The position numbers were made by a program, and so were the translations under genes. This document shows, one piece after another, positions 1 through 64,000 of a stretch of DNA of 64,000 nucleotides. The notes below the pieces were generated by a model. That model worked only from the letters and a program-made list of their open reading frames with translations, ran no database searches and was not told the origin of the DNA. The DNA is from a virus. Position 1 is the first letter of the stretch. Each line of letters opens with the position of its first letter. Location of the stretch: positions 48,159 to 112,158 of the IMG/VR virus record IMGVR_UViG_3300032236_001082, one strand, 5' to 3'.

Positions 1-53
1 GCTACGTTATAAACTACTTCGTTTAAATCATTTGGGCTTACTGGGATTTCCAT

Positions 54-188
54 TTATTCCTTGTCCAATTCTTCTCTTATTTTTCTTCTTAACAGATGCA
101 GTGTGTATGGGGCATCATGATCATTTTCTTTTAAAAAGTCAGATATCTCTTGATATACATTCTTTTTAATAATATCTACTGCTCCCAA
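54..188 (-). CDS. small hypothetical protein (44 aa; not in ORF track)
   Basis: Manual translation from TTG: MGAVDIIKKNVYQEISDFLKENDHDAPYTLHLLRRKIREELDKE; fills the gap between neighbours. Confidence 0.45.
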   Translation of the reverse strand: MGAVDIIKKNVYQEISDFLKENDHDAPYTLHLLRRKIREELDKE

Positions 189-544
189 TATGCAACACCA
201 TTCTCATCACGATCATCCCAGCCTGGTCCTGTCATGCCCTCTAAGGCACCTTCTACCAAGCTTTTGATCTGCCTTGCCCTGCGTTCTTCCTTAACCATTT
301 GAAGGGTTTCAAAGTAACCAGCCCCATCTACGATGTTATCTCTTTTAGGGCGGTTGACTTCACGACTAATCTTTAACCCAACCATACATAAAGCAACATT
401 TTCTGGAGTTACTTCTATGCCTAAAATAGCTGACCAAATCTGTGCCGTGCGAGAAAAATCTTCAAAAGGGTGACCGTAGTTTTCTCCACGTTCGCCATGG
501 ACAATTCTCTGAGCCTCTTCTAAAATTGATTCTTTATTAGCCAT
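176..544 (-). CDS. DUF6378-like phage protein
   Basis: ILEEA..IVHGERGENYGHP..FSRTAQIWS..VALCMVGLKISR..DNIVDGAGY pattern. Confidence 0.7.
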   Translation of the reverse strand: MANKESILEEAQRIVHGERGENYGHPFEDFSRTAQIWSAILGIEVTPENVALCMVGLKISREVNRPKRDNIVDGAGYFETLQMVKEERRARQIKSLVEGALEGMTGPGWDDRDENGVAYWEQ

Positions 545-749
545 TTAAATATGCCTTTAAATATCCTTCTCCTGCATTTGGTCTTGTCTTAAGATTTAAA
601 TCTTTTCCGTATTTAAACATAAGTCTTGAAACGTAAGCTAGATTCTCCATCTTTCTATGCTTTCTTTCTAAATTCTTTCTTGTACGTCTATGTCCTACAC
701 GCTGTGCTTTTGCACCTAAACCCTTATGCATTGTTATCCTCATATCCAA
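537..749 (-). CDS. small basic hypothetical protein
   Basis: ORF track; probable start at 731. Confidence 0.5.
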   Translation of the reverse strand: MDMRITMHKGLGAKAQRVGHRRTRKNLERKHRKMENLAYVSRLMFKYGKDLNLKTRPNAGEGYLKAYLNG

Positions 750-1038
750 ATAGAACTGCGCTGTTTACAAAGTAAAACTTATCTCCCGACGCATCTTTGA
801 TTTCTGTAGCATGGTTTGGAGAGTAGTATACTACCATACCAGCTTCAATTGTGTCAACTGGGTAAAGCTGTCCATTAAATGAACTAACTTCACCTGGACC
901 AACTTTAATTACTGTTCCTCGCTTTAGATCCTGCTCAGTGGCAGTTGCTGTTAGAACCAATCCTGAAGCGGTCTTTGATTCTGTTGTTTCAATTTCTTTA
1001 ACAAGCAATAGCTTGCCTAAAGGGTTTAAATTAGTCAT
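724..1038 (-). CDS. groES: co-chaperonin GroES (Cpn10)
   Basis: LNPLGKLLLVK, mobile loop KTASGLVL, GTVIKVGPG. Confidence 0.9.
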   Translation of the reverse strand: MTNLNPLGKLLLVKEIETTESKTASGLVLTATATEQDLKRGTVIKVGPGEVSSFNGQLYPVDTIEAGMVVYYSPNHATEIKDASGDKFYFVNSAVLFGYEDNNA

Positions 1039-1240
1039 TTTCCATATCCATTTCTATATAATCTGGGCTATCTATCGGTGTGCCTATGGTGTATTTTGTA
1101 TCACAATTATAGCATTTACCATTAATTCCGTACATTCCAATTTCATAATCTTGTGGGTCAACCACAATCCAAGTTACAAATCTGCCAGAGCTACAATTAG
1201 GACATACTGGAGATGGTATGCCAGTATAATCTATACTCAT
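1031..1240 (-). CDS. zinc-ribbon protein
   Basis: CPNC...CYNC. Confidence 0.6.
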   Translation of the reverse strand: MSIDYTGIPSPVCPNCSSGRFVTWIVVDPQDYEIGMYGINGKCYNCDTKYTIGTPIDSPDYIEMDMEND

Positions 1241-1416
1241 CCTAAGTAAATTACTCTAGCGACGGTCATGCAAGGATCCCCGCCGTCTTCCCATTCTTTA
1301 ACTTCTTCTTCTGTCATTACATCATAACCACCGTCATGTGTTTGACAAAATGGATTACTTACATAACCCTTATTAACACCTTCGTTAAACCAATCCCAAA
1401 ACTCTGTATCTGACAT
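1237..1416 (-). CDS. small hypothetical protein (59 aa; not in ORF track)
   Basis: Manual translation MSDTEFWDWFNEGVNKGYVSNPFCQTHDGGYDVMTEEEVKEWEDGGDPCMTVARVIYLG; start/stop overlaps with both neighbours. Confidence 0.7.
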   Translation of the reverse strand: MSDTEFWDWFNEGVNKGYVSNPFCQTHDGGYDVMTEEEVKEWEDGGDPCMTVARVIYLG

Positions 1417-1970
1417 TATTTGCTCCTCGCAGCCTTATTTGCTTTTTGCTGTCTTACAATTTGAAAAGGTCCAGATGTATAAATATCATTGTTAGCAGCA
1501 ATCTCTAGTGCTTTTTCTACAGAAACACCAGCGTACAACGCACCAATAGCGAATTGTGAACCATTGCCCACACCATATATGCCGTCGCTATTCAGCAAAA
1601 CACTAAAATCGTTTCCGATATCAAACACTTCTCCGTTGTATGCAAACAACATGCTGAAACCAGAATCTTTATCTTCATTATCTTTCTTCCAACCATTTTC
1701 TTCTAACGCTTCTCTCATGGCTGGAATAAACTTTACAATCATGAACTTGTAAAGGTCTTCACGTTCTTTAGCTGTAGGAACTGGGGGAACAAAGATATGC
1801 TGAAGGATATCGCATGGAGTAGAGTCACCACTACCAGCTATCAACCAGCCGTTATTCTTCGTAATCTTTTCCATTTGCGGATGCTTATTTGGTCTTGATC
1901 CATCAGAAACCTGAGAGTCAGCACCCATTGTAACGTTTCCGTTTTTTACTACCGCTACGATTGTTGTCAT
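1416..1970 (-). CDS. HslV/proteasome-beta-like Ntn threonine protease
   Basis: N-terminal MTTIVAV, GADSQ, KI, IAGSG, GVGNGSQFAIGAL, DIYTSG. Confidence 0.85.
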   Translation of the reverse strand: MTTIVAVVKNGNVTMGADSQVSDGSRPNKHPQMEKITKNNGWLIAGSGDSTPCDILQHIFVPPVPTAKEREDLYKFMIVKFIPAMREALEENGWKKDNEDKDSGFSMLFAYNGEVFDIGNDFSVLLNSDGIYGVGNGSQFAIGALYAGVSVEKALEIAANNDIYTSGPFQIVRQQKANKAARSK

Positions 1971-2263
1971 CCGTTTACCTGCTTTAAGATTTCATCTGAT
2001 AACTTTGCTGTGATCTTGTCACCTAGCAGACCATCGTTTATCTTATAAACTTGGGGAATGCTTTTAATGTTGTATTGGTTTAAGTACTCAGCACCAATCT
2101 TATCAACATCAACAAAAAAGTATTCACGTGACTCGTCTTGCATAGCAGCTTTTGCCATTTGAGGCTTTAACTGCTTGCATGGACCGCACCATTCAGCACT
2201 AAAGTAAACAACAGCATCCTTTGCTGCAATTACTTCTTCCATATCATTAGTTATCTTAATCAT
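1967..2263 (-). CDS. trxA: thioredoxin
   Basis: FSAEWCGPCK active site, VDVD, SIP. Confidence 0.9.
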   Translation of the reverse strand: MIKITNDMEEVIAAKDAVVYFSAEWCGPCKQLKPQMAKAAMQDESREYFFVDVDKIGAEYLNQYNIKSIPQVYKINDGLLGDKITAKLSDEILKQVNG

Positions 2264-2271
2264 TTCTGCTC

Positions 2272-2502
2272 CTAAGCAATTAATTCGTTGGCAAGAATTT
2301 CGTTGCCAAGATACCTACGTTTAATTATAAATTCTCTAACAGAGTCTGGGCCCTTTGATCGTGCACAAAGAACTACAACCCAACGTGGCTCTAACTTAAG
2401 GTCAATACAAGATTGACACATCAGCGAAGAAACCCCATCAATAAGTTCTGACTTCTTAGGGTGTAACTCATTCTTTTGTTTACCGCAGGAATAACATTTC
2501 AT
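2272..2502 (-). CDS. zinc-finger hypothetical protein
   Basis: CYSC...CQSC. Confidence 0.6.
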   Translation of the reverse strand: MKCYSCGKQKNELHPKKSELIDGVSSLMCQSCIDLKLEPRWVVVLCARSKGPDSVREFIIKRRYLGNEILANELIA

Positions 2503-2672
2503 TCCTCTTCCTCCAAATCATCATAAAGCAATTCGTAATCATCCTTTTCAACAATCACGTCGTACATAACTCCACCGTACATATATCTAACTCTAGAAGC
2601 ATAAGCTCCTTCTGAAACAAGTTCAGCAAAAATGCCTTCTTTAATTAAAAGGACTTTTCGGTGCAGGGACAT
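2499..2672 (-). CDS. small hypothetical protein (57 aa; not in ORF track)
   Basis: Manual translation MSLHRKVLLIKEGIFAELVSEGAYASRVRYMYGGVMYDVIVEKDDYELLYDDLEEEE; ATGA overlap with next gene. Confidence 0.65.
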   Translation of the reverse strand: MSLHRKVLLIKEGIFAELVSEGAYASRVRYMYGGVMYDVIVEKDDYELLYDDLEEEE

Positions 2673-2910
2673 ATTTTATTCCTTCTATTTCACATCGAAC
2701 CCCAAAGGATTCTATCAACTGTCTACAAAGTAACAAGTACTCCATGATATCTGCTCTCTTATCAATTTCGTATTGCATTATGTTTTCTTCGTATACAGTC
2801 AAAGCTAGATAGTTTGGACGTGCTCTTACGTCCATCTTAAGATCCTTTACTGGCATCTTAACGTTTCGTATGGCTTTTGCCATAGCTACATTATAAAATA
2901 TTTTTTCCAT
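2641..2910 (-). CDS. hypothetical protein
   Basis: ORF track, packed operon. Confidence 0.6.
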   Translation of the reverse strand: MEKIFYNVAMAKAIRNVKMPVKDLKMDVRARPNYLALTVYEENIMQYEIDKRADIMEYLLLCRQLIESFGVRCEIEGIKYVPAPKSPFN

Positions 2911-3211
2911 GGATTTTCTTTAAAGTATTCCAAGTTTCTGCGCTTTTGTGCAAATTGTTTTGCTTATCTATGCGCCCTAGATCCATGAAGATTCCTCCAC
3001 GTACACCAAATTCTTTATTAGCAACGCCTTCTTTATAGCATTGCTTAATAACTGGACAACTCAAACAAACTTCGTCTGCAGTTTGTGCCATGATCTTATC
3101 GTTTTCGTAATCATCATAAAACCAATTGATGTTCATCCCAGCACATGCTGCTAGGTGGTACCACTTTAGATCTTCCGCATCAATTCCTAATGACTTAAGT
3201 ATATTTGACAT
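2891..3211 (-). CDS. whiB: WhiB-family Fe-S transcription regulator
   Basis: W...AAC, CLSCPVIKQC and GVRGG turn motif. Confidence 0.85.
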   Translation of the reverse strand: MSNILKSLGIDAEDLKWYHLAACAGMNINWFYDDYENDKIMAQTADEVCLSCPVIKQCYKEGVANKEFGVRGGIFMDLGRIDKQNNLHKSAETWNTLKKIHGKNIL

Positions 3212-3428
3212 ATTTTGATGGAATTAACCATGTACCCTTGTCTGTTAGAGGGTAATTATTTGCATATCCCCAACGATTATTTTTAAACATGCCATTTGTT
3301 TGGCTAAAACCATTATGACCTGGGGACCACTTTACAATTGTGTAACCGTCCCAATAGAACCCAGCCTTTTTGTTATCTTCAACAAACTTGTGGGCCTGGT
3401 TGTAGTTTAGTTCTTCTACGTTTTTCAT
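3195..3428 (-). CDS. hypothetical protein
   Basis: ORF track. Confidence 0.6.
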   Translation of the reverse strand: MKNVEELNYNQAHKFVEDNKKAGFYWDGYTIVKWSPGHNGFSQTNGMFKNNRWGYANNYPLTDKGTWLIPSKYVKYT

Positions 3429-3547
3429 ATTTGTCTTGGCAACTTGCTTTCTTTTTGTGTTTTCTGTTCTTTTAAAAGATTCTTAATTTCTTCTAAAAGG
3501 CTTACTATCTGAGTAAGCTGGTCTTCTATTATAACATTTTTATTCAT
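3425..3547 (-). CDS. small hypothetical protein (40 aa; not in ORF track)
   Basis: Manual translation MNKNVIIEDQLTQIVSLLEEIKNLLKEQKTQKESKLPRQI; ATGA overlap. Confidence 0.45.
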   Translation of the reverse strand: MNKNVIIEDQLTQIVSLLEEIKNLLKEQKTQKESKLPRQI

Positions 3548-3553
3548 TATCTG

Positions 3554-3925
3554 TCAAGCACTTTCCACTATACGGGTGGGAATCCCATATTCTTTTAATA
3601 TTTTAATAAAGGATTTAGTCCTGTTGCACCCAGTAGAAAATACAATTGCATATTCTAAACCAGAATCCATAACTGCCATATCATTAACAACAGGAGCTTT
3701 TCCCCTGTGCAATTCTTCTTTTAATTTAAAATTCTTTTGCCTTAAAAATCTTTCGGTCTTGCCAACGTATTCAGTTACCATATTTTCGGCACCCTTAAGA
3801 CCAGTATGTACTAATAGGATATTGTCATGTCCAACATCATGTGCTTCTTGAATGAACACAGTCATGTTACGCATAAGATCTGGATAGTCTACCCAGTCCT
3901 TACTACCAAATACTCCTACCTTCAT
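3554..3925 (-). CDS. SLOG/YspA-like (DUF2493) protein
   Basis: MKVGVFGSKDWVDY, LVHTG..GAE, AIVF...RTKS..GIPTRIV. Confidence 0.6.
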   Translation of the reverse strand: MKVGVFGSKDWVDYPDLMRNMTVFIQEAHDVGHDNILLVHTGLKGAENMVTEYVGKTERFLRQKNFKLKEELHRGKAPVVNDMAVMDSGLEYAIVFSTGCNRTKSFIKILKEYGIPTRIVESA

Positions 3926-3943
3926 TTTTTCTCCCTAGAAATG

Positions 3944-3973
3944 GGACAGCGGAGGTTTTAATCCCCGCTGTCC
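3944..3973 (-). terminator. intrinsic terminator-like hairpin
   Basis: GGACAGCGG/CCGCTGTCC 9-bp inverted repeat downstream of 3991..4746, followed by CATTTCT. Confidence 0.6.
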
Positions 3974-3990
3974 TATACTTTATAATAAGA

Positions 3991-4746
3991 TTAAAGCTTA
4001 CCGTGAATTCTTGGTGCGAATGCTCCGCCCCAAACTGATTTCTTCATCTCTTTTTCTTCTTTTGCTTCGTCTTCTTTAGACTCTGAAGCTTCTTCTTCTG
4101 CTGATTCCTTTTCATCTGCTGCTTTAGCGATGCTATCGAAACCTGCTGCTTCGTGATCTGGAGCTGTCTCTGCTGATACTACTGGAGCACCATCTACAGT
4201 CTTTTCCATAGGCATAGATTGACCACAATGTGGGCACTTCTCTGCTGCTGCTTTAGACATTCCTGAACACTCGCAAAGTGTCATAGACTTACCGCAATCT
4301 GGGCAGTCTGCTGCTTTCTCTATAGGCTCAGTAGTTTCTCCCTTTGAAGGAGCTTCTTCTGTTGTGTTTGCAGTAGTTCCAACTGTTGTGTGTGGAATCT
4401 CTGCTGACTTTGTGATAGCAATTGCACTCTGTGCATCTGGCTCAGTTGTTGCTGTACCAGGGTTTGAATAAGAATTTTCTGTTGTTGTTGATGTATTAAC
4501 ATCTAATGTTTTTTCTGTCATTTTTTTTTCACCACCGTTCGTAAATAAATTTGAATCAAACATTGATGCAATATCCTTATTTTCTGATACCACATGTTGT
4601 TTGACATAGTGTTCTAAGTGATTATCGCTAATCTCTTCGTGCTGACTACTAGATGAGGAAAATGGAGAAACAACGCCAGGATCTGGCTTCCACGACTTTA
4701 AAATTTCTGCAGTTAATTTTACTACTTTATCGTAGACGTTCTCCAT
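3991..4746 (-). CDS. low-complexity acidic protein with two small Zn-knuckles
   Basis: CPDCGK..CEC, CPHCGQ; repeated hydrophobic-x-K-[A/S] motifs. Confidence 0.7.
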   Translation of the reverse strand: MENVYDKVVKLTAEILKSWKPDPGVVSPFSSSSSQHEEISDNHLEHYVKQHVVSENKDIASMFDSNLFTNGGEKKMTEKTLDVNTSTTTENSYSNPGTATTEPDAQSAIAITKSAEIPHTTVGTTANTTEEAPSKGETTEPIEKAADCPDCGKSMTLCECSGMSKAAAEKCPHCGQSMPMEKTVDGAPVVSAETAPDHEAAGFDSIAKAADEKESAEEEASESKEDEAKEEKEMKKSVWGGAFAPRIHGKL

Positions 4747-4759
4747 TATTCCCCCTAAA

Positions 4760-5017
4760 TTAGTTAGCTGTTGGGCGTGTTGCGTTGTTTACGCTACCCT
4801 GCTCTGTTGACACGATTGGTCCACCAAATGCTGCACCTGTAGTCATTGACTCGTTTGCACCTGTAAGTGGGCTCTGTACTGAAGCTCCTGACATGATCTT
4901 TGGCTCGTGTACTCCAAGATTCGTTACAGCGTGAGCTGCTGCAGAATTTGGGGATGATGCTGATGTTACCTCTGGAGCTGTTGCTGCCTGAGATGGGGTC
5001 TGCTGATTGTTATCCAT
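4760..5017 (-). CDS. disordered hypothetical protein
   Basis: ORF track; GGAGG RBS and upstream TATAAT (5046-5051). Confidence 0.65.
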   Translation of the reverse strand: MDNNQQTPSQAATAPEVTSASSPNSAAAHAVTNLGVHEPKIMSGASVQSPLTGANESMTTGAAFGGPIVSTEQGSVNNATRPTAN

Positions 5018-5063
5018 ATTTCACCTCCATAGTGATTGTATCTATATTATAGCGCATTAATGA

Positions 5064-5366
5064 TTAATTTGGGAATGGAAAATCAATGCCATTGGCTTCC
5101 ATCCATTCTATGCCTTTTTTAGTTGCCCTAAATCCAGCATTTAAGTTCTCGTCATATTCAATTTCTACAAAGCCCTGCTCGTATAAATTCATTAGGTCAG
5201 CGTCAATATCTAGCATAATTTCATCATACAGCTCTGGCATAACCTCTTTAAGACGCTCAAGGTCAAATCTAAATATAGCCTCACCGTCTTCTGCCATGCC
5301 GTCCCAAATAACGGCACCCTGCTCCTCTAGCCAGCCAATAATCTTATCATCGTCTTTATCAACCAT
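5064..5366 (-). CDS. hypothetical protein, possibly winged-helix
   Basis: Start moved to ATG 5366 (MVDKDD), 7 nt after TACAAT; LYEQGFVEI...RATKKG. Confidence 0.6.
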   Translation of the reverse strand: MVDKDDDKIIGWLEEQGAVIWDGMAEDGEAIFRFDLERLKEVMPELYDEIMLDIDADLMNLYEQGFVEIEYDENLNAGFRATKKGIEWMEANGIDFPFPN

Positions 5367-5370
5367 TTGA

Positions 5371-6255
5371 TTATTGTACCGCCTTTGCCATATTAATAGC
5401 AACGACATTTTGCTTTACCATAATGTTGGTATAATTTGTACCAGTTGATTTAATTAAATCGTACTCTTGGCTATAATTAATATTTTTTGAATTAGCGATC
5501 TTTAGCCAATCTGCACCGAATACAGCCACAGAAAGTGAAGTTCCGTAGTCTGACTTGAATTGGTTATTTGGAATAGCAACTGTCATATTGCCATTAGCTG
5601 CGAAGTCCACCTTTGAAGAATAGTTGGCATATAAAGCTAAACGCCCCTTGTCATCAATAGCACTAATTGCTAGCACTCCTGGCAAACATGCGGGATTATC
5701 AACAGCAGTATAGTTAAATTCATTTCCAGTAGAAACAATTACTGGAATGTTACTTGCAATAAGTTTATTAATAGGAGATACGTAACTGGCAGATAGGTTG
5801 CAAGAACCAGTACCACCTAATGGCATTACTACCGCTCCAATATTATACCTGGCAGTGTTAGCAACTACCCAGTTTAATGATGTGGCAAGCATGTCAGCGT
5901 TGCAACCAATGTAGCCATTTGTACCAATTAAAGAAGCACATCGAAATTCAATAATCTTAACATTAGGATCCGTTTGAGTTGCTGCTGAGGCAACTTCTGT
6001 GCCATGGCCCCAAGAAGAATTTGAATACATTGATGGAGTAACTGTAGCTGCGCCTGTACCTTCCATAAAGTTCTGCTTGTTTGGACAAGCGTTATAGCCA
6101 GATACGCAAACTTCGTAAACAATATTATTTTTAATGGATGAGTGCTGAATGTCAACACCAGTGTCAATAATCACCATTGTTTTTGATGCAGCAGCGTGAG
6201 CTGGGTTAACGATGGCAGCGGAAAATAACGCTAAAATTACAATTAGCTTCTTCAT
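5371..6255 (-). CDS. secreted subtilisin-like S8 serine peptidase
   Basis: Signal peptide (AHA), IIDTG, GHGT, STGN oxyanion region, YGTS. Confidence 0.85.
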   Translation of the reverse strand: MKKLIVILALFSAAIVNPAHAAASKTMVIIDTGVDIQHSSIKNNIVYEVCVSGYNACPNKQNFMEGTGAATVTPSMYSNSSWGHGTEVASAATQTDPNVKIIEFRCASLIGTNGYIGCNADMLATSLNWVVANTARYNIGAVVMPLGGTGSCNLSASYVSPINKLIASNIPVIVSTGNEFNYTAVDNPACLPGVLAISAIDDKGRLALYANYSSKVDFAANGNMTVAIPNNQFKSDYGTSLSVAVFGADWLKIANSKNINYSQEYDLIKSTGTNYTNIMVKQNVVAINMAKAVQ

Positions 6256-6292
6256 TTATATTCTTTCTCTAGTAGTTATAAGGATAATACTA

Positions 6293-7009
6293 TCAGTTAG
6301 ATAATATGCTGTCAAGCTTATCTATGATGCCATCCATAATTTTTTCAAATGTTTCTTTATTTGGATGGTCTAACTTAAAACCAGCATATTGAGGATCTAA
6401 GCAGTCTCTACATGTGTGGCATTCGTAAGATTCATCAAGCTTATCAACACCTAATATATCTTCTATACTAATTGGTTTATCTAAACCTCTTGCTTCACAT
6501 TCTTGCTGTAAGTATTTAATAAATGCTTTCTGGTACGGTTCCCGCTCTTCAAATGGCAATAGTGGGCTACCAAATCCTAAGATGTTAGTAAATTGTGGCA
6601 AAGGCTCTACAAATATAACCCTATTGTTTTTAAAGTAAGCTAACGTTCTGTCTATATAAGTTTTAACTGCCACTTCTGGATTCTTAAATCCTTCTAGCGG
6701 TAAGAATTGCTTCACATCAATATAACCAAACCAAGGTACAACAACAAACTCTTCATCTTTATATTGCTCTAAACAAGGATAGTTGTTGTCTTCATAATAA
6801 GAACCTCGGTACCCAGTCTTACCTCTGTGTCCAGAAAAATAAATTTCTGTTGTTCCATAGTCTGGAGTTGTCTTACCCATATGGTTTTGAATACATTTTG
6901 AAGTTACTGGTATATCTCCTGGACCAAAGTAACAATCTTCTACAATACCAGTAGGCAAAGCATTGCGTAATCGCAATGTGTGGCTATCGCCAATAATTAA
7001 GATCTTCAT
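6293..7009 (-). CDS. SGNH/GDSL-like hydrolase
   Basis: N-terminal IIGDSH, G..D block, C-terminal DHP. Confidence 0.55.
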   Translation of the reverse strand: MKILIIGDSHTLRLRNALPTGIVEDCYFGPGDIPVTSKCIQNHMGKTTPDYGTTEIYFSGHRGKTGYRGSYYEDNNYPCLEQYKDEEFVVVPWFGYIDVKQFLPLEGFKNPEVAVKTYIDRTLAYFKNNRVIFVEPLPQFTNILGFGSPLLPFEEREPYQKAFIKYLQQECEARGLDKPISIEDILGVDKLDESYECHTCRDCLDPQYAGFKLDHPNKETFEKIMDGIIDKLDSILSN

Positions 7010-7452
7010 TACATAATTGATTTCTTGATAGTGCTAGAAAGCTGCCAGTTCCATTTCTGATGCATGGATTCTCTTATTTCTAAATCGCCAGCTATACCAA
7101 TCTGACCAGCTTCTTCTGCTGCTTTATGTGCTACTCTTAAATCATTAATAACTATTTCGTTAGACATCAAAAAGCTTTCAATCTGATCAAGCGGGTTATT
7201 CCCAAAATAAAATGAACTAATGTTTCTATTCTCAATAAACTGCTCTAGCATGTGTGGGGCTGGAGTATTAAGTTTACGTAACATCTCTGAAATATCATCA
7301 ATAGACTCATAAACATCTTCATAGATTTCCAAGAACTTAGAATGCATCTCTGGGAATAGCATGCCCTCTACATTCCAGTGATAGCCGTGAATTTGAAAAT
7401 AAGCAGTAACTACGTCTGCTTGTAATTTCTTTAATGCCTCTGTTAATTCCAT
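7009..7452 (-). CDS. dps: Dps ferritin-like DNA protection protein
   Basis: HGYHWNVEG..F..MH..F.EIY....IDDISE, H.KW.WQL. Confidence 0.9.
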   Translation of the reverse strand: MELTEALKKLQADVVTAYFQIHGYHWNVEGMLFPEMHSKFLEIYEDVYESIDDISEMLRKLNTPAPHMLEQFIENRNISSFYFGNNPLDQIESFLMSNEIVINDLRVAHKAAEEAGQIGIAGDLEIRESMHQKWNWQLSSTIKKSIM

Positions 7453-7649
7453 TAGTTTAATCTCTCCTTAATCCATACCCACAAATGCTCGTGCCAATAA
7501 TATAACGCTGTCTCAAACAACATCTCGGCAGAAGCTAATTTTAATCCTACTGTCCATTCACTAGTAATGAATGTACCCAAAAGTGTTACCATTAAAAAGT
7601 GAAATAAATACCAGCTAAATGTTTTTAGTAAGATTAGTTTATGCTTCAT
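7452..7649 (-). CDS. DUF2061-like small membrane protein
   Basis: LKTFSW...LYYWHEHLW. Confidence 0.7.
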   Translation of the reverse strand: MKHKLILLKTFSWYLFHFLMVTLLGTFITSEWTVGLKLASAEMLFETALYYWHEHLWVWIKERLN

Positions 7650-7771
7650 TTTGTTTTAGCGTATCCTGTCTTCTTTTTGTTCATTGATCCTGGCAACTTC
7701 CCGCCAGGTCCTTTGTGATTCTTTTGTCGAATCTCTAAAGCTTTTTTGATTTTTTCAGTCTTATTTCCCAT
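7646..7771 (-). CDS. small basic protein (41 aa; not in ORF track)
   Basis: MGNKTEKIKKALEIRQKNHKGPGGKLPGSMNKKKTGYAKTK with AGGAG RBS. Confidence 0.6.
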   Translation of the reverse strand: MGNKTEKIKKALEIRQKNHKGPGGKLPGSMNKKKTGYAKTK

Positions 7772-7781
7772 GATTCTCCTA

Positions 7782-8615
7782 TTATATCATATTATTAATG
7801 TCTGGCTTGGTTAAAGTGGCCCAGACACCATTAAAATATCTTTCTTCTGGCTTAAATCCGCCAGTTATAGTGTGTACAAGTTTAAATAAATCGGGAATTA
7901 AGATGTCTCCCTGTTGCCATTTATGCACTATTCTAATGTCTTCATTGTTCTTCACTTGATCGTTTAAGAACATCATAATTCTATTAAATTCTTTTTCCAT
8001 TGGATCGGAAGGCTCAAAACCATTATATCTTGCTAAATATTTGTACTTAGAGGGATCAGCATTGAAATCAACGTGAGCCATCAATTCGCCCGTTCTATAA
8101 TGTTTAGAAGCGCAATTTGCCAATATGACATCATCAAAATAATAAAAATAGGTTTGGGAGTCTGTAATTATCTGTTGCTCTTGAGGATTTAAAAGATTCC
8201 ATAATTTGTGGGCATCTACAAAGTAAGTTTTACCGCTGTCTGGACTACAAGTAAATGTCTTCATGTTCCAAATAGCACCAGCAGTTCTATTCTTTCTATA
8301 GAAATGCTCTAGGTGCCAAGTGATTACAATATCGTCATTTCCCCACTTTTCGTTATAAGCGTGTTTGTGGTTTTCTGAATAAAAAGCATAAGCATTAAAT
8401 GCTTCAAGATTTTCTGGGTCATCAAAAGACTTAGTATTAGGAAACCAGCCAGCTTTATCTCCAAATATTTTAAGTATTTCTACTTGTTCTTCTTTTGAAA
8501 CATCCCCACCTCTAAAACAGATGACAGAATTTTCCTCAAATTTATCAAAATAATATTGAAGGTTATCTTTAATTCCTTCTATACCTGGATACTGTGTAAT
8601 ATATGGACTTAGCAT
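7782..8615 (-). CDS. TauD/TfdA-family 2OG-Fe(II) dioxygenase
   Basis: VICFRG, WHLE, GKTYFVD, HKWQQGDILI.D...VH, R. Confidence 0.8.
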   Translation of the reverse strand: MLSPYITQYPGIEGIKDNLQYYFDKFEENSVICFRGGDVSKEEQVEILKIFGDKAGWFPNTKSFDDPENLEAFNAYAFYSENHKHAYNEKWGNDDIVITWHLEHFYRKNRTAGAIWNMKTFTCSPDSGKTYFVDAHKLWNLLNPQEQQIITDSQTYFYYFDDVILANCASKHYRTGELMAHVDFNADPSKYKYLARYNGFEPSDPMEKEFNRIMMFLNDQVKNNEDIRIVHKWQQGDILIPDLFKLVHTITGGFKPEERYFNGVWATLTKPDINNMI

Positions 8616-8840
8616 TTAGTTACTTGATTGGGATGGCTTTTGATTGATGTACTCCCGCTCATCAATAATTTCGTATGCTTGATTATCAAGCTTTTCTTGG
8701 TTTTTATTGTAATGATGACCACAAAACATTAATTCTCCGCTTATTAATTTAACTAAAACAAAAGCTTGAGAACCACATGCATCACATCTATCAATTACAT
8801 TTAATGTACGATCTGCTTTTTCTTGTGTCATTGTCATCAT
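8616..8840 (-). CDS. small actinobacterial-type Zn-binding protein
   Basis: DRCDACGSQAFV...LMFCGHH; the ORF-track upstream extension overlaps tRNA-Lys, so the start is set to 8840. Confidence 0.7.
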   Translation of the reverse strand: MMTMTQEKADRTLNVIDRCDACGSQAFVLVKLISGELMFCGHHYNKNQEKLDNQAYEIIDEREYINQKPSQSSN

Positions 8841-8881
8841 AGGTATAGTATATCCTTTTATATTAGTAGTTACAAGTTTAG

Positions 8882-8954
8882 TGCCTCCAGTAGGGCTCGA
8901 ACCTACGACCCGCAGATTAAAAGTCTGCTGCTCTACCAACTGAGCTATAGAAGC
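8882..8954 (-). tRNA. tRNA-Lys(UUU)
   Basis: Cloverleaf GCTTCTA/TGGAGGC, anticodon loop CTTTTAA, GGTTCGAG; CCA not encoded. Confidence 0.95.
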
Positions 8955-8958
8955 AAGT

Positions 8959-8994
8959 GATCAATACAGGTAAAGGGAAACTACTGTATTGATC
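8959..8994 (-). other. 11-bp perfect hairpin in tRNA spacer
   Basis: GATCAATACAG / CTGTATTGATC inverted repeat. Confidence 0.7.
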
Positions 8995-8996
8995 GT

Positions 8997-9085
8997 GATA
9001 CTGCTGGTTTACCCTAGCCTTTTGCCAGCCTATTGTCCACGTCTGGAGTCGGACCCATTTTCTTCCGCCACGCAATAGTTGTATC
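8997..9085 (-). ncRNA. candidate structured RNA (three-way junction)
   Basis: Nested stems GATAC/GTATC, CTATTG/CAATAG, GCTGG/CCAGC. Confidence 0.4.
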
Positions 9086-9086
9086 G

Positions 9087-9159
9087 TACCCCAAGACAGA
9101 TTCGAACTGTCGCTGTATGGATTTTAAGTCCACTATCTCTACCGCTGGATTACTGGGGC
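9087..9159 (-). tRNA. tRNA-Leu(UAA), short variable arm
   Basis: GCCCCAG/TTGGGGT acceptor, GTGGA-CTTAAAA-TCCAT anticodon arm, GTTCGAATC. Confidence 0.85.
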
Positions 9160-9160
9160 T

Positions 9161-9235
9161 TGGAGCCCCCCGTCAGGATTGAACTGACGACCTTCCGCTT
9201 ACAAGGCGGATGCTCTACCACTGAGCTAGGGAGGC
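9161..9235 (-). tRNA. tRNA-Thr(UGU)
   Basis: GCCTCCC/GGGGGGC, loop CTTGTAA, encoded CCA. Confidence 0.95.
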
Positions 9236-9265
9236 GGATGCCAACCGTGATAAAAAACCGTTGGC

Positions 9266-9357
9266 TGTAGATACCTATCTAATTCTGCAGAGCAATCTCC
9301 ATCGTGCTGAACCACTTCGTATGATGCAGTTAGAACTCAATTTATCGGTATCCAACA
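9266..9357 (-). ncRNA. candidate structured RNA (long interrupted stem)
   Basis: GGATACC/GGTATCT and TCTAA-CTGCA/TGCAG-AA-TTAGA stems; flanked by two separate hairpins. Confidence 0.45.
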
Positions 9358-9391
9358 TCTCAGAATAAATTGTTCAGATTTATTCTTTGAG

Positions 9392-9464
9392 CCCCCTCGG
9401 CACGATTCGAACGTGCGACGCAGGCCTTAGAAGAGCCTCGCTCTATCCTCTGAGCTACGAAGGG
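9392..9464 (-). tRNA. tRNA-Arg(UCU)
   Basis: CCCTTCG/CGAGGGG, AGGCT-CTTCTAA-GGCCT, GTTCGAATC. Confidence 0.93.
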
Positions 9465-9471
9465 AAACCTA

Positions 9472-9984
9472 TTATGCAGAAAGAATTTTACTTAAAGAAT
9501 TAACTGTTGCTGCAATTCTTCCGATATCACGCAACTGTTCTACTGTATATCCTTCTTGCTTGAGAGTCTCATAATGCGCCTTAACGCAGAAATGACACTT
9601 ACCAATAATTGATGAAGCTAATGAATATGCTTCAAACTTAGCTTTTGTTGTACCGCCGTGTGATGCAATAGCATTCATTCTTAACTGTGCTGGTAAACCA
9701 GACAAAGCAGAATCATCCGCCATTTCAACGTAAGGATACCACACATTGTTTTGAGCCATCAAGGCACCAGCAGTCAAAGCAGCATTTTTTTCTACTTCAT
9801 CCGTTGCGCCTGCAGCAATAAATGCCAAAAGCTTTCCATTTCCTGTTGCAAAAGCAGCAGCAATTGCTAAATAAGTAACTTGATCTGGGTCAATCGTAGA
9901 ACGATTGACCACAGCATCTAAGTTCAACTTAATATCTTTTGCATATTCTGGCAAAGAATCTTTTAGTTGATCAACCCAAGACAT
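9472..9984 (-). CDS. ahpD: alkyl hydroperoxide reductase AhpD
   Basis: LPEYAKDIKLNL, AALTAGALMAQNNVWY, SIIGKCHFCVKAH; start MSWVDQ at 9984 overlaps the ahpC stop. Confidence 0.93.
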   Translation of the reverse strand: MSWVDQLKDSLPEYAKDIKLNLDAVVNRSTIDPDQVTYLAIAAAFATGNGKLLAFIAAGATDEVEKNAALTAGALMAQNNVWYPYVEMADDSALSGLPAQLRMNAIASHGGTTKAKFEAYSLASSIIGKCHFCVKAHYETLKQEGYTVEQLRDIGRIAATVNSLSKILSA

Positions 9985-10520
9985 TAGAGAGTTGCCCCTC
10001 CAAGTGGACGATTGCAAGCACAAAGCTCACCAGTCTGAAGTGCATCCAAGACACGAAGTGCCTCATCCGCATTGCGACCAACATCTAGGTTGTTTACTGT
10101 AATATGCTGAATTACATTCTCTGGGTCAACAATAAATGTTGCACGGAGTGTAACTCCTTGTGGGGTAATAATGCCCAAGTCTGATGAGAGTTCACGTGCT
10201 GAGTCAGCAAATGCCCATGAGTTTGTCTTAGCAAGATCTTCATGGTTATTACGCCAAGCGACCTTACAGAACTCATTATCAACTGAACCTGTCATAAGTA
10301 CCGCATCACGGTCATTAAAATCATTAACTAACTTGTCGTATGCAACAATTTCTGTTGGACATACAAACGTAAAATCTTTTGGATAAAATGCAATAATCTT
10401 CCACTTTCCAGCGAAAGAATCTTGATTCAAGTTCTCAAAAGAAGAATCATCATACGCCAATGCTCCTGGCTTAACACCAACAACATTGAAGTTTCCTAAC
10501 TTATCTCCTACGGTCTTCAT
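9984..10520 (-). CDS. ahpC: peroxiredoxin AhpC
   Basis: FYPKDFTFVCPTEI, RATFIVDP, VGRN..E.LRVLDALQ, LCAC (actinobacterial type). Confidence 0.95.
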   Translation of the reverse strand: MKTVGDKLGNFNVVGVKPGALAYDDSSFENLNQDSFAGKWKIIAFYPKDFTFVCPTEIVAYDKLVNDFNDRDAVLMTGSVDNEFCKVAWRNNHEDLAKTNSWAFADSARELSSDLGIITPQGVTLRATFIVDPENVIQHITVNNLDVGRNADEALRVLDALQTGELCACNRPLGGATL

Positions 10521-10537
10521 ATTTCTCCTTATATAAG

Positions 10538-10551
10538 AAGGCTTGCGCCTT
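10538..10551 (-). other. GNRA-capped mini hairpin between tRNA-Asp and ahpC
   Basis: AAGGC-GCAA-GCCTT. Confidence 0.5.
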
Positions 10552-10552
10552 G

Positions 10553-10626
10553 CGATCTCAACGGGACTTGAACCCGCAACCTCTACCGTGACAGGGTAGC
10601 GATCTAACCAATTGATCTATGAGATC
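10553..10626 (-). tRNA. tRNA-Asp(GUC)
   Basis: GATCTCA/TGAGATC, CTACC-CTGTCAC-GGTAG, G73. Confidence 0.95.
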
Positions 10627-10630
10627 CTAG

Positions 10631-10704
10631 TGGAACAGCTCGGACTTGAACCGAGGATTACCGAATTATGAGTTCGGGGCTTTAACCAACTAAGCTACTG
10701 TTCC
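10631..10704 (-). tRNA. tRNA with CAU anticodon (probably Ile2, lysidine type; elongator Met not excluded)
   Basis: GGAACAG/CTGTTCC paired 1-72 (not initiator), CCGAA-CTCATAA-TTCGG. Confidence 0.85.
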
Positions 10705-10706
10705 TT

Positions 10707-10783
10707 TGGTAGAATGTTTGCGAATTGAACGCAACTCTAGGGAGGATATAAGCCACCACCTGACCACCAGCCAGCCACATTCC
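10707..10783 (-). tRNA. atypical tRNA-Ile(UAU)
   Basis: GGAATGT/ACATTCT-A-CCA, 5-bp D stem with 5-nt loop, GGTGG-CTTATAT-CCTCC, TTGCG-TTCAATT-CGCAA. Confidence 0.7.
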
Positions 10784-10784
10784 G

Positions 10785-10857
10785 CTGGGGTGACAGGGAT
10801 CGAACCTGTGACACTTCGATTAACAGTCGAATGCTCTGCCTGCTGAGCTACACCCCA
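10785..10857 (-). tRNA. tRNA-Asn(GUU)
   Basis: TGGGGTG/CACCCCA, TTCGA-CTGTTAA-TCGAA, G73. Confidence 0.95.
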
Positions 10858-10862
10858 AAAGG

Positions 10863-10975
10863 GTACGGTAAGCAAATCCATCTGCACAGGCGTTGGGGTC
10901 TCTTACACCGCAAACGCTATAGCCGAGTATGTAATATGTAACTATAACATCCTAAGAAAGTGTTGCTTACCGTAC
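10863..10975 (-). ncRNA. candidate 113-nt structured RNA heading the tRNA operon
   Basis: 13-bp perfect terminal stem GTACGGTAAGCAA/TTGCTTACCGTAC starting 7 nt after TATAAT. Confidence 0.6.
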
Positions 10976-10981
10976 TATCAT

Positions 10982-10987
10982 ATTATA
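10982..10987 (-). promoter_or_regulatory. -10 element of tRNA operon promoter
   Basis: TATAAT in the intergenic region upstream of the RNA array. Confidence 0.7.
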
Positions 10988-10997
10988 CTATTAAGGG

Positions 10998-11585
10998 TTA
11001 TTTGATGTCAATAGTTTTGCCATTATAAGACGTGTCTGCATCTAATATTAAATTAGCTATATCTTCACGCATAGAATCTGTGATTGTGGCTGGGGATATT
11101 GAAAACATTGATTGATTATCTGATAATTGACTTGAAGCCGATCTAACGAATGCTTCTACTCCCGCCTTTACAGCAGAATAGTGTGCATCTTGAATAGGGA
11201 TATCAGCAGCAATTGATGATATAAATACTATTTGTCCATCAAACTCAAGCATATGTGTTAGATTCATTATAAGTGAAATATAATTAATTAAGAATGCATC
11301 ATAAAAACTTATCATTTCATCTTCAGCAACGTCTTTATAACTTCTACCCAAACCACTACCAGATAAAAATATTATCTTTGAGTAAAAATGTTTAGGAAGA
11401 AATGTAAAAAACATTTCTATAGAATGCTTATCATACAAATCAAGCTTAATCCAAGTGTAGTTATTGTATATCTTATCAACTTGTCTAAATGTCATTGCAG
11501 CGATTTCATAACCATTATTTTCTAATTTTGAAATGATAGGTTGAGCTAGGCTGGAAGTCCCGCCTATTATTAATACTTTTTTCAT
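10998..11585 (-). CDS. short-chain dehydrogenase/reductase (SDR)
   Basis: KVLIIGGTSSLA, IVFISS, catalytic YSAVK, ISPA. Confidence 0.85.
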   Translation of the reverse strand: MKKVLIIGGTSSLAQPIISKLENNGYEIAAMTFRQVDKIYNNYTWIKLDLYDKHSIEMFFTFLPKHFYSKIIFLSGSGLGRSYKDVAEDEMISFYDAFLINYISLIMNLTHMLEFDGQIVFISSIAADIPIQDAHYSAVKAGVEAFVRSASSQLSDNQSMFSISPATITDSMREDIANLILDADTSYNGKTIDIK

Positions 11586-11591
11586 TTTATC

Positions 11592-12170
11592 CTATATCGT
11601 TGTATTGTTGGAAGATCGGTTTCCGTACCCCGCAGATGACTGTCCATCATTTTCATATGTCGCTCTTGACGGGAAATAATATCTTGCATCTTGCATTGTG
11701 GAATTAAATTCTGGTCCCATTTGACCTTTATTGGATGGAACAAAAACTCCATCCCAAATTGATTTTTTGATAGGAATGCAATTAGGAACTGTTTTGCCAT
11801 CTTGTTCTTTTGTACCAGCATATTGATATCCTTCCCAACATGGTCCTTTACCTTTTGTAACACAATATGCACACTTTTCCGTATCAGAAATATAATGATG
11901 ATCATTTCCTAAATCATCGCATCCGCATGTCATGCATTTATTAACCACGTTATTCTCCTTATACTCCTCTGGGGTTTTAGTAGTCCTAACTTCATCGCTA
12001 AGTAGGTCTATTTTGGGGTTATCTAGGCCTTTAAGGGCCTCTTCTGCCTCTTCCTTAGTAAGGTAACAACCTATTGATTGTCCCGTCCCAGACTTTAAAA
12101 TAGAGTATCCGTGTTGACAATCTGGCGTACCAAACTCTATTGACCAGCCATCTCCACCTGTAAATATCAT
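11592..12170 (-). CDS. modular Cys-containing hypothetical protein
   Basis: Short modules (GCYLTKEEA, CMTCGC, PCWEGY...VPNCIP) separated by x-K-[C/G/S] motifs. Confidence 0.65.
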   Translation of the reverse strand: MIFTGGDGWSIEFGTPDCQHGYSILKSGTGQSIGCYLTKEEAEEALKGLDNPKIDLLSDEVRTTKTPEEYKENNVVNKCMTCGCDDLGNDHHYISDTEKCAYCVTKGKGPCWEGYQYAGTKEQDGKTVPNCIPIKKSIWDGVFVPSNKGQMGPEFNSTMQDARYYFPSRATYENDGQSSAGYGNRSSNNTTI

Positions 12171-13057
12171 TACCAGTTGTCTCCTGCATGATAATCAATT
12201 TTTTTCCAAATTGGTGTTGAATTGTTTACATAATCTTTTATACATACATATAAGAAGGAAGAATCATGTGCGATCATACCCTCAACATCTCCAGATACTC
12301 CATAAGAATGTGCGGGAACAGAAGATTTTACAATAACAGATTTAATATCGCTATTGTAAGAAATTTCACCCGTTGAAGTATTATAAGATAATGGCTTTAT
12401 GCCTGAAGATTGTGGTTTATAGCCTATACCATTTATATAAGTTTTACCACCATCTTGGTAGATACCATTAGATCCCCCACCAAAATAAATCTTACCTATG
12501 CCAGACTCTTCAACTAAACGCAAAACTACATTATCGTTTCCATCATGCAATTCAATATTGTTTGCAATAATTGCGGGAAGCTGGGCTTGTGCAATACCAT
12601 CAATAAAGAATACACCGTTATCAATAGTTAAAGCAACTTGCTGATTTGTTGTAGCGTCCGTAATATAGATAGTACCTTCACCGATTGAAATAGATTTCCA
12701 TCTGTGTGTATCATTTCCAAGAGTGTAAGCATTGTCTGAGGCTGGGATCAGGTCTGTACCTATTACAGTTTTACCAGATCCATCTGTACCAATATTTTGT
12801 GCCATTCCCGTTCCAAAAGAAATATACCCTTTTGAAGAATCTTCAAAACCTCTTATTGAAAGTGTATTTGCAAGGTTAACATCACCAAGCCAAACATCAT
12901 CACCAATTTTAACATTGGTTCCATTGCCGTTATTTGTTACATATAACTTATCATATGTATCTGTGGGGGTTCCATTTCCTGCTGGACCTTGTGCTCCAGT
13001 GTCACCTTTAGGCCCTGGGGCTCCTGTTCCTGGGGTGCTTATATGAATTCTAGACAT
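12170..13057 (-). CDS. fibre/spike-like protein with short collagen repeat
   Basis: GAPGPKGDTGAQGPAG; IPASDNAYTLG....RWKSI; C-terminal G..G.IAHDSSFLYVC...WKK. Confidence 0.6.
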   Translation of the reverse strand: MSRIHISTPGTGAPGPKGDTGAQGPAGNGTPTDTYDKLYVTNNGNGTNVKIGDDVWLGDVNLANTLSIRGFEDSSKGYISFGTGMAQNIGTDGSGKTVIGTDLIPASDNAYTLGNDTHRWKSISIGEGTIYITDATTNQQVALTIDNGVFFIDGIAQAQLPAIIANNIELHDGNDNVVLRLVEESGIGKIYFGGGSNGIYQDGGKTYINGIGYKPQSSGIKPLSYNTSTGEISYNSDIKSVIVKSSVPAHSYGVSGDVEGMIAHDSSFLYVCIKDYVNNSTPIWKKIDYHAGDNW

Positions 13058-13341
13058 TAATCTTGCACCAAGATGACTGCAACTGATGGAGTACCACTTG
13101 CTGCGATTGCGTATAAGTCATCCCCTGCTGAAACATCAAGGCTAAGTGCTCCACCTGGAATTAATCTAAATCCATAAGAGCTAGAAGTTACATTAGAACC
13201 ACCGATATAAATATTAATTGAAGAATCAACATTTTGCATAGAAACGGCTACATCTCTATTGTAAAATGGATCTATTGCTTCAGCAGTCAATTTGACTGGT
13301 GTAGAAGAATTAAGTGTTACTAAATTGTGTGTTAAAGACAT
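13057..13341 (-). CDS. small beta-sandwich putative virion protein
   Basis: QN....IYIGGSNVT...GFRLIPG...LYAIA pattern. Confidence 0.5.
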   Translation of the reverse strand: MSLTHNLVTLNSSTPVKLTAEAIDPFYNRDVAVSMQNVDSSINIYIGGSNVTSSSYGFRLIPGGALSLDVSAGDDLYAIAASGTPSVAVILVQD

Positions 13342-13365
13342 TATTGGTACCTCCAGTACGTTTAT

Positions 13366-13374
13366 ATTATACCA
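13366..13374 (-). promoter_or_regulatory. extended -10 promoter
   Basis: TGGTATAAT upstream of GGAGG RBS. Confidence 0.65.
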
Positions 13375-13632
13375 TTATTGTTTATAAATATCACTCAAGA
13401 TATCTTCATCTGGTTTAGATGGATCATTATCTGTATACAATGCCTTCAAAGCTTTTTTATTTTCCATCTTTTGTGCTGATTCTCCCATACCAATCATAAG
13501 CATGACAGAAGGAATAATTATATCAATTGGAAGGCTAGGAAAGTGTTTATTTATATATAGGATTAAAGCAGAAAGATACCCAGCTATTTTAGCTGGGTTC
13601 TTCCTAGTATAATTTGCTACTCTTGCCCACAT
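13375..13632 (-). CDS. small membrane protein (holin-like)
   Basis: Two hydrophobic segments, charged C-tail; ATG 7 nt after TATAAT. Confidence 0.5.
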   Translation of the reverse strand: MWARVANYTRKNPAKIAGYLSALILYINKHFPSLPIDIIIPSVMLMIGMGESAQKMENKKALKALYTDNDPSKPDEDILSDIYKQ

Positions 13633-13638
13633 GTATTA

Positions 13639-13647
13639 ATTATATCA
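13639..13647 (-). promoter_or_regulatory. extended -10 promoter (leaderless)
   Basis: TGATATAAT. Confidence 0.6.
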
Positions 13648-13950
13648 TTAATTAGATGTAGGTGCTTTTTTGTCTACCGCTGCAAAAGCTGCATTAATTT
13701 CATCTACTGTAAGCTTGCCGTCATCTAGGAAACCACGTGCGAGTCTTTCGACTACAGTGGCTACGCCTAATGTGCCTGCAAGTATGACTGCTTTAGCAGT
13801 GCTTATGCCAACTACGGCACCCGCACCAATAACACTCAAACCAGAAGCAGCAAAAACAGCAACAATTCGCATGAATATGTTATTAATGCTTGCTATTGCA
13901 CCAGATCCAACTTGTGTTGGCTCTTCTACAACTTTATCGTTCTTTGCCAT
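13648..13950 (-). CDS. 2-TM membrane protein
   Basis: Two Gly/Ala-rich TM helices then DDGKLTVDEINAAF. Confidence 0.7.
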   Translation of the reverse strand: MAKNDKVVEEPTQVGSGAIASINNIFMRIVAVFAASGLSVIGAGAVVGISTAKAVILAGTLGVATVVERLARGFLDDGKLTVDEINAAFAAVDKKAPTSN

Positions 13951-13954
13951 TTTG

Positions 13955-14137
13955 TTACTCCTTTCCTTTTGGATTTCTTAATCTATATGTTGCGACCCAC
14001 AAGAAGATAGAGATAAGTATTGCATCTCCAACAACTGTTTTTGCAGATCCCGTCAAAACAAGCCATGCAGAGAATAGACCAACGAAAGTCCAAATCTGAT
14101 TGGCTAGGTCTGACATTAAACCTTTAATTAGTTTCAT
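13955..14137 (-). CDS. small 2-TM membrane protein
   Basis: WTFVGLFSAWLVLTGSAK..G; ATGA overlap with upstream gene. Confidence 0.7.
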   Translation of the reverse strand: MKLIKGLMSDLANQIWTFVGLFSAWLVLTGSAKTVVGDAILISIFLWVATYRLRNPKGKE

Positions 14138-16761
14138 TTGCCGAACCTCCTTCTAAGTGACGCTATTTGTCCTACAACAAGCGTAGTCACTAAGATTTTT
14201 TTAGCTTTCTTTCTTGTTACAGGCGACATATCGTTTCCAATATTTGCCATCGCAACAAATGCTTGATTTACTGCTTCTATGCCAGGAACTGCAGCAAGTG
14301 CACCAGTTACTGGGGTTAAAACAACAGGGACAGCAATGTCTGGAGCATTAAAGCTAGTACCGCCTGGTTGTCCGATAAATGTATCAGCAGTTGTGATTGC
14401 ATCTGCAGGTATTGGTAAACCAGATCCTGGAGGTGGGGGTGGAGGCGTAAGCTTTCCATCTTCTCCAACAACTTGAGGTGCACTCTTAGTACCAAAAAAT
14501 TCAATACCACCATTTTCTACTCCTTTTACATCTTGTTGTATGTGTGGCACTAAAGCTTCTTTTGGGGCTTCCTTAACTACTGTATCTGAAAGTTGATCTG
14601 GGCTATTTGGCTTTACTCCAATAGCGTCTTGCTTTGCTTTATCATCCGCCGCTTTTTGTGCATCAGCTTTAGCCTGTGCATCTTTTTGTGCTTGAATAGC
14701 AGCATCTGCTTGTGCCTTGGCATCTTTAGCTGCTTGATCCTTAGCTGCTTGATCCGCTGCAATTTTGTCTGCTTGGGCTTTTGCAGCATCTGCTGCAGCT
14801 TTAGCATTTGCTTCTTCTTGAGCTTTTTGAGCAGCCTCATCAGCTGCTTTTTGTGCAGCTATTGCAACATCTTGTTCTGCTTTTGCTTTTGCGTCCGCTT
14901 CAGCTTTTGCAGCATCTGCTGCTGCTTGTGCGTCTTTTGCTGCCTGAATTTTTGCATCTTCTGCAGCTTTATCTGCTGCTGCTTGAGCTTCTTTAGCTGC
15001 TTGTTCGGCAGCAATACGTGCATCTTCTGCAGCTTTAGCTTCTGCTGCAGCTTTCTCTTGTGCAGCTTTTGCATCTGCAATTGCTTGCTCAGCAGCTATT
15101 CTTGCAGCATCTGCTTTTGCTGCATTTTCTGCAGCAATTCTTGCTCTTTCTTCTGCAGCTGCCTTTTCTTGTGCAGCTTGTGTTGCTGCTTGTTCGGCAG
15201 CAATACGTGCATCTTCTGCAGCAATTCTTTGTTGCTCTGCATAATAATCCGTTGTCACTTGAGCAGCATTTGTCATTGCAGTTACTGCTTCATTTACTTG
15301 TGTTGTTGCATTATTTGCTAAAGAGTCAGCAGTTTGCAATGCAATGGTTAGGTTTTGGTTTGCAGTTGTAAGGTTTTGCTGTTCTGTTGTGAGGTTTTGT
15401 TGAGCAATGGTTAGGTTTTGTTGAGCAGTATCATATGCTGCTTGAGCTGTATCAATAACAGACTGTTGTGCATCTACAGCATGGATAGCATCTTGCCAAG
15501 CTTGATAAGCAGCATTTCTTATTGCTAGCTGTGTGTCGTAGGCTGACTGAGTAGATATTACATTGGCTTTTGCTGAATCTGCTGCTGCAAGCTTAACTGG
15601 ATCAACCGTTGTTGTATTTGTGCCAAACGCTGATGCACCAGGAGTTGTAAAATAACCAGTACCATCTGCTCTAAATATCATCCACCCAAGTGTACAGCTA
15701 GCACCCCCGCCATTTTCATAATACCAAATTACAAAGTCTTGACTCTTATCAGTTGTAGTGTTATAAATTGGTGAATATGGACTCCAGGTTGTACCTTGAT
15801 CACGCCAGTTGTTAATTGCTAATACGCCATCAACATACATTTTTGACCCGTCATCTGATGAGACTGCGTATTTAACAGCAACTGCTTCATTGGGTACCGT
15901 AATGGTTCCTTCATATTTTACAATAACGTGATCAGACAATCCAGAATTAAGTATTTGACCACTCCCCCAGTTTGCAGCAATATTAGGTAAAGTTATTACC
16001 TCTACTGGGGTCTGGTTAGCAATCACAGGAGCAGCCCCGTTAGTGGCACGATAAACAGTTGCCGTTACACCATTAGTGGTAACAGTTATAGTTCCATTAT
16101 TTTGTAAATCAGTTACTGCATTTGTTAAATTAGTTTGTGCTATTTGAACATTGCTCGTAGCAGTTCCAAGATTAGAATTTTCTGTATAAAAACCAGACTC
16201 TGCTGTTCTTTGAGTATCTTTAAGATCAGGCAATTTTGCAACCTCAGATGTTAAAGTAGTTTGAGCATTATCAACAGTAACGGTTGCCGTGTCTACAATT
16301 GATTGCGCTATTACTACTGTTGCTGTTTGTGTCTCTACATTTGTTTGAGCAGCTATTACAACTTGCACAGCATTTTGTGCTGCAGATATAGTAGCTGTTG
16401 CTGATTCAATTTTAGGAGTAACCGCAGCCACTGCTGTAGCCATTGGTTCCTGAGTCACTGCAATAGATATAGCGGTAGATGTATCCGTATTGGGTACATT
16501 TGCCTGAATAGTGTTTATTATGGCTTGAGATTGCTCCTGGGAAGCAGTTTGAAGTGCCACCTGGGCTGTTTCTATCTTAGCTTGAACTGTTGACACTGTG
16601 ACTGTGGCAGTGTCTATAATATTTGTTGGGAGATCTGTTATAGGCTGGGATGTAGTAATAGGAGCAACCACCTCATCAGCATGAGCTCTATTTGAAGGGA
16701 AAAGAAATAGCAACCCTGTAGTAAACAAGGTTGCTATTATAAATTTAATCTTTCTGGTCAA
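14134..16761 (-). CDS. large exported protein: PA14 domain, Ala/Lys/Gln-rich coiled-coil stalk, Pro linker, C-terminal hydrophobic/basic tail
   Basis: Signal peptide (RAHA-D); SSDDGSKMYVDG...WYYENGGGA (PA14); AAE/AKA repeats; PPPPPPG; KILVTTLVVGQIASLRRRFGK. Confidence 0.8.
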   Translation of the reverse strand: MTRKIKFIIATLFTTGLLFLFPSNRAHADEVVAPITTSQPITDLPTNIIDTATVTVSTVQAKIETAQVALQTASQEQSQAIINTIQANVPNTDTSTAISIAVTQEPMATAVAAVTPKIESATATISAAQNAVQVVIAAQTNVETQTATVVIAQSIVDTATVTVDNAQTTLTSEVAKLPDLKDTQRTAESGFYTENSNLGTATSNVQIAQTNLTNAVTDLQNNGTITVTTNGVTATVYRATNGAAPVIANQTPVEVITLPNIAANWGSGQILNSGLSDHVIVKYEGTITVPNEAVAVKYAVSSDDGSKMYVDGVLAINNWRDQGTTWSPYSPIYNTTTDKSQDFVIWYYENGGGASCTLGWMIFRADGTGYFTTPGASAFGTNTTTVDPVKLAAADSAKANVISTQSAYDTQLAIRNAAYQAWQDAIHAVDAQQSVIDTAQAAYDTAQQNLTIAQQNLTTEQQNLTTANQNLTIALQTADSLANNATTQVNEAVTAMTNAAQVTTDYYAEQQRIAAEDARIAAEQAATQAAQEKAAAEERARIAAENAAKADAARIAAEQAIADAKAAQEKAAAEAKAAEDARIAAEQAAKEAQAAADKAAEDAKIQAAKDAQAAADAAKAEADAKAKAEQDVAIAAQKAADEAAQKAQEEANAKAAADAAKAQADKIAADQAAKDQAAKDAKAQADAAIQAQKDAQAKADAQKAADDKAKQDAIGVKPNSPDQLSDTVVKEAPKEALVPHIQQDVKGVENGGIEFFGTKSAPQVVGEDGKLTPPPPPPGSGLPIPADAITTADTFIGQPGGTSFNAPDIAVPVVLTPVTGALAAVPGIEAVNQAFVAMANIGNDMSPVTRKKAKKILVTTLVVGQIASLRRRFGK

Positions 16762-16796
16762 TATTTGACCTCCATGTAGAAAGCGTCTACATGCTT

Positions 16797-16805
16797 ATTA
16801 TACCA
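16797..16805 (-). promoter_or_regulatory. extended -10 promoter
   Basis: TGGTATAAT followed by inverted repeat CATGTAGA/TCTACATG and GGAGG. Confidence 0.65.
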
Positions 16806-16819
16806 GAATGACTACTTAA

Positions 16820-17338
16820 TTAGTTATCTGAAGTGTCTGCTGTATCTTTTGCTGTTACATACTTGTTATATGCTACAGGCCAATTTAATATAGCTTTTTG
16901 TGCATCAACTAACTTTAATGTTCCCGCACAAACTAAACGCTTTAATGCAGACTCTACAACATCTTTTTTACGTGCATTATTAGATGCATATGGCTCTGGC
17001 CAAAGATTTTTAGGATCTGTTGGATTACCGCCTAGTTGAAGAGAAATTAAATGATCTTCTTCATATGCTGAAGATGCTGTACCGAATTGTGCTTGAAGAT
17101 ACTTATAGTCTCCCGCCATTTGAGTTGCTTTTAATTTGTTAGTGTATGCTACTGTTGGTCTAATTGTTGATGTCCAATTTGCTTTACAAACATTATCTTT
17201 AATATTTGCTTGTGTTACTGCTGGGTTTAAAGCACCAGGAGTAAATTTAGCATTTGGTAAAACCCAATCTGGACCTGCTGCAACTGCAGTGCTACTAAAA
17301 GCAAAAGCTACAACTGAAGCTATAATTATTTTTTTCAT
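16820..17338 (-). CDS. secreted HNH-type (His-Me finger) nuclease-like protein
   Basis: Signal peptide from ATG 17338; TPGA, YEEDHLISLQLGG, NLWPEP, KDVVE..L..LVC. Confidence 0.7.
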   Translation of the reverse strand: MKKIIIASVVAFAFSSTAVAAGPDWVLPNAKFTPGALNPAVTQANIKDNVCKANWTSTIRPTVAYTNKLKATQMAGDYKYLQAQFGTASSAYEEDHLISLQLGGNPTDPKNLWPEPYASNNARKKDVVESALKRLVCAGTLKLVDAQKAILNWPVAYNKYVTAKDTADTSDN

Positions 17339-17883
17339 GCTGTGTACGCAGGTCTTCCAAATCCAACAACTACTGCCCACTTACCCTTTTTGTTACCTAC
17401 TTTGTAACCACGAATGTTTGAAGCAACTTCTCCGCCATTTGCTGCTGATCCAGCTGGCTTTGAATCTGGGCTAGTGTTTCCTTCTACAGTTGTAATTGTG
17501 CCGTCTCCGTTATTCTTAAGAACAACTCCAACATGCTGAACTTGATCTGTAGGCTTTGCTTCTGCTGCAAAGTGAAAGAAAATAAGATCTCCTGGCTTTG
17601 GATCTGCTTTAGCAGCATCTGTCCATGTACCAGCCTTCTTAAATGCGTCTGCTCCTGCTGGTGTATATACTACATTTGGGATAGTTACCCCTGCCTGCTT
17701 AGCACACCACATCATGAAGCTACCGCACCATGCTTGAAAATCATGTCCTGTAAATTTACCGTAATCGGTCTCGTTGTCTTTTGGACCTTCAATAACTCCA
17801 ACTTGAGACATTGCTACCTCAAGGAATCTTGCTGCTGATCCTGGCTTATTAGCCCCTACTGCTGGTACTGGTTTTGCTGTCAT
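17335..17883 (-). CDS. CHAP-domain peptidoglycan hydrolase (endolysin)
   Basis: AWCGSF, PKPGDLIFF, HVGVV, TVEGNTS, GFGRP. Confidence 0.88.
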   Translation of the reverse strand: MTAKPVPAVGANKPGSAARFLEVAMSQVGVIEGPKDNETDYGKFTGHDFQAWCGSFMMWCAKQAGVTIPNVVYTPAGADAFKKAGTWTDAAKADPKPGDLIFFHFAAEAKPTDQVQHVGVVLKNNGDGTITTVEGNTSPDSKPAGSAANGGEVASNIRGYKVGNKKGKWAVVVGFGRPAYTA

Positions 17884-17942
17884 TTGTTTCTCCTTTTCAT
17901 AAAACCTTATACTCTATTATACACTTAAAATCTTCAAAAACA

Positions 17943-18635
17943 TTACAATGTGCCCATAATATTTGGATCAGTAATGATTTCTTCTGTTAAGAATATCTCC
18001 CCGTCCTCTTCTTGAATGGATGGCTCATTAATATCTATGTCTTTTTTAGGGCTTAAAAAGCATATAAAATTCTTTCTTTCACCAGAAGTGACCTGTAATA
18101 CTTGATGAGGCAAAGTGTGGTCACCCTCAAATATAATTAAACTATTTTTTTTAGGTTTATATTTAATTTGCTGACGTGGAAAATTAAGTTCTCCGCCTTC
18201 GTAGTTATCCGTAAAGTATAATAAAGCTGATCTACAAACCCTATCGTACTTTTTAGCTTTTAATTCATTTTTTTGAGATATATAATGATTGTCCATGTGT
18301 AAATCGCCAACGCCATCTTTATACATGGCTGCATACATGGCATGTTTTATTCCAAATGGTTCATTATATATATCTGACACTACCTCGGATATTGAAGTGC
18401 ATATGCTGGTAAATAAATCTAAACCCATATTATATTCGGGGTTGTCTCCATATTCTTCAAAAGAATTTGTAGAGTTTATATAACGTTGAGAGGGTCCGTA
18501 TTTTATATTTGGATAGCGATCAAATTCTTTCAAATTGCTATCGAAGCATTTGGAAAGAAAATCAGACGTGGCATCTGATATAAAATCTTCTACAACGTAA
18601 AGTTTATTAAATTCTGTTTTTATTTCTTTTTTCAT
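17943..18635 (-). CDS. 2OG-Fe(II) oxygenase (P4Hc-like)
   Basis: HMD, LYFTDNYEGGELNF, HQV..VTSGERK. Confidence 0.88.
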   Translation of the reverse strand: MKKEIKTEFNKLYVVEDFISDATSDFLSKCFDSNLKEFDRYPNIKYGPSQRYINSTNSFEEYGDNPEYNMGLDLFTSICTSISEVVSDIYNEPFGIKHAMYAAMYKDGVGDLHMDNHYISQKNELKAKKYDRVCRSALLYFTDNYEGGELNFPRQQIKYKPKKNSLIIFEGDHTLPHQVLQVTSGERKNFICFLSPKKDIDINEPSIQEEDGEIFLTEEIITDPNIMGTL

Positions 18636-18913
18636 TATTTTTTCTTATTCTTTATATGAAAAACATCAAGATGCAACCTATTCTTGATTGATTTTGCTTC
18701 AGTTATCCACTTTTTAATATTAAACAAGTAGACTGATATATAGATTGTGGATCCAAAGATAAATCCCCATTGCTTAGTTTGAATGCTATATGCTACCCAT
18801 GCACATTCTGTACAGATACCAACTGCATAGCCCCGCCAGTTTTTACGTCCAGTAAGGTATATACCTACAACACCAATTGCTGACAAAGCCCAAGACCATA
18901 TTTGTGTATTCAT
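18635..18913 (-). CDS. 3-TM PnuC-like membrane protein
   Basis: WSWALSAIGVVGIYL.GRK.W.G...W..Y...Q.GF pattern. Confidence 0.55.
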   Translation of the reverse strand: MNTQIWSWALSAIGVVGIYLTGRKNWRGYAVGICTECAWVAYSIQTKQWGFIFGSTIYISVYLFNIKKWITEAKSIKNRLHLDVFHIKNKKK

Positions 18914-18922
18914 TCTACTCCT

Positions 18923-18931
18923 ATTATACCA
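18923..18931 (-). promoter_or_regulatory. extended -10 promoter
   Basis: TGGTATAAT directly after the terminator. Confidence 0.65.
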
Positions 18932-18958
18932 AAAGGGCGGGACAGTTAAGTCCCGCCC
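18931..18958 (-). terminator. intrinsic terminator
   Basis: GGGCGGGAC-TTAACT-GTCCCGCCC-TTTT. Confidence 0.85.
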
Positions 18959-18973
18959 CCAAGGTTGTTTTGT

Positions 18974-20041
18974 TTACTTCTTTAGTGCAACCTTAGCCTT
19001 TGGATTGGCCTTGTTCCACTTAGTAGCAAGAGCGTTGTACTCTGCCTTGTATGCTGCTGCAGCGGTTGCTGCTGCTGCATCTGAAGCTGCCTGCGCTGTT
19101 GCAAGTGCTGTTGCCTTGTCTGCTGCTGCCTTAGCTGTTGCATCTGCAAGAGCCTTGTCTGCTGCTGCCTTGTCTGCTGCACGACCAGCAACTACTGTTG
19201 CAAGCTGTGAGTTGAGTGAAGCAATCTGTGCGTTAAGCGATGCAATTGCTGCATTAAGATCTGATACAGCAAATGTTGCTGCTACTGACTTAACTGCTGC
19301 TGGAAGACCAGTTGCTGAGTTAGCAATTGATGCATCTGTTGCAACTACGGTAATGTTACCAGCCACTGCTGTAGCAAGTGTTGCTGACTTTGCACCCAAT
19401 ACGAGTGTTGAATCTGCTGTGACATCTGCTGCTGTTGCTGTTACAAGTGACTTTGTAAGTGAAAGATCAGCAAATGTTGAACCAATTACTGTAACAGAAA
19501 TTGTCTCTCCACCGACTGAGTTGCCAAATACGTCCTTTGCAGAGACTGCAATTGAAGGAGCAGTACCAACTGCTGTTGCTGAAGGTACAGAAATTGCAAT
19601 GTTATTTGCTGCTCCTGCGATACCCTTAATGTAAACAATTGTTGAGTACGCACCATTTGTAATGGTTACTGAACCAGTTGTTGTAGTTGTTGAGTATGCA
19701 TAAACGGTTGCTGCAACACCTGTTGATGTTACTGAAATTGATGATACACCTGAAGCAACTGACTTTGGAGCGTCTGTTGTGTTAAGTGCTGATACAAGCG
19801 ATACACCTGATGCTGTAAATGTTACAACTGTTCCTGTGTCTGCTGTTGCTGCAAGTGCAACTGAGTGACCTGAGTCAATCACGTTTGAAGATGGCACTGC
19901 TACTGTTGTAGGAGCTGTTGCCGTTGTAGCGTTTGCAGAACCCGCAACTGTGATTGCGAGAGGTGCTGCCTGCGCTGATGTAGCCACAATAGATGATACA
20001 GCGATAATTGCTGCACCAAGGATTGATAGTTTCTTGTTCAT
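18974..20041 (-). CDS. secreted Ala/Thr-rich Ig-like surface (S-layer-like) protein
   Basis: Signal peptide (AQA), DVFGN Ig-like motif, AADKA coiled coil, basic C-terminus KWNKANPKAKVALKK. Confidence 0.7.
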   Translation of the reverse strand: MNKKLSILGAAIIAVSSIVATSAQAAPLAITVAGSANATTATAPTTVAVPSSNVIDSGHSVALAATADTGTVVTFTASGVSLVSALNTTDAPKSVASGVSSISVTSTGVAATVYAYSTTTTTGSVTITNGAYSTIVYIKGIAGAANNIAISVPSATAVGTAPSIAVSAKDVFGNSVGGETISVTVIGSTFADLSLTKSLVTATAADVTADSTLVLGAKSATLATAVAGNITVVATDASIANSATGLPAAVKSVAATFAVSDLNAAIASLNAQIASLNSQLATVVAGRAADKAAADKALADATAKAAADKATALATAQAASDAAAATAAAAYKAEYNALATKWNKANPKAKVALKK

Positions 20042-20060
20042 TGTATTCCTTTTCTGTTGG

Positions 20061-20306
20061 TTATTTTCCTAGGTTTTTACCCAATAGCTTAGGTAAATCT
20101 AACATGCCCTGCTTTAGGGCTGCCAACTCATTCTTGAGCTTGGCATTTTCTTTGCGAAGATCATTCGCAATAGACTCTATTCTATCACATTGTATTTGTT
20201 TTGTCTCTATAGCCTCAATATACCAGCTTAATTTTTGCTGAGAATCGTGATATAAAGCTTCATAATCAATCTTATCTTTATTACTCTTGAGTAACTTAAT
20301 TTTCAT
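20061..20306 (-). CDS. coiled-coil hypothetical protein
   Basis: ORF track. Confidence 0.6.
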   Translation of the reverse strand: MKIKLLKSNKDKIDYEALYHDSQQKLSWYIEAIETKQIQCDRIESIANDLRKENAKLKNELAALKQGMLDLPKLLGKNLGK

Positions 20307-20311
20307 AACCC

Positions 20312-22156
20312 CTACAATATTGTAAAATTGTCTACGAAGCCAGTTTCTGAATCAGGCTCTTCGTCTTCTATACCAAGATAATCTTTTAGACTGGCTGGCA
20401 TATACTTAATATTAGGAGCTTTAATGGTGTTATCCTGCTTTGTTTCTGATGGGCTCCCGACCAAATCTTCATCAAATGCGTCATAGGAGTAGACTTGAAG
20501 TTCTCCATCTCCCTTTGGTGTTAATGATATCGCATTAAAAATTGCACCGCAAGTTGCATCCGCAAGGTCTTTTGAACCTTTGCGGGGGTGATCAACCTTA
20601 TCTTTTTTAACAATTCTTAGCTCAAGCAACTCATCAATAATTAAAGGTAACCTTGGGCCCGTCAATCTTTCTTCCATTACGCAAAGTAGCATATCTTCGT
20701 AATGCTTTTTGGCTACAGATAGAACTTCGCAATTCATTCCATATGACTTTAATTGTTCCATCATATCAAATGAATTCCAACGGTCAAATGTAACCCTACG
20801 TATATTAAAGCCTCTTTGTTTTAAACTAATTATGTAATTCTTTACATCTGTAAAATCTACTGACTTTTCTTTTGTAGGAGTCCAATATCTAATTGCATCA
20901 ACCACAACATATGGCTGAGCATCGGTATACGCACCAGATAACTTCATCGTTACCCATTTATCTACGTGTGCCATAGATACAGCACAGTGGTCATGCTTTT
21001 GAGCTAAGTCAACGTGTATATAATATGATTTTTCTGGATCTGGTTGAAACCATTCCTTGAAAGCATTGTTTTCATCAAGAGCTATATTTAAATTACTAAA
21101 TGCAGTCTCAACCTTTTCACGGGAATGGAACAGAGCGTCAATAGCTTCAGGAGGCATACATGCAAAACGAGATAGGGCATCTATGGGATCTGAATAAAAG
21201 TTCATGGCTAAATCTTCAATTTTAATTGTGGGATTGATTTCCCATGTAGGACGCTTTAATGCAAACACTCTAGGTACATTATAGTTAATAATGTGGTCTT
21301 CTTCCCACTCAATTGAAAATTCATTACCTTCCGTCCCGTCTGGCAAATCTTCGTCAACCTTAAATGTGTGTGTGCGAATAACTACTTCTTTATCAGCAAC
21401 TACTTCATTATATCTTTGCTGAATGTAATCGTTCTTAAATCGTGGAAAAGAAAGCAAAATAACTTTGCCGAACTGTGGGAATCGTGAATCTACAGAACCT
21501 CTAAACATCTTATAAATAGCAGCAGCAGTTTTTGCTTGCTCGTTACCACTTGTAGAGTCTAGATCAAAACCAGAAATTTCATCAAGCACTGCAAACAGAA
21601 GGTTATAACCTTCCCAAGATTCTCTTTGTGAGTGACCAGAGTGAACTGTGATCGCCTTATCAAAAGCAATGCTACCCATCTTTGCTTCATACTTACCATC
21701 AAACCAACGACAACGTGTGATTCTATTTTTAAATCCTTTAAAGAAAACTTGTTGAGCCTGAATTGCGTTAACCGCAACGTTGATGATATCAATAGAATCG
21801 CCTGGTGGCTTGCCGTAGTATCTAGCTGGATCCTTGAGGCAAAGCAATAGATAAACTACATATGAACAGGCAATAGTAGAAGTATAGTCTTTTCCTGAGC
21901 CCTTACCCAATTGGAATATAACTTCATTACAGGTTTGACCCCAGCGTTTTGCGCCTTCAATCTCACCGTATAATTTAATTAATGTTTCTTTTTTATAAAT
22001 TTGAGTTGAGGCTTTAATCATTTGATATTGATATTCTGACAAAGGAGGCAAAGCAAGATAATCTTTTGAAGTAACAAACTCCTCAATCTCTACTGGAGTT
22101 TCTTCAAAAGCATCTTCTTCCAATGCCCCCAAAAAATCGTCAAAATCTAAATTCAA
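20312..22156 (-). CDS. terL: terminase large subunit
   Basis: GKGSGKD Walker A, AVLDE Walker B, HVDLA, TFDRW, DHP..GSKDLADA nuclease motifs. Confidence 0.92.
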   Translation of the reverse strand: MNLDFDDFLGALEEDAFEETPVEIEEFVTSKDYLALPPLSEYQYQMIKASTQIYKKETLIKLYGEIEGAKRWGQTCNEVIFQLGKGSGKDYTSTIACSYVVYLLLCLKDPARYYGKPPGDSIDIINVAVNAIQAQQVFFKGFKNRITRCRWFDGKYEAKMGSIAFDKAITVHSGHSQRESWEGYNLLFAVLDEISGFDLDSTSGNEQAKTAAAIYKMFRGSVDSRFPQFGKVILLSFPRFKNDYIQQRYNEVVADKEVVIRTHTFKVDEDLPDGTEGNEFSIEWEEDHIINYNVPRVFALKRPTWEINPTIKIEDLAMNFYSDPIDALSRFACMPPEAIDALFHSREKVETAFSNLNIALDENNAFKEWFQPDPEKSYYIHVDLAQKHDHCAVSMAHVDKWVTMKLSGAYTDAQPYVVVDAIRYWTPTKEKSVDFTDVKNYIISLKQRGFNIRRVTFDRWNSFDMMEQLKSYGMNCEVLSVAKKHYEDMLLCVMEERLTGPRLPLIIDELLELRIVKKDKVDHPRKGSKDLADATCGAIFNAISLTPKGDGELQVYSYDAFDEDLVGSPSETKQDNTIKAPNIKYMPASLKDYLGIEDEEPDSETGFVDNFTIL

Positions 22157-22158
22157 GA

Positions 22159-22668
22159 TTAATCCTTTTTGTGACTATATACGACAAAAGTGATTGTTCT
22201 TCTTTCATCAGTCAGTGTTGTTCTTGTGCCATGTGGCAGATCTGATCTGTGAATTACCATATCTCTTTTGTTTGGATGAACCTCTACGCCCTCTTCTGGG
22301 TAATAAAGGTCTCCGCCTTCAAAATCAGTAAGATAAATTACTCCGCCCCACTCTTTGTTGTAACCAGACGTATCTGGGTTTGCATCATCACGATGTACAT
22401 AGAAATGGTACCCATATGGAACCATCCAGTGAAGGAATAAATCTGCCCAATGACCTGAGCCTTCTAGCAACTTATTAACCTCGTCAATACATTCCTGTAA
22501 AACTGGAGTACCAATTAGATAAATGTTATCTTCTTTTCTAAGGTGAAGGGAGCCTTCTTCTGAATTTTCAGAATCTATTCGTAATCTATCGCATAGGTCT
22601 TCACTTAAAAAATTACGAAAAATATAAGAACCATCTAAAACTTTTTCTGCTTTACTAAAATCAATCAT
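22159..22668 (-). CDS. 2OG-Fe(II) oxygenase (P4Hc-like)
   Basis: HRD, IYLTDFEGGDLYYP, HG...R; start MIDFSK at 22668. Confidence 0.85.
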   Translation of the reverse strand: MIDFSKAEKVLDGSYIFRNFLSEDLCDRLRIDSENSEEGSLHLRKEDNIYLIGTPVLQECIDEVNKLLEGSGHWADLFLHWMVPYGYHFYVHRDDANPDTSGYNKEWGGVIYLTDFEGGDLYYPEEGVEVHPNKRDMVIHRSDLPHGTRTTLTDERRTITFVVYSHKKD

Positions 22669-23269
22669 TAGCTTCCCAATCCCATGTATTTTGATCTCCG
22701 TTTTCTTTAATAAACTCTGCATAGATATCGTCATGATTTTTCCAAATATAAAATGTCATGGCATATCTATCTTCAGATTGTACTCTATTTACAAAATGCC
22801 ATATGTTTGCATCATGTAAAACAAGGTCACCCTTTTTACCTTTATACTTAACTCCAATATCAGGATAAACTAGATCCCCGCCTTCAAAATCATTTAAATA
22901 CAAGACACCAGCATAAAATAATCTACCTTCTGCATTAAAGTCTCTTCCCTTCATGCTATCTTCATGAGGTCCCCAGCATTTGTTATACTGCACGTTGGTG
23001 ATGCACAAATCGCTGTACTTGACTCCTGGCCCTGGCTTCAAAAGATTATTTAATAATTCTTTTTCATCTTCCATAGGCTTGCCTTCTGCCAAGATTTTAA
23101 CAAAAGTATCTACTTTAGGTATAACATAAGAATTGTGTTGGCTAGAACTTTTTGATTTATCCATAGTAATGCCACACTGCTCATCAGAAAAAGCGTTATG
23201 AAAAACATAAACCATGTCATGTATTTTTTCAGCTTTACTAAGATCAACTATATCAATAGCATAATTCAT
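22661..23269 (-). CDS. 2OG-Fe(II) oxygenase (P4Hc-like)
   Basis: HED, LYLNDFEGGDLVYP, HFV..V...RY. Confidence 0.85.
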   Translation of the reverse strand: MNYAIDIVDLSKAEKIHDMVYVFHNAFSDEQCGITMDKSKSSSQHNSYVIPKVDTFVKILAEGKPMEDEKELLNNLLKPGPGVKYSDLCITNVQYNKCWGPHEDSMKGRDFNAEGRLFYAGVLYLNDFEGGDLVYPDIGVKYKGKKGDLVLHDANIWHFVNRVQSEDRYAMTFYIWKNHDDIYAEFIKENGDQNTWDWEAND

Positions 23270-23275
23270 CTTTAC

Positions 23276-23803
23276 CTATTCCTCCATCTTTATTGTTTCT
23301 ACCCTGCCAGTGGCTTGGGATAGTCTTCTTGCAACTTCTTGCTTACAGTTGGGACAAGAAGACGTTACATCTCTAAGTATACCAACTAATATTTCTTGCT
23401 TACGTTCTGTCTCTAAAATTTGATCTGCCATCTCATTTTTTTCAAGAACACCAGCTTTTTGCAACATGTCAATTCTTTTACCTTCAACATCTGCAATTAA
23501 CTTTAAAGATTGAGCTTTTACGTTTAAAGCCTCTTGTTCATCAGCTTGACCTACTGTATTCCAAGCTTCTTTAATAATCATGGAGTAATGCTGATCAGCA
23601 GCACCCAGAGCTTCTCTAGCTCTTTCACGAATACCAGTGTCGCCTTGCATCAACTCACGCCAATTAGATAGCATTTGGTTAACTTGAATTGGTTTTAAAG
23701 AAAAAGATTTTGCAATTTGGTTCACGTTGTTGCCCTTAATAAATTCAGCAACTACCTTATTCATTTGCTCAAAGTGATCAGACAGCTCTACGACATTATC
23801 CAT
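23276..23803 (-). CDS. helical HTH protein, candidate terminase small subunit
   Basis: N-terminal HTH-like segment, helical body, position upstream of terL. Confidence 0.5.
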   Translation of the reverse strand: MDNVVELSDHFEQMNKVVAEFIKGNNVNQIAKSFSLKPIQVNQMLSNWRELMQGDTGIRERAREALGAADQHYSMIIKEAWNTVGQADEQEALNVKAQSLKLIADVEGKRIDMLQKAGVLEKNEMADQILETERKQEILVGILRDVTSSCPNCKQEVARRLSQATGRVETIKMEE

Positions 23804-23986
23804 TTATCTACCATTGTCCGTTTTATAGAAGCCAGAGCCTTTAAACTGTATCCCTGCTGGAGTGTAAACACGCACCATCTTATACCCACATGATTGGCAG
23901 GGTGGGATAACCTCTGGATCATTAAACGATCTTGTTACTTCTTTAGTTTCTTCACACTCAACACAAGTGTATTCATATACTGGCAT
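23804..23986 (-). CDS. FmdB-family zinc-ribbon protein
   Basis: MPVYEYTCVEC...CQSCG...FKGSGFYKTD. Confidence 0.9.
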   Translation of the reverse strand: MPVYEYTCVECEETKEVTRSFNDPEVIPPCQSCGYKMVRVYTPAGIQFKGSGFYKTDNGR

Positions 23987-23988
23987 AC

Positions 23989-24135
23989 TTACCTCTTCTT
24001 TAATATTCCATGCTTTTCAAGATAACGCTGAATTGTCATATGACTGCATCCAGCTTCTTTTGCTATAGTAACGATATCTTTTCTTTCAACAACATATCGT
24101 TTATATAACCAATCTTTTGACTCATAAAGCTTCAT
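23989..24135 (-). CDS. small HTH DNA-binding protein (48 aa; not in ORF track)
   Basis: MKLYESKDWLYKRYVVERKDIVTIAKEAGCSHMTIQRYLEKHGILKKR. Confidence 0.75.
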   Translation of the reverse strand: MKLYESKDWLYKRYVVERKDIVTIAKEAGCSHMTIQRYLEKHGILKKR

Positions 24136-24652
24136 TTGCTGCCCACCATGCTATTGCCGTTGCATCAGAGACATTATCACTTTGAACCTCAACGCCAAGC
24201 GTTCTAGCAAAATCCAATGTTCTTTGCTTTCTTCTCTCACGAATTTTTCCTTTGATCCAAGTATCAGATTTTCCTGGGAACTCGGCTCGGATTGATTCTT
24301 TTTGAGCTTTTGTAAAATTGGTGTTACCGATATAACTTTGCCATTTAATGGGATGGACTTCAACAACTTTAGTATCATCATCCATCAACTCTCCCATTAT
24401 TGTTCCAAACATATAAGCCATCTTTAATCCCGTAGCAACAGACTTTACAGATACGGCAGCCTCTATACATATTATATCATATTTTAGTTTACTTTTAATT
24501 GCTCGTACTTTTCGTTTAGCATCTAAGATTCTTTCATAAACGCTAGCCCCATGAAAAGTTATTTCTCCCCACTGAACTGGCTTTTTGCCAACCATCAAAC
24601 AGAATGCAATAGAGTTGGTACTTGAGTCTATACCAAGTACCCTAGTTGCCAT
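24122..24652 (-). CDS. ruvC: RuvC-like Holliday junction resolvase
   Basis: VLGIDSS, CIE, HPIKWQ, DNVSDATAI. Confidence 0.85.
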   Translation of the reverse strand: MATRVLGIDSSTNSIAFCLMVGKKPVQWGEITFHGASVYERILDAKRKVRAIKSKLKYDIICIEAAVSVKSVATGLKMAYMFGTIMGELMDDDTKVVEVHPIKWQSYIGNTNFTKAQKESIRAEFPGKSDTWIKGKIRERRKQRTLDFARTLGVEVQSDNVSDATAIAWWAANEAL

Positions 24653-24923
24653 TTAACATCTCCAAAAGACTCTGACGTTCCTGCTCTTTTTCTTTAGCCC
24701 TACAAACTTCACAAGTGGTATTAACAGTAAACTTGTTAAGTACCTGGTTGCATCCACGGTTAGCGCAAATAAACTTTTCTCCTGCCAGCCTAGCTTTTTT
24801 ATAATAATACTTTTCTTTAATCTTTAAATTAGTAGCTATCTTGCAACATTCGTCACAGCAGTACTTTTGATTATGAGTTCTTGGCTCAAAAGGGTTTTCG
24901 CACCCTTCTCTTGAACATATCAT
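24642..24923 (-). CDS. Cys-rich zinc-binding protein
   Basis: Multiple CxxxxC/CxxC motifs, QKYCCDEC. Confidence 0.65.
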   Translation of the reverse strand: MICSREGCENPFEPRTHNQKYCCDECCKIATNLKIKEKYYYKKARLAGEKFICANRGCNQVLNKFTVNTTCEVCRAKEKEQERQSLLEMLNGN

Positions 24924-25702
24924 AAAGCAGTCTCCATGGCTGGATACTCTACTTCTCCCTCATCGTTCTTCATGTCTTTCCAGCAAACCTTTTTAACTGG
25001 GCAGTACTTGCATGCGGTTTGAGATTTAGTAAATGCTCTATTTGGCAAAGTTTCAGCCAGATAAAGATCATACACTCCACGAAGCCAATCAAATACATAG
25101 TCTATTAACTTTGTATTCTCATCGTCCATTTGGATATTTATAAGAAGAAGAGATTGATCGTTTTTGTTTTCATAAGCAAAGACACCTTGCTTGTATCCCC
25201 AAATTTTCATATAAGATAGCAATTGTATTCTATGGTTATCCGAAGGCTGCAGATCGTATTGCTTAATTGAATACTGCTCATCCTTGGCTGATTTAATTTC
25301 AAAAGGAATCAACAGATCATTTTCTATATCTTGAATTAAGCTATCCATATACCCATGGATAGGGGGATCTTGGTACCATGTATCTATTTCATGAGCAATA
25401 ACTTTATAGTTACCATTCATTTTGCTCATTCTAGATTGAATTCGATCATGAACAAAGTTTCCATTTTCCATGGCAGCTTTTGCTGAAGGCCCTGCGTTAT
25501 CTTCAAACTCAGCACCGTTAAAAGCTATGTACCAATATCTTGCACATTTGCCATGCCCATAACCAAGTGTACTTGGAGAAAAAGTTTTCTTTTCAGTAAA
25601 CCCAGCCTTGCTTTCATAAGTATCGTTAAACTCTTGAATAAACCTTTTGGTATCAAAACCATTAGGCTTCTTATGAATCTGTAGTGTTGTTATGCTTCCC
25701 AA
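24920..25702 (-). CDS. Cas4-like PD-(D/E)XK exonuclease
   Basis: SPS..CAR, G...H, GYMD, EIKS, Q..Y, CKYCPVKKVC; no CRISPR array nearby. Confidence 0.85.
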   Translation of the reverse strand: MGSITTLQIHKKPNGFDTKRFIQEFNDTYESKAGFTEKKTFSPSTLGYGHGKCARYWYIAFNGAEFEDNAGPSAKAAMENGNFVHDRIQSRMSKMNGNYKVIAHEIDTWYQDPPIHGYMDSLIQDIENDLLIPFEIKSAKDEQYSIKQYDLQPSDNHRIQLLSYMKIWGYKQGVFAYENKNDQSLLLINIQMDDENTKLIDYVFDWLRGVYDLYLAETLPNRAFTKSQTACKYCPVKKVCWKDMKNDEGEVEYPAMETAL

Positions 25703-26029
25703 TTAAACCCCATATCTAGCTGAGTACTTTAGGGCATCAACTAACTTGTCTACTGCTTCTGCTGCTGTGTAATATGCGTTCTTTTTCTTTGAAGACTCCC
25801 CACCCTTTTCAAAGGTGGTATAGTATCTAGCTTGGATAGCAAACTTAGAACTTATTGCTTGAAGCTTTACTATTAGGTCTGGGGCTTTGGCAGATGGAAC
25901 ATCTGGCTTAGCTATTAGCTTAATAATAAGAGCCATTGCTTCATCTAAATCTTTATCCTGCATGTATTCAGATAAATCATTAAATTCAGTTACTGCACTT
26001 ATTTGCTCTAAAACTGTTGTCTCTGCCAT
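25703..26029 (-). CDS. helical hypothetical protein
   Basis: ORF track, recombination module. Confidence 0.7.
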   Translation of the reverse strand: MAETTVLEQISAVTEFNDLSEYMQDKDLDEAMALIIKLIAKPDVPSAKAPDLIVKLQAISSKFAIQARYYTTFEKGGESSKKKNAYYTAAEAVDKLVDALKYSARYGV

Positions 26030-26035
26030 TTTATA

Positions 26036-26500
26036 TTACTTTAGCCCGTCCTGAATCATTTCTTCTAGCTCTTCTGGAGCTAACTGTGGATCATAATTTC
26101 TAACTGCTTCATTCTGAAAAACTAAAAACTTTTCAAAATTCCAACTGATATCTTTTATTCCAACAGCATCTTTAAGGTGCTGATAGATCGGGTGAGTATT
26201 TTCTCCATTAACATCAATTTTTGAAGCAAGTGTAAATGTAACATCAAAGTTAGTATGACAGAATTCTTTAATTTCAGCATCAGAACCTGGCTCTTGTTCA
26301 GCAAATTGATTGCATGGGAAACCAATAACTACAAATCCTCTATCCTTGTATTTCTTATACAAAGACTCTATACCAGCATACTGCGAAGTCAATCCACACT
26401 TGCTTGCTACGTTAACAATAAGAATAATCTTATCTCTAAAATCATTCATGCTAACTGTGTTACCAGAATTATCTATAAAAGTATAATCATATATGCTCAT
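26036..26500 (-). CDS. glutathione peroxidase-family peroxidase (Cys type)
   Basis: VNVASKCGLT, GFPCNQF..QEPG, WNFEKFL. Confidence 0.95.
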   Translation of the reverse strand: MSIYDYTFIDNSGNTVSMNDFRDKIILIVNVASKCGLTSQYAGIESLYKKYKDRGFVVIGFPCNQFAEQEPGSDAEIKEFCHTNFDVTFTLASKIDVNGENTHPIYQHLKDAVGIKDISWNFEKFLVFQNEAVRNYDPQLAPEELEEMIQDGLK

Positions 26501-26513
26501 TTATTTTCCTTTT

Positions 26514-27311
26514 CTATTTATTTCTATAGTATTTTGGGTCTTGCCAAGATGATTTAATTCTTTCTTCTTCCATCTTTTGCCAGACTTCCTTGCCGTACTT
26601 CTTTTCATTATCTAACCATTCTGGAGAGCCTTTATATTCCCAGAACCAAAACATCCTTAACAAATACTTATTACCAGTCTTAATCTTAAAAACACCATGA
26701 TAATAGGGATCGCCTGAAGGAAATACAGTTATATCACCTGCTTTTGGTTTATATACAATTGTATCACCAGTTGTATCATCTAAAAATGAAATCTCCCCAC
26801 CTTCATAGTTGTCATTAATATAAAGTGTAAAGGTTATAATAAACTTATTACCAGGGCTATCCTTATCATATTCATGGTTGTCCGTATGAAAATTCATAGC
26901 ATATGGCAAGCTATCATCTGACACATCATATTTCAAGAAAGAAATTCTTCCATCTTCCCACCTTGAATCTTCAAGGTCCCAAGTCTCAATATAATCTGGC
27001 CATTGCCCTACTGTTGACCAATCATCCATGTAGTCTTTTGTAACTTTATAAAAAACATCATAGATTTCATTAATCATTTCTTTTTCTTCAAAATTAAAAG
27101 TGCCTGGCTTTTCTTCATTTTTTGTAATTGCTTTGGCAATTCTTTTTTTATCTTCACACATAGTCCCAAGATTAGACCATTTGCCCCAGCTTGTTCTATG
27201 ATATGTTTCTGGAAGAGATTCAGTTTTTTTAATAGTCTCAAACAAACTATTAATATCTTTAAAACAATCTCTATAGACCATTATCTTAGGCTTTAGTTGC
27301 TGTTTATTCAA
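26514..27311 (-). CDS. 2OG-Fe(II) oxygenase (P4Hc-like)
   Basis: HTD, LYINDNYEGGEI, YKPKAGDITVFPS, HGV. Confidence 0.88.
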   Translation of the reverse strand: MNKQQLKPKIMVYRDCFKDINSLFETIKKTESLPETYHRTSWGKWSNLGTMCEDKKRIAKAITKNEEKPGTFNFEEKEMINEIYDVFYKVTKDYMDDWSTVGQWPDYIETWDLEDSRWEDGRISFLKYDVSDDSLPYAMNFHTDNHEYDKDSPGNKFIITFTLYINDNYEGGEISFLDDTTGDTIVYKPKAGDITVFPSGDPYYHGVFKIKTGNKYLLRMFWFWEYKGSPEWLDNEKKYGKEVWQKMEEERIKSSWQDPKYYRNK

Positions 27312-27615
27312 TGTTATTATTTTCCCAACACTCTACCATTTGTTCAAACAAAGCCCATTCAATTACAGCTAATCTAGTTTTCTGACCAGTTTCACCAAGT
27401 ATAAGTTTAAGAACTGGATACTTTTCTCTAGAAACTTTAAACGTATCTGTGCAGATCTTTGCCCAAATTTCTTTACTGATGGAGATTGATTTTGAATACT
27501 CTTTATAGTCAACCACAAAATCATGCCATGTAGAATCTCCTTTTTGGTATTGCCCCCGACCAGAGTTCTTCTGTGCTTTTGCGCCATCTCGTTTTATTTC
27601 CCCACGCTCTGACAT
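27304..27615 (-). CDS. Hjc-type PD-(D/E)XK resolvase-like protein
   Basis: E......A....NSG....KGD...VVDYK. Confidence 0.7.
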   Translation of the reverse strand: MSERGEIKRDGAKAQKNSGRGQYQKGDSTWHDFVVDYKEYSKSISISKEIWAKICTDTFKVSREKYPVLKLILGETGQKTRLAVIEWALFEQMVECWENNNIE

Positions 27616-27616
27616 G

Positions 27617-27793
27617 TTATCCTAACTGATGTTCTGATCTATGACCTTGTGAGCATAGCCAAAAAAACATAGCTTTATTTTTATCCCACCAAGCATGGTC
27701 CATATCTTCTTTGCAATACTTACATCCGTATGTGCCGAATATCTTTTCACAACCTGGCTGATCTTGATTTACAAAATTACTAAATTTTCCCAT
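27617..27793 (-). CDS. small Zn-binding protein (58 aa; not in ORF track)
   Basis: Manual translation includes CKYC and WLCSQGH. Confidence 0.65.
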   Translation of the reverse strand: MGKFSNFVNQDQPGCEKIFGTYGCKYCKEDMDHAWWDKNKAMFFWLCSQGHRSEHQLG

Positions 27794-27795
27794 TA

Positions 27796-28131
27796 TTATT
27801 TTTTATAGAATGGGCTGCTGTAATCTATATAGCCCACCTCTAGATTTCCTCTCGTACATTGGAACCCAAGTGCATCATCAGGTTTAAATCCATCATCTTC
27901 ATACATAAGTTCAAAGCCAAACTCATCAGTTTCTCTGTTATATGTAACGCACATAGCACTACCATTATTTGTTATAAAATCATTTGGCCAAACTTGCTCG
28001 TTAAGCAGTTCGTCAAACATGGAAGCTGGAACTGACAGCTTGCCGTTATGTTTTAATATAGCAACTAAAGCTGACGTAGCTCTGAGTCTTTGGAATACTT
28101 CTTCTAGCTGAGATTGATCTGCTTCTTTCAC
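27796..28131 (-). CDS. hypothetical protein
   Basis: ORF track. Confidence 0.6.
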   Translation of the reverse strand: MKEADQSQLEEVFQRLRATSALVAILKHNGKLSVPASMFDELLNEQVWPNDFITNNGSAMCVTYNRETDEFGFELMYEDDGFKPDDALGFQCTRGNLEVGYIDYSSPFYKK

Positions 28132-29075
28132 TTTACATCTACCCCATCAATATAAATTTCTTTGTTGACAAATAGTGGAGGATTTGGGTTATTTACATCT
28201 GGGGTGTTACCCTCAAAAACAACCTGTCTTCCTACCGAGCCAGAATCAACAACATTCTTAAGTCTTTCATTTTCTATCTCTAAAAATCTTGTTGGCCCGT
28301 AGATACGTATTCCATCCATCCACTTTTGAGTTATTGGTAGTCTAAGTATAGCAAATGTTCTTATAAAAATTTTACTCTCATCAGAAGTGACAGCCCTAGC
28401 ACCATGCCAATAAGGTCTACCTGCGGGGAACACTGTTATATCGCCAGCTTTTGGCTTGTACACAATAAGACTTTTATTTTCTTCATCTACAAAGTCTATC
28501 TCACCGCCTGCATAATCATCGTTTAGATAAATTGTATAAGTTAATATCTGCTTGGGTCCTGGCTCATCATCTCTATGATTATGCCAATCAGTGTGAACTC
28601 CAATAGTGTATTTTGAATCAATGTTTTTTCTATGCTTTAGAATTTCTAAAGTAGAAAGAACCATTTCATCGTCTTCTGTAGTTCCAATTGACCAATCATT
28701 AATTTTATAGGGCCATCTTCCAGACTCCGCATAATCTTTACAGTAGTCATCATGACATTTTAAAATAGCATCATTAAGCAACCTAAACCCTAAAGCCTGA
28801 TTATCTTGCTCATCATTAGAGTTTGGATATCCCCAAATGCTTCTTGATCCATAAGTGTACCAAGGAGCCCAAGTAAATATAAGTGAACCATCTTCTCTTT
28901 TTTGTGGTTGTGGACCATGCTTATCTAAATAAGCTGAATCATCTGGATTCGCATAGTCCATACCGCTAATAGATTGTTCTGAATTGCGAATTTCTTTTAA
29001 TAGTAAAGCCAAGTCATCCTCAGAGAATGCTCCCCGATAAACAGTAACTTGATCCATCACATTAATCTTTTGCAT
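28128..29075 (-). CDS. 2OG-Fe(II) oxygenase (P4Hc-like)
   Basis: HTD, IYLNDDYAGGEI, YKPKAGDITVFPA, HGA. Confidence 0.88.
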   Translation of the reverse strand: MQKINVMDQVTVYRGAFSEDDLALLLKEIRNSEQSISGMDYANPDDSAYLDKHGPQPQKREDGSLIFTWAPWYTYGSRSIWGYPNSNDEQDNQALGFRLLNDAILKCHDDYCKDYAESGRWPYKINDWSIGTTEDDEMVLSTLEILKHRKNIDSKYTIGVHTDWHNHRDDEPGPKQILTYTIYLNDDYAGGEIDFVDEENKSLIVYKPKAGDITVFPAGRPYWHGARAVTSDESKIFIRTFAILRLPITQKWMDGIRIYGPTRFLEIENERLKNVVDSGSVGRQVVFEGNTPDVNNPNPPLFVNKEIYIDGVDVK

Positions 29076-29076
29076 G

Positions 29077-30075
29077 TTAACCGTATATTTCTTTCTTTAA
29101 AGACTCTACAACTTCTGGGTTTTCTCTTAGATACTCTAAGGCTTTGTTTCTACCCTGGAATCTTTCTTCACCTATAGTATACCATGCCCCGCCTTTTTGA
29201 ATTTTACCCATCATTTCGGCAGAGTCAAGAACTTCTCCTATTGAATCAATTCCGACTTTATCTCCTTGGTAGTAAAAATCATATTGACCGCTTTGGCCCA
29301 TTGGTCCAAGTTTATTGTAGTCAACGATCCAGTTAACGGGCCTGCCAACTTTTTGTTCAATGATCTTATCACCAACTGGGATTCCAGCCTTAATAGCATT
29401 TGCCTCAGCTTCGGAAGACCAAAGCTTGATAATGGTGCTGGAGAAAAACTTAACTGCCATGCCCCCTGTCGGGATATGCGACGCATGCATAGTACCAAAC
29501 TGGTTTCTCTGCTGAGAAATAAGAACGAGTAACGTATTTTTGTTTGCGTAGTTAAGCATTTTGACTGCATGTGTCATGTCCTTTGCTTCTGCACCAATTT
29601 GCTTGGTGTCTTCTAATTTCTTTAAATCATTGCTATCTTTTTCAAAATAAATAGCTGGTAGCAATGCTGAAATAGAGTCAACAACAATTATATCAACACC
29701 CGCATCCATAAGTTGCGTTGCAACATCAACCATGTCATTAATACTTTTAGCCGAAGAATAAATAAGGGAAGATGAATCTACTCCAAGCTCTGCTGCCCAC
29801 TGGGGGTCATAGGAAGACTCTGCATCAATCCATGCACAAGTCTTTCCTTCTTTTTGAGCCATACCAATCATCTGCAAGCAAAAAGAAGATTTACCTGCAG
29901 ATTTGTTTCCCCAAATAAGAACTTGTCTACCAAAGCCAAGACCGCCTTTGAGTGCTAATGTTAATCCTATGCTTGGTGTCTTTTGTCGCTCAGAACTCAC
30001 ATCAGTAGCAAGTTGTATTCTTTGTCTAGTTTTTGGATCTAGACTTGCTAATATTTTATCTGCTACTACAGTCAT
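29077..30075 (-). CDS. recA: RecA/UvsX-like recombinase
   Basis: GNKSAGKS, AWIDAE, IVVDS, ISQQR, PTGG, KGGAWY. Confidence 0.93.
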   Translation of the reverse strand: MTVVADKILASLDPKTRQRIQLATDVSSERQKTPSIGLTLALKGGLGFGRQVLIWGNKSAGKSSFCLQMIGMAQKEGKTCAWIDAESSYDPQWAAELGVDSSSLIYSSAKSINDMVDVATQLMDAGVDIIVVDSISALLPAIYFEKDSNDLKKLEDTKQIGAEAKDMTHAVKMLNYANKNTLLVLISQQRNQFGTMHASHIPTGGMAVKFFSSTIIKLWSSEAEANAIKAGIPVGDKIIEQKVGRPVNWIVDYNKLGPMGQSGQYDFYYQGDKVGIDSIGEVLDSAEMMGKIQKGGAWYTIGEERFQGRNKALEYLRENPEVVESLKKEIYG

Positions 30076-30078
30076 GTA

Positions 30079-30345
30079 TTATTCTGCTAATTCTTCTGGC
30101 TGGATTGAATCAATATCAACAAGCTCAAATGTAACCGACTTATCTTCTAGTTGATTAACTGAAATTGTTTTTGTAGAGTAGTTTGCAACAAGGTCTTCTA
30201 AGACAATATTAGTCTTGCCAACCTTATTTAAAATTGCTGCTAAGATCTGCTCAACGCTGATATTAACGTCATTTGCTGCTGGTACTGCTTCTACTGCGTC
30301 AACAATATTAGATTCTACTGCTGACTGTGTTGTTTCATCTGTCAT
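30079..30345 (-). CDS. hypothetical protein
   Basis: ORF track. Confidence 0.6.
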   Translation of the reverse strand: MTDETTQSAVESNIVDAVEAVPAANDVNISVEQILAAILNKVGKTNIVLEDLVANYSTKTISVNQLEDKSVTFELVDIDSIQPEELAE

Positions 30346-33300
30346 TTTATATCCTTTACGAATTTGGTTCCATCGTCTAACTCTGCAACAATGGGGGAAC
30401 AGAAAGATCCTGCTTTCATCTTTCCTAAAGCTAACGTGTAAGTCTTTGGAAAAGCAATTACACGATACATCTGTTTTTGATTATCACAATATATTATGTG
30501 AGCCATCATTTTCTTTTGTTTTGTTTGATAGTGGGTAAAATCAACCACATAAGAATCCTTATTATCTGGAATCTCAAACTCTTTAATATGTAAATAGTTA
30601 ATAAACGGATCATCTTTCTTCTCCACTACATCTGCTATTGTAACATATCTGTGAATTCTATTATCACCAACTAAGAAGAAATACATATTTCCCGTCTCAA
30701 TTTGTGTGTTTTCACTGTGGAAAATACCAATTGCACCAGTGTCATCAACAAGCTCTACACGTGACCAACCCTTACCCTTCTTGATTGATTTAACCATCGC
30801 ACAAAGGATAAACGTTCCCTCTTCAAGGAACTCTTCTAATGGAGTTACCTGAGATCTAATATGGGCTGTTATGCCACGAGTATCAAATTTTGGAATATTT
30901 AAGTACTCATAATAATTTTCAGATTCTTTTCCAGTGCGCTTGTTATCTTCAAACGTTGCTGCACCGATGGCATTTAAAGAATCTATAGCTCTTGAGTTAA
31001 TGCCAGATTTCTTTTCCTGAGCTACCTGGAGCAAATGTGCGTAAGAGGTATAAGGACCAGCATTAATAATCTTTTTTCCAATTGTCTCTGATATGAACTT
31101 GATGTCGGACAGGCCAAATCGAATAGAGTTGCCTTGAATAGTAAAGTCTAATCCTGATTCGTTGACATGGGGTAAGAGAATCTTAATACCAAGTCTTTTG
31201 GCTTCAATGAGATATTCTGTTCTTGTGTCCTTGTTACCTTCGTTTTTGAGAAGAGCAAATACAAATTCAGTTGGGTAATAATGTTTAAGCCAAGCAGTCC
31301 AATAGCTAAGCATAGAGTAAGCAACAGCGTGGGAACGATTAAAAGAATACCCAGCGTGAGCCTCAAAATCGTGCCAAAGTTGCTCAGCATCTTCTTTAGA
31401 AATGTAACGCTTTGCGCCTTCGATAAACTTATCTTTGAATACATCGAACTCCTTTGCATCTTTCTTTTTACCAATGATCTTTCTTACTTTATCAGCTTCA
31501 GACCACGACATCCCGCCCAAGTGTACGCAAGCCTGCATAACCTGTTCCTGATAAATAATAACTCCGTATGTACGCTCTGTGAACGGCTTCATGATTGGGT
31601 GGCTATAGGTAGTCATCTTTTCCCCACGCTTACGTGCAAGGTACTCTGCACCCACCGTATTCATAGCACCTGGACGAACCAAAGCATTAGAGGCAACCAA
31701 GTCTTCAAAATTATCAACGCCCATCTTTATCAACAAATTGGTGTATGGCGTTGCTTCAGCTTGGAATACACCTTTGGTAAATCCAGCATTTAAATCATCA
31801 AACACAAGCTTATCATTTAAGTCTAAAGCATTTAAATCAATATCAACTTTGTGACGCTCTTTAACCATTTTGACGGTATCTTGAATTACCGATAAGGTCT
31901 TAAGACCCAAAACGTCAAACTTAATCAAACCAATATCTGCTGCCTGATCCATATCATAAGCAACTACTGGTACACGACCAGACACATCATCGTCTTTATC
32001 ACTTCTAGATTCAATGGGAGCATACTTAGAAATTGGTTCTTTAGCCACCACAACTCCCGCTGCGTGAATACCTACGGAACGGATTCTGCCTCGCAAATCA
32101 GAAGCAAACTTTAGAACCTCTGGATACTTTTGTTTAAACCAATCAACATTTTTGTTAGACTCAAACTCTTCAAAAGTTTCAACGCCCTTAAGAGCTTTAT
32201 TGATTTCTCCAAGAGGTACATCAAAGACACGACCCGCATCTCTTACAACACCTTTATCCTTAAAGTATTGATAGGTTGAGATAGAGGCAACATTCTTAAA
32301 CTTTTTACGCAAGAACTCTTTTACCTCGCCACGACGGCGATCCATAAAGTCTGTATCAATATCTGGGAAGTCATTACGCTCTGGGTTAATGAATCTAAAG
32401 AAAAGCAAATCATATTTAATAGGATCTACTTCTGTAATGCCAAGCAGATAGCAGACTAGAGATCCTGCTGCAGATCCACGTCCTGGCCCAACCATGATTT
32501 CATTTTCTTTAGCCCAACGTACCATGTCGCCAACAACAAGAAAATAACTACTAAATTCCTTGTCCTTGATAACAGTAAGTTCTTCTTTAAGTCTTTCTTT
32601 GTATTCTTCATTATCTAATCCTTTTTCTTTTAGAGTATCGTTACACATTTCAATTAACTGCTTATGTGCATCTTTTTTAGGGTTAGGTAGGAGCTGCAGG
32701 TTCTGGTGGAATTCATACTCCTCAACCTTGTCAGCGATTTCCTGAGTATTTGTGTAAATGCTTTGATCCCAATCATCACCAAAATCAGATGAGATTTCTT
32801 TAAAGCTCTGGATATAAACATTAATATCCTGAAAAGAAATTGGACGGTCTGGGTACAGGTGATTAAATCTATCAAAGATATCTTTGTGCTTTTTGCCCGA
32901 CTCATAGTTAACCCCGTCACCAAGATTTGGTTTAGTGGAAAGAATAAGCAAAACCTCTTCTAAAGCCTTTTGGTCTTTTGTTGCATAGTGGCAATCTCCA
33001 GTAGCAACCATTTTGATACCTAGCTCTTTAGATATAAGTCTTTGCCCATCGTTGACCTCTTTGTCATTATGCGACTGCATCTCAAGATAAAAGTCATCGC
33101 CAAATCGGTTTTTAAACCAACGGGCATATTCAAAAGCCTTATCCATATTATTGTTCTGAATAGCCTTTGCAATAAGGCCATTCATACAGCCAGACAATAC
33201 AATAATCCCGTCGCCATACTCATCAAGTATTTCAAGATCAATTCTAGGCTTGCGGTAGTATCCTTCATTCCAAGCAATTTCAGAAAGCTTTTGTAGGTTC

Positions 33301-33614
33301 TTTAAACCTTCGTTATTTTTTGCTAGCAAAATAATATGATTAAACACCTGAGTGTTATCATCACGTTTTTTAATATCTCTCTTATCAAAACGGTCAGTAG
33401 CAGATATATAAGCCTCTAGTCCGAGTATTGGCTTCATCCCCAGCTTTTTAGCTGCAACTTGCATATCTCTATGAGAAGATAGCGTTCCATGGTCTGTAAT
33501 AGCCATTGCTGTTTGTCCTGCATTTTTTGCAGCAGTCAATAGCTCTTCAGGGGAACACAAACCATCCATTAAAGAATAGTGCGAGTGCACATGTAAATGT
33601 GTGAAATTCACCAA
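30342..33614 (-). CDS. dnaE: DNA polymerase III alpha subunit (family C)
   Basis: HLHVHSHYSLMDG PHP domain, GPGRGSAAGSLV, PDIDTDF, KFDVLGL, YSFNRSH. Confidence 0.97.
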   Translation of the reverse strand: MVNFTHLHVHSHYSLMDGLCSPEELLTAAKNAGQTAMAITDHGTLSSHRDMQVAAKKLGMKPILGLEAYISATDRFDKRDIKKRDDNTQVFNHIILLAKNNEGLKNLQKLSEIAWNEGYYRKPRIDLEILDEYGDGIIVLSGCMNGLIAKAIQNNNMDKAFEYARWFKNRFGDDFYLEMQSHNDKEVNDGQRLISKELGIKMVATGDCHYATKDQKALEEVLLILSTKPNLGDGVNYESGKKHKDIFDRFNHLYPDRPISFQDINVYIQSFKEISSDFGDDWDQSIYTNTQEIADKVEEYEFHQNLQLLPNPKKDAHKQLIEMCNDTLKEKGLDNEEYKERLKEELTVIKDKEFSSYFLVVGDMVRWAKENEIMVGPGRGSAAGSLVCYLLGITEVDPIKYDLLFFRFINPERNDFPDIDTDFMDRRRGEVKEFLRKKFKNVASISTYQYFKDKGVVRDAGRVFDVPLGEINKALKGVETFEEFESNKNVDWFKQKYPEVLKFASDLRGRIRSVGIHAAGVVVAKEPISKYAPIESRSDKDDDVSGRVPVVAYDMDQAADIGLIKFDVLGLKTLSVIQDTVKMVKERHKVDIDLNALDLNDKLVFDDLNAGFTKGVFQAEATPYTNLLIKMGVDNFEDLVASNALVRPGAMNTVGAEYLARKRGEKMTTYSHPIMKPFTERTYGVIIYQEQVMQACVHLGGMSWSEADKVRKIIGKKKDAKEFDVFKDKFIEGAKRYISKEDAEQLWHDFEAHAGYSFNRSHAVAYSMLSYWTAWLKHYYPTEFVFALLKNEGNKDTRTEYLIEAKRLGIKILLPHVNESGLDFTIQGNSIRFGLSDIKFISETIGKKIINAGPYTSYAHLLQVAQEKKSGINSRAIDSLNAIGAATFEDNKRTGKESENYYEYLNIPKFDTRGITAHIRSQVTPLEEFLEEGTFILCAMVKSIKKGKGWSRVELVDDTGAIGIFHSENTQIETGNMYFFLVGDNRIHRYVTIADVVEKKDDPFINYLHIKEFEIPDNKDSYVVDFTHYQTKQKKMMAHIIYCDNQKQMYRVIAFPKTYTLALGKMKAGSFCSPIVAELDDGTKFVKDIK

Positions 33615-33632
33615 TACTCCGATTAGTCTAGA

Positions 33633-34304
33633 TTACCACTCAACTGATGTTGAGGTTGTTGATTCTTGAGAAGAGTCTGAAACTACGCCCATGTAGAAGT
33701 TTTCCTGATCTGCGTAAGCAACTGTTCGAACAGCTGTCTTAGGCAAGTCAAAAAGCTCATACTTTGAAAAATCAATAGGCTTGACTTCTGCTGTTGGAAG
33801 AGGAATGATGCTGTAGTTAGTATCAGTCTTTTCTCCTGTGCGCTTTAATTTCCAAACAAGGTTTGTAATGCTTCCTGTTTCTGAAGCGTATGAACCAATT
33901 TCTGGTGTAGCTGACTTTGCGCCTGTTCCCTGAGAAAGAATAGCGACATATGGATCTTCATTTCCATCTTCTACCAAAACGTTAACGTAGAAACGTGGAC
34001 GAGCTTTCCAACCAGCCTTCGGATCACGGCGATGCTGTTCGCAACCAAAGCACTGACCTTCGTCTTCAAAGGTGCATACAGCTTTACGCTTGTAATCTTT
34101 TGGATTTGTGTGTTCAATGCCTACGATGCCGAGGCCAGCTTCTTTGTTGTAATTTGCTGAGTCAGGATCAATCTCCTGAAGAAAACGGATCTTTACAGAT
34201 TGTCCGTCTTTAAGTTGTAGCCATCTTCCCTTTTGTGAATCTGAAGATGTGTGTGTTGGTTCCATTGCCTTGTTCATGGCTGCTAAACCTGTTACGATTC
34301 CCAT
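33633..34304 (-). CDS. single-stranded DNA-binding protein (gp32-like)
   Basis: LKDGQSVKIRF, Zn Cys/His ligands, RTG...TNYSIIP, acidic/Ser tail. Confidence 0.75.
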   Translation of the reverse strand: MGIVTGLAAMNKAMEPTHTSSDSQKGRWLQLKDGQSVKIRFLQEIDPDSANYNKEAGLGIVGIEHTNPKDYKRKAVCTFEDEGQCFGCEQHRRDPKAGWKARPRFYVNVLVEDGNEDPYVAILSQGTGAKSATPEIGSYASETGSITNLVWKLKRTGEKTDTNYSIIPLPTAEVKPIDFSKYELFDLPKTAVRTVAYADQENFYMGVVSDSSQESTTSTSVEW

Positions 34305-34350
34305 ATATATTCTCCTTAGTGTAATGGGCTATACGATGCCCTGTGTTACT

Positions 34351-34359
34351 ATTATACCA
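34351..34359 (-). promoter_or_regulatory. extended -10 promoter
   Basis: TGGTATAAT upstream of ssb-dnaE. Confidence 0.65.
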
Positions 34360-35313
34360 TCAATTAATATACTCAAAATGACTTATAGCATTTTTGATAC
34401 ATTGTTTTATTTCTGTGTCTGTGAGATCACCCACGTCTTTTGCATCATGAGGATATACAATACCATCATCAAATGAAGCCCAAGATACACTTTTACCTGG
34501 GAGCTTACCGACAATTTCCATTCCCAGCTTTCTACCAGCTTCATCAGCATCAGTTGCAATGATTAAAGATGAAGAATACTTATTTAAATTATGAACATTT
34601 TGCTTAGATATACCGCCACCCAAAGTAGCAACAACATTTGGATACCCCGCTTGATGAATTCTAATGGCATCAAAAGAAGATTCACAAACAATAATTGTTG
34701 CACTTGTTTTCTTTGCTCTATGCAAGTTAAACATAGTTAAGCTTCTGGGCAAATTATCGCTATTCTTAAACCTCTTACCCTCAATAGATCTGCCAATAAT
34801 ACCTACGGGCATTCCTGTTGGGCTGTGTAATGGGACTGTTACCATCCCTTGTTTTTGTGAATATCCCAAATAAAAATAATCAATAGACTCATCGTTAATG
34901 CCACGACCATGAAAATAATTCCTAGACTCTTCATTTAAACCATTGTGTAAGCTGTCAAGAGTATCTTGAGGAAACTCTATGAAATCAGGTTTCTCTTCAA
35001 ACAACTCTTCTAAATCTTTGTCAAAAGTATCTGGTCTATTTTTTTGTAACAGTCTAATAAAACGTGCTGCTTCAAATTGACCCATTGATCCTTTTTGAAT
35101 AATTAAATCTTCTAAACCTCCACGAGCATCGCAAGAGGGATTGTAACAAATGTATGCCCCAGTTGTTTTGCTGATTGCAAAAGATGGGGTATTAGTGTTG
35201 CTATGAAATGGACAGTAACAAAAATAATCTGTTTGTGAGTAATGGTGGATTTTCATGCCTATGCCTTCAACGACTTCACGTACTTGTGAGGGACTATATT
35301 TTTCCATAAGCAT
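34360..35313 (-). CDS. dnaG: DNA primase
   Basis: CPFH...PSF Zn finger, Toprim CES.FD, VATLG, DADEAG, KDVGD. Confidence 0.92.
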   Translation of the reverse strand: MLMEKYSPSQVREVVEGIGMKIHHYSQTDYFCYCPFHSNTNTPSFAISKTTGAYICYNPSCDARGGLEDLIIQKGSMGQFEAARFIRLLQKNRPDTFDKDLEELFEEKPDFIEFPQDTLDSLHNGLNEESRNYFHGRGINDESIDYFYLGYSQKQGMVTVPLHSPTGMPVGIIGRSIEGKRFKNSDNLPRSLTMFNLHRAKKTSATIIVCESSFDAIRIHQAGYPNVVATLGGGISKQNVHNLNKYSSSLIIATDADEAGRKLGMEIVGKLPGKSVSWASFDDGIVYPHDAKDVGDLTDTEIKQCIKNAISHFEYIN

Positions 35314-35319
35314 TAATGA

Positions 35320-35328
35320 ATTATAGCA
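35320..35328 (-). promoter_or_regulatory. extended -10 promoter (leaderless primase mRNA)
   Basis: TGCTATAAT 7 nt before ATG 35313. Confidence 0.6.
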
Positions 35329-35346
35329 TCAAGAATTATTATCTGT

Positions 35347-35694
35347 CTAGTTCTGTGCAAATTGTGGTGGAACGTTTATAATAAACTGTGGTGGTGGGCT
35401 TAATACTTGCTTAGTGTTTCTTTTATAAAATTGTTGCCCAGAAAAACCTTCTATTTCTTGCGCTTTCTTTTTACCAACATAGACACCAAACATTTCTAAA
35501 TTAAAACTATACGTGTCTTTATTTTCATTATACTTAATTGAAAACTGTGGTTCTAGATCAAGCACTGGGACATAGCCACGATCCCGCATTTGTTGAAGTA
35601 AAGTTCTTTCATACATAAGGCGTGACTTACCAATGGAAGCATCATCTTTAATGACACCCCCAATTAGAAAAGCTTTAATATTTCTTTTTAACAT
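35347..35694 (-). CDS. hypothetical protein
   Basis: MRDRGYVPVLD; lies between helicase and primase. Confidence 0.7.
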   Translation of the reverse strand: MLKRNIKAFLIGGVIKDDASIGKSRLMYERTLLQQMRDRGYVPVLDLEPQFSIKYNENKDTYSFNLEMFGVYVGKKKAQEIEGFSGQQFYKRNTKQVLSPPPQFIINVPPQFAQN

Positions 35695-35748
35695 TTTGCG
35701 CCTTACTGTCTATCTAATTATACTAGACGCAAAGTGTATTACAAAGAT

Positions 35749-36981
35749 TTAAAGCTGTGGGATATCCATTTCATAGATTTCTTGAACAACTCCACGGTTT
35801 AAGTCCCAATCTAGATAAAATGCAAAGTCTGTACCGTGGCGGTTCTTTCTACTGACCACTTCCATAATATTTGTATCTGGTCGCTTGTGAATTGCCATAG
35901 CCATGTCAGCATCATATTCAATAGCTTTTGACCAAGCAACTTGTGAAAGAAGTGGTGGAGCTTCTTGATCTGAAATATCGTCCATGGTTGCAGCAGTAAT
36001 ATCAATTACTGGAATACCGTTTCTAACTGCTAGCAACTTAAAATCACGAGAAATATTACGGTTACGCTCTACTTCTGATTTAGCTCCTGATGAATCATTA
36101 AATAGCTGGTGGTAATCCAAGATAACAAGGTCTGGCTTATACTGGTCAATCTTAGCTTGAACAGTATTTGGAGTTACTTGACCTTGACCTTCATTAGAAA
36201 TAAGAATAAAGCCTTGCTTATCAGTAAATTTATTTTCAGCCCAGCTATGGAAATCATCGGTATTTACCATACCCTTTTGGAAGTCTGAAGCTTTAAATAA
36301 ACCTGAGCCCATCATGGTATAGATACGATCTCTCATATTTTCTGGCGACATCTCAAGGGAGATAATCATAGGCTTAAAACCCTGTTCCCAGGCTTTACAG
36401 GCTAGATAAGATGACATCCAAGTCTTACCCCTACCCGCCCAGCCAATCATGACGATAAGGTGTCCTGGAGCCATTCCTGTGGGGTATGCTAGGTCAATAG
36501 CCTTAAACCCAGTTTTAATTCCTGGGCTTCCTCCCATAGCAAGAGAACGCTCACGCACTGACTCAAAATGTTTTTCAGCTAAAGCAAAATCAGTTAAATC
36601 AACATCTCTTACATTACCAGTAATTCTAGTCAGATTAGAAATTTCAGTCTGCATCTCAAGAAGAACTCTTGTTGCCGAATCTGTCTTTAACTTAGATCCA
36701 TTTTTTAAAAGAAGGTCTTTAATCTTATTAGTGAGAAATTCATTCTTTAGGTTATCTAAGTAATAACCAGTCTCGCCCTTGACTGCTTCTGGTTCAAAAT
36801 CTTTAAACTTTTCCTGTAGCACGGAGACATCTGGGACCGCTCTAAACTTTAAATAATAAGACTTTAAACCTTCCCACACATCACGATGTGATATAAAAAT
36901 ATCATCAACGTTATCTGCCAAAACTGTTGCAATATCTTTATTCTTGCATACGGCTGATAATACAGCTGCCTCAGTGTTCAT
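35749..36981 (-). CDS. dnaB: DnaB-like replicative helicase
   Basis: GIKTGF, GWAGRGKT, SLEM, ILDY, IEYDAD, KNRHG. Confidence 0.93.
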   Translation of the reverse strand: MNTEAAVLSAVCKNKDIATVLADNVDDIFISHRDVWEGLKSYYLKFRAVPDVSVLQEKFKDFEPEAVKGETGYYLDNLKNEFLTNKIKDLLLKNGSKLKTDSATRVLLEMQTEISNLTRITGNVRDVDLTDFALAEKHFESVRERSLAMGGSPGIKTGFKAIDLAYPTGMAPGHLIVMIGWAGRGKTWMSSYLACKAWEQGFKPMIISLEMSPENMRDRIYTMMGSGLFKASDFQKGMVNTDDFHSWAENKFTDKQGFILISNEGQGQVTPNTVQAKIDQYKPDLVILDYHQLFNDSSGAKSEVERNRNISRDFKLLAVRNGIPVIDITAATMDDISDQEAPPLLSQVAWSKAIEYDADMAMAIHKRPDTNIMEVVSRKNRHGTDFAFYLDWDLNRGVVQEIYEMDIPQL

Positions 36982-37303
36982 TAGATTCCGTTTCTACTAA
37001 AAGCTTAGTTTGTTCCATTAACATTCTTCTACGTTCTTTATCTGCTTCAGATTTTACCATAACATCATCTATTCTGTCAAAGTTGTATAAAAACCAATTT
37101 AAAGGATGCCCTGGCTTATTACATTTAAAATAATATTCTAGCAACTGTTTGGCTCTATCAAATCCAACAGTATCAATAACATCTTGCATTGCCCACTTTT
37201 CCCTATATCTATTTACTACAGGCTGGCGAGTATAATGTGTTTTATACAGGGCAATATACAAGGATACTAGTGCGTATGCTTGTTGGGCATCTTGCTTTGC
37301 CAT
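36971..37303 (-). CDS. hypothetical protein (replication module)
   Basis: ORF track; overlaps the helicase start. Confidence 0.7.
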   Translation of the reverse strand: MAKQDAQQAYALVSLYIALYKTHYTRQPVVNRYREKWAMQDVIDTVGFDRAKQLLEYYFKCNKPGHPLNWFLYNFDRIDDVMVKSEADKERRRMLMEQTKLLVETESNEH

Positions 37304-37518
37304 TATTTTCTACCTTTAATCTCAGCTTCTATCTGATTTACTTTTTCTATTAACTGATTTTCTACAAACTTGTATACACGATCTGTGGCTGTGGTGGTAT
37401 TCTCACCCTCACGAACCCAATCTTCAATACCTAAACCAACCTTAACGCTTTCAAAGTTTCCTAGATTGCGTGTAAAGTTTAGTTCTACCTTAATCTTCGT
37501 CTGATCCATCCTGCTCAT
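37303..37518 (-). CDS. hypothetical protein
   Basis: TRNLGNFES motif. Confidence 0.7.
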   Translation of the reverse strand: MSRMDQTKIKVELNFTRNLGNFESVKVGLGIEDWVREGENTTTATDRVYKFVENQLIEKVNQIEAEIKGRK

Positions 37519-37750
37519 CTTCTTTCTTTAGAGGTGGGAAACCAAAACCAGTCTTAAACTTTTTAGTATTCTTATCTGCCAAGTGCTGGTATAGCAACAT
37601 CATTCTGTCTGATATTGCAATTATAGCATCTAGGTCTTCCTTTTGTAAAGCTAAGTCCATTGCGTGTTCTAATATATTTAAAGATAAGTTTAACGCATGT
37701 TTTGCTTCTTTATTTAGTTTATTATTCTCTACCACTCTGGTTGTTTCCAA
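37490..37750 (-). CDS. hypothetical protein
   Basis: ORF track. Confidence 0.6.
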   Translation of the reverse strand: METTRVVENNKLNKEAKHALNLSLNILEHAMDLALQKEDLDAIIAISDRMMLLYQHLADKNTKKFKTGFGFPPLKKEDEQDGSDED

Positions 37751-38244
37751 ACTGGGACAAAAGCCCCATCGTTATCCTTGACGTATAATATTGTTTCATT
37801 ACGTAGTAAAGCTTCTAGTTCTACTTTACTAGGAATATTGCTAGCTGTTACAGCCCCGTCGTTTCTAGGTCTGCCTATATGAACTGTTTTAAAAAATTCT
37901 CTAATATTTCTAATATCTTCATCGGTGAAATAATATCTACCTAATTTATTTTTATCGTCTAAAGCATGGGCCTGTTGAGGCTTAGGTATATCACCAGATC
38001 TTAAATGTCTCTTAATCGTATCAACATGTCGGTTGATAAGCTTTCCTACTTCTGAAATAGAATAAGCGTGTTTTTTATTTTTCTGCACATCTGTGTAGTT
38101 ATAAGCCACACGCTTATCCCGAACAAAATCCCAGGCAATCACAGTATCTTCAGTTCTATTAACTTGAAGTGCTTTGTGAAGGGAGTCGTTTAAGTAGAAA
38201 TACAATAATCGGCGTTCAGCTTTCTTTCTTGATTGTTTAGCCAT
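37729..38244 (-). CDS. MerR-like HTH DNA-binding protein
   Basis: YSISEVGKLINRHVDTIKRH...G.IP.P...YFTDEDI. Confidence 0.75.
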   Translation of the reverse strand: MAKQSRKKAERRLLYFYLNDSLHKALQVNRTEDTVIAWDFVRDKRVAYNYTDVQKNKKHAYSISEVGKLINRHVDTIKRHLRSGDIPKPQQAHALDDKNKLGRYYFTDEDIRNIREFFKTVHIGRPRNDGAVTASNIPSKVELEALLRNETILYVKDNDGAFVPVWKQPEW

Positions 38245-38375
38245 TGTCCGAATGCATTCCCATCTTTTTTAACAAACCATCTTTTTCCACAAGCTAAGCA
38301 ATATAGTTCTATCCTCAGTTTTTGTGAAAAAACACGATCTATATAAACTCTGCCCTGACATTTTTTACACCACAT
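38190..38375 (-). CDS. zinc-ribbon protein
   Basis: CKKCQGR...CLACGKRW. Confidence 0.7.
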   Translation of the reverse strand: MWCKKCQGRVYIDRVFSQKLRIELYCLACGKRWFVKKDGNAFGQWLNNQERKLNADYCIST

Positions 38376-38393
38376 ATTAAGTTTTGTCTCTAA

Positions 38394-38657
38394 TTACTTA
38401 GTAGCGTTCAACTTTGCTGTCACAGCAGATGTTGCCTGCTCTGCAACGATACCGAATGCTGGATCCTTCTTGTTGACAAAACGCAAGATTACTGGGACTA
38501 ATGAACCCCAAAGAGCGTTTGCTACAAGTGCCCACTGTGCACCCTTAAAGTTAACAACCGAAACATGGCTTGTGCTTGATACGATTGTTGCTGCTGCAAT
38601 AACCTGACCGAGCAAGTTACGAGCATATGATGCGATTAATGCTTGATTAATCTTCAT
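38394..38657 (-). CDS. holin-like membrane protein
   Basis: ASYAR..., two TM segments, VPVILRFVNKKDPAFG; start at 38657 after AGGAG. Confidence 0.65.
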   Translation of the reverse strand: MKINQALIASYARNLLGQVIAAATIVSSTSHVSVVNFKGAQWALVANALWGSLVPVILRFVNKKDPAFGIVAEQATSAVTAKLNATK

Positions 38658-38670
38658 TATTTTGTCTCCT

Positions 38671-39474
38671 TTAGACACTAAATAGTTTCCCGTCAACATA
38701 ACATGTATAGTCTGGGGAAATTTCCACTATCTGAACATGAGGATGTGTTCCATTCTCAATATGTGCGATAGCGAAACCTTTTTGCCAATTGTGGTTCTGT
38801 GTATACTTCATACCAGAACTCTTTTCGTCACACATGTGACCAATCTCATAACCACGAATTGTTCTTCCCCCTGTTGCAACTGGAAGCTCGTATGTTTGAA
38901 AATGTGAGGCAATTCTGTGCGAGTGACCTCTAATTAATGAAATTTGCAAATCATCAATATCTTTTCTTACGGCACCAGTGTCAGCAATTGAAAGACCATG
39001 ATGAACATGAATATCTCCAAAACGATGTCTTGGTAACTCGTTATAATAAATATAATCATAACCCAAAGAGTCTAAAGACCATAATGATTCTGGTGTAATG
39101 TCTTTGGCATAATCTGGAAGCTTCTTGTCAATGTAATCAAAGATTCTTATATCATGGTTTCCCAGCGCAGAAAATAGCTGTGCGTCTGGCAACATCTCTC
39201 TAGTCTTGGCATAAAAATCTCTAGCACCCTTTGCCTCATGCCTCATCATCGGCACAATAAGATCTTTGCTATCGTCTTTATGCAATTGTAAAAATTCGGC
39301 AGATCTGCCTTCTGTGTACTTGCTGTAGCAAGCTTGATCGTCAGTGTCGCCCAAATAATCAACAACATCTGGTTTGAACCATTTCATAACTTTAAACCAA
39401 AGCTCAATAGCTTTGTCGTCTTGATATGGAAACTGCTGGTCGGATGAAAGCATCCACTTTAAATCATTAGTCAA
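38671..39474 (-). CDS. calcineurin-like metallophosphoesterase
   Basis: SDQQ, LGD..D, GNHD, HHG, GHSH. Confidence 0.88.
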   Translation of the reverse strand: MTNDLKWMLSSDQQFPYQDDKAIELWFKVMKWFKPDVVDYLGDTDDQACYSKYTEGRSAEFLQLHKDDSKDLIVPMMRHEAKGARDFYAKTREMLPDAQLFSALGNHDIRIFDYIDKKLPDYAKDITPESLWSLDSLGYDYIYYNELPRHRFGDIHVHHGLSIADTGAVRKDIDDLQISLIRGHSHRIASHFQTYELPVATGGRTIRGYEIGHMCDEKSSGMKYTQNHNWQKGFAIAHIENGTHPHVQIVEISPDYTCYVDGKLFSV

Positions 39475-39517
39475 TTAATAACCTTTCAAGTTATCTAATA
39501 ATGTACATTATTGGTTT

Positions 39518-39712
39518 TTATTTTGCAACTGCTTGTTTTGTTGCTTTGGTTAAACTTTCGCTGTAGTCAGACGCAGCTTGTTCTTTAGATTCTTTTTCAT
39601 TCATTAGCATTGTTATTTCAGCTCTTAATACCGCTATTTGAGTTTCATAATTTGAAACTAACTCACCCATACGTTGTTGTAGGGCGGTAATTACTAATTC
39701 CGCTTTATCCAT
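39518..39712 (-). CDS. coiled-coil hypothetical protein
   Basis: ORF track. Confidence 0.65.
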   Translation of the reverse strand: MDKAELVITALQQRMGELVSNYETQIAVLRAEITMLMNEKESKEQAASDYSESLTKATKQAVAK

Positions 39713-39724
39713 TTATATTATTCC

Positions 39725-39964
39725 TTATGCTCCTGGTGTTGGATCCGACAACTTTAATGAAGACAGCTCTGCTTGCAAAACAGCCATCTGAGCATTTGCA
39801 TCGCTAAGTTGATTATTTAACGACATAATTGTCTCTGGGTTAGGAGATGCTACTGCTTGTGCTTCTCTTAAGCTGAGCTGAATGTTGTACATAGCATATC
39901 CCAAGTTCTTAATATGCTGATCTAAAATAGTAGATTTTTCCAAGTCTGATAGTTCTATTGACAT
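39725..39964 (-). CDS. coiled-coil hypothetical protein
   Basis: ORF track; GGAGG RBS. Confidence 0.65.
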   Translation of the reverse strand: MSIELSDLEKSTILDQHIKNLGYAMYNIQLSLREAQAVASPNPETIMSLNNQLSDANAQMAVLQAELSSLKLSDPTPGA

Positions 39965-39976
39965 TTTTCCTCCATA

Positions 39977-40558
39977 TTACTCTATGATACCATCATTTCT
40001 ATTATAAATGAAGCACTGGATGGTTATTCTAAACCTATCGGTTGTTTTGACTGGGGCTGTTCCATGATCCAGCCCGCCTTCATTTACTGTGCACAAATTA
40101 AAGGATGGTAGGATAGCTTTCCACTCTTCCCCATCTTGCCACATAAACATACCGCCATCATCATATTCCCAAACCCTGTTTAAATAGACAGTAACAGCTT
40201 TGCCAAAATGGTTATCGGTATGCCTTGGGATATAGGAATCTTTTGTCCAAACATATAAATTTGCCACACTGACTGGCATATGTTTATTTGGATCAAATAT
40301 ATTTGCTGCCTCCAGTGCACTTTCAAATTTACCAAGATCTTCTTTATTCATTTCAATTACAAATACAGAAGTACTGTCGTCTCTAGCATCTATAGGCCAA
40401 GCCCAATTTGATGACACCCTCGTTATTTCTGTGTTTTTACCATACATAACATCATTTGCGTAATTATAAAGCTTGTCAGCAAAATCTTCATCAAGTAAAT
40501 TTTTATAGATCAGCATACTTGCCTCTTTTGCCATCTTTCCTATAATTTTTCTTATCAA
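39977..40558 (-). CDS. 2OG-Fe(II) oxygenase (EGLN/P4H-like)
   Basis: HTD, VYLNRVWEYDDGG, HGT..V, RITIQ; true start probably 40534 or 40516. Confidence 0.85.
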   Translation of the reverse strand: MIRKIIGKMAKEASMLIYKNLLDEDFADKLYNYANDVMYGKNTEITRVSSNWAWPIDARDDSTSVFVIEMNKEDLGKFESALEAANIFDPNKHMPVSVANLYVWTKDSYIPRHTDNHFGKAVTVYLNRVWEYDDGGMFMWQDGEEWKAILPSFNLCTVNEGGLDHGTAPVKTTDRFRITIQCFIYNRNDGIIE

Positions 40559-41066
40559 TGGAATAAGCTATACCTGCTCTTGGAACCGTTAAACTTTTAA
40601 CCCCGTGTTTCATGGAGTCTGGAAGAAATATCACATCGCCAGGATTTAATGTATAACTAACTTCTGTTCCATCAAAACGAAACACAGTCCAATAAGTTTC
40701 TCCAACACAGCTCCAATGAATTTGCTCACATGGATCTTCATGTGGTCCCAAGCCACTTCCTTCGCCTAGAACTTCTGTCATAATAATGGCTGGCTCATCC
40801 CATAATGTATCTCCCCATACTTCATAGAGATTTGATCTAAAATAAGAAAAAGCTTCGTTATCAGAAAGAATTGGCGATCCGTCATAATCAAAACTAATAG
40901 AAAGCTTAAAGTCATACTCCCAACGAGTATCAACAGCAACTTTAGATTTTTCTCTAAAGTCTAAAAATTCATCAAAAGACACAACATTTGGAAAAGCGTT
41001 CCTAAAAACAAACTCTTCTTGTCCGTCTTTTACTTCATTAAATTTATCTATAAATTCTTTATTCAT
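40503..41066 (-). CDS. JmjC/cupin 2OG hydroxylase (YcfD/ROXA-like core)
   Basis: GLGPHED, G...W, LNPGDVIFLP...HGV; start MNKEF at 41066. Confidence 0.8.
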   Translation of the reverse strand: MNKEFIDKFNEVKDGQEEFVFRNAFPNVVSFDEFLDFREKSKVAVDTRWEYDFKLSISFDYDGSPILSDNEAFSYFRSNLYEVWGDTLWDEPAIIMTEVLGEGSGLGPHEDPCEQIHWSCVGETYWTVFRFDGTEVSYTLNPGDVIFLPDSMKHGVKSLTVPRAGIAYSIDKKNYRKDGKRGKYADL

Positions 41067-42030
41067 TAATATTCCAATACTTTTCTGACACTTCAGCATA
41101 TACCTGGCTGTAGCTTTCCTTATTATACATCTCTATAAATTTAAAATCAGTATTTGAAACAGCATAAGAATCTAACTCGTGCTTATAAGAATAGTTAATC
41201 TCTGATTTAATTAAATAAAACTTTGTAGATTCTTTGGCAAATATTCCATTTAAAAATGCTGTGCCTGCTATGCCAGCTATATGGGTTGCATTATACATAT
41301 AAGATGCTTGCTCTACAACAGTCTTCCCGCTCATTTCAAGCACTTCATAGCCTTCAGATTTAAAGAAATTTTCTATAGCATCATGATAGAACATTGGTGC
41401 ATGCCTTAATGGGTCTTCACCATTATTAAATTTTTCAATTAATTCACTTCTTTTTTTCCTGCTTAAAAATATTTTTTTAGGTAAAGATTGATCTTCTTTT
41501 AATTTACTGGAGTAGTATGTTTTCAGCTCTTTGTTTATTAATTCATTGTCATGCTGGAATAAATCTTTAAATATATAATTATCTATTTTTAATCCTGGAA
41601 CAAATCTTGATGAATAAAAAAAAGTAATTAAATTTTCAAATACTATTTCTGTATTAAAAAATTCTTCTGGGGTCATAACAATATCTTTATCTAATTTAAA
41701 AAGATTTAAAGATTCTTTTCCAATTACACTAAAACTATTTGAGTCATGAGCATTGCTTGGTAAGACTTGATTTAACCAAAGTATATTAATATCTGGATCT
41801 ATATTATTTTTATAATACAACATTGGACCAATACTTTCTTGCAAGTAGTGTCCATAATAATAAGGATTTGCAATTACCATCCATTTGCCAGATAAGTGCT
41901 TATTACTTTTACCTTTATTTATTATAAGATTTTTAAATGTATAAATAGGACCGATGCCTTGATGTTTTTCAATACTCATCCCGTCATAGTTTGGATATTC
42001 CAGACCAGCTGCACCGACTATTTCATGCAT
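41059..42030 (-). CDS. glycosyltransferase family 61 (DUF563)-like
   Basis: YYGHYL.E, KIFLSR..R, EQA..M.NATHIAG.AGTAFLN.IF. Confidence 0.78.
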   Translation of the reverse strand: MHEIVGAAGLEYPNYDGMSIEKHQGIGPIYTFKNLIINKGKSNKHLSGKWMVIANPYYYGHYLQESIGPMLYYKNNIDPDINILWLNQVLPSNAHDSNSFSVIGKESLNLFKLDKDIVMTPEEFFNTEIVFENLITFFYSSRFVPGLKIDNYIFKDLFQHDNELINKELKTYYSSKLKEDQSLPKKIFLSRKKRSELIEKFNNGEDPLRHAPMFYHDAIENFFKSEGYEVLEMSGKTVVEQASYMYNATHIAGIAGTAFLNGIFAKESTKFYLIKSEINYSYKHELDSYAVSNTDFKFIEMYNKESYSQVYAEVSEKYWNINE

Positions 42031-42032
42031 TT

Positions 42033-42638
42033 TTAATCAAGCCAACTTACTACAGCATATCTATGTCCATTATAAACATTATTTACTGAGTGGTTATATA
42101 CATAAGAAGATGGGAATACCAATAGATCATTGGCTTTAGGTTTATATATGACTCCAAATCTAGGAAAAATAATTTCTCCGCCGTCGTAATCATCGTTTAA
42201 ATAATAAATTACAGAAACAGTTCTTGGAAATTCTAAACAATCATCCAAATGATTTCTAAAGTATTCTCCTTCTCCATAATTTAAAATACTCCATAAATCA
42301 TGCGATCTAGTCTCTACACCAAAATCACCCTTGTAATGTTCTTCTACTGGGGTGAAGTATTTGTACATAACAGAGCCAAGTTTTATTTGTAAATCTTCCC
42401 ATTTATCTTTTCCAGTTTCTGGCGGGTTTTTGGAAAGCTCGTATGGAATTCCAGAAGTCTTTAACTTTCTAACGTGATAATCAACTATGTTGTATCCATC
42501 ACTTATTATCATGGGCTCCCCCCATTGAAAATTTTCTGATTCAAACAAAGATCTTATTTCTTTGTACTGTTCATCAAAATTATCAATAACATTTTGATAC
42601 ACACGAAGGCCAGGGCCTATCTCTTTATATTCCATCAT
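42033..42638 (-). CDS. prolyl 4-hydroxylase-like 2OG-Fe(II) oxygenase
   Basis: Y..GEYFRNHLD, RTVSVIYYLNDDYDGGEI.FP, FPS.Y.Y.HSV, G.RYAVVSW; start MMEYK at 42638 overlaps the upstream stop. Confidence 0.9.
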   Translation of the reverse strand: MMEYKEIGPGLRVYQNVIDNFDEQYKEIRSLFESENFQWGEPMIISDGYNIVDYHVRKLKTSGIPYELSKNPPETGKDKWEDLQIKLGSVMYKYFTPVEEHYKGDFGVETRSHDLWSILNYGEGEYFRNHLDDCLEFPRTVSVIYYLNDDYDGGEIIFPRFGVIYKPKANDLLVFPSSYVYNHSVNNVYNGHRYAVVSWLD

Positions 42639-44982
42639 TTTCATCCATTTCTTGTTGTATAATTTCATCAATAATTTCAGATCCTGGCACAGGAAATACC
42701 GCAAAGCCTGGAGGGCTGAAGAACCCTGGTGGCGCAAAGAACCCTGGTGGGGTGAAGAACCCTGGCGGGGTAAAAAAACCTGGTGGGGTAAAGAACCCTG
42801 GTGGGGTGAAGAACCCTGGTGGGGTGAAGAACCCTGGTGGCGCAAAGAACCCTGGTGGGGTGAATGTACCTGGGTAGACAACAAAGCTTGGTGGTGGAGA
42901 AACCGCAGGTGTGACCGCAGGTGTGACCGCAGGTGTGACAGAAGTAACTGATGGAGTTACCGCTGGAGAAACGTTTCCTCCTCCTGGGTATACAACAAAG
43001 CTTGGTGGTGGAGAAACCGCAGGAACTACGGCTGGAGTGACGGCTGTAACAGCTGGTGTAACGGATGTTACAGAAGGTGTAACAGCACCAGGATTTGGTC
43101 CACCACCAGGATAAACAATTCCTGTTACAGATGGCGTGACAGATGTAACGGCTGGGGTAACGGCTGTGACAGCAGGCGTAACAGATGCTGCTGCTGATGC
43201 AATGATTGTACTACTGTAATAGTAATGTGTAGTTCCTGATAAATCAACAACAGTATCTCTAACTGCAAAAATGTATGGAGGGTATGCTGCATCTAGTGGC
43301 ATAACTACATAATATCCGCTAGTGTCTAGTGGCACTCCCGACCCACTGTTTGGTGTAAAAGTATTTCCAACCAATGCTGAAGTAACGCTAGCATAATTTT
43401 GATAAGTTCCACCACTCCAAGTTATAGCAGTTCCTACAACACCAGATCCTTGAATTGTTGGAGAAGAAGACTGTGACAAAACTGGCGGGACAACACTAAT
43501 ATCATTTGATTGTGTAGACAAAGAGCCATAAGCGTTTGTAGCAGTTACAGTACAATGCACACCAAAGTTTGGATAAAGACTATGAAAATTAGGTGCAAAT
43601 GTATAACTGCTTGATGTAGCTCCTGGCAATGGTTTGTATACATATCCAGTTGGGCTAAAGTAGTACCATTGATAGGTATAAGTAATAGGAGTTGCCCCAC
43701 TATATGTGCCAGGACTTACTGTGGCAGTAGCACCTTCATAAACAGTGCTTGGTGACGCAACTGGGGCTGATATTAAAGTTAATTGCGGACTAGTTCCATC
43801 CATAACTGAAACGATATCGGTATAAGCTACGACACCATTGTTTCCAGTAGCTACTGGGTTATTAGCTGTTACCTTACAAAGTAAACCAAAATTTTTAAAT
43901 AAAGAATTAAAATTCCATGGAGGAGAATAAGAACTTGTATAGGCTCCAATACTTTGATAGGTAAGATCACTTTGTCTAAGGTACTGCCAATCATACGACA
44001 GTGTTATTGGCGCATCTCCCGTCCAAGTTCCACCATTTGTACTAAAAGTTGTTATTCCTGCAGTTGGATCTACTCCACTAGGGGTATATGTTATAGAAGG
44101 TTTAGTTTTATTTACTGGAATTGAAGACGCTGTAAACAATCCATAATTTGTAGTTAAAGAAATACCCTGAGTTAAACCAGAAAAATCTGTACCTGAATTA
44201 AATTGAGTTTCTACAGCATAAAAATACATACCACTATTTGTTGGGTCTTGTCCTAAATCAAAGTTTGCTATAGAGCCATAACTTGTTCCGTCTGAGGACT
44301 CATAGCTAATTTGACTAATTGTTTGATATACAGTTCCACCTGTTGTTCCAGGGGAAGAACTTCTATACAAAGTTATTGTTGATCTTGTAGTATCTGGAAG
44401 ATAGCCAGCAGATGAATCCCAGGTAGAGTTGTATTGAAGTATATTTAAAATTTTTGTAAATGATGCACTGATGCTACGTGGTGGATTTCTATGCACAAAT
44501 ATTTGAATTGGTAGTGAGTTATCATCTCCAATAATATCTGTTGTTGTGGTATTAGCTTGAATATCAAACGTAATATAAGTTCCATCATAGTTAAAACTAG
44601 ATGTACTTAAAGGAATGTTTACTGGGTTATTATAAGTTCCAGTGTCGCATGCAACGCCTAATTGATTAGGAATTGGAGAAGAAAAAACGGTGTACTGATA
44701 GTTTGTTATAACATATCCGTTTGGAACCCAAACACCTTTTTGCCCATAAAGGCTTGTGCTGGTTATTATGATATCATTTCTGGCGTATGCTGTTGCGCCA
44801 TCTGATGCTGAAGTAGAAAAATAAGGAGATGTTGTAGTATAAGGTCCTGATTTTGGCCAGAATTGAACCCAACCTTTTGCAGCCTTTACAAATCCTTTTT
44901 TAACTTTTGCCCAGCCAGAATCGGTTTTTACTTTAAAATTGGTAACGTTTTGCCAGCTACCGCCATTAACTCTTAAACCCAT
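42625..44982 (-). CDS. minor tail/fibre protein with Ig-like domains and Thr/Pro- and PPGFF-repeat C-terminus
   Basis: N-terminal ..G.W..V....K....W fibre-adaptor motif; repeated GTW/Y.YQW/CxVTAxN Ig-like units; last gene of the tail module. Confidence 0.75.
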   Translation of the reverse strand: MGLRVNGGSWQNVTNFKVKTDSGWAKVKKGFVKAAKGWVQFWPKSGPYTTTSPYFSTSASDGATAYARNDIIITSTSLYGQKGVWVPNGYVITNYQYTVFSSPIPNQLGVACDTGTYNNPVNIPLSTSSFNYDGTYITFDIQANTTTTDIIGDDNSLPIQIFVHRNPPRSISASFTKILNILQYNSTWDSSAGYLPDTTRSTITLYRSSSPGTTGGTVYQTISQISYESSDGTSYGSIANFDLGQDPTNSGMYFYAVETQFNSGTDFSGLTQGISLTTNYGLFTASSIPVNKTKPSITYTPSGVDPTAGITTFSTNGGTWTGDAPITLSYDWQYLRQSDLTYQSIGAYTSSYSPPWNFNSLFKNFGLLCKVTANNPVATGNNGVVAYTDIVSVMDGTSPQLTLISAPVASPSTVYEGATATVSPGTYSGATPITYTYQWYYFSPTGYVYKPLPGATSSSYTFAPNFHSLYPNFGVHCTVTATNAYGSLSTQSNDISVVPPVLSQSSSPTIQGSGVVGTAITWSGGTYQNYASVTSALVGNTFTPNSGSGVPLDTSGYYVVMPLDAAYPPYIFAVRDTVVDLSGTTHYYYSSTIIASAAASVTPAVTAVTPAVTSVTPSVTGIVYPGGGPNPGAVTPSVTSVTPAVTAVTPAVVPAVSPPPSFVVYPGGGNVSPAVTPSVTSVTPAVTPAVTPAVSPPPSFVVYPGTFTPPGFFAPPGFFTPPGFFTPPGFFTPPGFFTPPGFFTPPGFFAPPGFFSPPGFAVFPVPGSEIIDEIIQQEMDENDGI
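42701..42864 (-). repeat. 18-bp tandem repeat encoding (PPGFF[T/A/S])x8 plus PPGFA
   Basis: Plus-strand unit ~gaaccctggtggggtgaa; variation mostly synonymous. Confidence 0.95.
42865..43185 (-). repeat. degenerate repeats encoding VTP[A/S]VT[A/S] and SPPPSFVVYPG
   Basis: Translation of 42625..44982. Confidence 0.9.
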
Positions 44983-44991
44983 TTTATTCCT

Positions 44992-47900
44992 TTAGTATGT
45001 TACGTACAGGTCTCCAACAAAGCCTGTACCCGTTGAACCAACTGCTGGACCCGATCCGCTGTTTACATAAATATTTCTAACGAAGCCTATCGTTCCTACT
45101 ATATCAGTTGCGTTTCTAACTCTCATGTTACCATTTAAATAAATATATCCATTAGGACTATTTCCTATAATAACGTCACTACTGTCCAAGTATATCACGC
45201 CAGTACTTATAGCTGCAAATGATTGTCCAACTACCTGCTGAGTAATTACTCCATTATTATCCGCATGGTTCCAAATAGTTGAAGACCCATCTGGATCTAT
45301 AGAAATAAGCGGAACTGCTCCTCTGCCTTGATTGCTACCAAAAACTTGAAAAGCTTTTGCTGTACTTAATACGGTGTATCCATTAGATGTAATTTGTCCG
45401 TTACCAAAAGAAGTAGTAGTATCAATAGCAGCTGCAGAAGCTGAGGTTTGATTAATTACTCCTCCACTGTTAGATGCACTGAATGTAACCAAAGAACCTA
45501 AAGCGGATGATCCAGCAGAATATGTCTGCAATTGAGCTCCTGCTGAATCTAAAGAAACATAAGAGTTAGATCCTTTAGATCTTAAATAGCTACTTGTGAT
45601 TGTCCAACCAGTAGTATCACTTCCTATGTAACCTTCAGTTGCAGTTACTTTACCCTTTATTGTGGCAGAACTTGCTGTTACATTACCAAGATGATCCACA
45701 AAGAACTTAGGTATTGTATCTAAAGCTCCTACGCTTATTGCATAACCATTTGAAGTGGAAGACCCGCCATAAATTCTAACACCATAATTATTTTGCGTTG
45801 CATTATAATCAGTTGGATAAGCAGTTATAGTTCCATTTGCAGAGCTTAATTCTAGCTGACCAGAATATATCTTTCCAGCTTTAACAATCCATGCTCCTGA
45901 TGCTCCAGATAAACTTCCAAGATAAGCAGAGTTTGTAGCAAGGGTAACTCCATCTTCTCCTATAGGGCTAGATGATATTTGTGTTGTTACTGTTGAGCCA
46001 TTTGGAGATGCTATGATACCCGCACCACCCATTTTTACATAAGCACTTCCTGGGCCATTTACAATTAAATAACCAGAAGATCCAATGGTAACGCTGCTGT
46101 TAAAATTAGAAGCTTGATTGACTGTTATGGAACCAGTAATGGTTGCTTTGCTTGCAGTGATGCTTCCATCTCCATAAACATAAAATCCAGTGCCTGCACT
46201 AATTAATGTGTCTGAGCCAACGCCACTACCTATAATTTGGATGTTTCTTGCTACTACTGCTCCACCTGGTGTTACTGTAAACTTAGCTTGTGAGTCACCA
46301 CCGCTTGTTGCAGACCCCGCCCAAAATGAATATGTGCCAGTAGCAGACATTCCTACGTAGTTTGAAGCAGATCCTAATGTATTTTGGATCTGAGTACTGT
46401 TGATTGACCAATCGGCAATTTTTGCATTAGTAGTTTCAAATGTATAACTAGATGCTCCTGGGTTTGTAATTATTGCAGTTGACGCTGGGGTTGAAGCTGT
46501 TGAACCATAATCAAAAGCAAATATACCAGAATAAGCTGATGTGCCATCTGGACCTTTATTGCCTGAAGGACCCAATACAATTCTTGAGCCTGTTGTTGCA
46601 CTATTGCCAACAAATATTGATCCGCCACCACCAATTTGCACAGCATTTTGAATAACAGATATTGATGGGTTTGTTGGAGTAACTTGATATACTATAGAAT
46701 TTTGCGAAGGAGAATCGTAAATATCATAGTATCTTAAAATCAAATAACCAGTTGCATATAAATTATCGAATACGCTTGCTGGGCCTGTGCCTGAATAAAC
46801 CAAAGACTGCATGTGATAATTGCCAGCTGCTTGCTGAGTTAAATTGTTGTTGACCGTAATCGTATATGGGCCAGAACCAGTTATAGAGGTAACCCAAGTA
46901 TTTGTAGGAATACCAGTTCCAGTTATTGGATATCCAACATAGGTATTTACAGTCTTACCAGTTGGTAATGTAAATCCGCCATTTTCCATTGAAATTGAAT
47001 TAACAACAAAAGTTTTTTGACCAGACGCTCCACCAGAAGCAAATGTTGCATCCATATAATCTGGCATGTCAACTGTTGCGAATGATCCAGTTGGGTCAAT
47101 AAAGAATTGATATACTTCACCATAAGATGCGCCAGTTGTTCCAAGAGCAAACTGTACGTTATAACCATCAATTACATTTGTGATAGTTGCTACTGGCACT
47201 ACCGATCCTATAGAACTAGTTCTGCTAAATGTAGTTATATTCTGAACAGTAGAGCTTTCTGTTCCATACTGGGATTGCAAAACAAACGTTCCGCTATAAG
47301 ATTTATAGTATTGTCCAAACTGTGCGAATATTAAATTCTTAGGGATTGTAAATGATGTTTCTGTTTTACTTGCTATAGTGTGATAAAAGAAGCCAGATAG
47401 ATTATTAGCTGCAGTTGGAACTAATTTAACTTTAACTGTTACTGGTTTATTTAAATCTGAATCTACTATAGAGGGAAGTGTATAGGTTACTACTACATCA
47501 TCTCCCGCCCCGTTATTTGAAAATGATGCTGAGACATTAGTGGCATTTGCTGGTGGTAAATTGTTTGCTGGAAGCAGAGCAGTTGGTGTTGCTTCTACGT
47601 AATTTGAATAAGCAGACTTTGCACCAGTTGTTTCCATGAACCAAGCTCTTACATATCTATGAGCCCCGTCTGCAGCAAATACAGAAGCTGGGCTTATGGT
47701 CTTTGGCTCTCCTACCTGAACCCAACCAACGCTTGATGCAGCAGCAGCTGTGTCCACCTGAGCAGATGTCAATCCAGTGGTCGGGTAAACAAACTCTTGA
47801 ATGATTTCAGATAAAAAATTGCCATTTGGAGTAGCTTTTGCTGCGTCTATATTTGTTGTAGTAATTATGTAAGAAGATGTTGCATCTGCTTCTGTGATTA

Positions 47901-48522
47901 TTGGTGCTGGAAGTAATGACTGGTAGGTATTTGATATGGCTGCCTTAACATACCCCGCTGTTTGAAGTGCCCCGTCATAAGTTGCAACCTCAACATAGTT
48001 AAATGAAACTGAATTTGCAAACCCACTATCCGTGCTTTTTATAGTTACCGTTTGATTTACGGATCCAAAAGATAAAAGTGATTTATCATATGAAGGACTA
48101 ATTACTGTAAAGGTTGTCCCACCGTCAAGGCTAACTCCGACATTAAAATTAAGAAAGAATTGATTTTGAGGATCCGACATGTCGAAATCAAAAGTAAGAA
48201 CAAGATCGCTGCCAACATACGATGCAGTCAAGTTTGCAACTTGAAGTGGTGCTGTACCTGGAAGTGGTTCTGGGTTTGTTCCTCCTTGGCTAGGAGTTGA
48301 ATCTGTATTAGGGCTACTAAATGAAGCTGCTTGGATTCCCACAAGCATTGCACTGATGTTTTTATTTAAACCAATTGGAGATATATAACCATTCCATCTT
48401 GATTGTTTAAATGGAGCCGTAATAGAATTAGCGGTTGGATCTAAATTTATGTCAATAGGAATCGGCTGTCTTCTAGCAGAAGACGAGTCCGATATGTAAG
48501 TAGGATTTAAATTAATTTGCAT
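44992..48522 (-). CDS. minor tail protein
   Basis: Beta-rich; G.I.A..A.I.G.I.A..G.I..W.I repeats typical of siphovirus tail tip/fibre proteins. Confidence 0.8.
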   Translation of the reverse strand: MQINLNPTYISDSSSARRQPIPIDINLDPTANSITAPFKQSRWNGYISPIGLNKNISAMLVGIQAASFSSPNTDSTPSQGGTNPEPLPGTAPLQVANLTASYVGSDLVLTFDFDMSDPQNQFFLNFNVGVSLDGGTTFTVISPSYDKSLLSFGSVNQTVTIKSTDSGFANSVSFNYVEVATYDGALQTAGYVKAAISNTYQSLLPAPIITEADATSSYIITTTNIDAAKATPNGNFLSEIIQEFVYPTTGLTSAQVDTAAAASSVGWVQVGEPKTISPASVFAADGAHRYVRAWFMETTGAKSAYSNYVEATPTALLPANNLPPANATNVSASFSNNGAGDDVVVTYTLPSIVDSDLNKPVTVKVKLVPTAANNLSGFFYHTIASKTETSFTIPKNLIFAQFGQYYKSYSGTFVLQSQYGTESSTVQNITTFSRTSSIGSVVPVATITNVIDGYNVQFALGTTGASYGEVYQFFIDPTGSFATVDMPDYMDATFASGGASGQKTFVVNSISMENGGFTLPTGKTVNTYVGYPITGTGIPTNTWVTSITGSGPYTITVNNNLTQQAAGNYHMQSLVYSGTGPASVFDNLYATGYLILRYYDIYDSPSQNSIVYQVTPTNPSISVIQNAVQIGGGGSIFVGNSATTGSRIVLGPSGNKGPDGTSAYSGIFAFDYGSTASTPASTAIITNPGASSYTFETTNAKIADWSINSTQIQNTLGSASNYVGMSATGTYSFWAGSATSGGDSQAKFTVTPGGAVVARNIQIIGSGVGSDTLISAGTGFYVYGDGSITASKATITGSITVNQASNFNSSVTIGSSGYLIVNGPGSAYVKMGGAGIIASPNGSTVTTQISSSPIGEDGVTLATNSAYLGSLSGASGAWIVKAGKIYSGQLELSSANGTITAYPTDYNATQNNYGVRIYGGSSTSNGYAISVGALDTIPKFFVDHLGNVTASSATIKGKVTATEGYIGSDTTGWTITSSYLRSKGSNSYVSLDSAGAQLQTYSAGSSALGSLVTFSASNSGGVINQTSASAAAIDTTTSFGNGQITSNGYTVLSTAKAFQVFGSNQGRGAVPLISIDPDGSSTIWNHADNNGVITQQVVGQSFAAISTGVIYLDSSDVIIGNSPNGYIYLNGNMRVRNATDIVGTIGFVRNIYVNSGSGPAVGSTGTGFVGDLYVTY

Positions 48523-48538
48523 CCCATCCCCCTATCTA

Positions 48539-49069
48539 TTATTTATGACCTAATGCAATCCAGTTAATGTTTACTGATCCTGTGCCTAGCCATGAACCAT
48601 CTTTAGCTGTACCGCCAAATGCAGTATGGTTGGCAGTTGTAATTCCAGATTTTCTCAAAACAATTTGAAAAGAAGATTGGTTAACTGTCCCGACTGTAGC
48701 AATTAAATCTTGCACTGACGTATTAGTTAAAGATGTTGTTACTGGGGTTAATATAATTGTTGGGCCCTTAGCGTCTGTAAAAGGGATTGCTAGGTTTATA
48801 GTTTTTGAATAGTAGTAGGCATTGCTAGCACCATTAAAGGTAGCACCAGTAGCCAAGCTTATTGTACTTGTACCATACATTATTTGCTGAGAAGATATAT
48901 CAAACTGAGTTTGTGTTGTAGAGTCAGCAGTGCTAGTTGAGGCATAGATGCTTCCAAAGTTATTTGTAATAGCAGATATGTTATCGCTATGTTGATTGAC
49001 CACGTTAATTATCTGGTGGATAGTTGGAAGATCAATGATCTTTGGATCTGATATTTTTATGTATGCCAT
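48539..49069 (-). CDS. minor tail protein (H-type lectin-like C-terminus)
   Basis: PF...P.I.LT...F.I...INWIALG. Confidence 0.7.
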   Translation of the reverse strand: MAYIKISDPKIIDLPTIHQIINVVNQHSDNISAITNNFGSIYASTSTADSTTQTQFDISSQQIMYGTSTISLATGATFNGASNAYYYSKTINLAIPFTDAKGPTIILTPVTTSLTNTSVQDLIATVGTVNQSSFQIVLRKSGITTANHTAFGGTAKDGSWLGTGSVNINWIALGHK

Positions 49070-49091
49070 TTTATCTCCTTATGTTATATAA

Positions 49092-49100
49092 ATTATACCA
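49092..49100 (-). promoter_or_regulatory. extended -10 promoter
   Basis: TGGTATAAT with downstream AAGGAG RBS. Confidence 0.65.
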
Positions 49101-49110
49101 TTTTATAGGT

Positions 49111-52100
49111 TTATTTATTAATTCCTCTATTTAGCATGTTTAGAGTAAGCTTTGTTGTTAGTCCGTTATTATAATTATTAGATACAGAATGGACTATATA
49201 CTTCTGTGCATTTATCCCCATCAAAGGATAGGTTAGGCCAATTACATCCCCCACCTCAATTAAAGGGTTTCCGAATATGCTTAGGGTTACGTCTTTTGAA
49301 AAGTTATCCACTCCCGCTGCAACGACCTTTAAAAGCTTTCCAGCAGCGTCTCTGGACTGTATGAAGGAGGAATCTAACTGAACTACCTCCCCTACGTTAC
49401 CCTGGTCTGTAACTACTTCTATTATCTCTGGATCTGAGGGTACTACGATTTCGTGTGTCCAAAGGTTTAAATTAACTACAAAGGCATTAAGCTCATCTGA
49501 ATCTTTCTTTAAATAAACCATGTGAGTGCTATTATTTGCTACAGCAAACTTAGCTCTAAACCCAGTATTAATTGGGGTTGAATAGGCTGCTGAATACTCA
49601 TCAACTATTTGATGCTGCAAGAACTGTTGCTCAAGTAGGGTGTTTCCTGGATAATAAAACCAAGCATATTCAACTGGCAAGATATCAACGGAAACAGCAG
49701 CTCCATTTGTATACTGGACATCGTAAGTATTTATTCCAATAATTTCTGGCTGCGTCTGCATTATATACTCTTTATACAAAGAAAATGTTCTCTGGCCTTG
49801 GATCATCGCATTTAAAAATTCACGGTCTTGGAAGTAGTAGTTTACGCTTCTTTCTTTTAATGTTTTTTGAGAAGCATAGATCTCTCTTAAATATCCCACA
49901 TTACCTTTAGTAGTAAAATTATTAGAGGCTGGGTAAGGTACATTATCGTTTGTGCCAGTAAGTGCTGGTGGGTTAGCTGAGAAGAAAGCACCGAACTTAG
50001 CATTAGTGTTTCTAGTAGGAGCAACAATAATCTTTTTTCTTAGATTAGTTATACTGTTTTTATCAGTACTGACCCAATCATTTCCAGATTTAACCTGCCA
50101 GCCTTGAATCTCAAAGTTATTTAAAAATACTGAAAGCGCAAAACCATTACCAGTCAAAGCTCCATTTGCGTCGTAGGTTGATTGTCCAACAGGACCTTCT
50201 CCGTCTGAAGCGTTATCAAATGGAACCAAAGTGCATCTAAGGTGAAATGCTTCATGAGGATCACTATATAATGTATAAGCATCTGACCCATCAGCTTTTG
50301 AAGCAGAAGCATTCTTTTTATAAAGTTTTTCAAAATTAGAAAGTATGTTATAAACAGTTCCACTTACATTAGAATAAGCAACTATAGATGAGGCCCCGCT
50401 TACGATTTTGTATACTATTAAGCCATAAACATAATTGTGATTTGGGCTTGTTCCTATGTCTGACTGCACGAGCTCTACAAAATACGCCCCTTCAGTTGAA
50501 GAACTGGTTGCGTTAAAGAATAGACCTCCAGAGCATAGATTGCTTGTCCCATTTAAACCAAACTTTACAGAATAAGTATTATAATTAAGATCTACATCTG
50601 AAGTTGGATAAAATATTACTTTACTATTTATATCTGGATTTGCCTGTACATAATAATATGGCAATTGAACTGCTGAGTTATTAGGGTCTGTCTGAGTTGT
50701 AACTATTGAATAATTGCCAGATTGAGCTGCTATACCGTAGCTAGAATTTACGGTAGAAGCAGAAAGACCCTTGCTTGCTAAATCACTTATAATCTTATGA
50801 TCAGAAACGTTTGTTCCAAATAAACCTCTGTTGATATTTGTTATCTTTCCAGTGGGAGTTATCTTAACGTCATAGTCTTGTCCTTTTGATACCCGTCCCT
50901 TTGTCCAGCCAGCAGTCATGGAATCTGCTGAACCAGTTACCAATGTAAATGAATTTATTCCAGTTGCAATAACTTGGCCAGACATATTTAATGATTCTGG
51001 ACTCATGCCAGTAACTGAAACCAGGCTGCCTACGGTAAACGAAGATGATGGGTGAGGTACTTCTGTAGTTGCGGTAGAGGATACGTGATACACAGTAGTC
51101 TTTTGAGTATTGCCTTTTACAGTTGCTGTAGACGGGGTGGCTGAGTCAATAACCCCAACATTTGGAATTAATCCAATCTCATTATCTTTGATAAACTTAC
51201 TTACTGCTGCTGCCAACTCTAGATCGTTTTTGACGGATACAGTAGTGCTAACAGATCCATTTGATGATTGAGATATTGTATACTCTTTGTAAATAAATGA
51301 AACTATTTCATCTTCTATTACAGCGTATCCGTCGTTATTTAAATTAAACGTATGGAATGAATCAAGCAAGTCTGCTTGATTAATAGAGAAGCTACTATCA
51401 GCTACTGCCATATTAGAAGCAAGATAATTAAGTCCAACAGAATCAACGCTTTGCTGAGACCACACAACGTCATTACTTGTAGTATAAATATAAGATGGAC
51501 CAATTTTGATATCAGCGTTTGTAACATTTTGAAGAGATAAAGATTGCTTAAGCTTTGGAGTTTGATATCTTAAAGATATTTTTCCAGGCTTTGATTTGTT
51601 ATTTATAGTATATCCATTTTGCAACACTATATTCTGATCTAGATCAAAATTAGTTGAGCTTTGTTGAAGTTTTAATATATTAGACAGACTTAGGAACTTC
51701 ATAACTCCATAGTTATCTATGTATGCTCCTATTTGATAAGGCAAGAATATCTGGTTTAATGCCTCAATAAGTGTAGAGCTTTTAGAGTTACAGAAATAAT
51801 AATCCATATTTAAAGGAGTATTTAAATCATAGCATACGCTATACAAAGAATCAATATCATAATCAGTAAAGCCAGTTAGATCCAAAATGTTAGTTATTAC
51901 TTCAAAAGCATCTTTGAAGTTAGCAACATAATCAGTTACTGGGGTTGACTGCAGGTATCTAGTTATGTCATAGCATTGAACTACAACAGTATCTATATCA
52001 TTTTGCTGCCAGGTATCCGAATACCAGACCCCGCCAGGGATTATCTTATTAACCTGCTGGTCAACGTAAGAGCTATCTATATAGTCTACTAAATTATAGT

Positions 52101-53553
52101 TAACATAAAACTTTACATTCTTTCTCATAATATCTTTTAAGACGCTTGATGAGATATTGCTTACGCTAGAAAAAATAGGAACGGGGTTTGTTATATCTCC
52201 CAAAGGAATTCCAGATAGAGTAATAGTAGCGTCATCAGTTACTACAGTTGATATTGGCAAATATGTGTCTTTGCTATCTAATGACTTATTTGTTGCTACG
52301 TCTATTAGATAAGGGGTAAGATCAACTTCTAATCTCGGAGAAACTTCAACCACATTCAAGAGCCCCATATCATTTAAAACGTTTGCATTTGATGTGTTAA
52401 ATACTGTTGCTCTTGCATTTGCGACTAATCCTGTTACGGTAATGCTCTTAATATATACATAGTTTGTTACATCCCCGCTGCTTGTAAACCCTGGCATGGT
52501 TGACCATTTATCTTTAGTCAGAGTATTATTATTTAGATAAAGGATAACCATTCCGTTATCATCTGGAAGTATGGAGTCTGAAATTATCTGAGACCCGTCT
52601 GACTTTGTAACAGTTACTTTTATGCCAGGAACAGAAAGGTATGAGTTAAGCTTTACCACAACCTTGTTCATTGCAATTGGAGTTTGATAAAATCCAGTGA
52701 TTGATGGAGTATCAACATTATCTGATATAAAATATCTATACGAGGATATATCCGTCATTAAGCCATGCTTATAAATTGGAAGAGGGGCTGAGGAATGGAA
52801 GAAGCTTGGAGTTGAGACCACTGGGCTTACTGGCATGTAAAATGGATTAGTAGTGTAAGACTTAAGTAAGCTAGCAGTCTTTACTCTTCTGAAATCATCA
52901 GGAAACACAAAATTATTATTACCAGTTCTTACATAGGATTCACCTGGTCTAAAACCAGCAAATGCTGTTTCTGTAGACCAAACCGATCCGTATGTGTAAT
53001 CAAATGAAGTTGTTGCATATACCTCTGGCTTAGTATAATATACTAATGGGTTTTCTGCAGATGTGCTAAATTTATTAAATATAAGCTGTAAGGTAAATGA
53101 TGATATAGTGTCATTAGCTCCTACATATAATTCTAGCTTGGTCCAGTTATAAGAGTTTGCTTCTACGTTATTTGAGCCAAACTGTCTGCTTACCGACCCT
53201 TTTGCATAAGCATTAACCATTATTGGTGTATTAGATGCTGTTGTAACGTATGTAACAATCTTATATGCTTTAGACAGAGTTTGGGAGGATGGAGTTGCTG
53301 TATATAAAACTTGATCATTAGATCCTGTCATCTGAAAAGAAAAGGTATCAAAATAAGGATGTTTATTAGAATCTGTAACCGCTGTTACCGTGCCAGAAGT
53401 TTTTACTATACTTACGGGAGTTCCATCCCCCGCCACTGTGAGATAGGGGTGATTAAAAACATTTTGATTCCACTCAGCAGAAACTATTGGAAGAAGTTTT
53501 ACTGAATTGGATTTTAAAAAAATATCATTGCTTACACCAGATACGGTTAACAA
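49111..53553 (-). CDS. large minor tail (tail tip/hub) protein
   Basis: Follows TMP/Dit; C-terminal GNPLIEVGDVI hub motif. Confidence 0.8.
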   Translation of the reverse strand: MLTVSGVSNDIFLKSNSVKLLPIVSAEWNQNVFNHPYLTVAGDGTPVSIVKTSGTVTAVTDSNKHPYFDTFSFQMTGSNDQVLYTATPSSQTLSKAYKIVTYVTTASNTPIMVNAYAKGSVSRQFGSNNVEANSYNWTKLELYVGANDTISSFTLQLIFNKFSTSAENPLVYYTKPEVYATTSFDYTYGSVWSTETAFAGFRPGESYVRTGNNNFVFPDDFRRVKTASLLKSYTTNPFYMPVSPVVSTPSFFHSSAPLPIYKHGLMTDISSYRYFISDNVDTPSITGFYQTPIAMNKVVVKLNSYLSVPGIKVTVTKSDGSQIISDSILPDDNGMVILYLNNNTLTKDKWSTMPGFTSSGDVTNYVYIKSITVTGLVANARATVFNTSNANVLNDMGLLNVVEVSPRLEVDLTPYLIDVATNKSLDSKDTYLPISTVVTDDATITLSGIPLGDITNPVPIFSSVSNISSSVLKDIMRKNVKFYVNYNLVDYIDSSYVDQQVNKIIPGGVWYSDTWQQNDIDTVVVQCYDITRYLQSTPVTDYVANFKDAFEVITNILDLTGFTDYDIDSLYSVCYDLNTPLNMDYYFCNSKSSTLIEALNQIFLPYQIGAYIDNYGVMKFLSLSNILKLQQSSTNFDLDQNIVLQNGYTINNKSKPGKISLRYQTPKLKQSLSLQNVTNADIKIGPSYIYTTSNDVVWSQQSVDSVGLNYLASNMAVADSSFSINQADLLDSFHTFNLNNDGYAVIEDEIVSFIYKEYTISQSSNGSVSTTVSVKNDLELAAAVSKFIKDNEIGLIPNVGVIDSATPSTATVKGNTQKTTVYHVSSTATTEVPHPSSSFTVGSLVSVTGMSPESLNMSGQVIATGINSFTLVTGSADSMTAGWTKGRVSKGQDYDVKITPTGKITNINRGLFGTNVSDHKIISDLASKGLSASTVNSSYGIAAQSGNYSIVTTQTDPNNSAVQLPYYYVQANPDINSKVIFYPTSDVDLNYNTYSVKFGLNGTSNLCSGGLFFNATSSSTEGAYFVELVQSDIGTSPNHNYVYGLIVYKIVSGASSIVAYSNVSGTVYNILSNFEKLYKKNASASKADGSDAYTLYSDPHEAFHLRCTLVPFDNASDGEGPVGQSTYDANGALTGNGFALSVFLNNFEIQGWQVKSGNDWVSTDKNSITNLRKKIIVAPTRNTNAKFGAFFSANPPALTGTNDNVPYPASNNFTTKGNVGYLREIYASQKTLKERSVNYYFQDREFLNAMIQGQRTFSLYKEYIMQTQPEIIGINTYDVQYTNGAAVSVDILPVEYAWFYYPGNTLLEQQFLQHQIVDEYSAAYSTPINTGFRAKFAVANNSTHMVYLKKDSDELNAFVVNLNLWTHEIVVPSDPEIIEVVTDQGNVGEVVQLDSSFIQSRDAAGKLLKVVAAGVDNFSKDVTLSIFGNPLIEVGDVIGLTYPLMGINAQKYIVHSVSNNYNNGLTTKLTLNMLNRGINK

Positions 53554-54066
53554 TTAAACCTCCGTAAACTGCATGGTTACATCAACGTAATCCAAGAGCG
53601 TAAGTCTTTTAGCAACTGTATACTGAAAGTTAGTCATGTATACTTGAAGTATTTGATGATTGCCTGTTGTTGGATTTGCTAGCTGAGAGGGAACATGAGC
53701 TGTGCCAGTTGCATTATCTGTAGCAAAGGTTAACTTAAGCCAAACAGGTCTCAATACATATGCATCATAAAATGCTTTCATAAATCCAGCACCCATTTTA
53801 CCGTCTACTGTTGGCTGATAAGTAGGTAGAGAAACTCCAGATTGTGACGTTATAGTTTGAGATGCGGAAGGCACTGCTTGCCAGCTTGTATCATAAATTG
53901 CTTTATTAGCTACAACAAATTTTCTCATAGTTCCGTTTGCCATACGCTGCACTTGTTCAATTCTTTGTGGGGCGTACTGAATAGGCTGGCGGTTATGATC
54001 GGTTAGATCATACCAAGTATTACCATCTAAAGATAATGAAAGACCTGCATTTATACTATAACTCAT
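53554..54066 (-). CDS. distal tail (Dit-like) protein
   Basis: Immediately after TMP; RMANGTMR, terminal F.EV. Confidence 0.7.
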   Translation of the reverse strand: MSYSINAGLSLSLDGNTWYDLTDHNRQPIQYAPQRIEQVQRMANGTMRKFVVANKAIYDTSWQAVPSASQTITSQSGVSLPTYQPTVDGKMGAGFMKAFYDAYVLRPVWLKLTFATDNATGTAHVPSQLANPTTGNHQILQVYMTNFQYTVAKRLTLLDYVDVTMQFTEV

Positions 54067-57000
54067 TAAACCCTCACCGCCATATTTGTTTTATTCATTT
54101 TAGCATCTTTTGTTTGAAGAGCCCTCATTACACCTTCTTGAGCCATTCTTGTAATCTGATGTGGATCAGTTACTCCTTCTGCATTAATTGTAAGGTTAAT
54201 GTTGTAATTTGAGGTATGTCCAAATGTTTCGCTAGCTGGTTTTGCAAATGACATTGCTGCTGCTCCGCCTGCGCTGTATCTTTTGCTATTTAACGCATTC
54301 ATAAATCCAACACCGTATTTAGAAACAGAGCTTGCATTCATAACATACTCTCCGTTTGAAAGCATTGCTGGAATCAAATCAGACTTAGGACCACCTGGTC
54401 CAAATATTGCTCCACCATTAGCTTTTTTAACAGGAACAGCTTCCCAATATGCATGATCTTTTATTCCAGTAAGTTTATATTTTTTACCATCGCTTGCAGT
54501 AAAAACAAATCCTTTTTGATCTGTTTGCGTAAGTTTTCTACGTTGCATATCTATGTCTTGAACCCATAAAGAATCGTTGCCCGACGTTGGAAATACGTCA
54601 GGTGCTCCAAATGAAGCTTGAGCGGAAGTACCAGTAAATGGTACAGCAGTTGCATCAGATGCATTTCCATTTCGATCTGCTGTGTACATTGACTGTTTTT
54701 TACCTCCGCTACCAGCTACTGAATAAGTAAATGATTCCCCTGGTTTTAATCCAAGCATTTTAGAAATATAATCTTTTGCTCCTTGTTGCAAGTTTCCGTT
54801 TGAATTATAAACATTACCCTTACCCAAAGCTGCAGTTAAATCATTAGCTGAAATGAGATGTGATGCGTCATAAGGAGTAGTTTTAGTTCCTGGTGTTGGA
54901 GGGGCACCGAAGCCACCATTTTTTCCAACAAGACCTTCAAGAGCAACTATCTCGGCATTTGTTATTCCAATACCACTTACAGTTCCAGCAGTATTTGCAG
55001 CAACTGCATTTAATGCTGCCTGCTGATCTGACATTGTTTTGTTAAGATCAGCTATTTGAGAAGCTAATGCATCTGACTGTGCTTTTTGAGCATCTATAAC
55101 AGACTGCGCTTTATACTGAGCTGTGTTGGCATTTTGCTGACCAGTTAGCTGTGCAGCTTGAATATAGTTACCACTAATTTCAGCAGTTTTAATTTGGTTA
55201 GTTAAATCTGTTTGCTTGTTTAAATAATCGTTTTGTTGCTTAATTGTATTAAGTCTTTGCTCCTCAGACTTAATTGTTGCATCCAAAACTTTCTTTTGAG
55301 ATTCTAATGCTTTTAACTTACCCTTTTCTGCAGTAAGTACATCCTGTGCGGACTGCACAGATTTAGATGGTTTATTTGCAGCATTTTGTGCAGCTTGTTG
55401 AGCCTTTAAGAACTTGTCAAAATTCTTAGGATCAAAGAAAGTAGTTATGTCTTTTTGAGATTTAAAGTTTCCAACAAAGCTAGTATCTACACCCTTTGAT
55501 TGTAATGTTGCAATCATGCTTAAGAGTGGAATTGTAGATTTTGAATCTCCCATTATTCCTCTTAATTGATTAATAATTGGATCCCAAGTTGTTCCCTGCC
55601 CTGCATTATCTAATGCAAGTTTAAGGGCAATAAGAGCTTTTGTAGGGTCTTGTATTGATTTTGCTAGTGATGGCATTATTTGATCTAGCTTATCTATTGA
55701 TACTGTGCCGTTTTGCGCTGCTGTGATTATGCCCATCAAGCCGTTACCAAAGTTCTTACCATTCTCACTTAAGTCTTTATAACTCTTAGCAGCTCTATCC
55801 TGTACAGTAGTTTGATTTTCCAGCTGCGTAACAAATGTGCCTGTTGCAGTGCCCAAATCTTTTGTTGAATCTGTAATGTCTTTTGTAATCTTTGGGATTA
55901 AAGATGATTTACCAGCATAAGACAGCATAGCTTCTGTTAATAACTTAACCTTATCTGCTGACATACCGCTTAATACTTGAGCTGAGGCAAATGATTTAAT
56001 TGCCTGCTGTGCATCGGTATCATTCATGCCCTTAATAGAATTAGCTACTTCTTTAAATGGATCATTTGACTTAAGCTGGGTTATCTGTAATGCCATCTGG
56101 TCCTTAGTCTTTCCCAGCGAATTATTAAACATATTTATAGCAGCAGTGCTGCCTGTATATGTTTCTTGAACTACTCTAAGGTGATCTTGATGGTCCTTCT
56201 TAACTTTTCCTATCCACCATGATAATGCTTTAACTGCTAATACTGCTCCGCCTATTGCAAGTCCCGCTGGTCCTGAAGCACCAAACATCATGGCAGTTCC
56301 TGCAAGTGAGGCTGCAGAGCCCAAGGCACCCTTTGCTGCACTTATGTCTGTACCGCCAATTTTAGATGGGATAGCGTTAATAGCCATAGGGGCTGCCATG
56401 CCTAAACCAGTTCCAACTGCCATTCGCATGCCACCGCTCATAGAGCTAATTGGGCCAGACCCAGCTTCTCCTCTAAAGTTTCCGTATTTCCAAAAACTTC
56501 CAAGGTTACTTGCTGTTGACGCAAGAAGCTCTCCTCCACCAGCATAGCCAGGTATGTAACCTCCAGAATTCCAACCTTTAAGACCTTTTGTATGAGGAGC
56601 TTTATAGGAGTTATAATGAATACCAAGAGAAGATTTCATGCGTTTTGTTTGTCCACGATATACATCTGAACCAGTATATGAATATACTGGGGATCTTCTG
56701 TGATGTGCACCAATTGAACCACCCTTGGCATATCCAGTAATGCCATGAGCAGAAGCCCAAGGGGAGTTAACCGAATGCAAGAACATGGAACCAGTTTTTG
56801 AATTGCCAGCCATTTTATCAATGCTAATCTTTTTGCCAGTTAATGGGTTGGTGATAACCATAGAGCTAGCACCAGTTGGACCTCTTTGTGCTTCTAACGA
56901 ATTCATACTGATTGTATTAAATGCAGAATTTTGTTTGTTAAAGTCGCTCCACAAACTATATAGATGACTTGTTTGTGGGCTATTTGAAAATTCTCTAATA

Positions 57001-60000
57001 ACTTGATCTGAGACTGCGAAGTAAGGATTATTATTGTCTGTTAGAGCAATGCCATCTTTTTTCATTTGCTCAAGTCTTGCCAAATAACGATTGCTAATTA
57101 AAGTTTTAATTGATTCTGTATCAACGCTAGTTAAAAGCTCTGGGGCTTTCTTTTTGATTTGATCTAGCATGTGGCTTGTTGATCCATAAATATCTTGTGG
57201 GGCCCCGTGTGAAGTTGCATACTCCTTCAACATAGCTATATAGCTATCTACTGCTTGCCCTCTTAATCCTGTATTGGCTAACAAACCGTTTATTTCTTCT
57301 ACTGTTATAGGAAGGCCTTTTTCTCCAACAAGTCCCGCTGCTTCTTTTGCAAAAAGTCCAGTAGGTGGCTTTGCTACTGCAGCAACTATTACGTTACCGC
57401 TAGGGGTTACTATACTTCCATTTGGCAACCTTACGGAACCCTTTGGTATAGGATGATTAAATCTATCATACATATCTGATGCTATACCCTTTATTGAAGA
57501 AGATTTTAAGAACGGAGTTCTCATAGCTTCAATCAAAGCATTTCTTTTTCCAGCACGTGATATATTAAACTTTTCAATTCGTGTTGCTAATTCGGCTTCT
57601 ATCTTTGATAATGGACTATCTACTCCGTATCCGTGCTTTCCACCAAAGATAGATCCTCCAATAGACATACCGCTATTTGCTGCACTTAATAATGGATAGT
57701 TAGCAGCAGTTGTTTGTGGATCGAATACTGTTTCTCCTGGGGTAAGCATAGCCATCATTGTTCCGCCACCGCTGAATCTTGGCAATGAAGCAAGTCCTGG
57801 GTTTCTTTGGCTTCCAGATTTATTTAATACAAAGCCTCCGACAGGAACTCTAGCTAAAACAGTATCTGTATTCCCTTGACCAGGAACAACTGACCCATGC
57901 TGTGACGGATCATAAATTGATCCTCCTGATGCAAAGCCTGGCAATAAACCGCCTAAATTCTTTTTAACAATTGGCAAGAATTTTGCACCTGCGGGAGCTA
58001 ACGTTGTACCAAGTGCAGATATCATAGGAGAATTCATTGCAGATTCTTGTGCTACTGTTAATAGCTTAAACTGATCAGTTAACTTAACAATTTCATTTCT
58101 CAATATTTCAAAAGCTTTTGCATTTGTTGTAATTGCTTCTGGCATTAAATCTATTTGATTTCTTGCTGCAATAACGCTTGTATCTAATTCTTGATAGAAG
58201 TTACGCATTCCATGAAGGCCTGCTAGGAATGCATTTTCTCCTGGCCCCGCATTTTCTAGGCCTTGTCTAAACATTCTTATTGCATTTGCTCCACGCAATA
58301 TGTTACCAATAAGGTTTGAGAATAAACCAACAAGCATGATAACTGGGCCTGCAATTAATAATCCTGCTGCTCCAGTTCCAAATATTTTACCAAGCAAGGA
58401 AGCTGCTGGCCCAAGCATATTTGACAAAGTTTTAAATGCGTTTACAACATGGTTGACAGCTTCACCAATTCTTGTGAATGCCTCTAAGAATGTTCGTCCA
58501 AGTGGAATTAAGTCTGCCTGCAAGCTTGCTTTCATTGTTTGGAATCTTGCTGCTGGAGTACCCTTAGAAGCAACATCCAATTCTTGCTGTGCAACAGCAG
58601 CCAGTTGAGCATTATTATCTTTATAAAGTTCTAGCACCTTTGCGCTTTGAGAACCTGCAGCACCTAGATTTTGAAGAAGTGCTGTTACACGGGCAAATTG
58701 GAACTTACCAAACACTTGCTCAATTGCTTTTAATCTTTCATCTTTTGGCAAAGCGTTTAATGCGGACTGAAGTCCTTCTACCATGCCCATAAGGTTGCCT
58801 CTGTTATTAGCAACTATTTCTTTTAGATTAATGTGTAAAGCTGACAAAGCTTTTGTTGCTGCGGAAGTTGGGTTGATTATAGATGCAAGCATAGACTTAA
58901 TTGCGTTAGCACCTTGTGCAGCAGGAACACCAGATTCTTTTAATGCAACAAGAAGAGCAGCAAAGTCTTTATAAGTTCCACCAAGTTGTTGAATGATTGG
59001 ACCAACACGTGGCAAAGCATCAGTAATGTCTTGCATAGTTGTAGAGGTAGAGTGCTTTGCAGCATTTAAGAAGTTTACTGCTTCTGCAATCTGATTGCCC
59101 TGCAGCTTGAATACGCTTTGAAGTGCAACCATAGATGTAGCAGCTTGGTTAGCAGTTAATCCACCAAGTCTCTGCAATTTAACTGTAGCTTCTGTAGCTG
59201 CTATGAGGTTTTGTCCTTCAAGACCTATAGAAGAAAACGTTTTTGCAACTTCTACAGTATCGGTCATTGCGACACCAAGAGTTCTTGCTAATTTATCAGC
59301 AAGGGCAGTTACCTGCTTTTGAATTAAATCTAATGTTTGTTGTGATTGTACTGTAGCATGAGATCCATAGACCTTTAACATGTCAGTCATCTGTTGATCA
59401 AATTTTAAGTATGCTTGGGATGTTGCTGCTCCAAACATAGCAAGTGGCATTGTTAAACCGACAGTAAGTTGTCGTCCCATCCACTGAGTATTTTTACCAA
59501 AATCAATAAGCTTCATAGAGCCCTGCTGCAGGGCTGTATTTAGAGCTTGTGTTTGGAATATGGCTTTTTCTTCTGCTGTTACAACGCCATTAATATCTGT
59601 AACTAATTTTGCATATCCTGGCTTTAAAGGATCAGCAATTGCAAGTGATCTATTTAATCTAGCTTGTGCTGTAGCTAAAGCGTCTAACTCTGCTGATGTG
59701 CCTTTAGCACTATCCCGCCAAATTTTATAATAGTTGCTTAAGCTAAGTTGACCTCTTGAAAGCTGTTGACCGAACTTGGTAACATTATCAGTCATTGCGA
59801 CTTGCTGAATGTTAAAAGCACGTGTGGAATTTATAGTAGCATCAAATTGCGCTTGAGCATTTTTCATGTCTGCGACTACTGATGTAGTGAAGGGGCCACC
59901 AACAGATGTCTGTTGAAGCGATGTCATCGCTGCCTTTAGTTTGGCTACTTCTGCATATACTTGTTGGAATTGTGCATTCGCAACAATATTTAATTGTATA

Positions 60001-60008
60001 TTATTCAA
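54066..60008 (-). CDS. tape measure protein
   Basis: 1980 aa, helical Ala-rich, TP901-type core, GPG..SD.IPAMLSNGEYV; follows tail chaperones. Confidence 0.95.
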   Translation of the reverse strand: MNNIQLNIVANAQFQQVYAEVAKLKAAMTSLQQTSVGGPFTTSVVADMKNAQAQFDATINSTRAFNIQQVAMTDNVTKFGQQLSRGQLSLSNYYKIWRDSAKGTSAELDALATAQARLNRSLAIADPLKPGYAKLVTDINGVVTAEEKAIFQTQALNTALQQGSMKLIDFGKNTQWMGRQLTVGLTMPLAMFGAATSQAYLKFDQQMTDMLKVYGSHATVQSQQTLDLIQKQVTALADKLARTLGVAMTDTVEVAKTFSSIGLEGQNLIAATEATVKLQRLGGLTANQAATSMVALQSVFKLQGNQIAEAVNFLNAAKHSTSTTMQDITDALPRVGPIIQQLGGTYKDFAALLVALKESGVPAAQGANAIKSMLASIINPTSAATKALSALHINLKEIVANNRGNLMGMVEGLQSALNALPKDERLKAIEQVFGKFQFARVTALLQNLGAAGSQSAKVLELYKDNNAQLAAVAQQELDVASKGTPAARFQTMKASLQADLIPLGRTFLEAFTRIGEAVNHVVNAFKTLSNMLGPAASLLGKIFGTGAAGLLIAGPVIMLVGLFSNLIGNILRGANAIRMFRQGLENAGPGENAFLAGLHGMRNFYQELDTSVIAARNQIDLMPEAITTNAKAFEILRNEIVKLTDQFKLLTVAQESAMNSPMISALGTTLAPAGAKFLPIVKKNLGGLLPGFASGGSIYDPSQHGSVVPGQGNTDTVLARVPVGGFVLNKSGSQRNPGLASLPRFSGGGTMMAMLTPGETVFDPQTTAANYPLLSAANSGMSIGGSIFGGKHGYGVDSPLSKIEAELATRIEKFNISRAGKRNALIEAMRTPFLKSSSIKGIASDMYDRFNHPIPKGSVRLPNGSIVTPSGNVIVAAVAKPPTGLFAKEAAGLVGEKGLPITVEEINGLLANTGLRGQAVDSYIAMLKEYATSHGAPQDIYGSTSHMLDQIKKKAPELLTSVDTESIKTLISNRYLARLEQMKKDGIALTDNNNPYFAVSDQVIREFSNSPQTSHLYSLWSDFNKQNSAFNTISMNSLEAQRGPTGASSMVITNPLTGKKISIDKMAGNSKTGSMFLHSVNSPWASAHGITGYAKGGSIGAHHRRSPVYSYTGSDVYRGQTKRMKSSLGIHYNSYKAPHTKGLKGWNSGGYIPGYAGGGELLASTASNLGSFWKYGNFRGEAGSGPISSMSGGMRMAVGTGLGMAAPMAINAIPSKIGGTDISAAKGALGSAASLAGTAMMFGASGPAGLAIGGAVLAVKALSWWIGKVKKDHQDHLRVVQETYTGSTAAINMFNNSLGKTKDQMALQITQLKSNDPFKEVANSIKGMNDTDAQQAIKSFASAQVLSGMSADKVKLLTEAMLSYAGKSSLIPKITKDITDSTKDLGTATGTFVTQLENQTTVQDRAAKSYKDLSENGKNFGNGLMGIITAAQNGTVSIDKLDQIMPSLAKSIQDPTKALIALKLALDNAGQGTTWDPIINQLRGIMGDSKSTIPLLSMIATLQSKGVDTSFVGNFKSQKDITTFFDPKNFDKFLKAQQAAQNAANKPSKSVQSAQDVLTAEKGKLKALESQKKVLDATIKSEEQRLNTIKQQNDYLNKQTDLTNQIKTAEISGNYIQAAQLTGQQNANTAQYKAQSVIDAQKAQSDALASQIADLNKTMSDQQAALNAVAANTAGTVSGIGITNAEIVALEGLVGKNGGFGAPPTPGTKTTPYDASHLISANDLTAALGKGNVYNSNGNLQQGAKDYISKMLGLKPGESFTYSVAGSGGKKQSMYTADRNGNASDATAVPFTGTSAQASFGAPDVFPTSGNDSLWVQDIDMQRRKLTQTDQKGFVFTASDGKKYKLTGIKDHAYWEAVPVKKANGGAIFGPGGPKSDLIPAMLSNGEYVMNASSVSKYGVGFMNALNSKRYSAGGAAAMSFAKPASETFGHTSNYNINLTINAEGVTDPHQITRMAQEGVMRALQTKDAKMNKTNMAVRV

Positions 60009-60326
60009 TTAGCCCCCTTCCACAACATGTCCAAGTCCAAGTCCGATACCAAAGCCTTCTTGCTGTGCTCTGTAACCCTTAACCTTGGTCACATCTTCTT
60101 GTTCAGAAGAATCTTCTTCTACGTCTACTCCTTGTAGTGCTGCTTGGAATTTTCTTTCTCTTCCTTCTCTTTCACGAGAAGCGTTGAGAATTGCAAGCAA
60201 CTCTTCCATGGACAATGATGATTCAAGATCATCATAGTTCTTCCAGATTCCTAGAAGAAAAACTTCAGATTCTAACGAGGCGAGATCTAGAGATTCCCAG
60301 CTAGATTCGCCCCTTGGAAGTTTGGG
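60009..60326 (-). CDS. tail assembly chaperone, C-terminal (-1 frameshifted) part
   Basis: Frame open from CCCAAAC through ...SWESLDLASLESEVFLLGIWKNYDDLESSLSMEEL... to stop at 60009. Confidence 0.8.
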   Translation of the reverse strand, partial: PKLPRGESSWESLDLASLESEVFLLGIWKNYDDLESSLSMEELLAILNASREREGRERKFQAALQGVDVEEDSSEQEDVTKVKGYRAQQEGFGIGLGLGHVVEGG

Positions 60327-60628
60327 TCGTCATTGTTTAACTTTAATCCGCCCGCTACTTCAAGAATTTTCATGAGTGTTGGGGTTTCAAAATTATCCTC
60401 AAACAAATCTCTATCAGTTGAAAACTCTGGTGCGAACTGCTCCATGCAGATCATTCCAGCAGTAATAAAAACTTCCATTGCTGCTTCATCTGTTTCTGCT
60501 GTACCGTCTTGAATTGGCTTAATTGCCTGCAAGAACTTCTTTAATTTATTTATCTTTAGTGGTTGTACTGTAATTTCTGTACCGTTAGACAACTTGATTG
60601 CAAGTGTGTCATATACTGTTGTTGGCAT
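60287..60628 (-). CDS. tail assembly chaperone (gpG-like)
   Basis: Between major tail protein and TMP; ends DDPNFQ... Confidence 0.85.
   Translation of the reverse strand: MPTTVYDTLAIKLSNGTEITVQPLKINKLKKFLQAIKPIQDGTAETDEAAMEVFITAGMICMEQFAPEFSTDRDLFEDNFETPTLMKILEVAGGLKLNNDDPNFQGANLAGNL
60320..60326 (-). promoter_or_regulatory. -1 programmed frameshift slippery site C CCA AAC
   Basis: X XXY YYZ heptamer in the correct phase, two codons after a TGA in the -1 frame. Confidence 0.75.
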
Positions 60629-60654
60629 TTAATCTCCTTAGTTACCTTATACAA

Positions 60655-60663
60655 ATTATATCA
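60655..60663 (-). promoter_or_regulatory. extended -10 promoter
   Basis: TGATATAAT downstream of the terminator, upstream of AAGGAG. Confidence 0.6.
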
Positions 60664-60680
60664 AAACGACTATATAAAAC

Positions 60681-60714
60681 ATAAATGCCCCCCTTTTTAT
60701 CGGGGGACATTTAT
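60681..60714 (-). terminator. intrinsic terminator after major tail gene
   Basis: ATAAATGTCCCCC/GGGGGGCATTTAT then GTTTT. Confidence 0.75.
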
Positions 60715-60733
60715 TAATTAACTATATTAAGTT

Positions 60734-61459
60734 TTAGAGAGATGAGTAAACTCTGTCAATAATAACGCCATATTCTGCGCCATCATACAAGTCTTTATCA
60801 TCTGGTAAGCATCGGAATTGAACTGGGAATACGGTTGCACCGTCACGCTTTAATGCGTGAGAAGTGGTCTCAACCTGTACTACACGACGTGCAACATATA
60901 CACGCTCTTTTCCAAGAGTTGAAGCATCTACTGGAGAAGCTTCTGTTCCAAGGTTAGCTGGAGCTTGTCCAACTGCTACGATAGAACGTTCTACTGGAGC
61001 GTCACCCAAAGCACCTGCTGCAAGATTGAGCTGTGCATTCTTGTAACCAGCTGTAGCGTTAGCTGCAGGTGTAAACACCTGATCGCTTGAACCTACTGCT
61101 GCGCTATAAGTAACGACTGGATCTGACTGACCGAATACTAAGTGTACGTTTTCAAGGGTACCCTCTGTAAGTTCTGTCTTAAGCATAACCTTAACGGTCT
61201 GCTTGAAAAGTCTAGCTGCGTCCAAAAGTTGATCAACAGTAACTTCACCATAACCTGGCTCGTATGAAACCTCAAGACCAGTATTGGTATATCCAACATC
61301 TCTCCAATTTGAAGAACCGTTTAGATATCCAGCTGCTTTCTGAGCACCCCAAGCTAAGCCTGAGCTATCAATAGTTGTCTGTGGACGATTTGCGTTAGTG
61401 CCTGTAGATACGAATACCTGTGCTGCACCAACAATTACATTTTTTACGTTTGCTGCCAT
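60734..61459 (-). CDS. major tail (tube) protein
   Basis: NVIVGAA, VGYT..G, VDQL, .E.TLEN, F..LPD; position in tail module. Confidence 0.88.
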   Translation of the reverse strand: MAANVKNVIVGAAQVFVSTGTNANRPQTTIDSSGLAWGAQKAAGYLNGSSNWRDVGYTNTGLEVSYEPGYGEVTVDQLLDAARLFKQTVKVMLKTELTEGTLENVHLVFGQSDPVVTYSAAVGSSDQVFTPAANATAGYKNAQLNLAAGALGDAPVERSIVAVGQAPANLGTEASPVDASTLGKERVYVARRVVQVETTSHALKRDGATVFPVQFRCLPDDKDLYDGAEYGVIIDRVYSSL

Positions 61460-61547
61460 TTTTTATTTCACCACCTTTATTTTTTTAAAGTTTGGCTTGA
61501 ATCTTCCTCTTGCTCTAATAATAACATATTAATGCCATAATACGAAC

Positions 61548-62054
61548 TTAGAAGCGTCCATTTGCCCCTGTTTTTCTTGAATAATTATATGAAAATACTA
61601 CGCTGCCTACCTGGTAGTCTCCTTCGTTGCCAAATGGCTCGGGGGAGAAAACCGAGTCTATTACTAAATGGTGGTAAAGGAAATCAGTGTTTCCCTCTAA
61701 GTATTTATTTAGGTCTACAGCACTCTCGTCATATCTTCTAAATAGATCCTGCATCAAGCTTGAAATCTGGTTGATGACCTCATAATTTTGGGATATAATG
61801 GTTAGCGTAAATGACTCTTCTGACATCCACCATTGAACTGGTACCTGCTTTAACTCAAAGTCATAAAGCATATAAGTTCTACCTGGAAGGTAGTCATTAA
61901 ATTCTGGTATTTGCTGTGCTGGGATAATAGGGTTTAATGGTAGTGGCATCCTATCAACATAGTAATCATTCTCATCAAGAATTCCCGCCGTCTGGATTTG
62001 ATCCCATATATAGTTTCTAATATCTGCCGAAGGTTGGCTATTATAATTTGTCAT
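61548..62054 (-). CDS. tail terminator-like protein
   Basis: Position upstream of the major tail gene; IIPAQQ.PE. Confidence 0.6.
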   Translation of the reverse strand: MTNYNSQPSADIRNYIWDQIQTAGILDENDYYVDRMPLPLNPIIPAQQIPEFNDYLPGRTYMLYDFELKQVPVQWWMSEESFTLTIISQNYEVINQISSLMQDLFRRYDESAVDLNKYLEGNTDFLYHHLVIDSVFSPEPFGNEGDYQVGSVVFSYNYSRKTGANGRF

Positions 62055-62785
62055 ACTACCGCCTCATTTTTTGAATACTGCTTTAACAAGTTTACCATAG
62101 CTTTCTCAACTTCAGGAGCTCCCGCCCCCGTTTTATTAAGCACTCTGGCAAGCTCTGTGTCTATACTTTTTACTATACCCGAAGAAGATATAACAGATTG
62201 AACTTTTGTTGCGTACCAAGTTTTAAAGAACTTTTCAAAAGATCCTTTTACTTCTTTTCCTCCAGGATTATAGTTTTTAATAACTGTCCCTGCAGCAACA
62301 AATCTTAAAACTCCATCTTGTGGCATTGGAATATTTTTTGAAGCCCTATATATTACAGGAGTTCCAGCTTCCATAACTTTTGCCTTATCACGAAATACAT
62401 ATCTAGATGCAACAAATTTTCCAGTTTTTCCAGGAACAAGTAGTTCTGGGGCAATTGGAACATTGGTTCTAGACTTAACAAAACCAGGCTTTACAACTAA
62501 AACCCCGTCACTAGAATTTTCTCTAAATAAAAAAAACAATCTTCCACTTTCAGTTCCAGTTTTATTCCATTCATAAACATGGTGATATTGTTTTGGGAAA
62601 GACTTGGCTTGAAGATTCATAGCTTTAACAAAAGCCTTTGCGCTTAAAGTAAAAACCGCATCCGCCAATGCTTCCAAAACTACAGGCGACTGGAGCTCTT
62701 CAACACCAGATATTTTTAAATCTAATTCTGATGTAATACTCGTAATATCAAAATCATTTGCTTTCAGTGTTATCATTTTGTACAC
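62051..62785 (-). CDS. neck/tail completion protein
   Basis: Position; HHVYEW, LF, KA.VME.G. Confidence 0.55.
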   Translation of the reverse strand: MYKMITLKANDFDITSITSELDLKISGVEELQSPVVLEALADAVFTLSAKAFVKAMNLQAKSFPKQYHHVYEWNKTGTESGRLFFLFRENSSDGVLVVKPGFVKSRTNVPIAPELLVPGKTGKFVASRYVFRDKAKVMEAGTPVIYRASKNIPMPQDGVLRFVAAGTVIKNYNPGGKEVKGSFEKFFKTWYATKVQSVISSSGIVKSIDTELARVLNKTGAGAPEVEKAMVNLLKQYSKNEAVV

Positions 62786-63203
62786 GAACTCTCTGAAGCG
62801 TTATTTCATAATGAGAAACTTTACCAAAAGGATCTAAAACAGCATGTGATGCAATTACTTCAAATATAGTATCTGGGTTATCGTATCTATCAATTTCGGT
62901 ATAAACTTGGTGACCGTCACTTGATCTGATTCCTGAGATTCTCCATCTTTTTGAAACAGGAACCAAGCACTTCATTTTTAATTCTAATCTTTCTTCATAT
63001 TCATTATTTTTGCCAACATTAAATCTTTTTCCATCTCCACGTGAAGAAGCTCCACTTGATTTTATTGGAGATATATTACATCTAATAGTTTCTTCATATG
63101 CCCATTCTCTAGTAATGACACCACTAGTTGGGGATTGATTATTTTGCTGAACAAAAATGTCAGCAGTCATATTCATTACGCTTCCAACTAAAGATAATGG
63201 CAT
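62754..63203 (-). CDS. head-to-tail stopper-like protein
   Basis: Position and size. Confidence 0.6.
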   Translation of the reverse strand: MPLSLVGSVMNMTADIFVQQNNQSPTSGVITREWAYEETIRCNISPIKSSGASSRGDGKRFNVGKNNEYEERLELKMKCLVPVSKRWRISGIRSSDGHQVYTEIDRYDNPDTIFEVIASHAVLDPFGKVSHYEITLQRVRVQNDNTESK

Positions 63204-64000
63204 TATATGATCACTATTCCTGTGTTTCTATAATTATCTAATATTTGATCTACTACAACGTTTCCAGTTCCAGTAAAGGCTCCGCTATCTAATTGGAAGT
63301 TAATATCTCCAAGTTGAACCTTATTAAGGTATTTCTGTCTCCATTCGGAATCTCTAGAAAGATAGTCTCCCGCCAAAAGCACTGTGCATCTTCTTACATC
63401 TTGTGGGACATAAGGCCAGCCTTTTTCTCCATAAACTCTATATCTATATCCTGCTTTAAAACTTCCAGAGTATTCTGAAGTTACATTAAACGAACTGTCG
63501 TAAGCAATTATATTTTGATAGTCTTTGTTTATAATTCTAATGGCACGATATGTTGGAGTCAACTCTATGTCAAATCCAAATTTATTAATTATAGGGTCTG
63601 ACGAATAATCTATGGTTAGGGTTCCGTTTTCATAAAGCTGATTTATCTGAAGCATTCTTTCCGTAAGCTCTAAAGCATCCGAACCGTTACCAAATATTTC
63701 CTGATCTCCCCAACCACGACCAAAGGTTTGACCAGCGTATGTTTCTATTTGCATACGGGCTATAAATTCTGCTGCCTGTATTTCTTCTTCAGTCTTATAA
63801 TTTACATCTGAAGGTCTGGTGCCAAAGTTGTAGTATTCAATTATGTCCGCAATGGATGCGTATGGAGTATATATCTCATAAAAATCTTCTTGGAAAGTCT
63901 GCTGACCGTGTGTTGTATAGGACCAAGTGATCTTTATGACACGATTTAGGGAAGTAACACTACCATTTAAGTCTAGTGTATACTTCCCTATTTCTGGATC
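63203..64000 (-). CDS. head-to-tail adaptor (5' truncated by window edge)
   Basis: Frame is open to 64000; IETYAGQTF, GW.YVP.DV, TGN..VD.IL. Confidence 0.75.
   Translation of the reverse strand, partial: DPEIGKYTLDLNGSVTSLNRVIKITWSYTTHGQQTFQEDFYEIYTPYASIADIIEYYNFGTRPSDVNYKTEEEIQAAEFIARMQIETYAGQTFGRGWGDQEIFGNGSDALELTERMLQINQLYENGTLTIDYSSDPIINKFGFDIELTPTYRAIRIINKDYQNIIAYDSSFNVTSEYSGSFKAGYRYRVYGEKGWPYVPQDVRRCTVLLAGDYLSRDSEWRQKYLNKVQLGDINFQLDSGAFTGTGNVVVDQILDNYRNTGIVII

Follow-up and report, generated by a model that had tools for sequence, protein, structure and literature searches.

The small stable RNAs rnaC and rnaD of phage T4 (species 1 and 2) are the closest described counterparts of the RNA reported here, being 119–139 nt long, lying inside the phage tRNA cluster only 1–6 nt from a neighbouring tRNA, and being released by tRNA processing. 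To our knowledge, no function has been assigned to the small stable RNAs of phage tRNA clusters since these two species were sequenced in the 1970s. CopA/CopT of plasmid R1, RNA I/RNA II of ColE1 and Sok/hok are loop-presenting antisense RNAs. Pairing of the 5' and 3' ends in a terminal stem is shared with 6S RNA and YrlA, which are likewise stable non-coding RNAs, and Y RNAs also occur near actinophage tRNA arrays. Two further phage and prophage non-coding RNAs, GOLLD and ROOL, cluster with tRNA islands (PMC12286853). A catalogue of viral structured RNAs drawn from IMG/VR lists about 8,500 anonymous candidates (PMC10690425), and it may contain an anonymous entry for the family described below.

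The window analysed here is a stretch of 64,000 nucleotides (positions 48,159 to 112,158) from IMG/VR record IMGVR_UViG_3300032236_001082, which represents a complete virus of 112,158 bp with terminal repeats. The minus strand of the window carries a small RNA gene at 10863..10975, specifying 113 nt (first base G10975, last base C10863), which is recognized by the covariance model of the family, R1, at 55.6 bits (E = 1e-11). Upstream lies a sigma-70-type promoter (10982..11011, minus strand) composed of TTGACA, an 18-nt spacer and TATAAT, with 12 of 12 consensus bases. The first RNA base, G10975, sits 7 nt past the -10 hexamer, as the earlier note had held, and would coincide with +1, and the same promoter arrangement precedes the RNA in all nine members of the window's clade. 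A tRNA array co-transcribed with the RNA follows at 10552..10857 (minus strand), in which ARAGORN and Rfam identified tRNA-Asn(GUU), tRNA-Ile(UAU), tRNA-Met(CAU) and tRNA-Asp(GUC). The gap between the closing stem and tRNA-Asn (10784..10857, minus strand) is 5 nt, and the perfect 13-bp stem that the two RNA ends had been said to form at this distance from the tRNA was confirmed on the window sequence. The element is present in a single copy in the whole 112,158-bp record; a second copy per locus was considered and rejected, as the single weak R1 match (E = 0.08) falls in coding sequence. The large terminase gene, which serves as the synteny marker of the RNA-carrying phage clade, is located at 20312..22156 (minus strand) and was assigned through PHROG terminase matches for an orthologue.

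The RNA belongs to a family of at least 56 distinct members with lengths of 77–136 nt. A scan of viral contigs with the two stem arms yielded 8 loci and a scan with an 18-position core pattern yielded 75 loci, while running the covariance model on related contigs sampled through their terminase contributed 17 further distinct variants that were beyond the reach of the pattern. The collection began with a core-containing pattern and R1 was trained on the resulting sequences, so that core-less members could be missed. The core pattern was also applied to 185,579 prokaryote species (one genome each), where it gave 40 matches, and the only true member among these resides on a 23.8-kb contig that also bears a phage terminase. 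A search for related loci by way of the upstream short-chain dehydrogenase returned no relatives, and when the element or a relative was compared by blastn with 50,697 GenBank phage records, matches were to tRNAs only, or there were none.

The family was found only in uncultured lake phages whose terminases are related, where it always runs in the direction of the tRNA array; to the extent that run records give a source, the samples behind the loci are freshwater. IMG/VR holds 572 relatives of this terminase; among the RNA loci the large terminases are 64–82% identical, and the clade terminase is 63–66% identical to that of Streptomyces phages of the Stanwilliamsviridae. From the terminase to the RNA, which follows downstream and on the same strand every time, the distance is 16 nt to 7.5 kb, and the RNA was detected in 15 of the 23 related loci that have at least 8 kb downstream of the terminase. 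Its start falls 0–2 nt after an upstream tRNA in 33 of the 56 distinct members and 6–8 nt after a -10 hexamer in 20, and a tRNA follows within 3–11 nt in 34. These arrangements, in which a promoter or an upstream tRNA abuts the start of the RNA, bear out the earlier proposal of a stable phage non-coding RNA matured together with tRNAs. When no tRNA follows, lineages differ in the gene that comes next, examples being a 2OG-Fe(II) oxygenase, an HNH endonuclease and an M23 peptidase, which argues for a free-standing RNA gene occupying a tRNA slot and against a leader of one particular gene.

The closing stem P1 is formed in the window by 10963..10975 (5' strand) and 10863..10875 (3' strand), both on the minus strand, as a perfect helix of 13 bp whose first base is G. 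All 56 members share a perfect P1 of 11–14 bp and all 56 begin with G. Homologues and covariation had been named as a check on the earlier proposal and both were found: across 52 distinct sequences, P1 covaries at 12 of 12 pairs with both sides changing and 99.8% of cells paired, and P3 covaries at 6 of 6 pairs, whereas in slid controls of the covariation test the paired share drops to 20–50%. Counts of G.U versus A.C combinations were 13:1 in P1 and 38:2 in P3, and since G.U far exceeds A.C in both helices, the RNA is read from the tRNA strand. The element is a real, discrete structured RNA on that strand, and the family, with its two covarying helices, is supported well enough to be entered as new in RNA family databases.

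The interior of the window RNA contains two hairpins. P2 (10925..10952, minus strand) is an imperfect hairpin in which GGAUGU pairs locally with ACAUCC-like bases, and its 5' strand and loop, AUAGUUAC, are the bases complementary to helix 69 that are described below. This assignment is based on RNAalifold predictions for subgroups and on pair counts, and AUAGUUAC forms the P2 loop in every subgroup fold. Throughout the family the 5' strand and loop of P2 are almost invariant and its 3' strand is not conserved, the loop motif being AUAGUUAC in 54 of 56 members and GUAGUUAC in the other two. P3 (10890..10917, minus strand), supported by covariation of its family equivalent, has a class-specific extension in the window, GCGUU/AACGC plus GGU/ACC, and carries the conserved loop GUAAGAG. 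The same GUAAGAG is found as L13 of class-A RNase P, and a second short identity, AUAGGGCA, corresponds to the RNase P bulge between P5 and P7. As a single sequence the RNA has a minimum free energy of -36.3 kcal/mol (z = -3.4), and none of 200 dinucleotide shuffles folds as well. The inner pairings listed in the earlier note fared unevenly: GGT/ACC is the tip of the family-wide P3, and AGGATGTT/AACGCCT and ATAGTT/GGCTAT appear only in the minimum-energy fold of the lone sequence. Similarly, the complementarity between TCTTA and TAAGA, which was suggested to form a pseudoknot or an alternative fold, is present in many members as UCUUA against the UAAGA of the P3 loop; it shows no covariation anywhere and is not universal. 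The interior is made of covarying hairpins and conserved junctions, and the picture of a rod with a central bubble was not supported.

Known RNA classes did not account for the element. Rfam 15 has no family that matches at its gathering score, at E ≤ 10 on 2.8 kb, or with the element alone (119 nt), and a distant family member likewise had no Rfam 15 match; this agrees with the earlier reading of no tRNA, SRP or ribozyme consensus, and the comparison with Rfam models that was called for there revealed no already described family. A tRNA or tRNA-like gene was rejected because ARAGORN and RF00005 detect the eight flanking tRNAs and not the element. A bacterial Y RNA (YrlA) was rejected on the lack of an Rfam match and on TROVE (PF05731), which the complete genome of 112 kb does not contain. 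A Ro-like protein is encoded in the tRNA region of the related Streptomyces phage Kenrey; Kenrey has no R1 match, and tblastn with its Ro-like protein found nothing in the available RNA loci. With filters off, the only R1 matches in the tRNA region of T4 were trivial hairpins, and neither rnaC nor rnaD was matched, which excludes a homologue of these RNAs. RNase P RNA of class A or B gave no match, and both this candidate and a relative of the RNase P S-domain, or double T-loop binder of the tRNA elbow, come down to two short motif identities in the wrong order. The U-run after P1 (CCUUUU) occurs only in the window's clade and most members are without it; as P1 is perfect and the downstream genes differ, an intrinsic terminator or a riboswitch leader was rejected. 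Inspection of the alignment showed no boxes of C/D or H/ACA guide RNAs, and the two antisense blocks lie on one continuous strand and do not flank an internal loop. A CsrA or Shine-Dalgarno mimic (AGGAUG, GGAA) was discarded because GGA becomes GUA, GAA, GGG or GGC in natural variants, and an anticodon-stem-loop mimic because the P2 loop has 6–9 nt or more and not a fixed 7.

The invariant part of the family is complementary to 23S rRNA. Taking the rrlH gene of E. coli MG1655 as the 23S reference, positions 1910–1929 have their reverse complement in the core CUUAGGAUGUUAUAGUUAC, the only departures being at 1921, where the pair is G.U, and at G1922, which is bulged. Of 20 positions, 19 are complementary to this segment, which comprises the loop and 3' strand of helix 69 and the linker. 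Together with junction J1/2, the core makes up antisense block A (RNA nt 14–38; 10938..10962, minus strand), which forms 21 Watson-Crick and 2 G.U pairs over 25 positions with 23S 1910–1935, leaving one target base bulged. We ranked 547 windows of 16S and 23S rRNA as duplex sites for the 21–25-nt cores of 22 diverse members, and helix 69 was the best site for 21 of them, with duplex energies between core and helix 69 of -20 to -28 kcal/mol. Likewise, local alignment to whole rRNA placed the 5' part on 1910–1929/31 in 14 of 14 cases, with z of about 4.5. A count of 11-mer matches to rRNA over 1 Mb of loci had too high a background to be usable.

The pattern of change within the family follows the same target. 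Divergent members change the middle of the core and keep two blocks fixed, CUUAG/CUUGG and RUAGUUAC (AUAGUUAC/GUAGUUAC), of which CUUAG and AUAGUUAC pair with 23S 1925–1929 and 1910–1917, respectively. Both A-to-G variants retain a wobble, CUUGG opposite U1926 and GUAGUUAC opposite U1917, and variants with a changed middle have ACC ahead of the first block, which carries the pairing out to 1931. P1, P3 and the 3' strand of P2 vary freely in these members. Complementarity of the fixed blocks to 23S would explain why the 5' strand and loop of P2 are frozen while its 3' strand drifts. The target region 1897–1978 is identical in E. coli and in the genomes of a Bacillota, a Bacteroidota and a cyanobacterium. 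The family thus has what is expected of an antisense RNA, namely extended complementarity beyond chance and a seed that lies in a loop and is more conserved than its scaffold. RNAcofold, which folds nested structures only, had to break P1 to form intermolecular pairs and reported gains of only -1.7 to -8.6 kcal/mol; these values are uninformative, since nested folding cannot keep P1 at the junction.

Further complementarity was seen in the 3' domain. Antisense block B (RNA nt 83–94; 10882..10893, minus strand) has 11 Watson-Crick pairs in two runs, with 23S 1962–1967 and 1972–1976. A possible and weak block C (RNA nt 67–70 and 74–78; 10898..10909, minus strand), read by hand from the collinear alignment and overlapping the tip of P3, faces 23S 1992–2000. 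The GGAU before the 3' strand of P1 (10876..10879, minus strand) offers three Watson-Crick pairs with 23S 1940–1942, too short to count alone; its column is conserved in the family, with GGAA in most members. For the 34 nt before the 3' strand of P1, the region around 23S 1945–2000 ranked first or second among the 547 windows in all ten subgroup representatives, and shuffled 3' domains reached rank 3 or better in 2 of 80 trials (2.5%). Read across P1, from the 3' domain through the junction to the core, the interior is collinear with the antisense of 23S from 2008 to 1910 (z of 5–9 against shuffles). This alignment skips the complement of helix 71 (1945–1961) and has a gap opposite 1979–1990, where alone the target differs among the four genomes compared. 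Blocks B to D rest on the duplex-energy ranking and on alignment to a restricted window, and they are less secure than block A because the 3' part alone, aligned to whole rRNA, was not significant.

The same seed recurs in other viruses. A perfect 18-nt complement of helix 69 was found in 16 viral contigs, of which one is a real rRNA gene and 15 are not rDNA. These 15 represent at least eight unrelated contexts, each with only 18–20 nt antisense to 23S, and five contexts reach exactly the 20-mer 1910–1929. Several of the loci have a second block against 23S 1927–1937 or 1969–1975, and in several the seed is followed by a hairpin and T-run, that is a terminator, oriented as the antisense-reading strand. 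Four are clearly intergenic, one lies within the tRNA array of another phage, and none of these loci has an Rfam match. The occurrence of one 18–20-nt seed on unrelated scaffolds suggests that the 23S sequence itself is what is being read.

Based on these comparisons, we consider that the element probably acts as a stable trans-acting antisense RNA pairing with host 23S rRNA, a reading to which we give somewhat better than an even chance. The strong early-type promoter would make the RNA the first product of the tRNA operon, while in relatives it would be made between tRNAs. Its ends would be set by the transcription start or by the 3' end of an upstream tRNA, and by an RNase P cut at the next tRNA, and the perfect P1 of 11–14 bp would shield both of them and let a stable species accumulate. 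P1 and P3 would serve as scaffold, while complements of 23S domain IV (1910–1935, 1940–42, 1962–76 and probably 1992–2000) would be displayed in the loop and 5' strand of P2 and in the junctions. The P2 loop AUAGUUAC could kiss the exposed helix 69 loop through up to 8 bp of loop-loop pairing, upon which the weak P2 would open and pairing would spread along its 5' strand to the 3' strand of helix 69, the linker and the flanking blocks. Full pairing of block A would need unfolding or nascent rRNA, because block A is mostly paired in P2 and the target is partly buried in the mature 50S subunit. On nascent or unfolded 23S the blocks of the 3' domain could pair too, P1 and 23S helix 71 remaining as folded branches.

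Helix 69 is the central intersubunit bridge of the ribosome. RNA binding there should matter both for this reason and because a synthetic PNA directed against helix 69 halts both translation and growth in E. coli, according to a passage of PMC12828698 that cites Kulik 2017. The most likely consequence would be that helices 69–71, which contribute intersubunit bridges, are kept from folding or engaging, and that 50S subunits, whether newly made or free, then end up blocked, marked or remodelled at a time when the phage provides tRNAs of its own. More broadly, and with somewhat less than even confidence, we suggest that tailed phages of many lineages have repeatedly evolved RNAs that pair with helices 69–71, and that the present family is a clamp processed like a tRNA and circularly permuted, which would engage about 45 nt of domain IV in a four-way junction and control 50S maturation or subunit joining. 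An RNA of this kind would be a natural anti-ribosomal RNA, and no such class is known from bacteria or their viruses.

The same complementarity would equally suit a helper that pairs with 23S, either as a snoRNA-like chaperone or tether speeding or redirecting 50S assembly, or by keeping subunits for phage translation. A purely inhibitory role is not obviously useful, since a phage that brings many tRNAs depends on functional ribosomes; the RNA is expressed along with these translation-boosting tRNAs, and leaving helix 71 and P1 free to fold suits transient chaperoning as much as blocking. We nevertheless regard a helper as rather improbable, given that antisense oligomers against helix 69 inhibit translation, as stated in the relevant passage of PMC12828698. 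Sequence says nothing on the sign of the effect: the phage may use binding to halt the making of new ribosomes, to hold 50S subunits or to help them, and we place a blocking mode ahead of a helping one. It also counts against a helper that we know of no trans-acting rRNA chaperone RNA in bacteria. A larger, still minor, share of probability goes to a stable RNA serving as scaffold or decoy, with its conserved loop and junctions as the binding site for a phage or host protein, in the manner of a Y RNA or as a sponge for a factor directed at tRNAs or ribosomes, the antisense likeness being then a relic of inverted rDNA or convergence. The fold is compact, with several helices and conserved junctions, the P3 loop matches a tertiary-contact motif in L13 of class-A RNase P, the Ro-like protein of Kenrey lies in a tRNA region, and GOLLD and ROOL provide a precedent for phage RNAs near tRNA islands (PMC12286853). 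However, neither the genome nor the available loci contain a Ro/TROVE gene, and no RNA-binding gene co-occurs consistently across the RNA loci. An rDNA relic would not remain invariant as P1, P3 and the terminase diverge, and the presence of the seed on the unrelated scaffolds of other phages speaks for the 23S sequence itself as what is recognised.

The remaining explanations are all assigned low probability. It would be improbable for the element to be a cis-acting leader of the tRNA operon, such as a precursor stabiliser, processing platform, attenuator or terminator (the stem followed by CCUUUU). Such a leader fits the window's clade, in which the transcript starts with the RNA and P1 is followed by a short U-run; elsewhere the RNA lies between tRNAs (33 of 56) or precedes unrelated genes (2OG oxygenase, HNH endonuclease, M23 peptidase), mostly with no U-run, a perfect P1 of 12–14 bp gives a switch no room, and the invariant loop is left unexplained. 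A product of the opposite strand, which would be a hairpin resembling helix 69 and a decoy for factors that bind it, appears very improbable. The complement of P2 does have the helix 69 loop and its closing pair, and the plus strand as a lone sequence folds as well as the minus strand; yet promoters, tRNA arrays and terminase are all on the minus-strand side at every locus, the excess of G.U over A.C points the same way, and terminators follow the antisense-reading strand in the independent seed cases. We attach the least credence of all to the RNA-polymerase decoy of 6S/Ms1 type that the earlier note had raised. A terminal stem is present and a large inner loop can be drawn into the lone-sequence fold, but no Rfam model matches at E ≤ 10, the length is 77–136 nt and not about 180, the interior consists of covarying hairpins and has no bubble, and the minimal members of 77 nt leave no room for an open-promoter mimic. 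As judged from sequence comparison, the conserved bases are explained by 23S complementarity instead of polymerase mimicry.

Pairing with 23S at helix 69, if our favoured reading is right, would give one tRNA-cluster RNA a concrete function, and we think the chances are slightly in favour of this assignment. It would then be the first natural trans-acting RNA of the bacterial world that targets rRNA; the literature that we searched describes no natural phage or bacterial RNA targeting rRNA this way. It would also add a layer to the viral handling of host translation, beside phage tRNAs and phage-encoded ribosomal proteins. Although the phages are uncultured, the idea is testable in ordinary laboratory bacteria, since the target does not differ between phyla.

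The T4 RNAs with which we began differ from the family in having no homology to it, in the tRNA-like T arm of rnaC, and in showing only background complementarity of 7–9 nt to rRNA. GOLLD and ROOL are RNAs of 580 to more than 800 nt that form RNA-only cages and are in Rfam, whereas our family has no match to them. Compared with 6S RNA and YrlA, the family has no Rfam match, no bubble resembling an open promoter, no tRNA-like T or D arm, and no Ro/TROVE partner in the genome. Base-pairing with functional centres of rRNA is shared with snoRNAs, archaeal guide RNAs and the anti-helix-69 PNA. Whereas guide RNAs carry C/D or H/ACA boxes, none were seen in the family by inspection; the partner proteins of such RNAs, as far as we know, do not exist in bacteria. 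The PNA, as described in the cited part of PMC12828698 (Kulik 2017), shows that helix 69 can be reached.

Closer in design are CopA/CopT, RNA I/RNA II and Sok/hok, which share with the family a seed in a hairpin loop, a likely course from kissing to duplex spread, four-way-junction-like intermediates, and scaffold helices that are kept. Their targets are an mRNA or a primer of the same replicon, whereas here the target would be host 23S rRNA, and in the family the antisense is split, circularly permuted around the closing stem and placed in a tRNA array. The other viral anti-helix-69 RNAs have the same target boundaries (1910–1929) and second block (1927–1937), and likewise occur once per genome in uncultured aquatic phages. 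Those RNAs are short, with a seed in a 5' hairpin or a 3'-UTR and an intrinsic terminator, whereas the present family has no terminator and combines a long P1 and extra blocks (1962–2000) with maturation like that of a tRNA.

The tRNA gene with anticodon UAU, a tRNA-Ile, lies in the window at 10707-10783 (-) next to a CAU tRNA at 10630-10704 (-), and in many of the related loci a UAU tRNA-Ile is found beside the structured RNA. Auxiliary metabolic genes (7782-8615, 9472-10520 and 10998-11585, all on the minus strand) alternate with the tRNA sub-clusters of the window, where the genes among the tRNAs encode a dioxygenase of the TauD family, a protein resembling CMD/AhpD, an AhpC/TSA peroxiredoxin and a short-chain dehydrogenase. 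Genes for Hsp20 and a ferritin/Dps-like protein occur in related loci as well.

HNH homing endonucleases are frequent in phage tRNA regions, and several lineages (loci L034, L073, L053 and L071) encode one directly 3' of the RNA, as at L034:2663-3172. A 2OG-Fe(II) oxygenase (PF13640) is the first gene downstream of the RNA in four lineages. The PF13640 oxygenases that follow the RNA (L179:13451-14032, L154:12129-12710, L041:5160-5834 and L006:1636-2220) are approximately 195-225 aa in size and represent a prolyl-hydroxylase-like family, and the window genome encodes a 2OG-Fe(II) oxygenase 7 kb upstream of the RNA (17943-18635, -). One 2OG oxygenase gave a faint match, below the cut-off, to the N-terminal domain of the rRNA methyltransferase RlmM (E = 0.008); that these oxygenases are tied to ribosome modification is a guess.

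Streptomyces phage Kenrey, a cultured relative by terminase, encodes a Ro-like RNA-binding protein (69062-70678) amid scattered tRNA genes; a search of this phage found no copy of the RNA family. The RNA and a phage terminase of 82% identity occur together on the 23.8-kb contig JBBALJ010000049.1 of a Bacteroidia MAG. This contig appears to be phage sequence that binning placed in a bacterial MAG, and not a sign of a Bacteroidia host.

Among the unrelated viral loci with perfect seeds complementary to helix 69 of 23S rRNA, L206, L210, L213 and L217 also contain UCGCUA(C), which can pair with 23S 1931-1937 as its complement and is placed either in the loop of the terminator hairpin or in a downstream stretch. 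At one of them (L206:130-310), a complement of 23S 1969-1975 is joined directly to the anti-helix-69 seed.

Compared with class A RNase P RNA (comparison locus L199:717-1093), the GUAAGAG loop of the covarying hairpin P3 (window 10890-10917, -) is identical to loop L13, and the sequence of the conserved bulge between helices P5 and P7, AUAGGGCA, is found in many members of the RNA family. The two shared motifs stand in opposite order in RNase P RNA and in the RNA family, and therefore these short sequence identities probably reflect motif reuse or chance.

What the first reader, a model, noticed from the sequence alone, without database searches (positions are those of the whole stretch)
39977..44982. 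Candidate phage-encoded hydroxyproline/glycosylation system: repeat-tailed fibre protein followed by P4H, GT61, JmjC and a second 2OG oxygenase
Seen: the last tail-module gene (785 aa, Ig-like) ends in mucin-like VTP[A/S]VT repeats, SPPP motifs and (PPGFF[T/A/S])x8. It overlaps the start of a prolyl-4-hydroxylase-like gene, followed with gaps of a few nt or overlaps by a GT61-like glycosyltransferase, a JmjC hydroxylase and another 2OG oxygenase. Known: P4H enzymes prefer X-Pro-Gly and Ser-Pro-n; GT61 includes protein O-GlcNAc and xylosyl/arabinosyl transferases; hydroxylation followed by glycosylation of Pro is the plant/algal extensin and protist Skp1 logic. Inference: substrate and tailoring enzymes are encoded together to decorate a virion appendage (host-range tuning, protease shielding, adhesion). 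I am not aware of this being characterised in tailed phages.
Basis: partly seen in the sequence, partly recalled or inferred. Interest (0 to 1): 0.88.

Follow-up and report, generated by a model that had tools for sequence, protein, structure and literature searches.

The report
Phage fibre repeats with hydroxylase/glycosyltransferase genes
An uncultured 112-kb long-tailed phage ends its last tail gene in proline-rich repeats and encodes a collagen-type proline hydroxylase, a sugar transferase and two more oxygenases right behind it; this pairing of repeat and hydroxylase recurs across hundreds of phage fragments, so the repeats are a testable candidate target for the abundant phage 'prolyl hydroxylase' genes, but no chemistry has been shown.

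Summary
The 785-aa last tail-module protein (42625-44982, minus strand) ends in VTPxVT/SPPP tracts, eight PPGFFx units plus a degenerate ninth (PPGFAV), and a short acidic tail. Four tightly packed or overlapping genes follow: a P4H/PHD-type 2OG oxygenase, a GT61 glycosyltransferase, a small JmjC/ribosomal-oxygenase-like cupin and a second 2OG oxygenase.

- The same genome holds a second PPGFF-tailed protein, followed by a GT60 (Skp1 hydroxyproline GlcNAc-transferase family), a paralogous P4H, two DUF6065 genes and five more oxygenases.
- Of 56 PPGFF genes fetched by DNA pattern alone, 53 have such enzymes within 1.5 kb downstream and 0 of 54 have them upstream.
- 17 of 19 loci holding relatives of the window's P4H have an X-Pro repeat protein just upstream.
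- A syntenic relative keeps (VTPA)n, the P4H and the JmjC-like gene but has no PPGFF, GT61 or second oxygenase gene.

Most likely the enzymes hydroxylate, and here probably glycosylate, the fibre's Pro-rich tail. This rests on gene position and family membership only. GT61 itself is not conserved next to repeats.

The literature search found no characterisation in tailed phages. The closest precedents are the PBCV-1 prolyl hydroxylase and the in-silico Syn9 dioxygenase array. This scan has already noted the same system in at least 35 other genomes.

The parts
42625..44982 (-). Last tail-module gene: 785-aa fibre-like protein with a Pro-rich C-terminal tail (10.6% Pro overall)
   Evidence: ORF and translation. 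Position after the tape measure and minor tail protein. N-terminal GSWxxV motif shared with the 751-aa protein at the same position in syntenic locus L219. No Pfam or PHROG family.
42868..43191 (-). VTPxVT / SPPP tract (residues ~598-705): two blocks of (VTP[A/S]VT)n ending in SPPPSFVVYPG
   Evidence: Translation. TRF 12- and 21-bp repeats at 42902-43083. BLASTP match to the (VTPA)n tract of the L219 fibre.
42697..42864 (-). PPGFFx array: eight PPGFF[A/T/S] units plus a degenerate ninth (PPGFAV)
   Evidence: TRF period 18, 8.8 copies. Unit table. The same array plus end tail is 67% identical to the C-terminus of a second protein of this genome. The DNA pattern for three units hits at least 119 IMG/VR contigs.
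42628..42696 (-). C-terminal end after the array (VFPVPGSEIIDEIIQQEMDENDGI); holds the place that a Hint/intein-like domain, a Cys-rich end or a short FxPPAFK end holds in relatives
   Evidence: Hint support in relatives: PF14890 E=6e-8 and PT-HINT E=5e-4, both below Pfam's cut-offs, plus a C-terminal HN.
42033..42668 (-). P4H/PHD-type 2OG-Fe(II) oxygenase ('P4Hc1'); possible starts at 42668, 42644, 42638 or 42635, all inside the fibre's 3' end
   Evidence: PF13640 57.1 bits. phrog_61 6e-23. PDB sequence hits to EGLN1/PHD2, Bacillus anthracis P4H and PiuC, E 5e-4 to 3e-3. HxD...H invariant across paralogues, with a basic residue (R195 in the P4Hc1 type, K in the P4Hc2 type) after the distal His.
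41059..42030 (-). GT61-family glycosyltransferase, 323 aa
   Evidence: PF04577 40.9 bits, profile 1-136 of 137. 10 homologues at 34-78% identity, all carrying PF04577. No match to solved structures by sequence or profile.
40503..41066 (-). Small cupin/JmjC (ribosomal-oxygenase-like) Fe(II)/2OG oxygenase; 187 aa from the ATG at 41066 (the ORF opens at 41099)
   Evidence: Weak JmjC_2 hit. Homologues of 171-196 aa, several with PF08007 precomputed. Invariant H109-x-D111...H154. AF2 model pLDDT 87.8; Foldseek finds AlkB, YcfD, NO66/MINA53, best TM 0.63-0.67 to YcfD.
39977..40558 (-). Second 2OG-Fe(II) oxygenase-like gene (193 aa from TTG; an ATG lies at 40534)
   Evidence: PF13640 24.2 bits, below the cut-off of 27. 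phrog_274 3e-7. HTD...H...R motif visible in the translation. Weakest assignment of the four.
44992..60008 (-). Context: tail module upstream (tape measure 54066-60008, minor tail protein 49111-53553, 1176-aa protein 44992-48522)
   Evidence: PHROG tail families. ORFs.

Best explanation
The locus most likely encodes a self-contained tailoring system for a virion appendage. The substrate would be the exposed Pro-rich C-terminal tail of the last tail-module protein. Shown: the genes, their families, their intact metal-binding residues, their operon-like packing, and a strong two-way, orientation-specific association of Pro-rich repeat genes with P4H-type oxygenase genes across diverse phage contigs. 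Inferred: (1) the fibre and the four enzymes are made together late in infection; (2) the P4H-like enzyme uses Fe(II), 2-oxoglutarate and O2 to turn Pro into hydroxyproline, most probably in the X-Pro tracts (VTPxVT, SPPP), which are what relatives of this particular paralogue always sit behind, and possibly also in PPGFFx; (3) the GT61 enzyme adds a sugar to the new hydroxyl groups or to the many Thr/Ser residues; (4) the JmjC/ribosomal-oxygenase-like cupin and the second oxygenase hydroxylate other positions (a second Pro carbon, or a beta-carbon of Phe/Val/Thr). The product would be a stiff, hydrophilic, protease-resistant, extensin- or mucin-like rod or brush at the tail tip. The same genome runs a parallel, larger system on a second PPGFF-tailed FN3 protein: GT60, paralogous P4H, two DUF6065 proteins and five more oxygenases.
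For: (a) Families and catalytic residues.
(b) Packing: overlaps of 11-44 nt, a 2-nt gap, and 8-56 nt, with no convincing internal terminator.
(c) Second locus in the same genome: FN3x3-(PPGFFS)n protein with the same end tail (67% identity over 92 aa), followed by an unknown 240-aa protein, GT60 (PF11397, 58.5 bits), a P4H paralogue, DUF6065 x2 and five PF13640 genes.
(d) Repeat to enzymes: the DNA pattern for 3x PPGFFx, which uses no enzyme information, hit at least 119 viral contigs. 53 of 56 PPGFF genes with at least 1.5 kb downstream have an oxygenase/DUF6065/GT60 gene within 1.5 kb downstream, against 0 of 54 upstream. With at least 6 kb downstream there are 3-9 enzyme genes (median 7); upstream the median is 0.
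(e) Enzymes to repeat: 51 of 53 loci fetched with the P4Hc2 paralogue have a same-strand Pro/Phe repeat ORF upstream (PPGFF or PPFF/PFF type). 17 of 19 loci fetched with the window's P4Hc1 type have an X-Pro repeat ORF ending at most ~1.1 kb upstream ((TP)n, (VTPA)n, (PVAP)n, (PD)n, some with PPFF as well), although these P4Hs share only a median 44% identity. Only 6% of ORFs in these loci are such repeats.
(f) Syntenic relative L219-L222: tail genes, a 751-aa protein with (VTPA)n, a small Cys4 protein, a P4Hc1 orthologue, the JmjC-like gene, then the same metallophosphoesterase as in the window.
(g) Accessory enzymes in relatives act on hydroxyl groups or peptides: GT60 directly behind repeat genes, sulfotransferase, Asp/Asn beta-hydroxylase.
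(h) Precedent: PBCV-1 P4H acts on virus-encoded Pro-rich repeats (Eriksson 1999, cited). The Skp1 pathway pairs a P4H with a GT60 (papers listed).
Against: No chemistry: nothing shows hydroxyproline or sugar on any of these proteins. The association is positional, and part of it may be inherited synteny rather than repeated independent linkage. The module boundary behind tail genes is also a common site for accessory genes. The genome carries at least 13 P4H-like paralogues, several far from any repeat gene, so adjacency is easier to get by chance here. The GT61 relatives that could be fetched (30-37% identity) sit next to radical SAM/SPASM, DUF6065, 2OG and GT4 genes and not next to a repeat gene. 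JmjC-like relatives in L215-L218 also lack an adjacent repeat gene. DUF6065, the most faithful partner of the oxygenases, has a dUTPase fold, which does not obviously fit protein modification. Iyer et al. 2010 read similar phage arrays as secondary-metabolite pathways. The fibre's presence in virions is inferred from gene position only.
Confidence: 0.55

Rival explanations
1. The repeat tract is a precursor rather than a permanent fibre part (RiPP-like, or a Hedgehog-like processed product). The oxygenases tailor the PPGFFx/X-Pro cores, and the tract is then cut off or transferred. In relatives this would be done by the Hint domain that follows the repeats; here it would be done by cleavage near the conserved VFPVPGS end. 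The product would be modified peptides or a C-terminally linked adduct. The repeat is still the substrate; only its fate differs.
For: Many relatives carry a Hint/intein-like domain directly after the repeats (Cys or Ser at +1, C-terminal HN; PF14890 E=6e-8, PT-HINT E=5e-4). Some PPGFF ORFs are only 60-138 aa. A radical SAM/SPASM enzyme sits next to GT61 relatives. The post-repeat end is conserved between the two proteins of this genome.
Against: The window's protein has no Hint domain or protease nearby. The repeats are fused to large FN3/Ig-type bodies inside tail-fibre gene blocks. No transporter, leader-type recognition domain or cyclase was seen. Both Hint hits are below Pfam's cut-offs.
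Confidence: 0.15
2. The enzymes are accessory genes unrelated to the fibre. They would make or alter a small molecule or a host protein, as Iyer et al. proposed for cyanophage dioxygenase arrays (secondary metabolites), and they sit behind the tail genes only because module boundaries collect such genes.
For: Tandem dioxygenase arrays with a MINA-like JmjC protein and a dUTPase-fold protein with a conserved Cys were described in cyanophage Syn9 without any repeat substrate. P4HA is counted among the most widespread viral 'AMGs', with its role called cryptic. This genome has many scattered 2OG paralogues. GT61 and JmjC-like relatives occur away from repeat genes.
Against: The strict order and strand (repeat gene first, enzymes downstream: 53 of 56 against 0 of 54), the reciprocal 51 of 53 and 17 of 19, and persistence across P4Hs of about 44% identity and across quite different repeat chemistries and tail modules are hard to explain by a hotspot alone. 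The GT60 and P4H/PHD families have known protein-modifying members.
Confidence: 0.15
3. The enzymes act on nucleic acid or nucleotides (DNA hypermodification followed by glycosylation), or on host cell-wall glycans.
For: DUF6065 has a dUTPase/dCTP-deaminase fold (Z about 10). The JmjC-like model also resembles AlkB. PHROG labels some of these families as nucleases, probably wrongly. Phage 2OG oxygenases with glycosyltransferases are a known DNA-modification theme (own knowledge).
Against: None of the oxygenases meets the Tet/JBP model (best 15.1 bits against a cut-off of 34.9). The best sequence matches are prolyl hydroxylases. DUF6065 has no invariant Asp among its conserved residues. This rival does not explain the link to repeat genes.
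Confidence: 0.07

Closest known systems
Chlorovirus PBCV-1 prolyl 4-hydroxylase and the virus's own Pro-rich repeats (Eriksson et al. 1999, J Biol Chem 274:22131; cited in PMC9301287)
   Same: A virus-encoded P4H-type Fe(II)/2OG oxygenase together with virus-encoded Pro-rich repeat proteins as candidate substrates.
   Different: PBCV-1 is a giant virus of algae. Its enzyme was assayed on peptides, and enzyme and substrate genes are not arranged as a cassette. Here the virus is a tailed phage, the substrate gene lies directly upstream, further oxygenases and glycosyltransferases are attached, and nothing has been assayed. Sequence similarity to PBCV-1 P4H was not seen or tested here; the best PDB sequence hits were PHD2 and Bacillus anthracis P4H.
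Tandem dioxygenase array of Synechococcus phage Syn9, gp41-gp54 (Iyer, Abhiman, de Souza & Aravind 2010, PMC2938197)
   Same: A phage gene array combining several families of classical 2OG oxygenases, one MINA/NO66-type JmjC protein and a dUTPase-fold protein with a conserved cysteine. That composition is matched here by the P4H paralogues, the JmjC-like gene and DUF6065 (invariant C37, dUTPase fold).
   Different: The Syn9 array includes tryptophan halogenases, was not linked to any repeat protein, and was read as a secondary-metabolite pathway. Here a Pro-rich structural protein gene always precedes the array, and glycosyltransferases are present. Only remote homologues (at most 38% identity) of the P4H occur in sequenced cyanophages, and DUF6065 finds none.
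Skp1 prolyl-hydroxylation/glycosylation pathway of Dictyostelium and Toxoplasma (PhyA P4H + Gnt1 GT60; e.g. PMC3515798, PMC11570480)
   Same: A cytoplasmic P4H paired with a GT60 enzyme that puts GlcNAc on the new hydroxyproline. The second locus of this genome, and several relatives, pair a P4H-like gene with a PF11397/GT60 gene.
   Different: Skp1 carries one modified Pro and serves oxygen sensing. Here the target would be long repeats on a virion protein. The window's own transferase is GT61, not GT60.
Plant/algal hydroxyproline-rich glycoproteins (extensins with Ser-Pro3-5, arabinogalactan proteins with Ala/Ser/Thr/Val-Pro; e.g. PMC11252719)
   Same: SPPP and [V/A/S/T]-Pro motifs of the kind the fibre carries, and the logic of hydroxylation followed by O-glycosylation to give stiff extended rods.
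   Different: These are eukaryotic secretory-pathway enzymes. GT61 is not among the hydroxyproline glycosyltransferases known to me in plants (own knowledge). PPGFFx has no counterpart.
Virion glycosylation in mycobacteriophages (Freeman et al. 2023, Cell Host Microbe 31:1216; cited in PMC12801897)
   Same: Phage-encoded glycosyltransferases modifying the phage's own virion proteins.
   Different: From my own knowledge of that paper, which I did not read here: the targets are capsid and tail-tube proteins, and no hydroxylases or hydroxyproline are involved.

Membership tests
P4H/PHD-type 2OG-Fe(II) oxygenase (Pfam PF13640) | Profile match above the curated cut-off | tested here: met
   57.1 bits against a cut-off of 27 for 42033-42668. 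PDB sequence hits to PHD2/EGLN1, B. anthracis P4H and PiuC.
P4H/PHD-type 2OG-Fe(II) oxygenase (Pfam PF13640) | HxD...H iron triad and a basic residue binding the 2OG C5 carboxylate | tested here: met
   H132, D134 and H185 are invariant in 16 paralogues/orthologues. R195 is invariant within the P4Hc1 type; the P4Hc2 type has K at that place.
P4H/PHD-type 2OG-Fe(II) oxygenase (Pfam PF13640) | Peptidyl-proline 4-hydroxylation activity | not testable with these tools
   Needs an enzyme assay. The family also holds enzymes with other substrates.
Glycosyltransferase family 61 (Pfam PF04577) | Profile match above the curated cut-off | tested here: met
   40.9 bits against a cut-off of 27, profile 1-136 of 137. 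All 10 homologues carry PF04577.
Glycosyltransferase family 61 (Pfam PF04577) | N-R-R (in Proteobacteria G-R-R) constellation for UDP binding (PMC13123520) | tested here: inconclusive
   The family alignment has invariant R142, R191, R209 and N166, N261.
JmjC / ribosomal oxygenase (ROX: YcfD, NO66, MINA53; Pfam PF08007) | Profile match above the curated cut-off | tested here: not met
   17.2 bits against a cut-off of 22, over 34 residues only. Some homologues carry a precomputed PF08007 hit.
JmjC / ribosomal oxygenase (ROX: YcfD, NO66, MINA53; Pfam PF08007) | DSBH fold with an HxD/E...H triad | tested here: met
   H109-x-D111...H154 invariant. Model pLDDT 87.8. Foldseek E about 1e-7 to AlkB, YcfD, NO66 and MINA53, with TM 0.63-0.67 to YcfD. 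The fold does not separate ROX from AlkB-like enzymes.
JmjC / ribosomal oxygenase (ROX: YcfD, NO66, MINA53; Pfam PF08007) | ROX dimerisation and winged-helix domains after the catalytic domain | tested here: not met
   The protein is 187 aa and consists of the DSBH core only. YcfD chains are about 360-390 aa. It is best called a minimal cupin oxygenase that resembles ROX, not a member.
Second 2OG oxygenase (39977-40558) as PF13640 | Profile match above the cut-off, and the iron triad | tested here: inconclusive
   24.2 bits against a cut-off of 27. HTD...H...R is visible in the translation. No homologue alignment or model was made.
Conserved phage cassette: Pro-rich repeat protein followed by P4H-type oxygenases (this scan's recurrent system) | Repeat gene directly upstream of the P4H-like gene on the same strand, at the end of a tail/fibre block | tested here: met
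   Window. Relatives: 53 of 56, 51 of 53 and 17 of 19.
Conserved phage cassette: Pro-rich repeat protein followed by P4H-type oxygenases (this scan's recurrent system) | DUF6065 partner gene and Hint domain on the repeat protein | tested here: not met
   Neither is present in the window's cluster. DUF6065 x2 is present at the genome's second cluster. The window's locus is a reduced, glycosyltransferase-bearing variant.

The most novel reading that the evidence does not exclude
Tailed phages of lakes and seas build hydroxyproline-rich glycoprotein-like appendages. Modular enzyme sets would be matched to the chemistry of the repeat: X-Pro tracts with a P4Hc1-type hydroxylase plus GT60/GT61 or sulfotransferase, and PPxFF tracts with a P4Hc2 + DUF6065 + four- to five-oxygenase battery that may also hydroxylate Phe. 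These sets would convert the C-terminal tails of fibre proteins into heavily hydroxylated, glycosylated polyproline-II rods. That would give a function to a large part of the orphan 'P4HA/2OG oxygenase AMGs' of aquatic viromes, and it would be an extensin/mucin-like chemistry in prokaryotic viruses.
Probability: 0.35. Interest if true: 0.9.

Novelty: new variant of a known kind. Interest (0 to 1): 0.78.

Why it matters
P4H-like 2OG oxygenase genes are among the most widespread 'auxiliary' genes in aquatic viromes, and their use has been called cryptic (PMC9301287). This locus and its many relatives name a concrete, co-encoded candidate substrate, so the question becomes testable with peptides, co-expression and virion mass spectrometry.

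If confirmed, it would show that tailed phages chemically remodel their receptor-facing appendages by hydroxylation plus glycosylation or sulfation. That bears on host range, virion stability and immune or protease evasion. It would also supply a compact set of bacterial-type prolyl hydroxylases and Hyp/Thr glycosyltransferases for making collagen- or extensin-like materials.

Tried and rejected
- **Phage record searches.** DNA and protein searches of GenBank phage records with the locus, the fibre and GT61 found nothing. DUF6065 also found nothing. The P4H paralogue found only cyanophage 2OG oxygenases at 38% identity or less.
- **Single-protein locus scans.** Scans for GT61 and the fibre in IMG/VR found nothing. 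Near relatives appear to be withheld from these collections.
The contigs of the closest GT61 homologues (78-53% identity) and JmjC-like homologues (84-62%) could therefore not be read. The only hint that they travel together is that homologues of both are recorded on contigs of identical length, 23,949 and 109,009 bp.
- **Fibre homologue search** returned only Ig/FN3-body relatives without Pro-rich tails, and did not list the query itself; candidates were capped at 8000.
- **Exhaustive HMMER search with the 94-aa C-terminal module** gave 95 mostly low-complexity hits of little use. The DNA pattern search was far more informative.
- **Co-folding** of the P4H-like enzyme with the 94-aa C-terminal module gave no verdict (score 0.02). 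This is neither support nor evidence against.
- **The 1176-aa upstream tail protein** has no match in five complete ~110-kb phages that carry the PPGFF cassette, so those phages have different tail modules.
- **GT61 profile against solved structures:** no match, so the N-R-R hallmark could not be mapped.
This could not be checked here.
- **Collagen-type triple helix for PPGFFx** was considered and set aside. Gly falls only at every sixth residue, and related tracts (PPFF, PFF) lack Gly altogether.

Full report
**Setting.** The window is bases 48159-112158 of a complete 112,158-bp IMG/VR virus record with direct terminal repeats. Almost all genes lie on the minus strand. Upstream of the finding, PHROGs identify a head-tail adaptor, an Ig-domain protein, a 1980-aa tape measure (54066-60008) and a minor tail protein (49111-53553). 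A 1176-aa protein and then the 785-aa protein of the finding follow. A metallophosphoesterase and replication genes (DnaB-type helicase) come next.

**Observation.** All five ORFs are present.
- The fibre has two blocks of VTP[A/S]VT units that each end in SPPPSFVVYPG, at residues ~598-705.
- Eight PPGFF[A/T/S] units plus a degenerate PPGFAV follow, at residues 709-762, and then a 23-residue acidic end.
- TRF reports an 18-bp period with 8.8 copies.
- The next gene is a P4H/PHD-type 2OG oxygenase: PF13640, 57.1 bits. Its PDB sequence matches are PHD2, Bacillus anthracis P4H and PiuC. The HxD...H triad is invariant and a basic residue follows the distal His.
- Every plausible start codon of that gene lies inside the last 11-44 nt of the fibre gene.
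- A GT61 follows after 2 nt (PF04577, 40.9 bits).
- Then comes a 187-aa cupin whose Pfam JmjC_2 hit is sub-threshold. Its family keeps an invariant HxD...H, and its model (pLDDT 87.8) matches AlkB, YcfD, NO66 and MINA53, with the best TM-score to the ribosomal arginine hydroxylase YcfD.
- The last gene is a weaker 2OG oxygenase call: 24.2 bits, with the HTD...H...R motif visible.
- The scan found only weak terminator-like matches inside the block.

**A second copy in the same genome.** BLASTP of the five proteins against all ORFs of the genome showed two things.
- A 388-aa protein outside the window (genome 13514-14680, minus strand) ends in about eleven PPGFF[S/A] units and the same kind of end tail. 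It is 67% identical to the fibre over 92 residues.
- The genome holds at least 13 P4H-like paralogues.

The 388-aa protein has FN3 domains and follows a 1065-aa fibre with an Mtd_N domain. Behind it lie, in order: a 240-aa unknown, a GT60 enzyme (PF11397, the Skp1 hydroxyproline GlcNAc-transferase family, 58.5 bits), the closest paralogue of the window's P4H (here called P4Hc2), two DUF6065 genes and five more PF13640 genes. The portal gene follows. Both PPGFF-tailed proteins of this phage are thus followed by a P4H-like gene and a glycosyltransferase from a family with known protein O-glycosyltransferase members.

**From repeat to enzymes.** A degenerate DNA pattern encoding three PPGFFx units, which carries no information about enzymes, hit at least 119 IMG/VR contigs; the scan stopped at its limit.
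- The 80 loci returned hold 77 PPGFF ORFs (68 distinct) of 60-875 aa. Some were checked against Pfam and carry an FN3-type body.
- These proteins end in a Hint/intein-like domain, a Cys-rich end or a short FxPPAFK end.
- phmmer with this genome's enzymes showed a conserved downstream array: P4Hc2 (one to three copies), DUF6065, a further gene (probably a second DUF6065-like gene), then four to five more oxygenases in the same order as in this genome.
- 53 of 56 PPGFF genes with at least 1.5 kb of downstream sequence have an enzyme gene within 1.5 kb downstream, and 34 have one within 150 bp. None of 54 has one within 1.5 kb upstream.
- Where at least 6 kb is available there are 3-9 enzyme genes downstream (median 7), against a median of 0 upstream.

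**From enzymes to repeat.** A scan with an alignment of P4Hc2-type proteins found at least 546 loci.
- Of the 53 best loci with at least 3 kb upstream, 51 have a same-strand Pro/aromatic repeat ORF upstream. It is either the PPGFF type or a Gly-free PPFF/PFF/PPYF type. These ORFs usually sit behind an Mtd_N fibre. The script counted 45; six further loci had been scored as PPGFF.
- A scan with the window's own P4H type (P4Hc1) gave 19 loci at 35-51% identity. Seventeen have a Pro-rich repeat ORF ending at most ~1.1 kb upstream on the same strand.
- The chemistry there is X-Pro: (TP)n, (VTPA)n, (PVTP)n, (APTP)n, (PVAP)n, (PD)n and (PTPPS)n. Three loci have a PPFF stretch in front.
- A small Cys4 protein often lies between repeat gene and P4H; one of this kind gave a weak DUF6171 hit in L159. 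Downstream lie a homologue of the 240-aa unknown plus GT60, or the JmjC-like gene, or further large genes that were not identified here.
- Pro-repeat ORFs are only 6% of ORFs in these loci. The P4Hc1-type proteins share a median 44% identity, and only 2 of 208 pairs exceed 90%.
- These loci share ancestry, so the counts are not independent events. Still, the link survives deep divergence, changes of repeat chemistry and different tail modules.

**The syntenic relative refines the reading.** Loci L219-L222 come from contigs of 38-77 kb.
- They show the same gene order as the window: tail genes, then a 751-aa protein with the same N-terminal motif as the fibre, two (VTPA)n tracts and a Cys-rich end, but no PPGFF.
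- A 127-aa ORF and a Cys4 protein follow, then a P4Hc1 orthologue (51-53% identity), the JmjC-like gene, two small genes, and the same metallophosphoesterase and helicase block.
- No ORF there matched GT61 or the second oxygenase.
- The conserved partners of the window's P4H and JmjC-like genes are therefore the X-Pro tracts. The PPGFF array looks like a module shared with, or copied from, the genome's other cluster.

**Accessory enzymes and DUF6065.**
- In relatives the cassette also holds a sulfotransferase (PF03567), an Asp/Asn beta-hydroxylase (PF05118), luciferase-like monooxygenases and GT60 directly behind a PPGFF gene. These are enzymes that create or decorate hydroxyl groups.
- The distant GT61 relatives that could be fetched (30-37% identity) lie next to a radical SAM/SPASM protein, DUF6065, a 2OG oxygenase and a GT4-type enzyme. 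No repeat gene is adjacent to them, although one of these contigs (L003) carries a collagen-like protein about 7 kb away.
- DUF6065 (model pLDDT 87.7) has a dUTPase fold (Foldseek E 5e-5; VIA Z about 10). It has an invariant Cys and no invariant Asp among its conserved residues.

**Literature.**
- No paper in the library holds 'DUF6065', and none that holds 'PPGFF' concerns phages.
- A Baltic Sea virome study lists P4HA among the most widespread viral auxiliary genes and calls its use cryptic (PMC9301287).
- Iyer et al. [quoted passage not shown] This matches the enzyme composition found here. They proposed secondary-metabolite synthesis. For some bacterial operons they proposed that co-encoded collagen-like or tail-collar proteins are hydroxylated and then sulfated.
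- PBCV-1 P4H with virus-encoded Pro-rich repeats (Eriksson 1999, cited), the Skp1 P4H + GT60 pathway and mycobacteriophage virion glycosylation (Freeman 2023, cited) are the nearest experimental precedents.
- The GT61 hallmark, the N-R-R constellation (PMC13123520), could not be mapped.

**Earlier notes of this scan.** The same kind of system (Pro/Phe repeat protein, often with Hint, followed by P4H-like oxygenases and DUF6065) has been noted and followed up in at least 35 other genomes and at this genome's second locus. Those notes gave me the lead to the Iyer paper, which I then read. Their other claims (actinobacterial hosts; a sister phage lacking both repeats and enzymes) were not tested here.

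**Verdict.** The most likely mechanism is hydroxylation of the fibre's Pro-rich tail by the co-encoded P4H-like enzyme, with further oxidation and glycosylation by the neighbouring genes. This would give an extensin- or mucin-like appendage (confidence 0.55 that the tail is the substrate; lower for each later step). Rivals are a processed or RiPP-like fate for the tract, an unrelated small-molecule or host-directed pathway, and nucleic-acid or glycan targets. What is particular to this window is that it holds a reduced variant without Hint or DUF6065 that carries a GT61, sits on the terminal tail protein, and combines X-Pro and PPGFF tracts. No chemistry is shown anywhere. One tool (look-up of encoding contigs) was closed, which blocked the most direct test of GT61 co-occurrence in close relatives.

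Noticed in passing
window 17943-18635, 22661-23269, 26514-27311, 28128-29075 (all minus strand); further copies outside the window: At least 13 P4H-like 2OG oxygenase paralogues are scattered through this 112-kb genome, by BLASTP to the window's P4H. Several are far from any repeat gene, and their targets are unknown.
   Followed up: partly
G000 genome 5830-17914 (outside the window; locus L013): Second, larger cassette: Mtd_N fibre, FN3x3-(PPGFFS)n protein, 240-aa unknown, GT60 (PF11397), P4H paralogue, DUF6065 x2 and five 2OG oxygenases, then portal, protease/scaffold and capsid genes.
   Followed up: yes
L013:10359-11051:- and relatives (alignment A4): DUF6065 has a dUTPase-like fold (VIA Z about 10) with an invariant Cys and no invariant Asp among its conserved residues. 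It seems to be the 'dUTPase-fold protein with a conserved cysteine' that Iyer et al. 2010 noted in the Syn9 dioxygenase array. Its function is unknown.
   Followed up: partly
L016-L095, e.g. L177:3858-5195:+ and L044:8084-9409:+: In many relatives the Pro/Phe repeat is followed directly by a Hint/intein-like domain (Cys or Ser at +1, C-terminal HN then one residue). This suggests self-cleavage at the end of the repeat. Both proteins of this genome lack it.
   Followed up: partly
L222-L239, just upstream of the P4Hc1-type gene (e.g. L219:7082-7315:+): A conserved ~77-82-aa protein with a CxxC...CxxC pattern sits between the repeat gene and the P4H in most relatives; one of this kind gave a weak DUF6171 hit in L159. 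It is absent from the window's cluster.
   Followed up: no
L003:1899-2756:+ and L004:720-1598:+: A radical SAM/SPASM enzyme lies directly upstream of the distant GT61 relatives, together with DUF6065, a 2OG oxygenase and a GT4-type transferase. This may be a different peptide-tailoring set.
   Followed up: partly
L167:3302-4084:+; L152:2167-2757:+ and L152:4177-5172:-; L025:6981-7775:-: Accessory genes inside related cassettes: sulfotransferase (PF03567), Asp/Asn beta-hydroxylase (PF05118) and luciferase-like monooxygenases (PF00296).
   Followed up: partly
window 12170-13057 (minus strand): A 295-aa protein with a short collagen-like G-X-Y stretch near its N-terminus (GAPGPKGDTGAQGPAGNG); another conceivable P4H substrate.
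   Followed up: no
window 41059-42030 and 40503-41099: The protein database records the window's own GT61 and JmjC-like proteins on a contig of 165,254 bp, longer than the 112,158-bp IMG/VR record. This could be a concatemeric or otherwise different assembly of the same phage.
   Followed up: no
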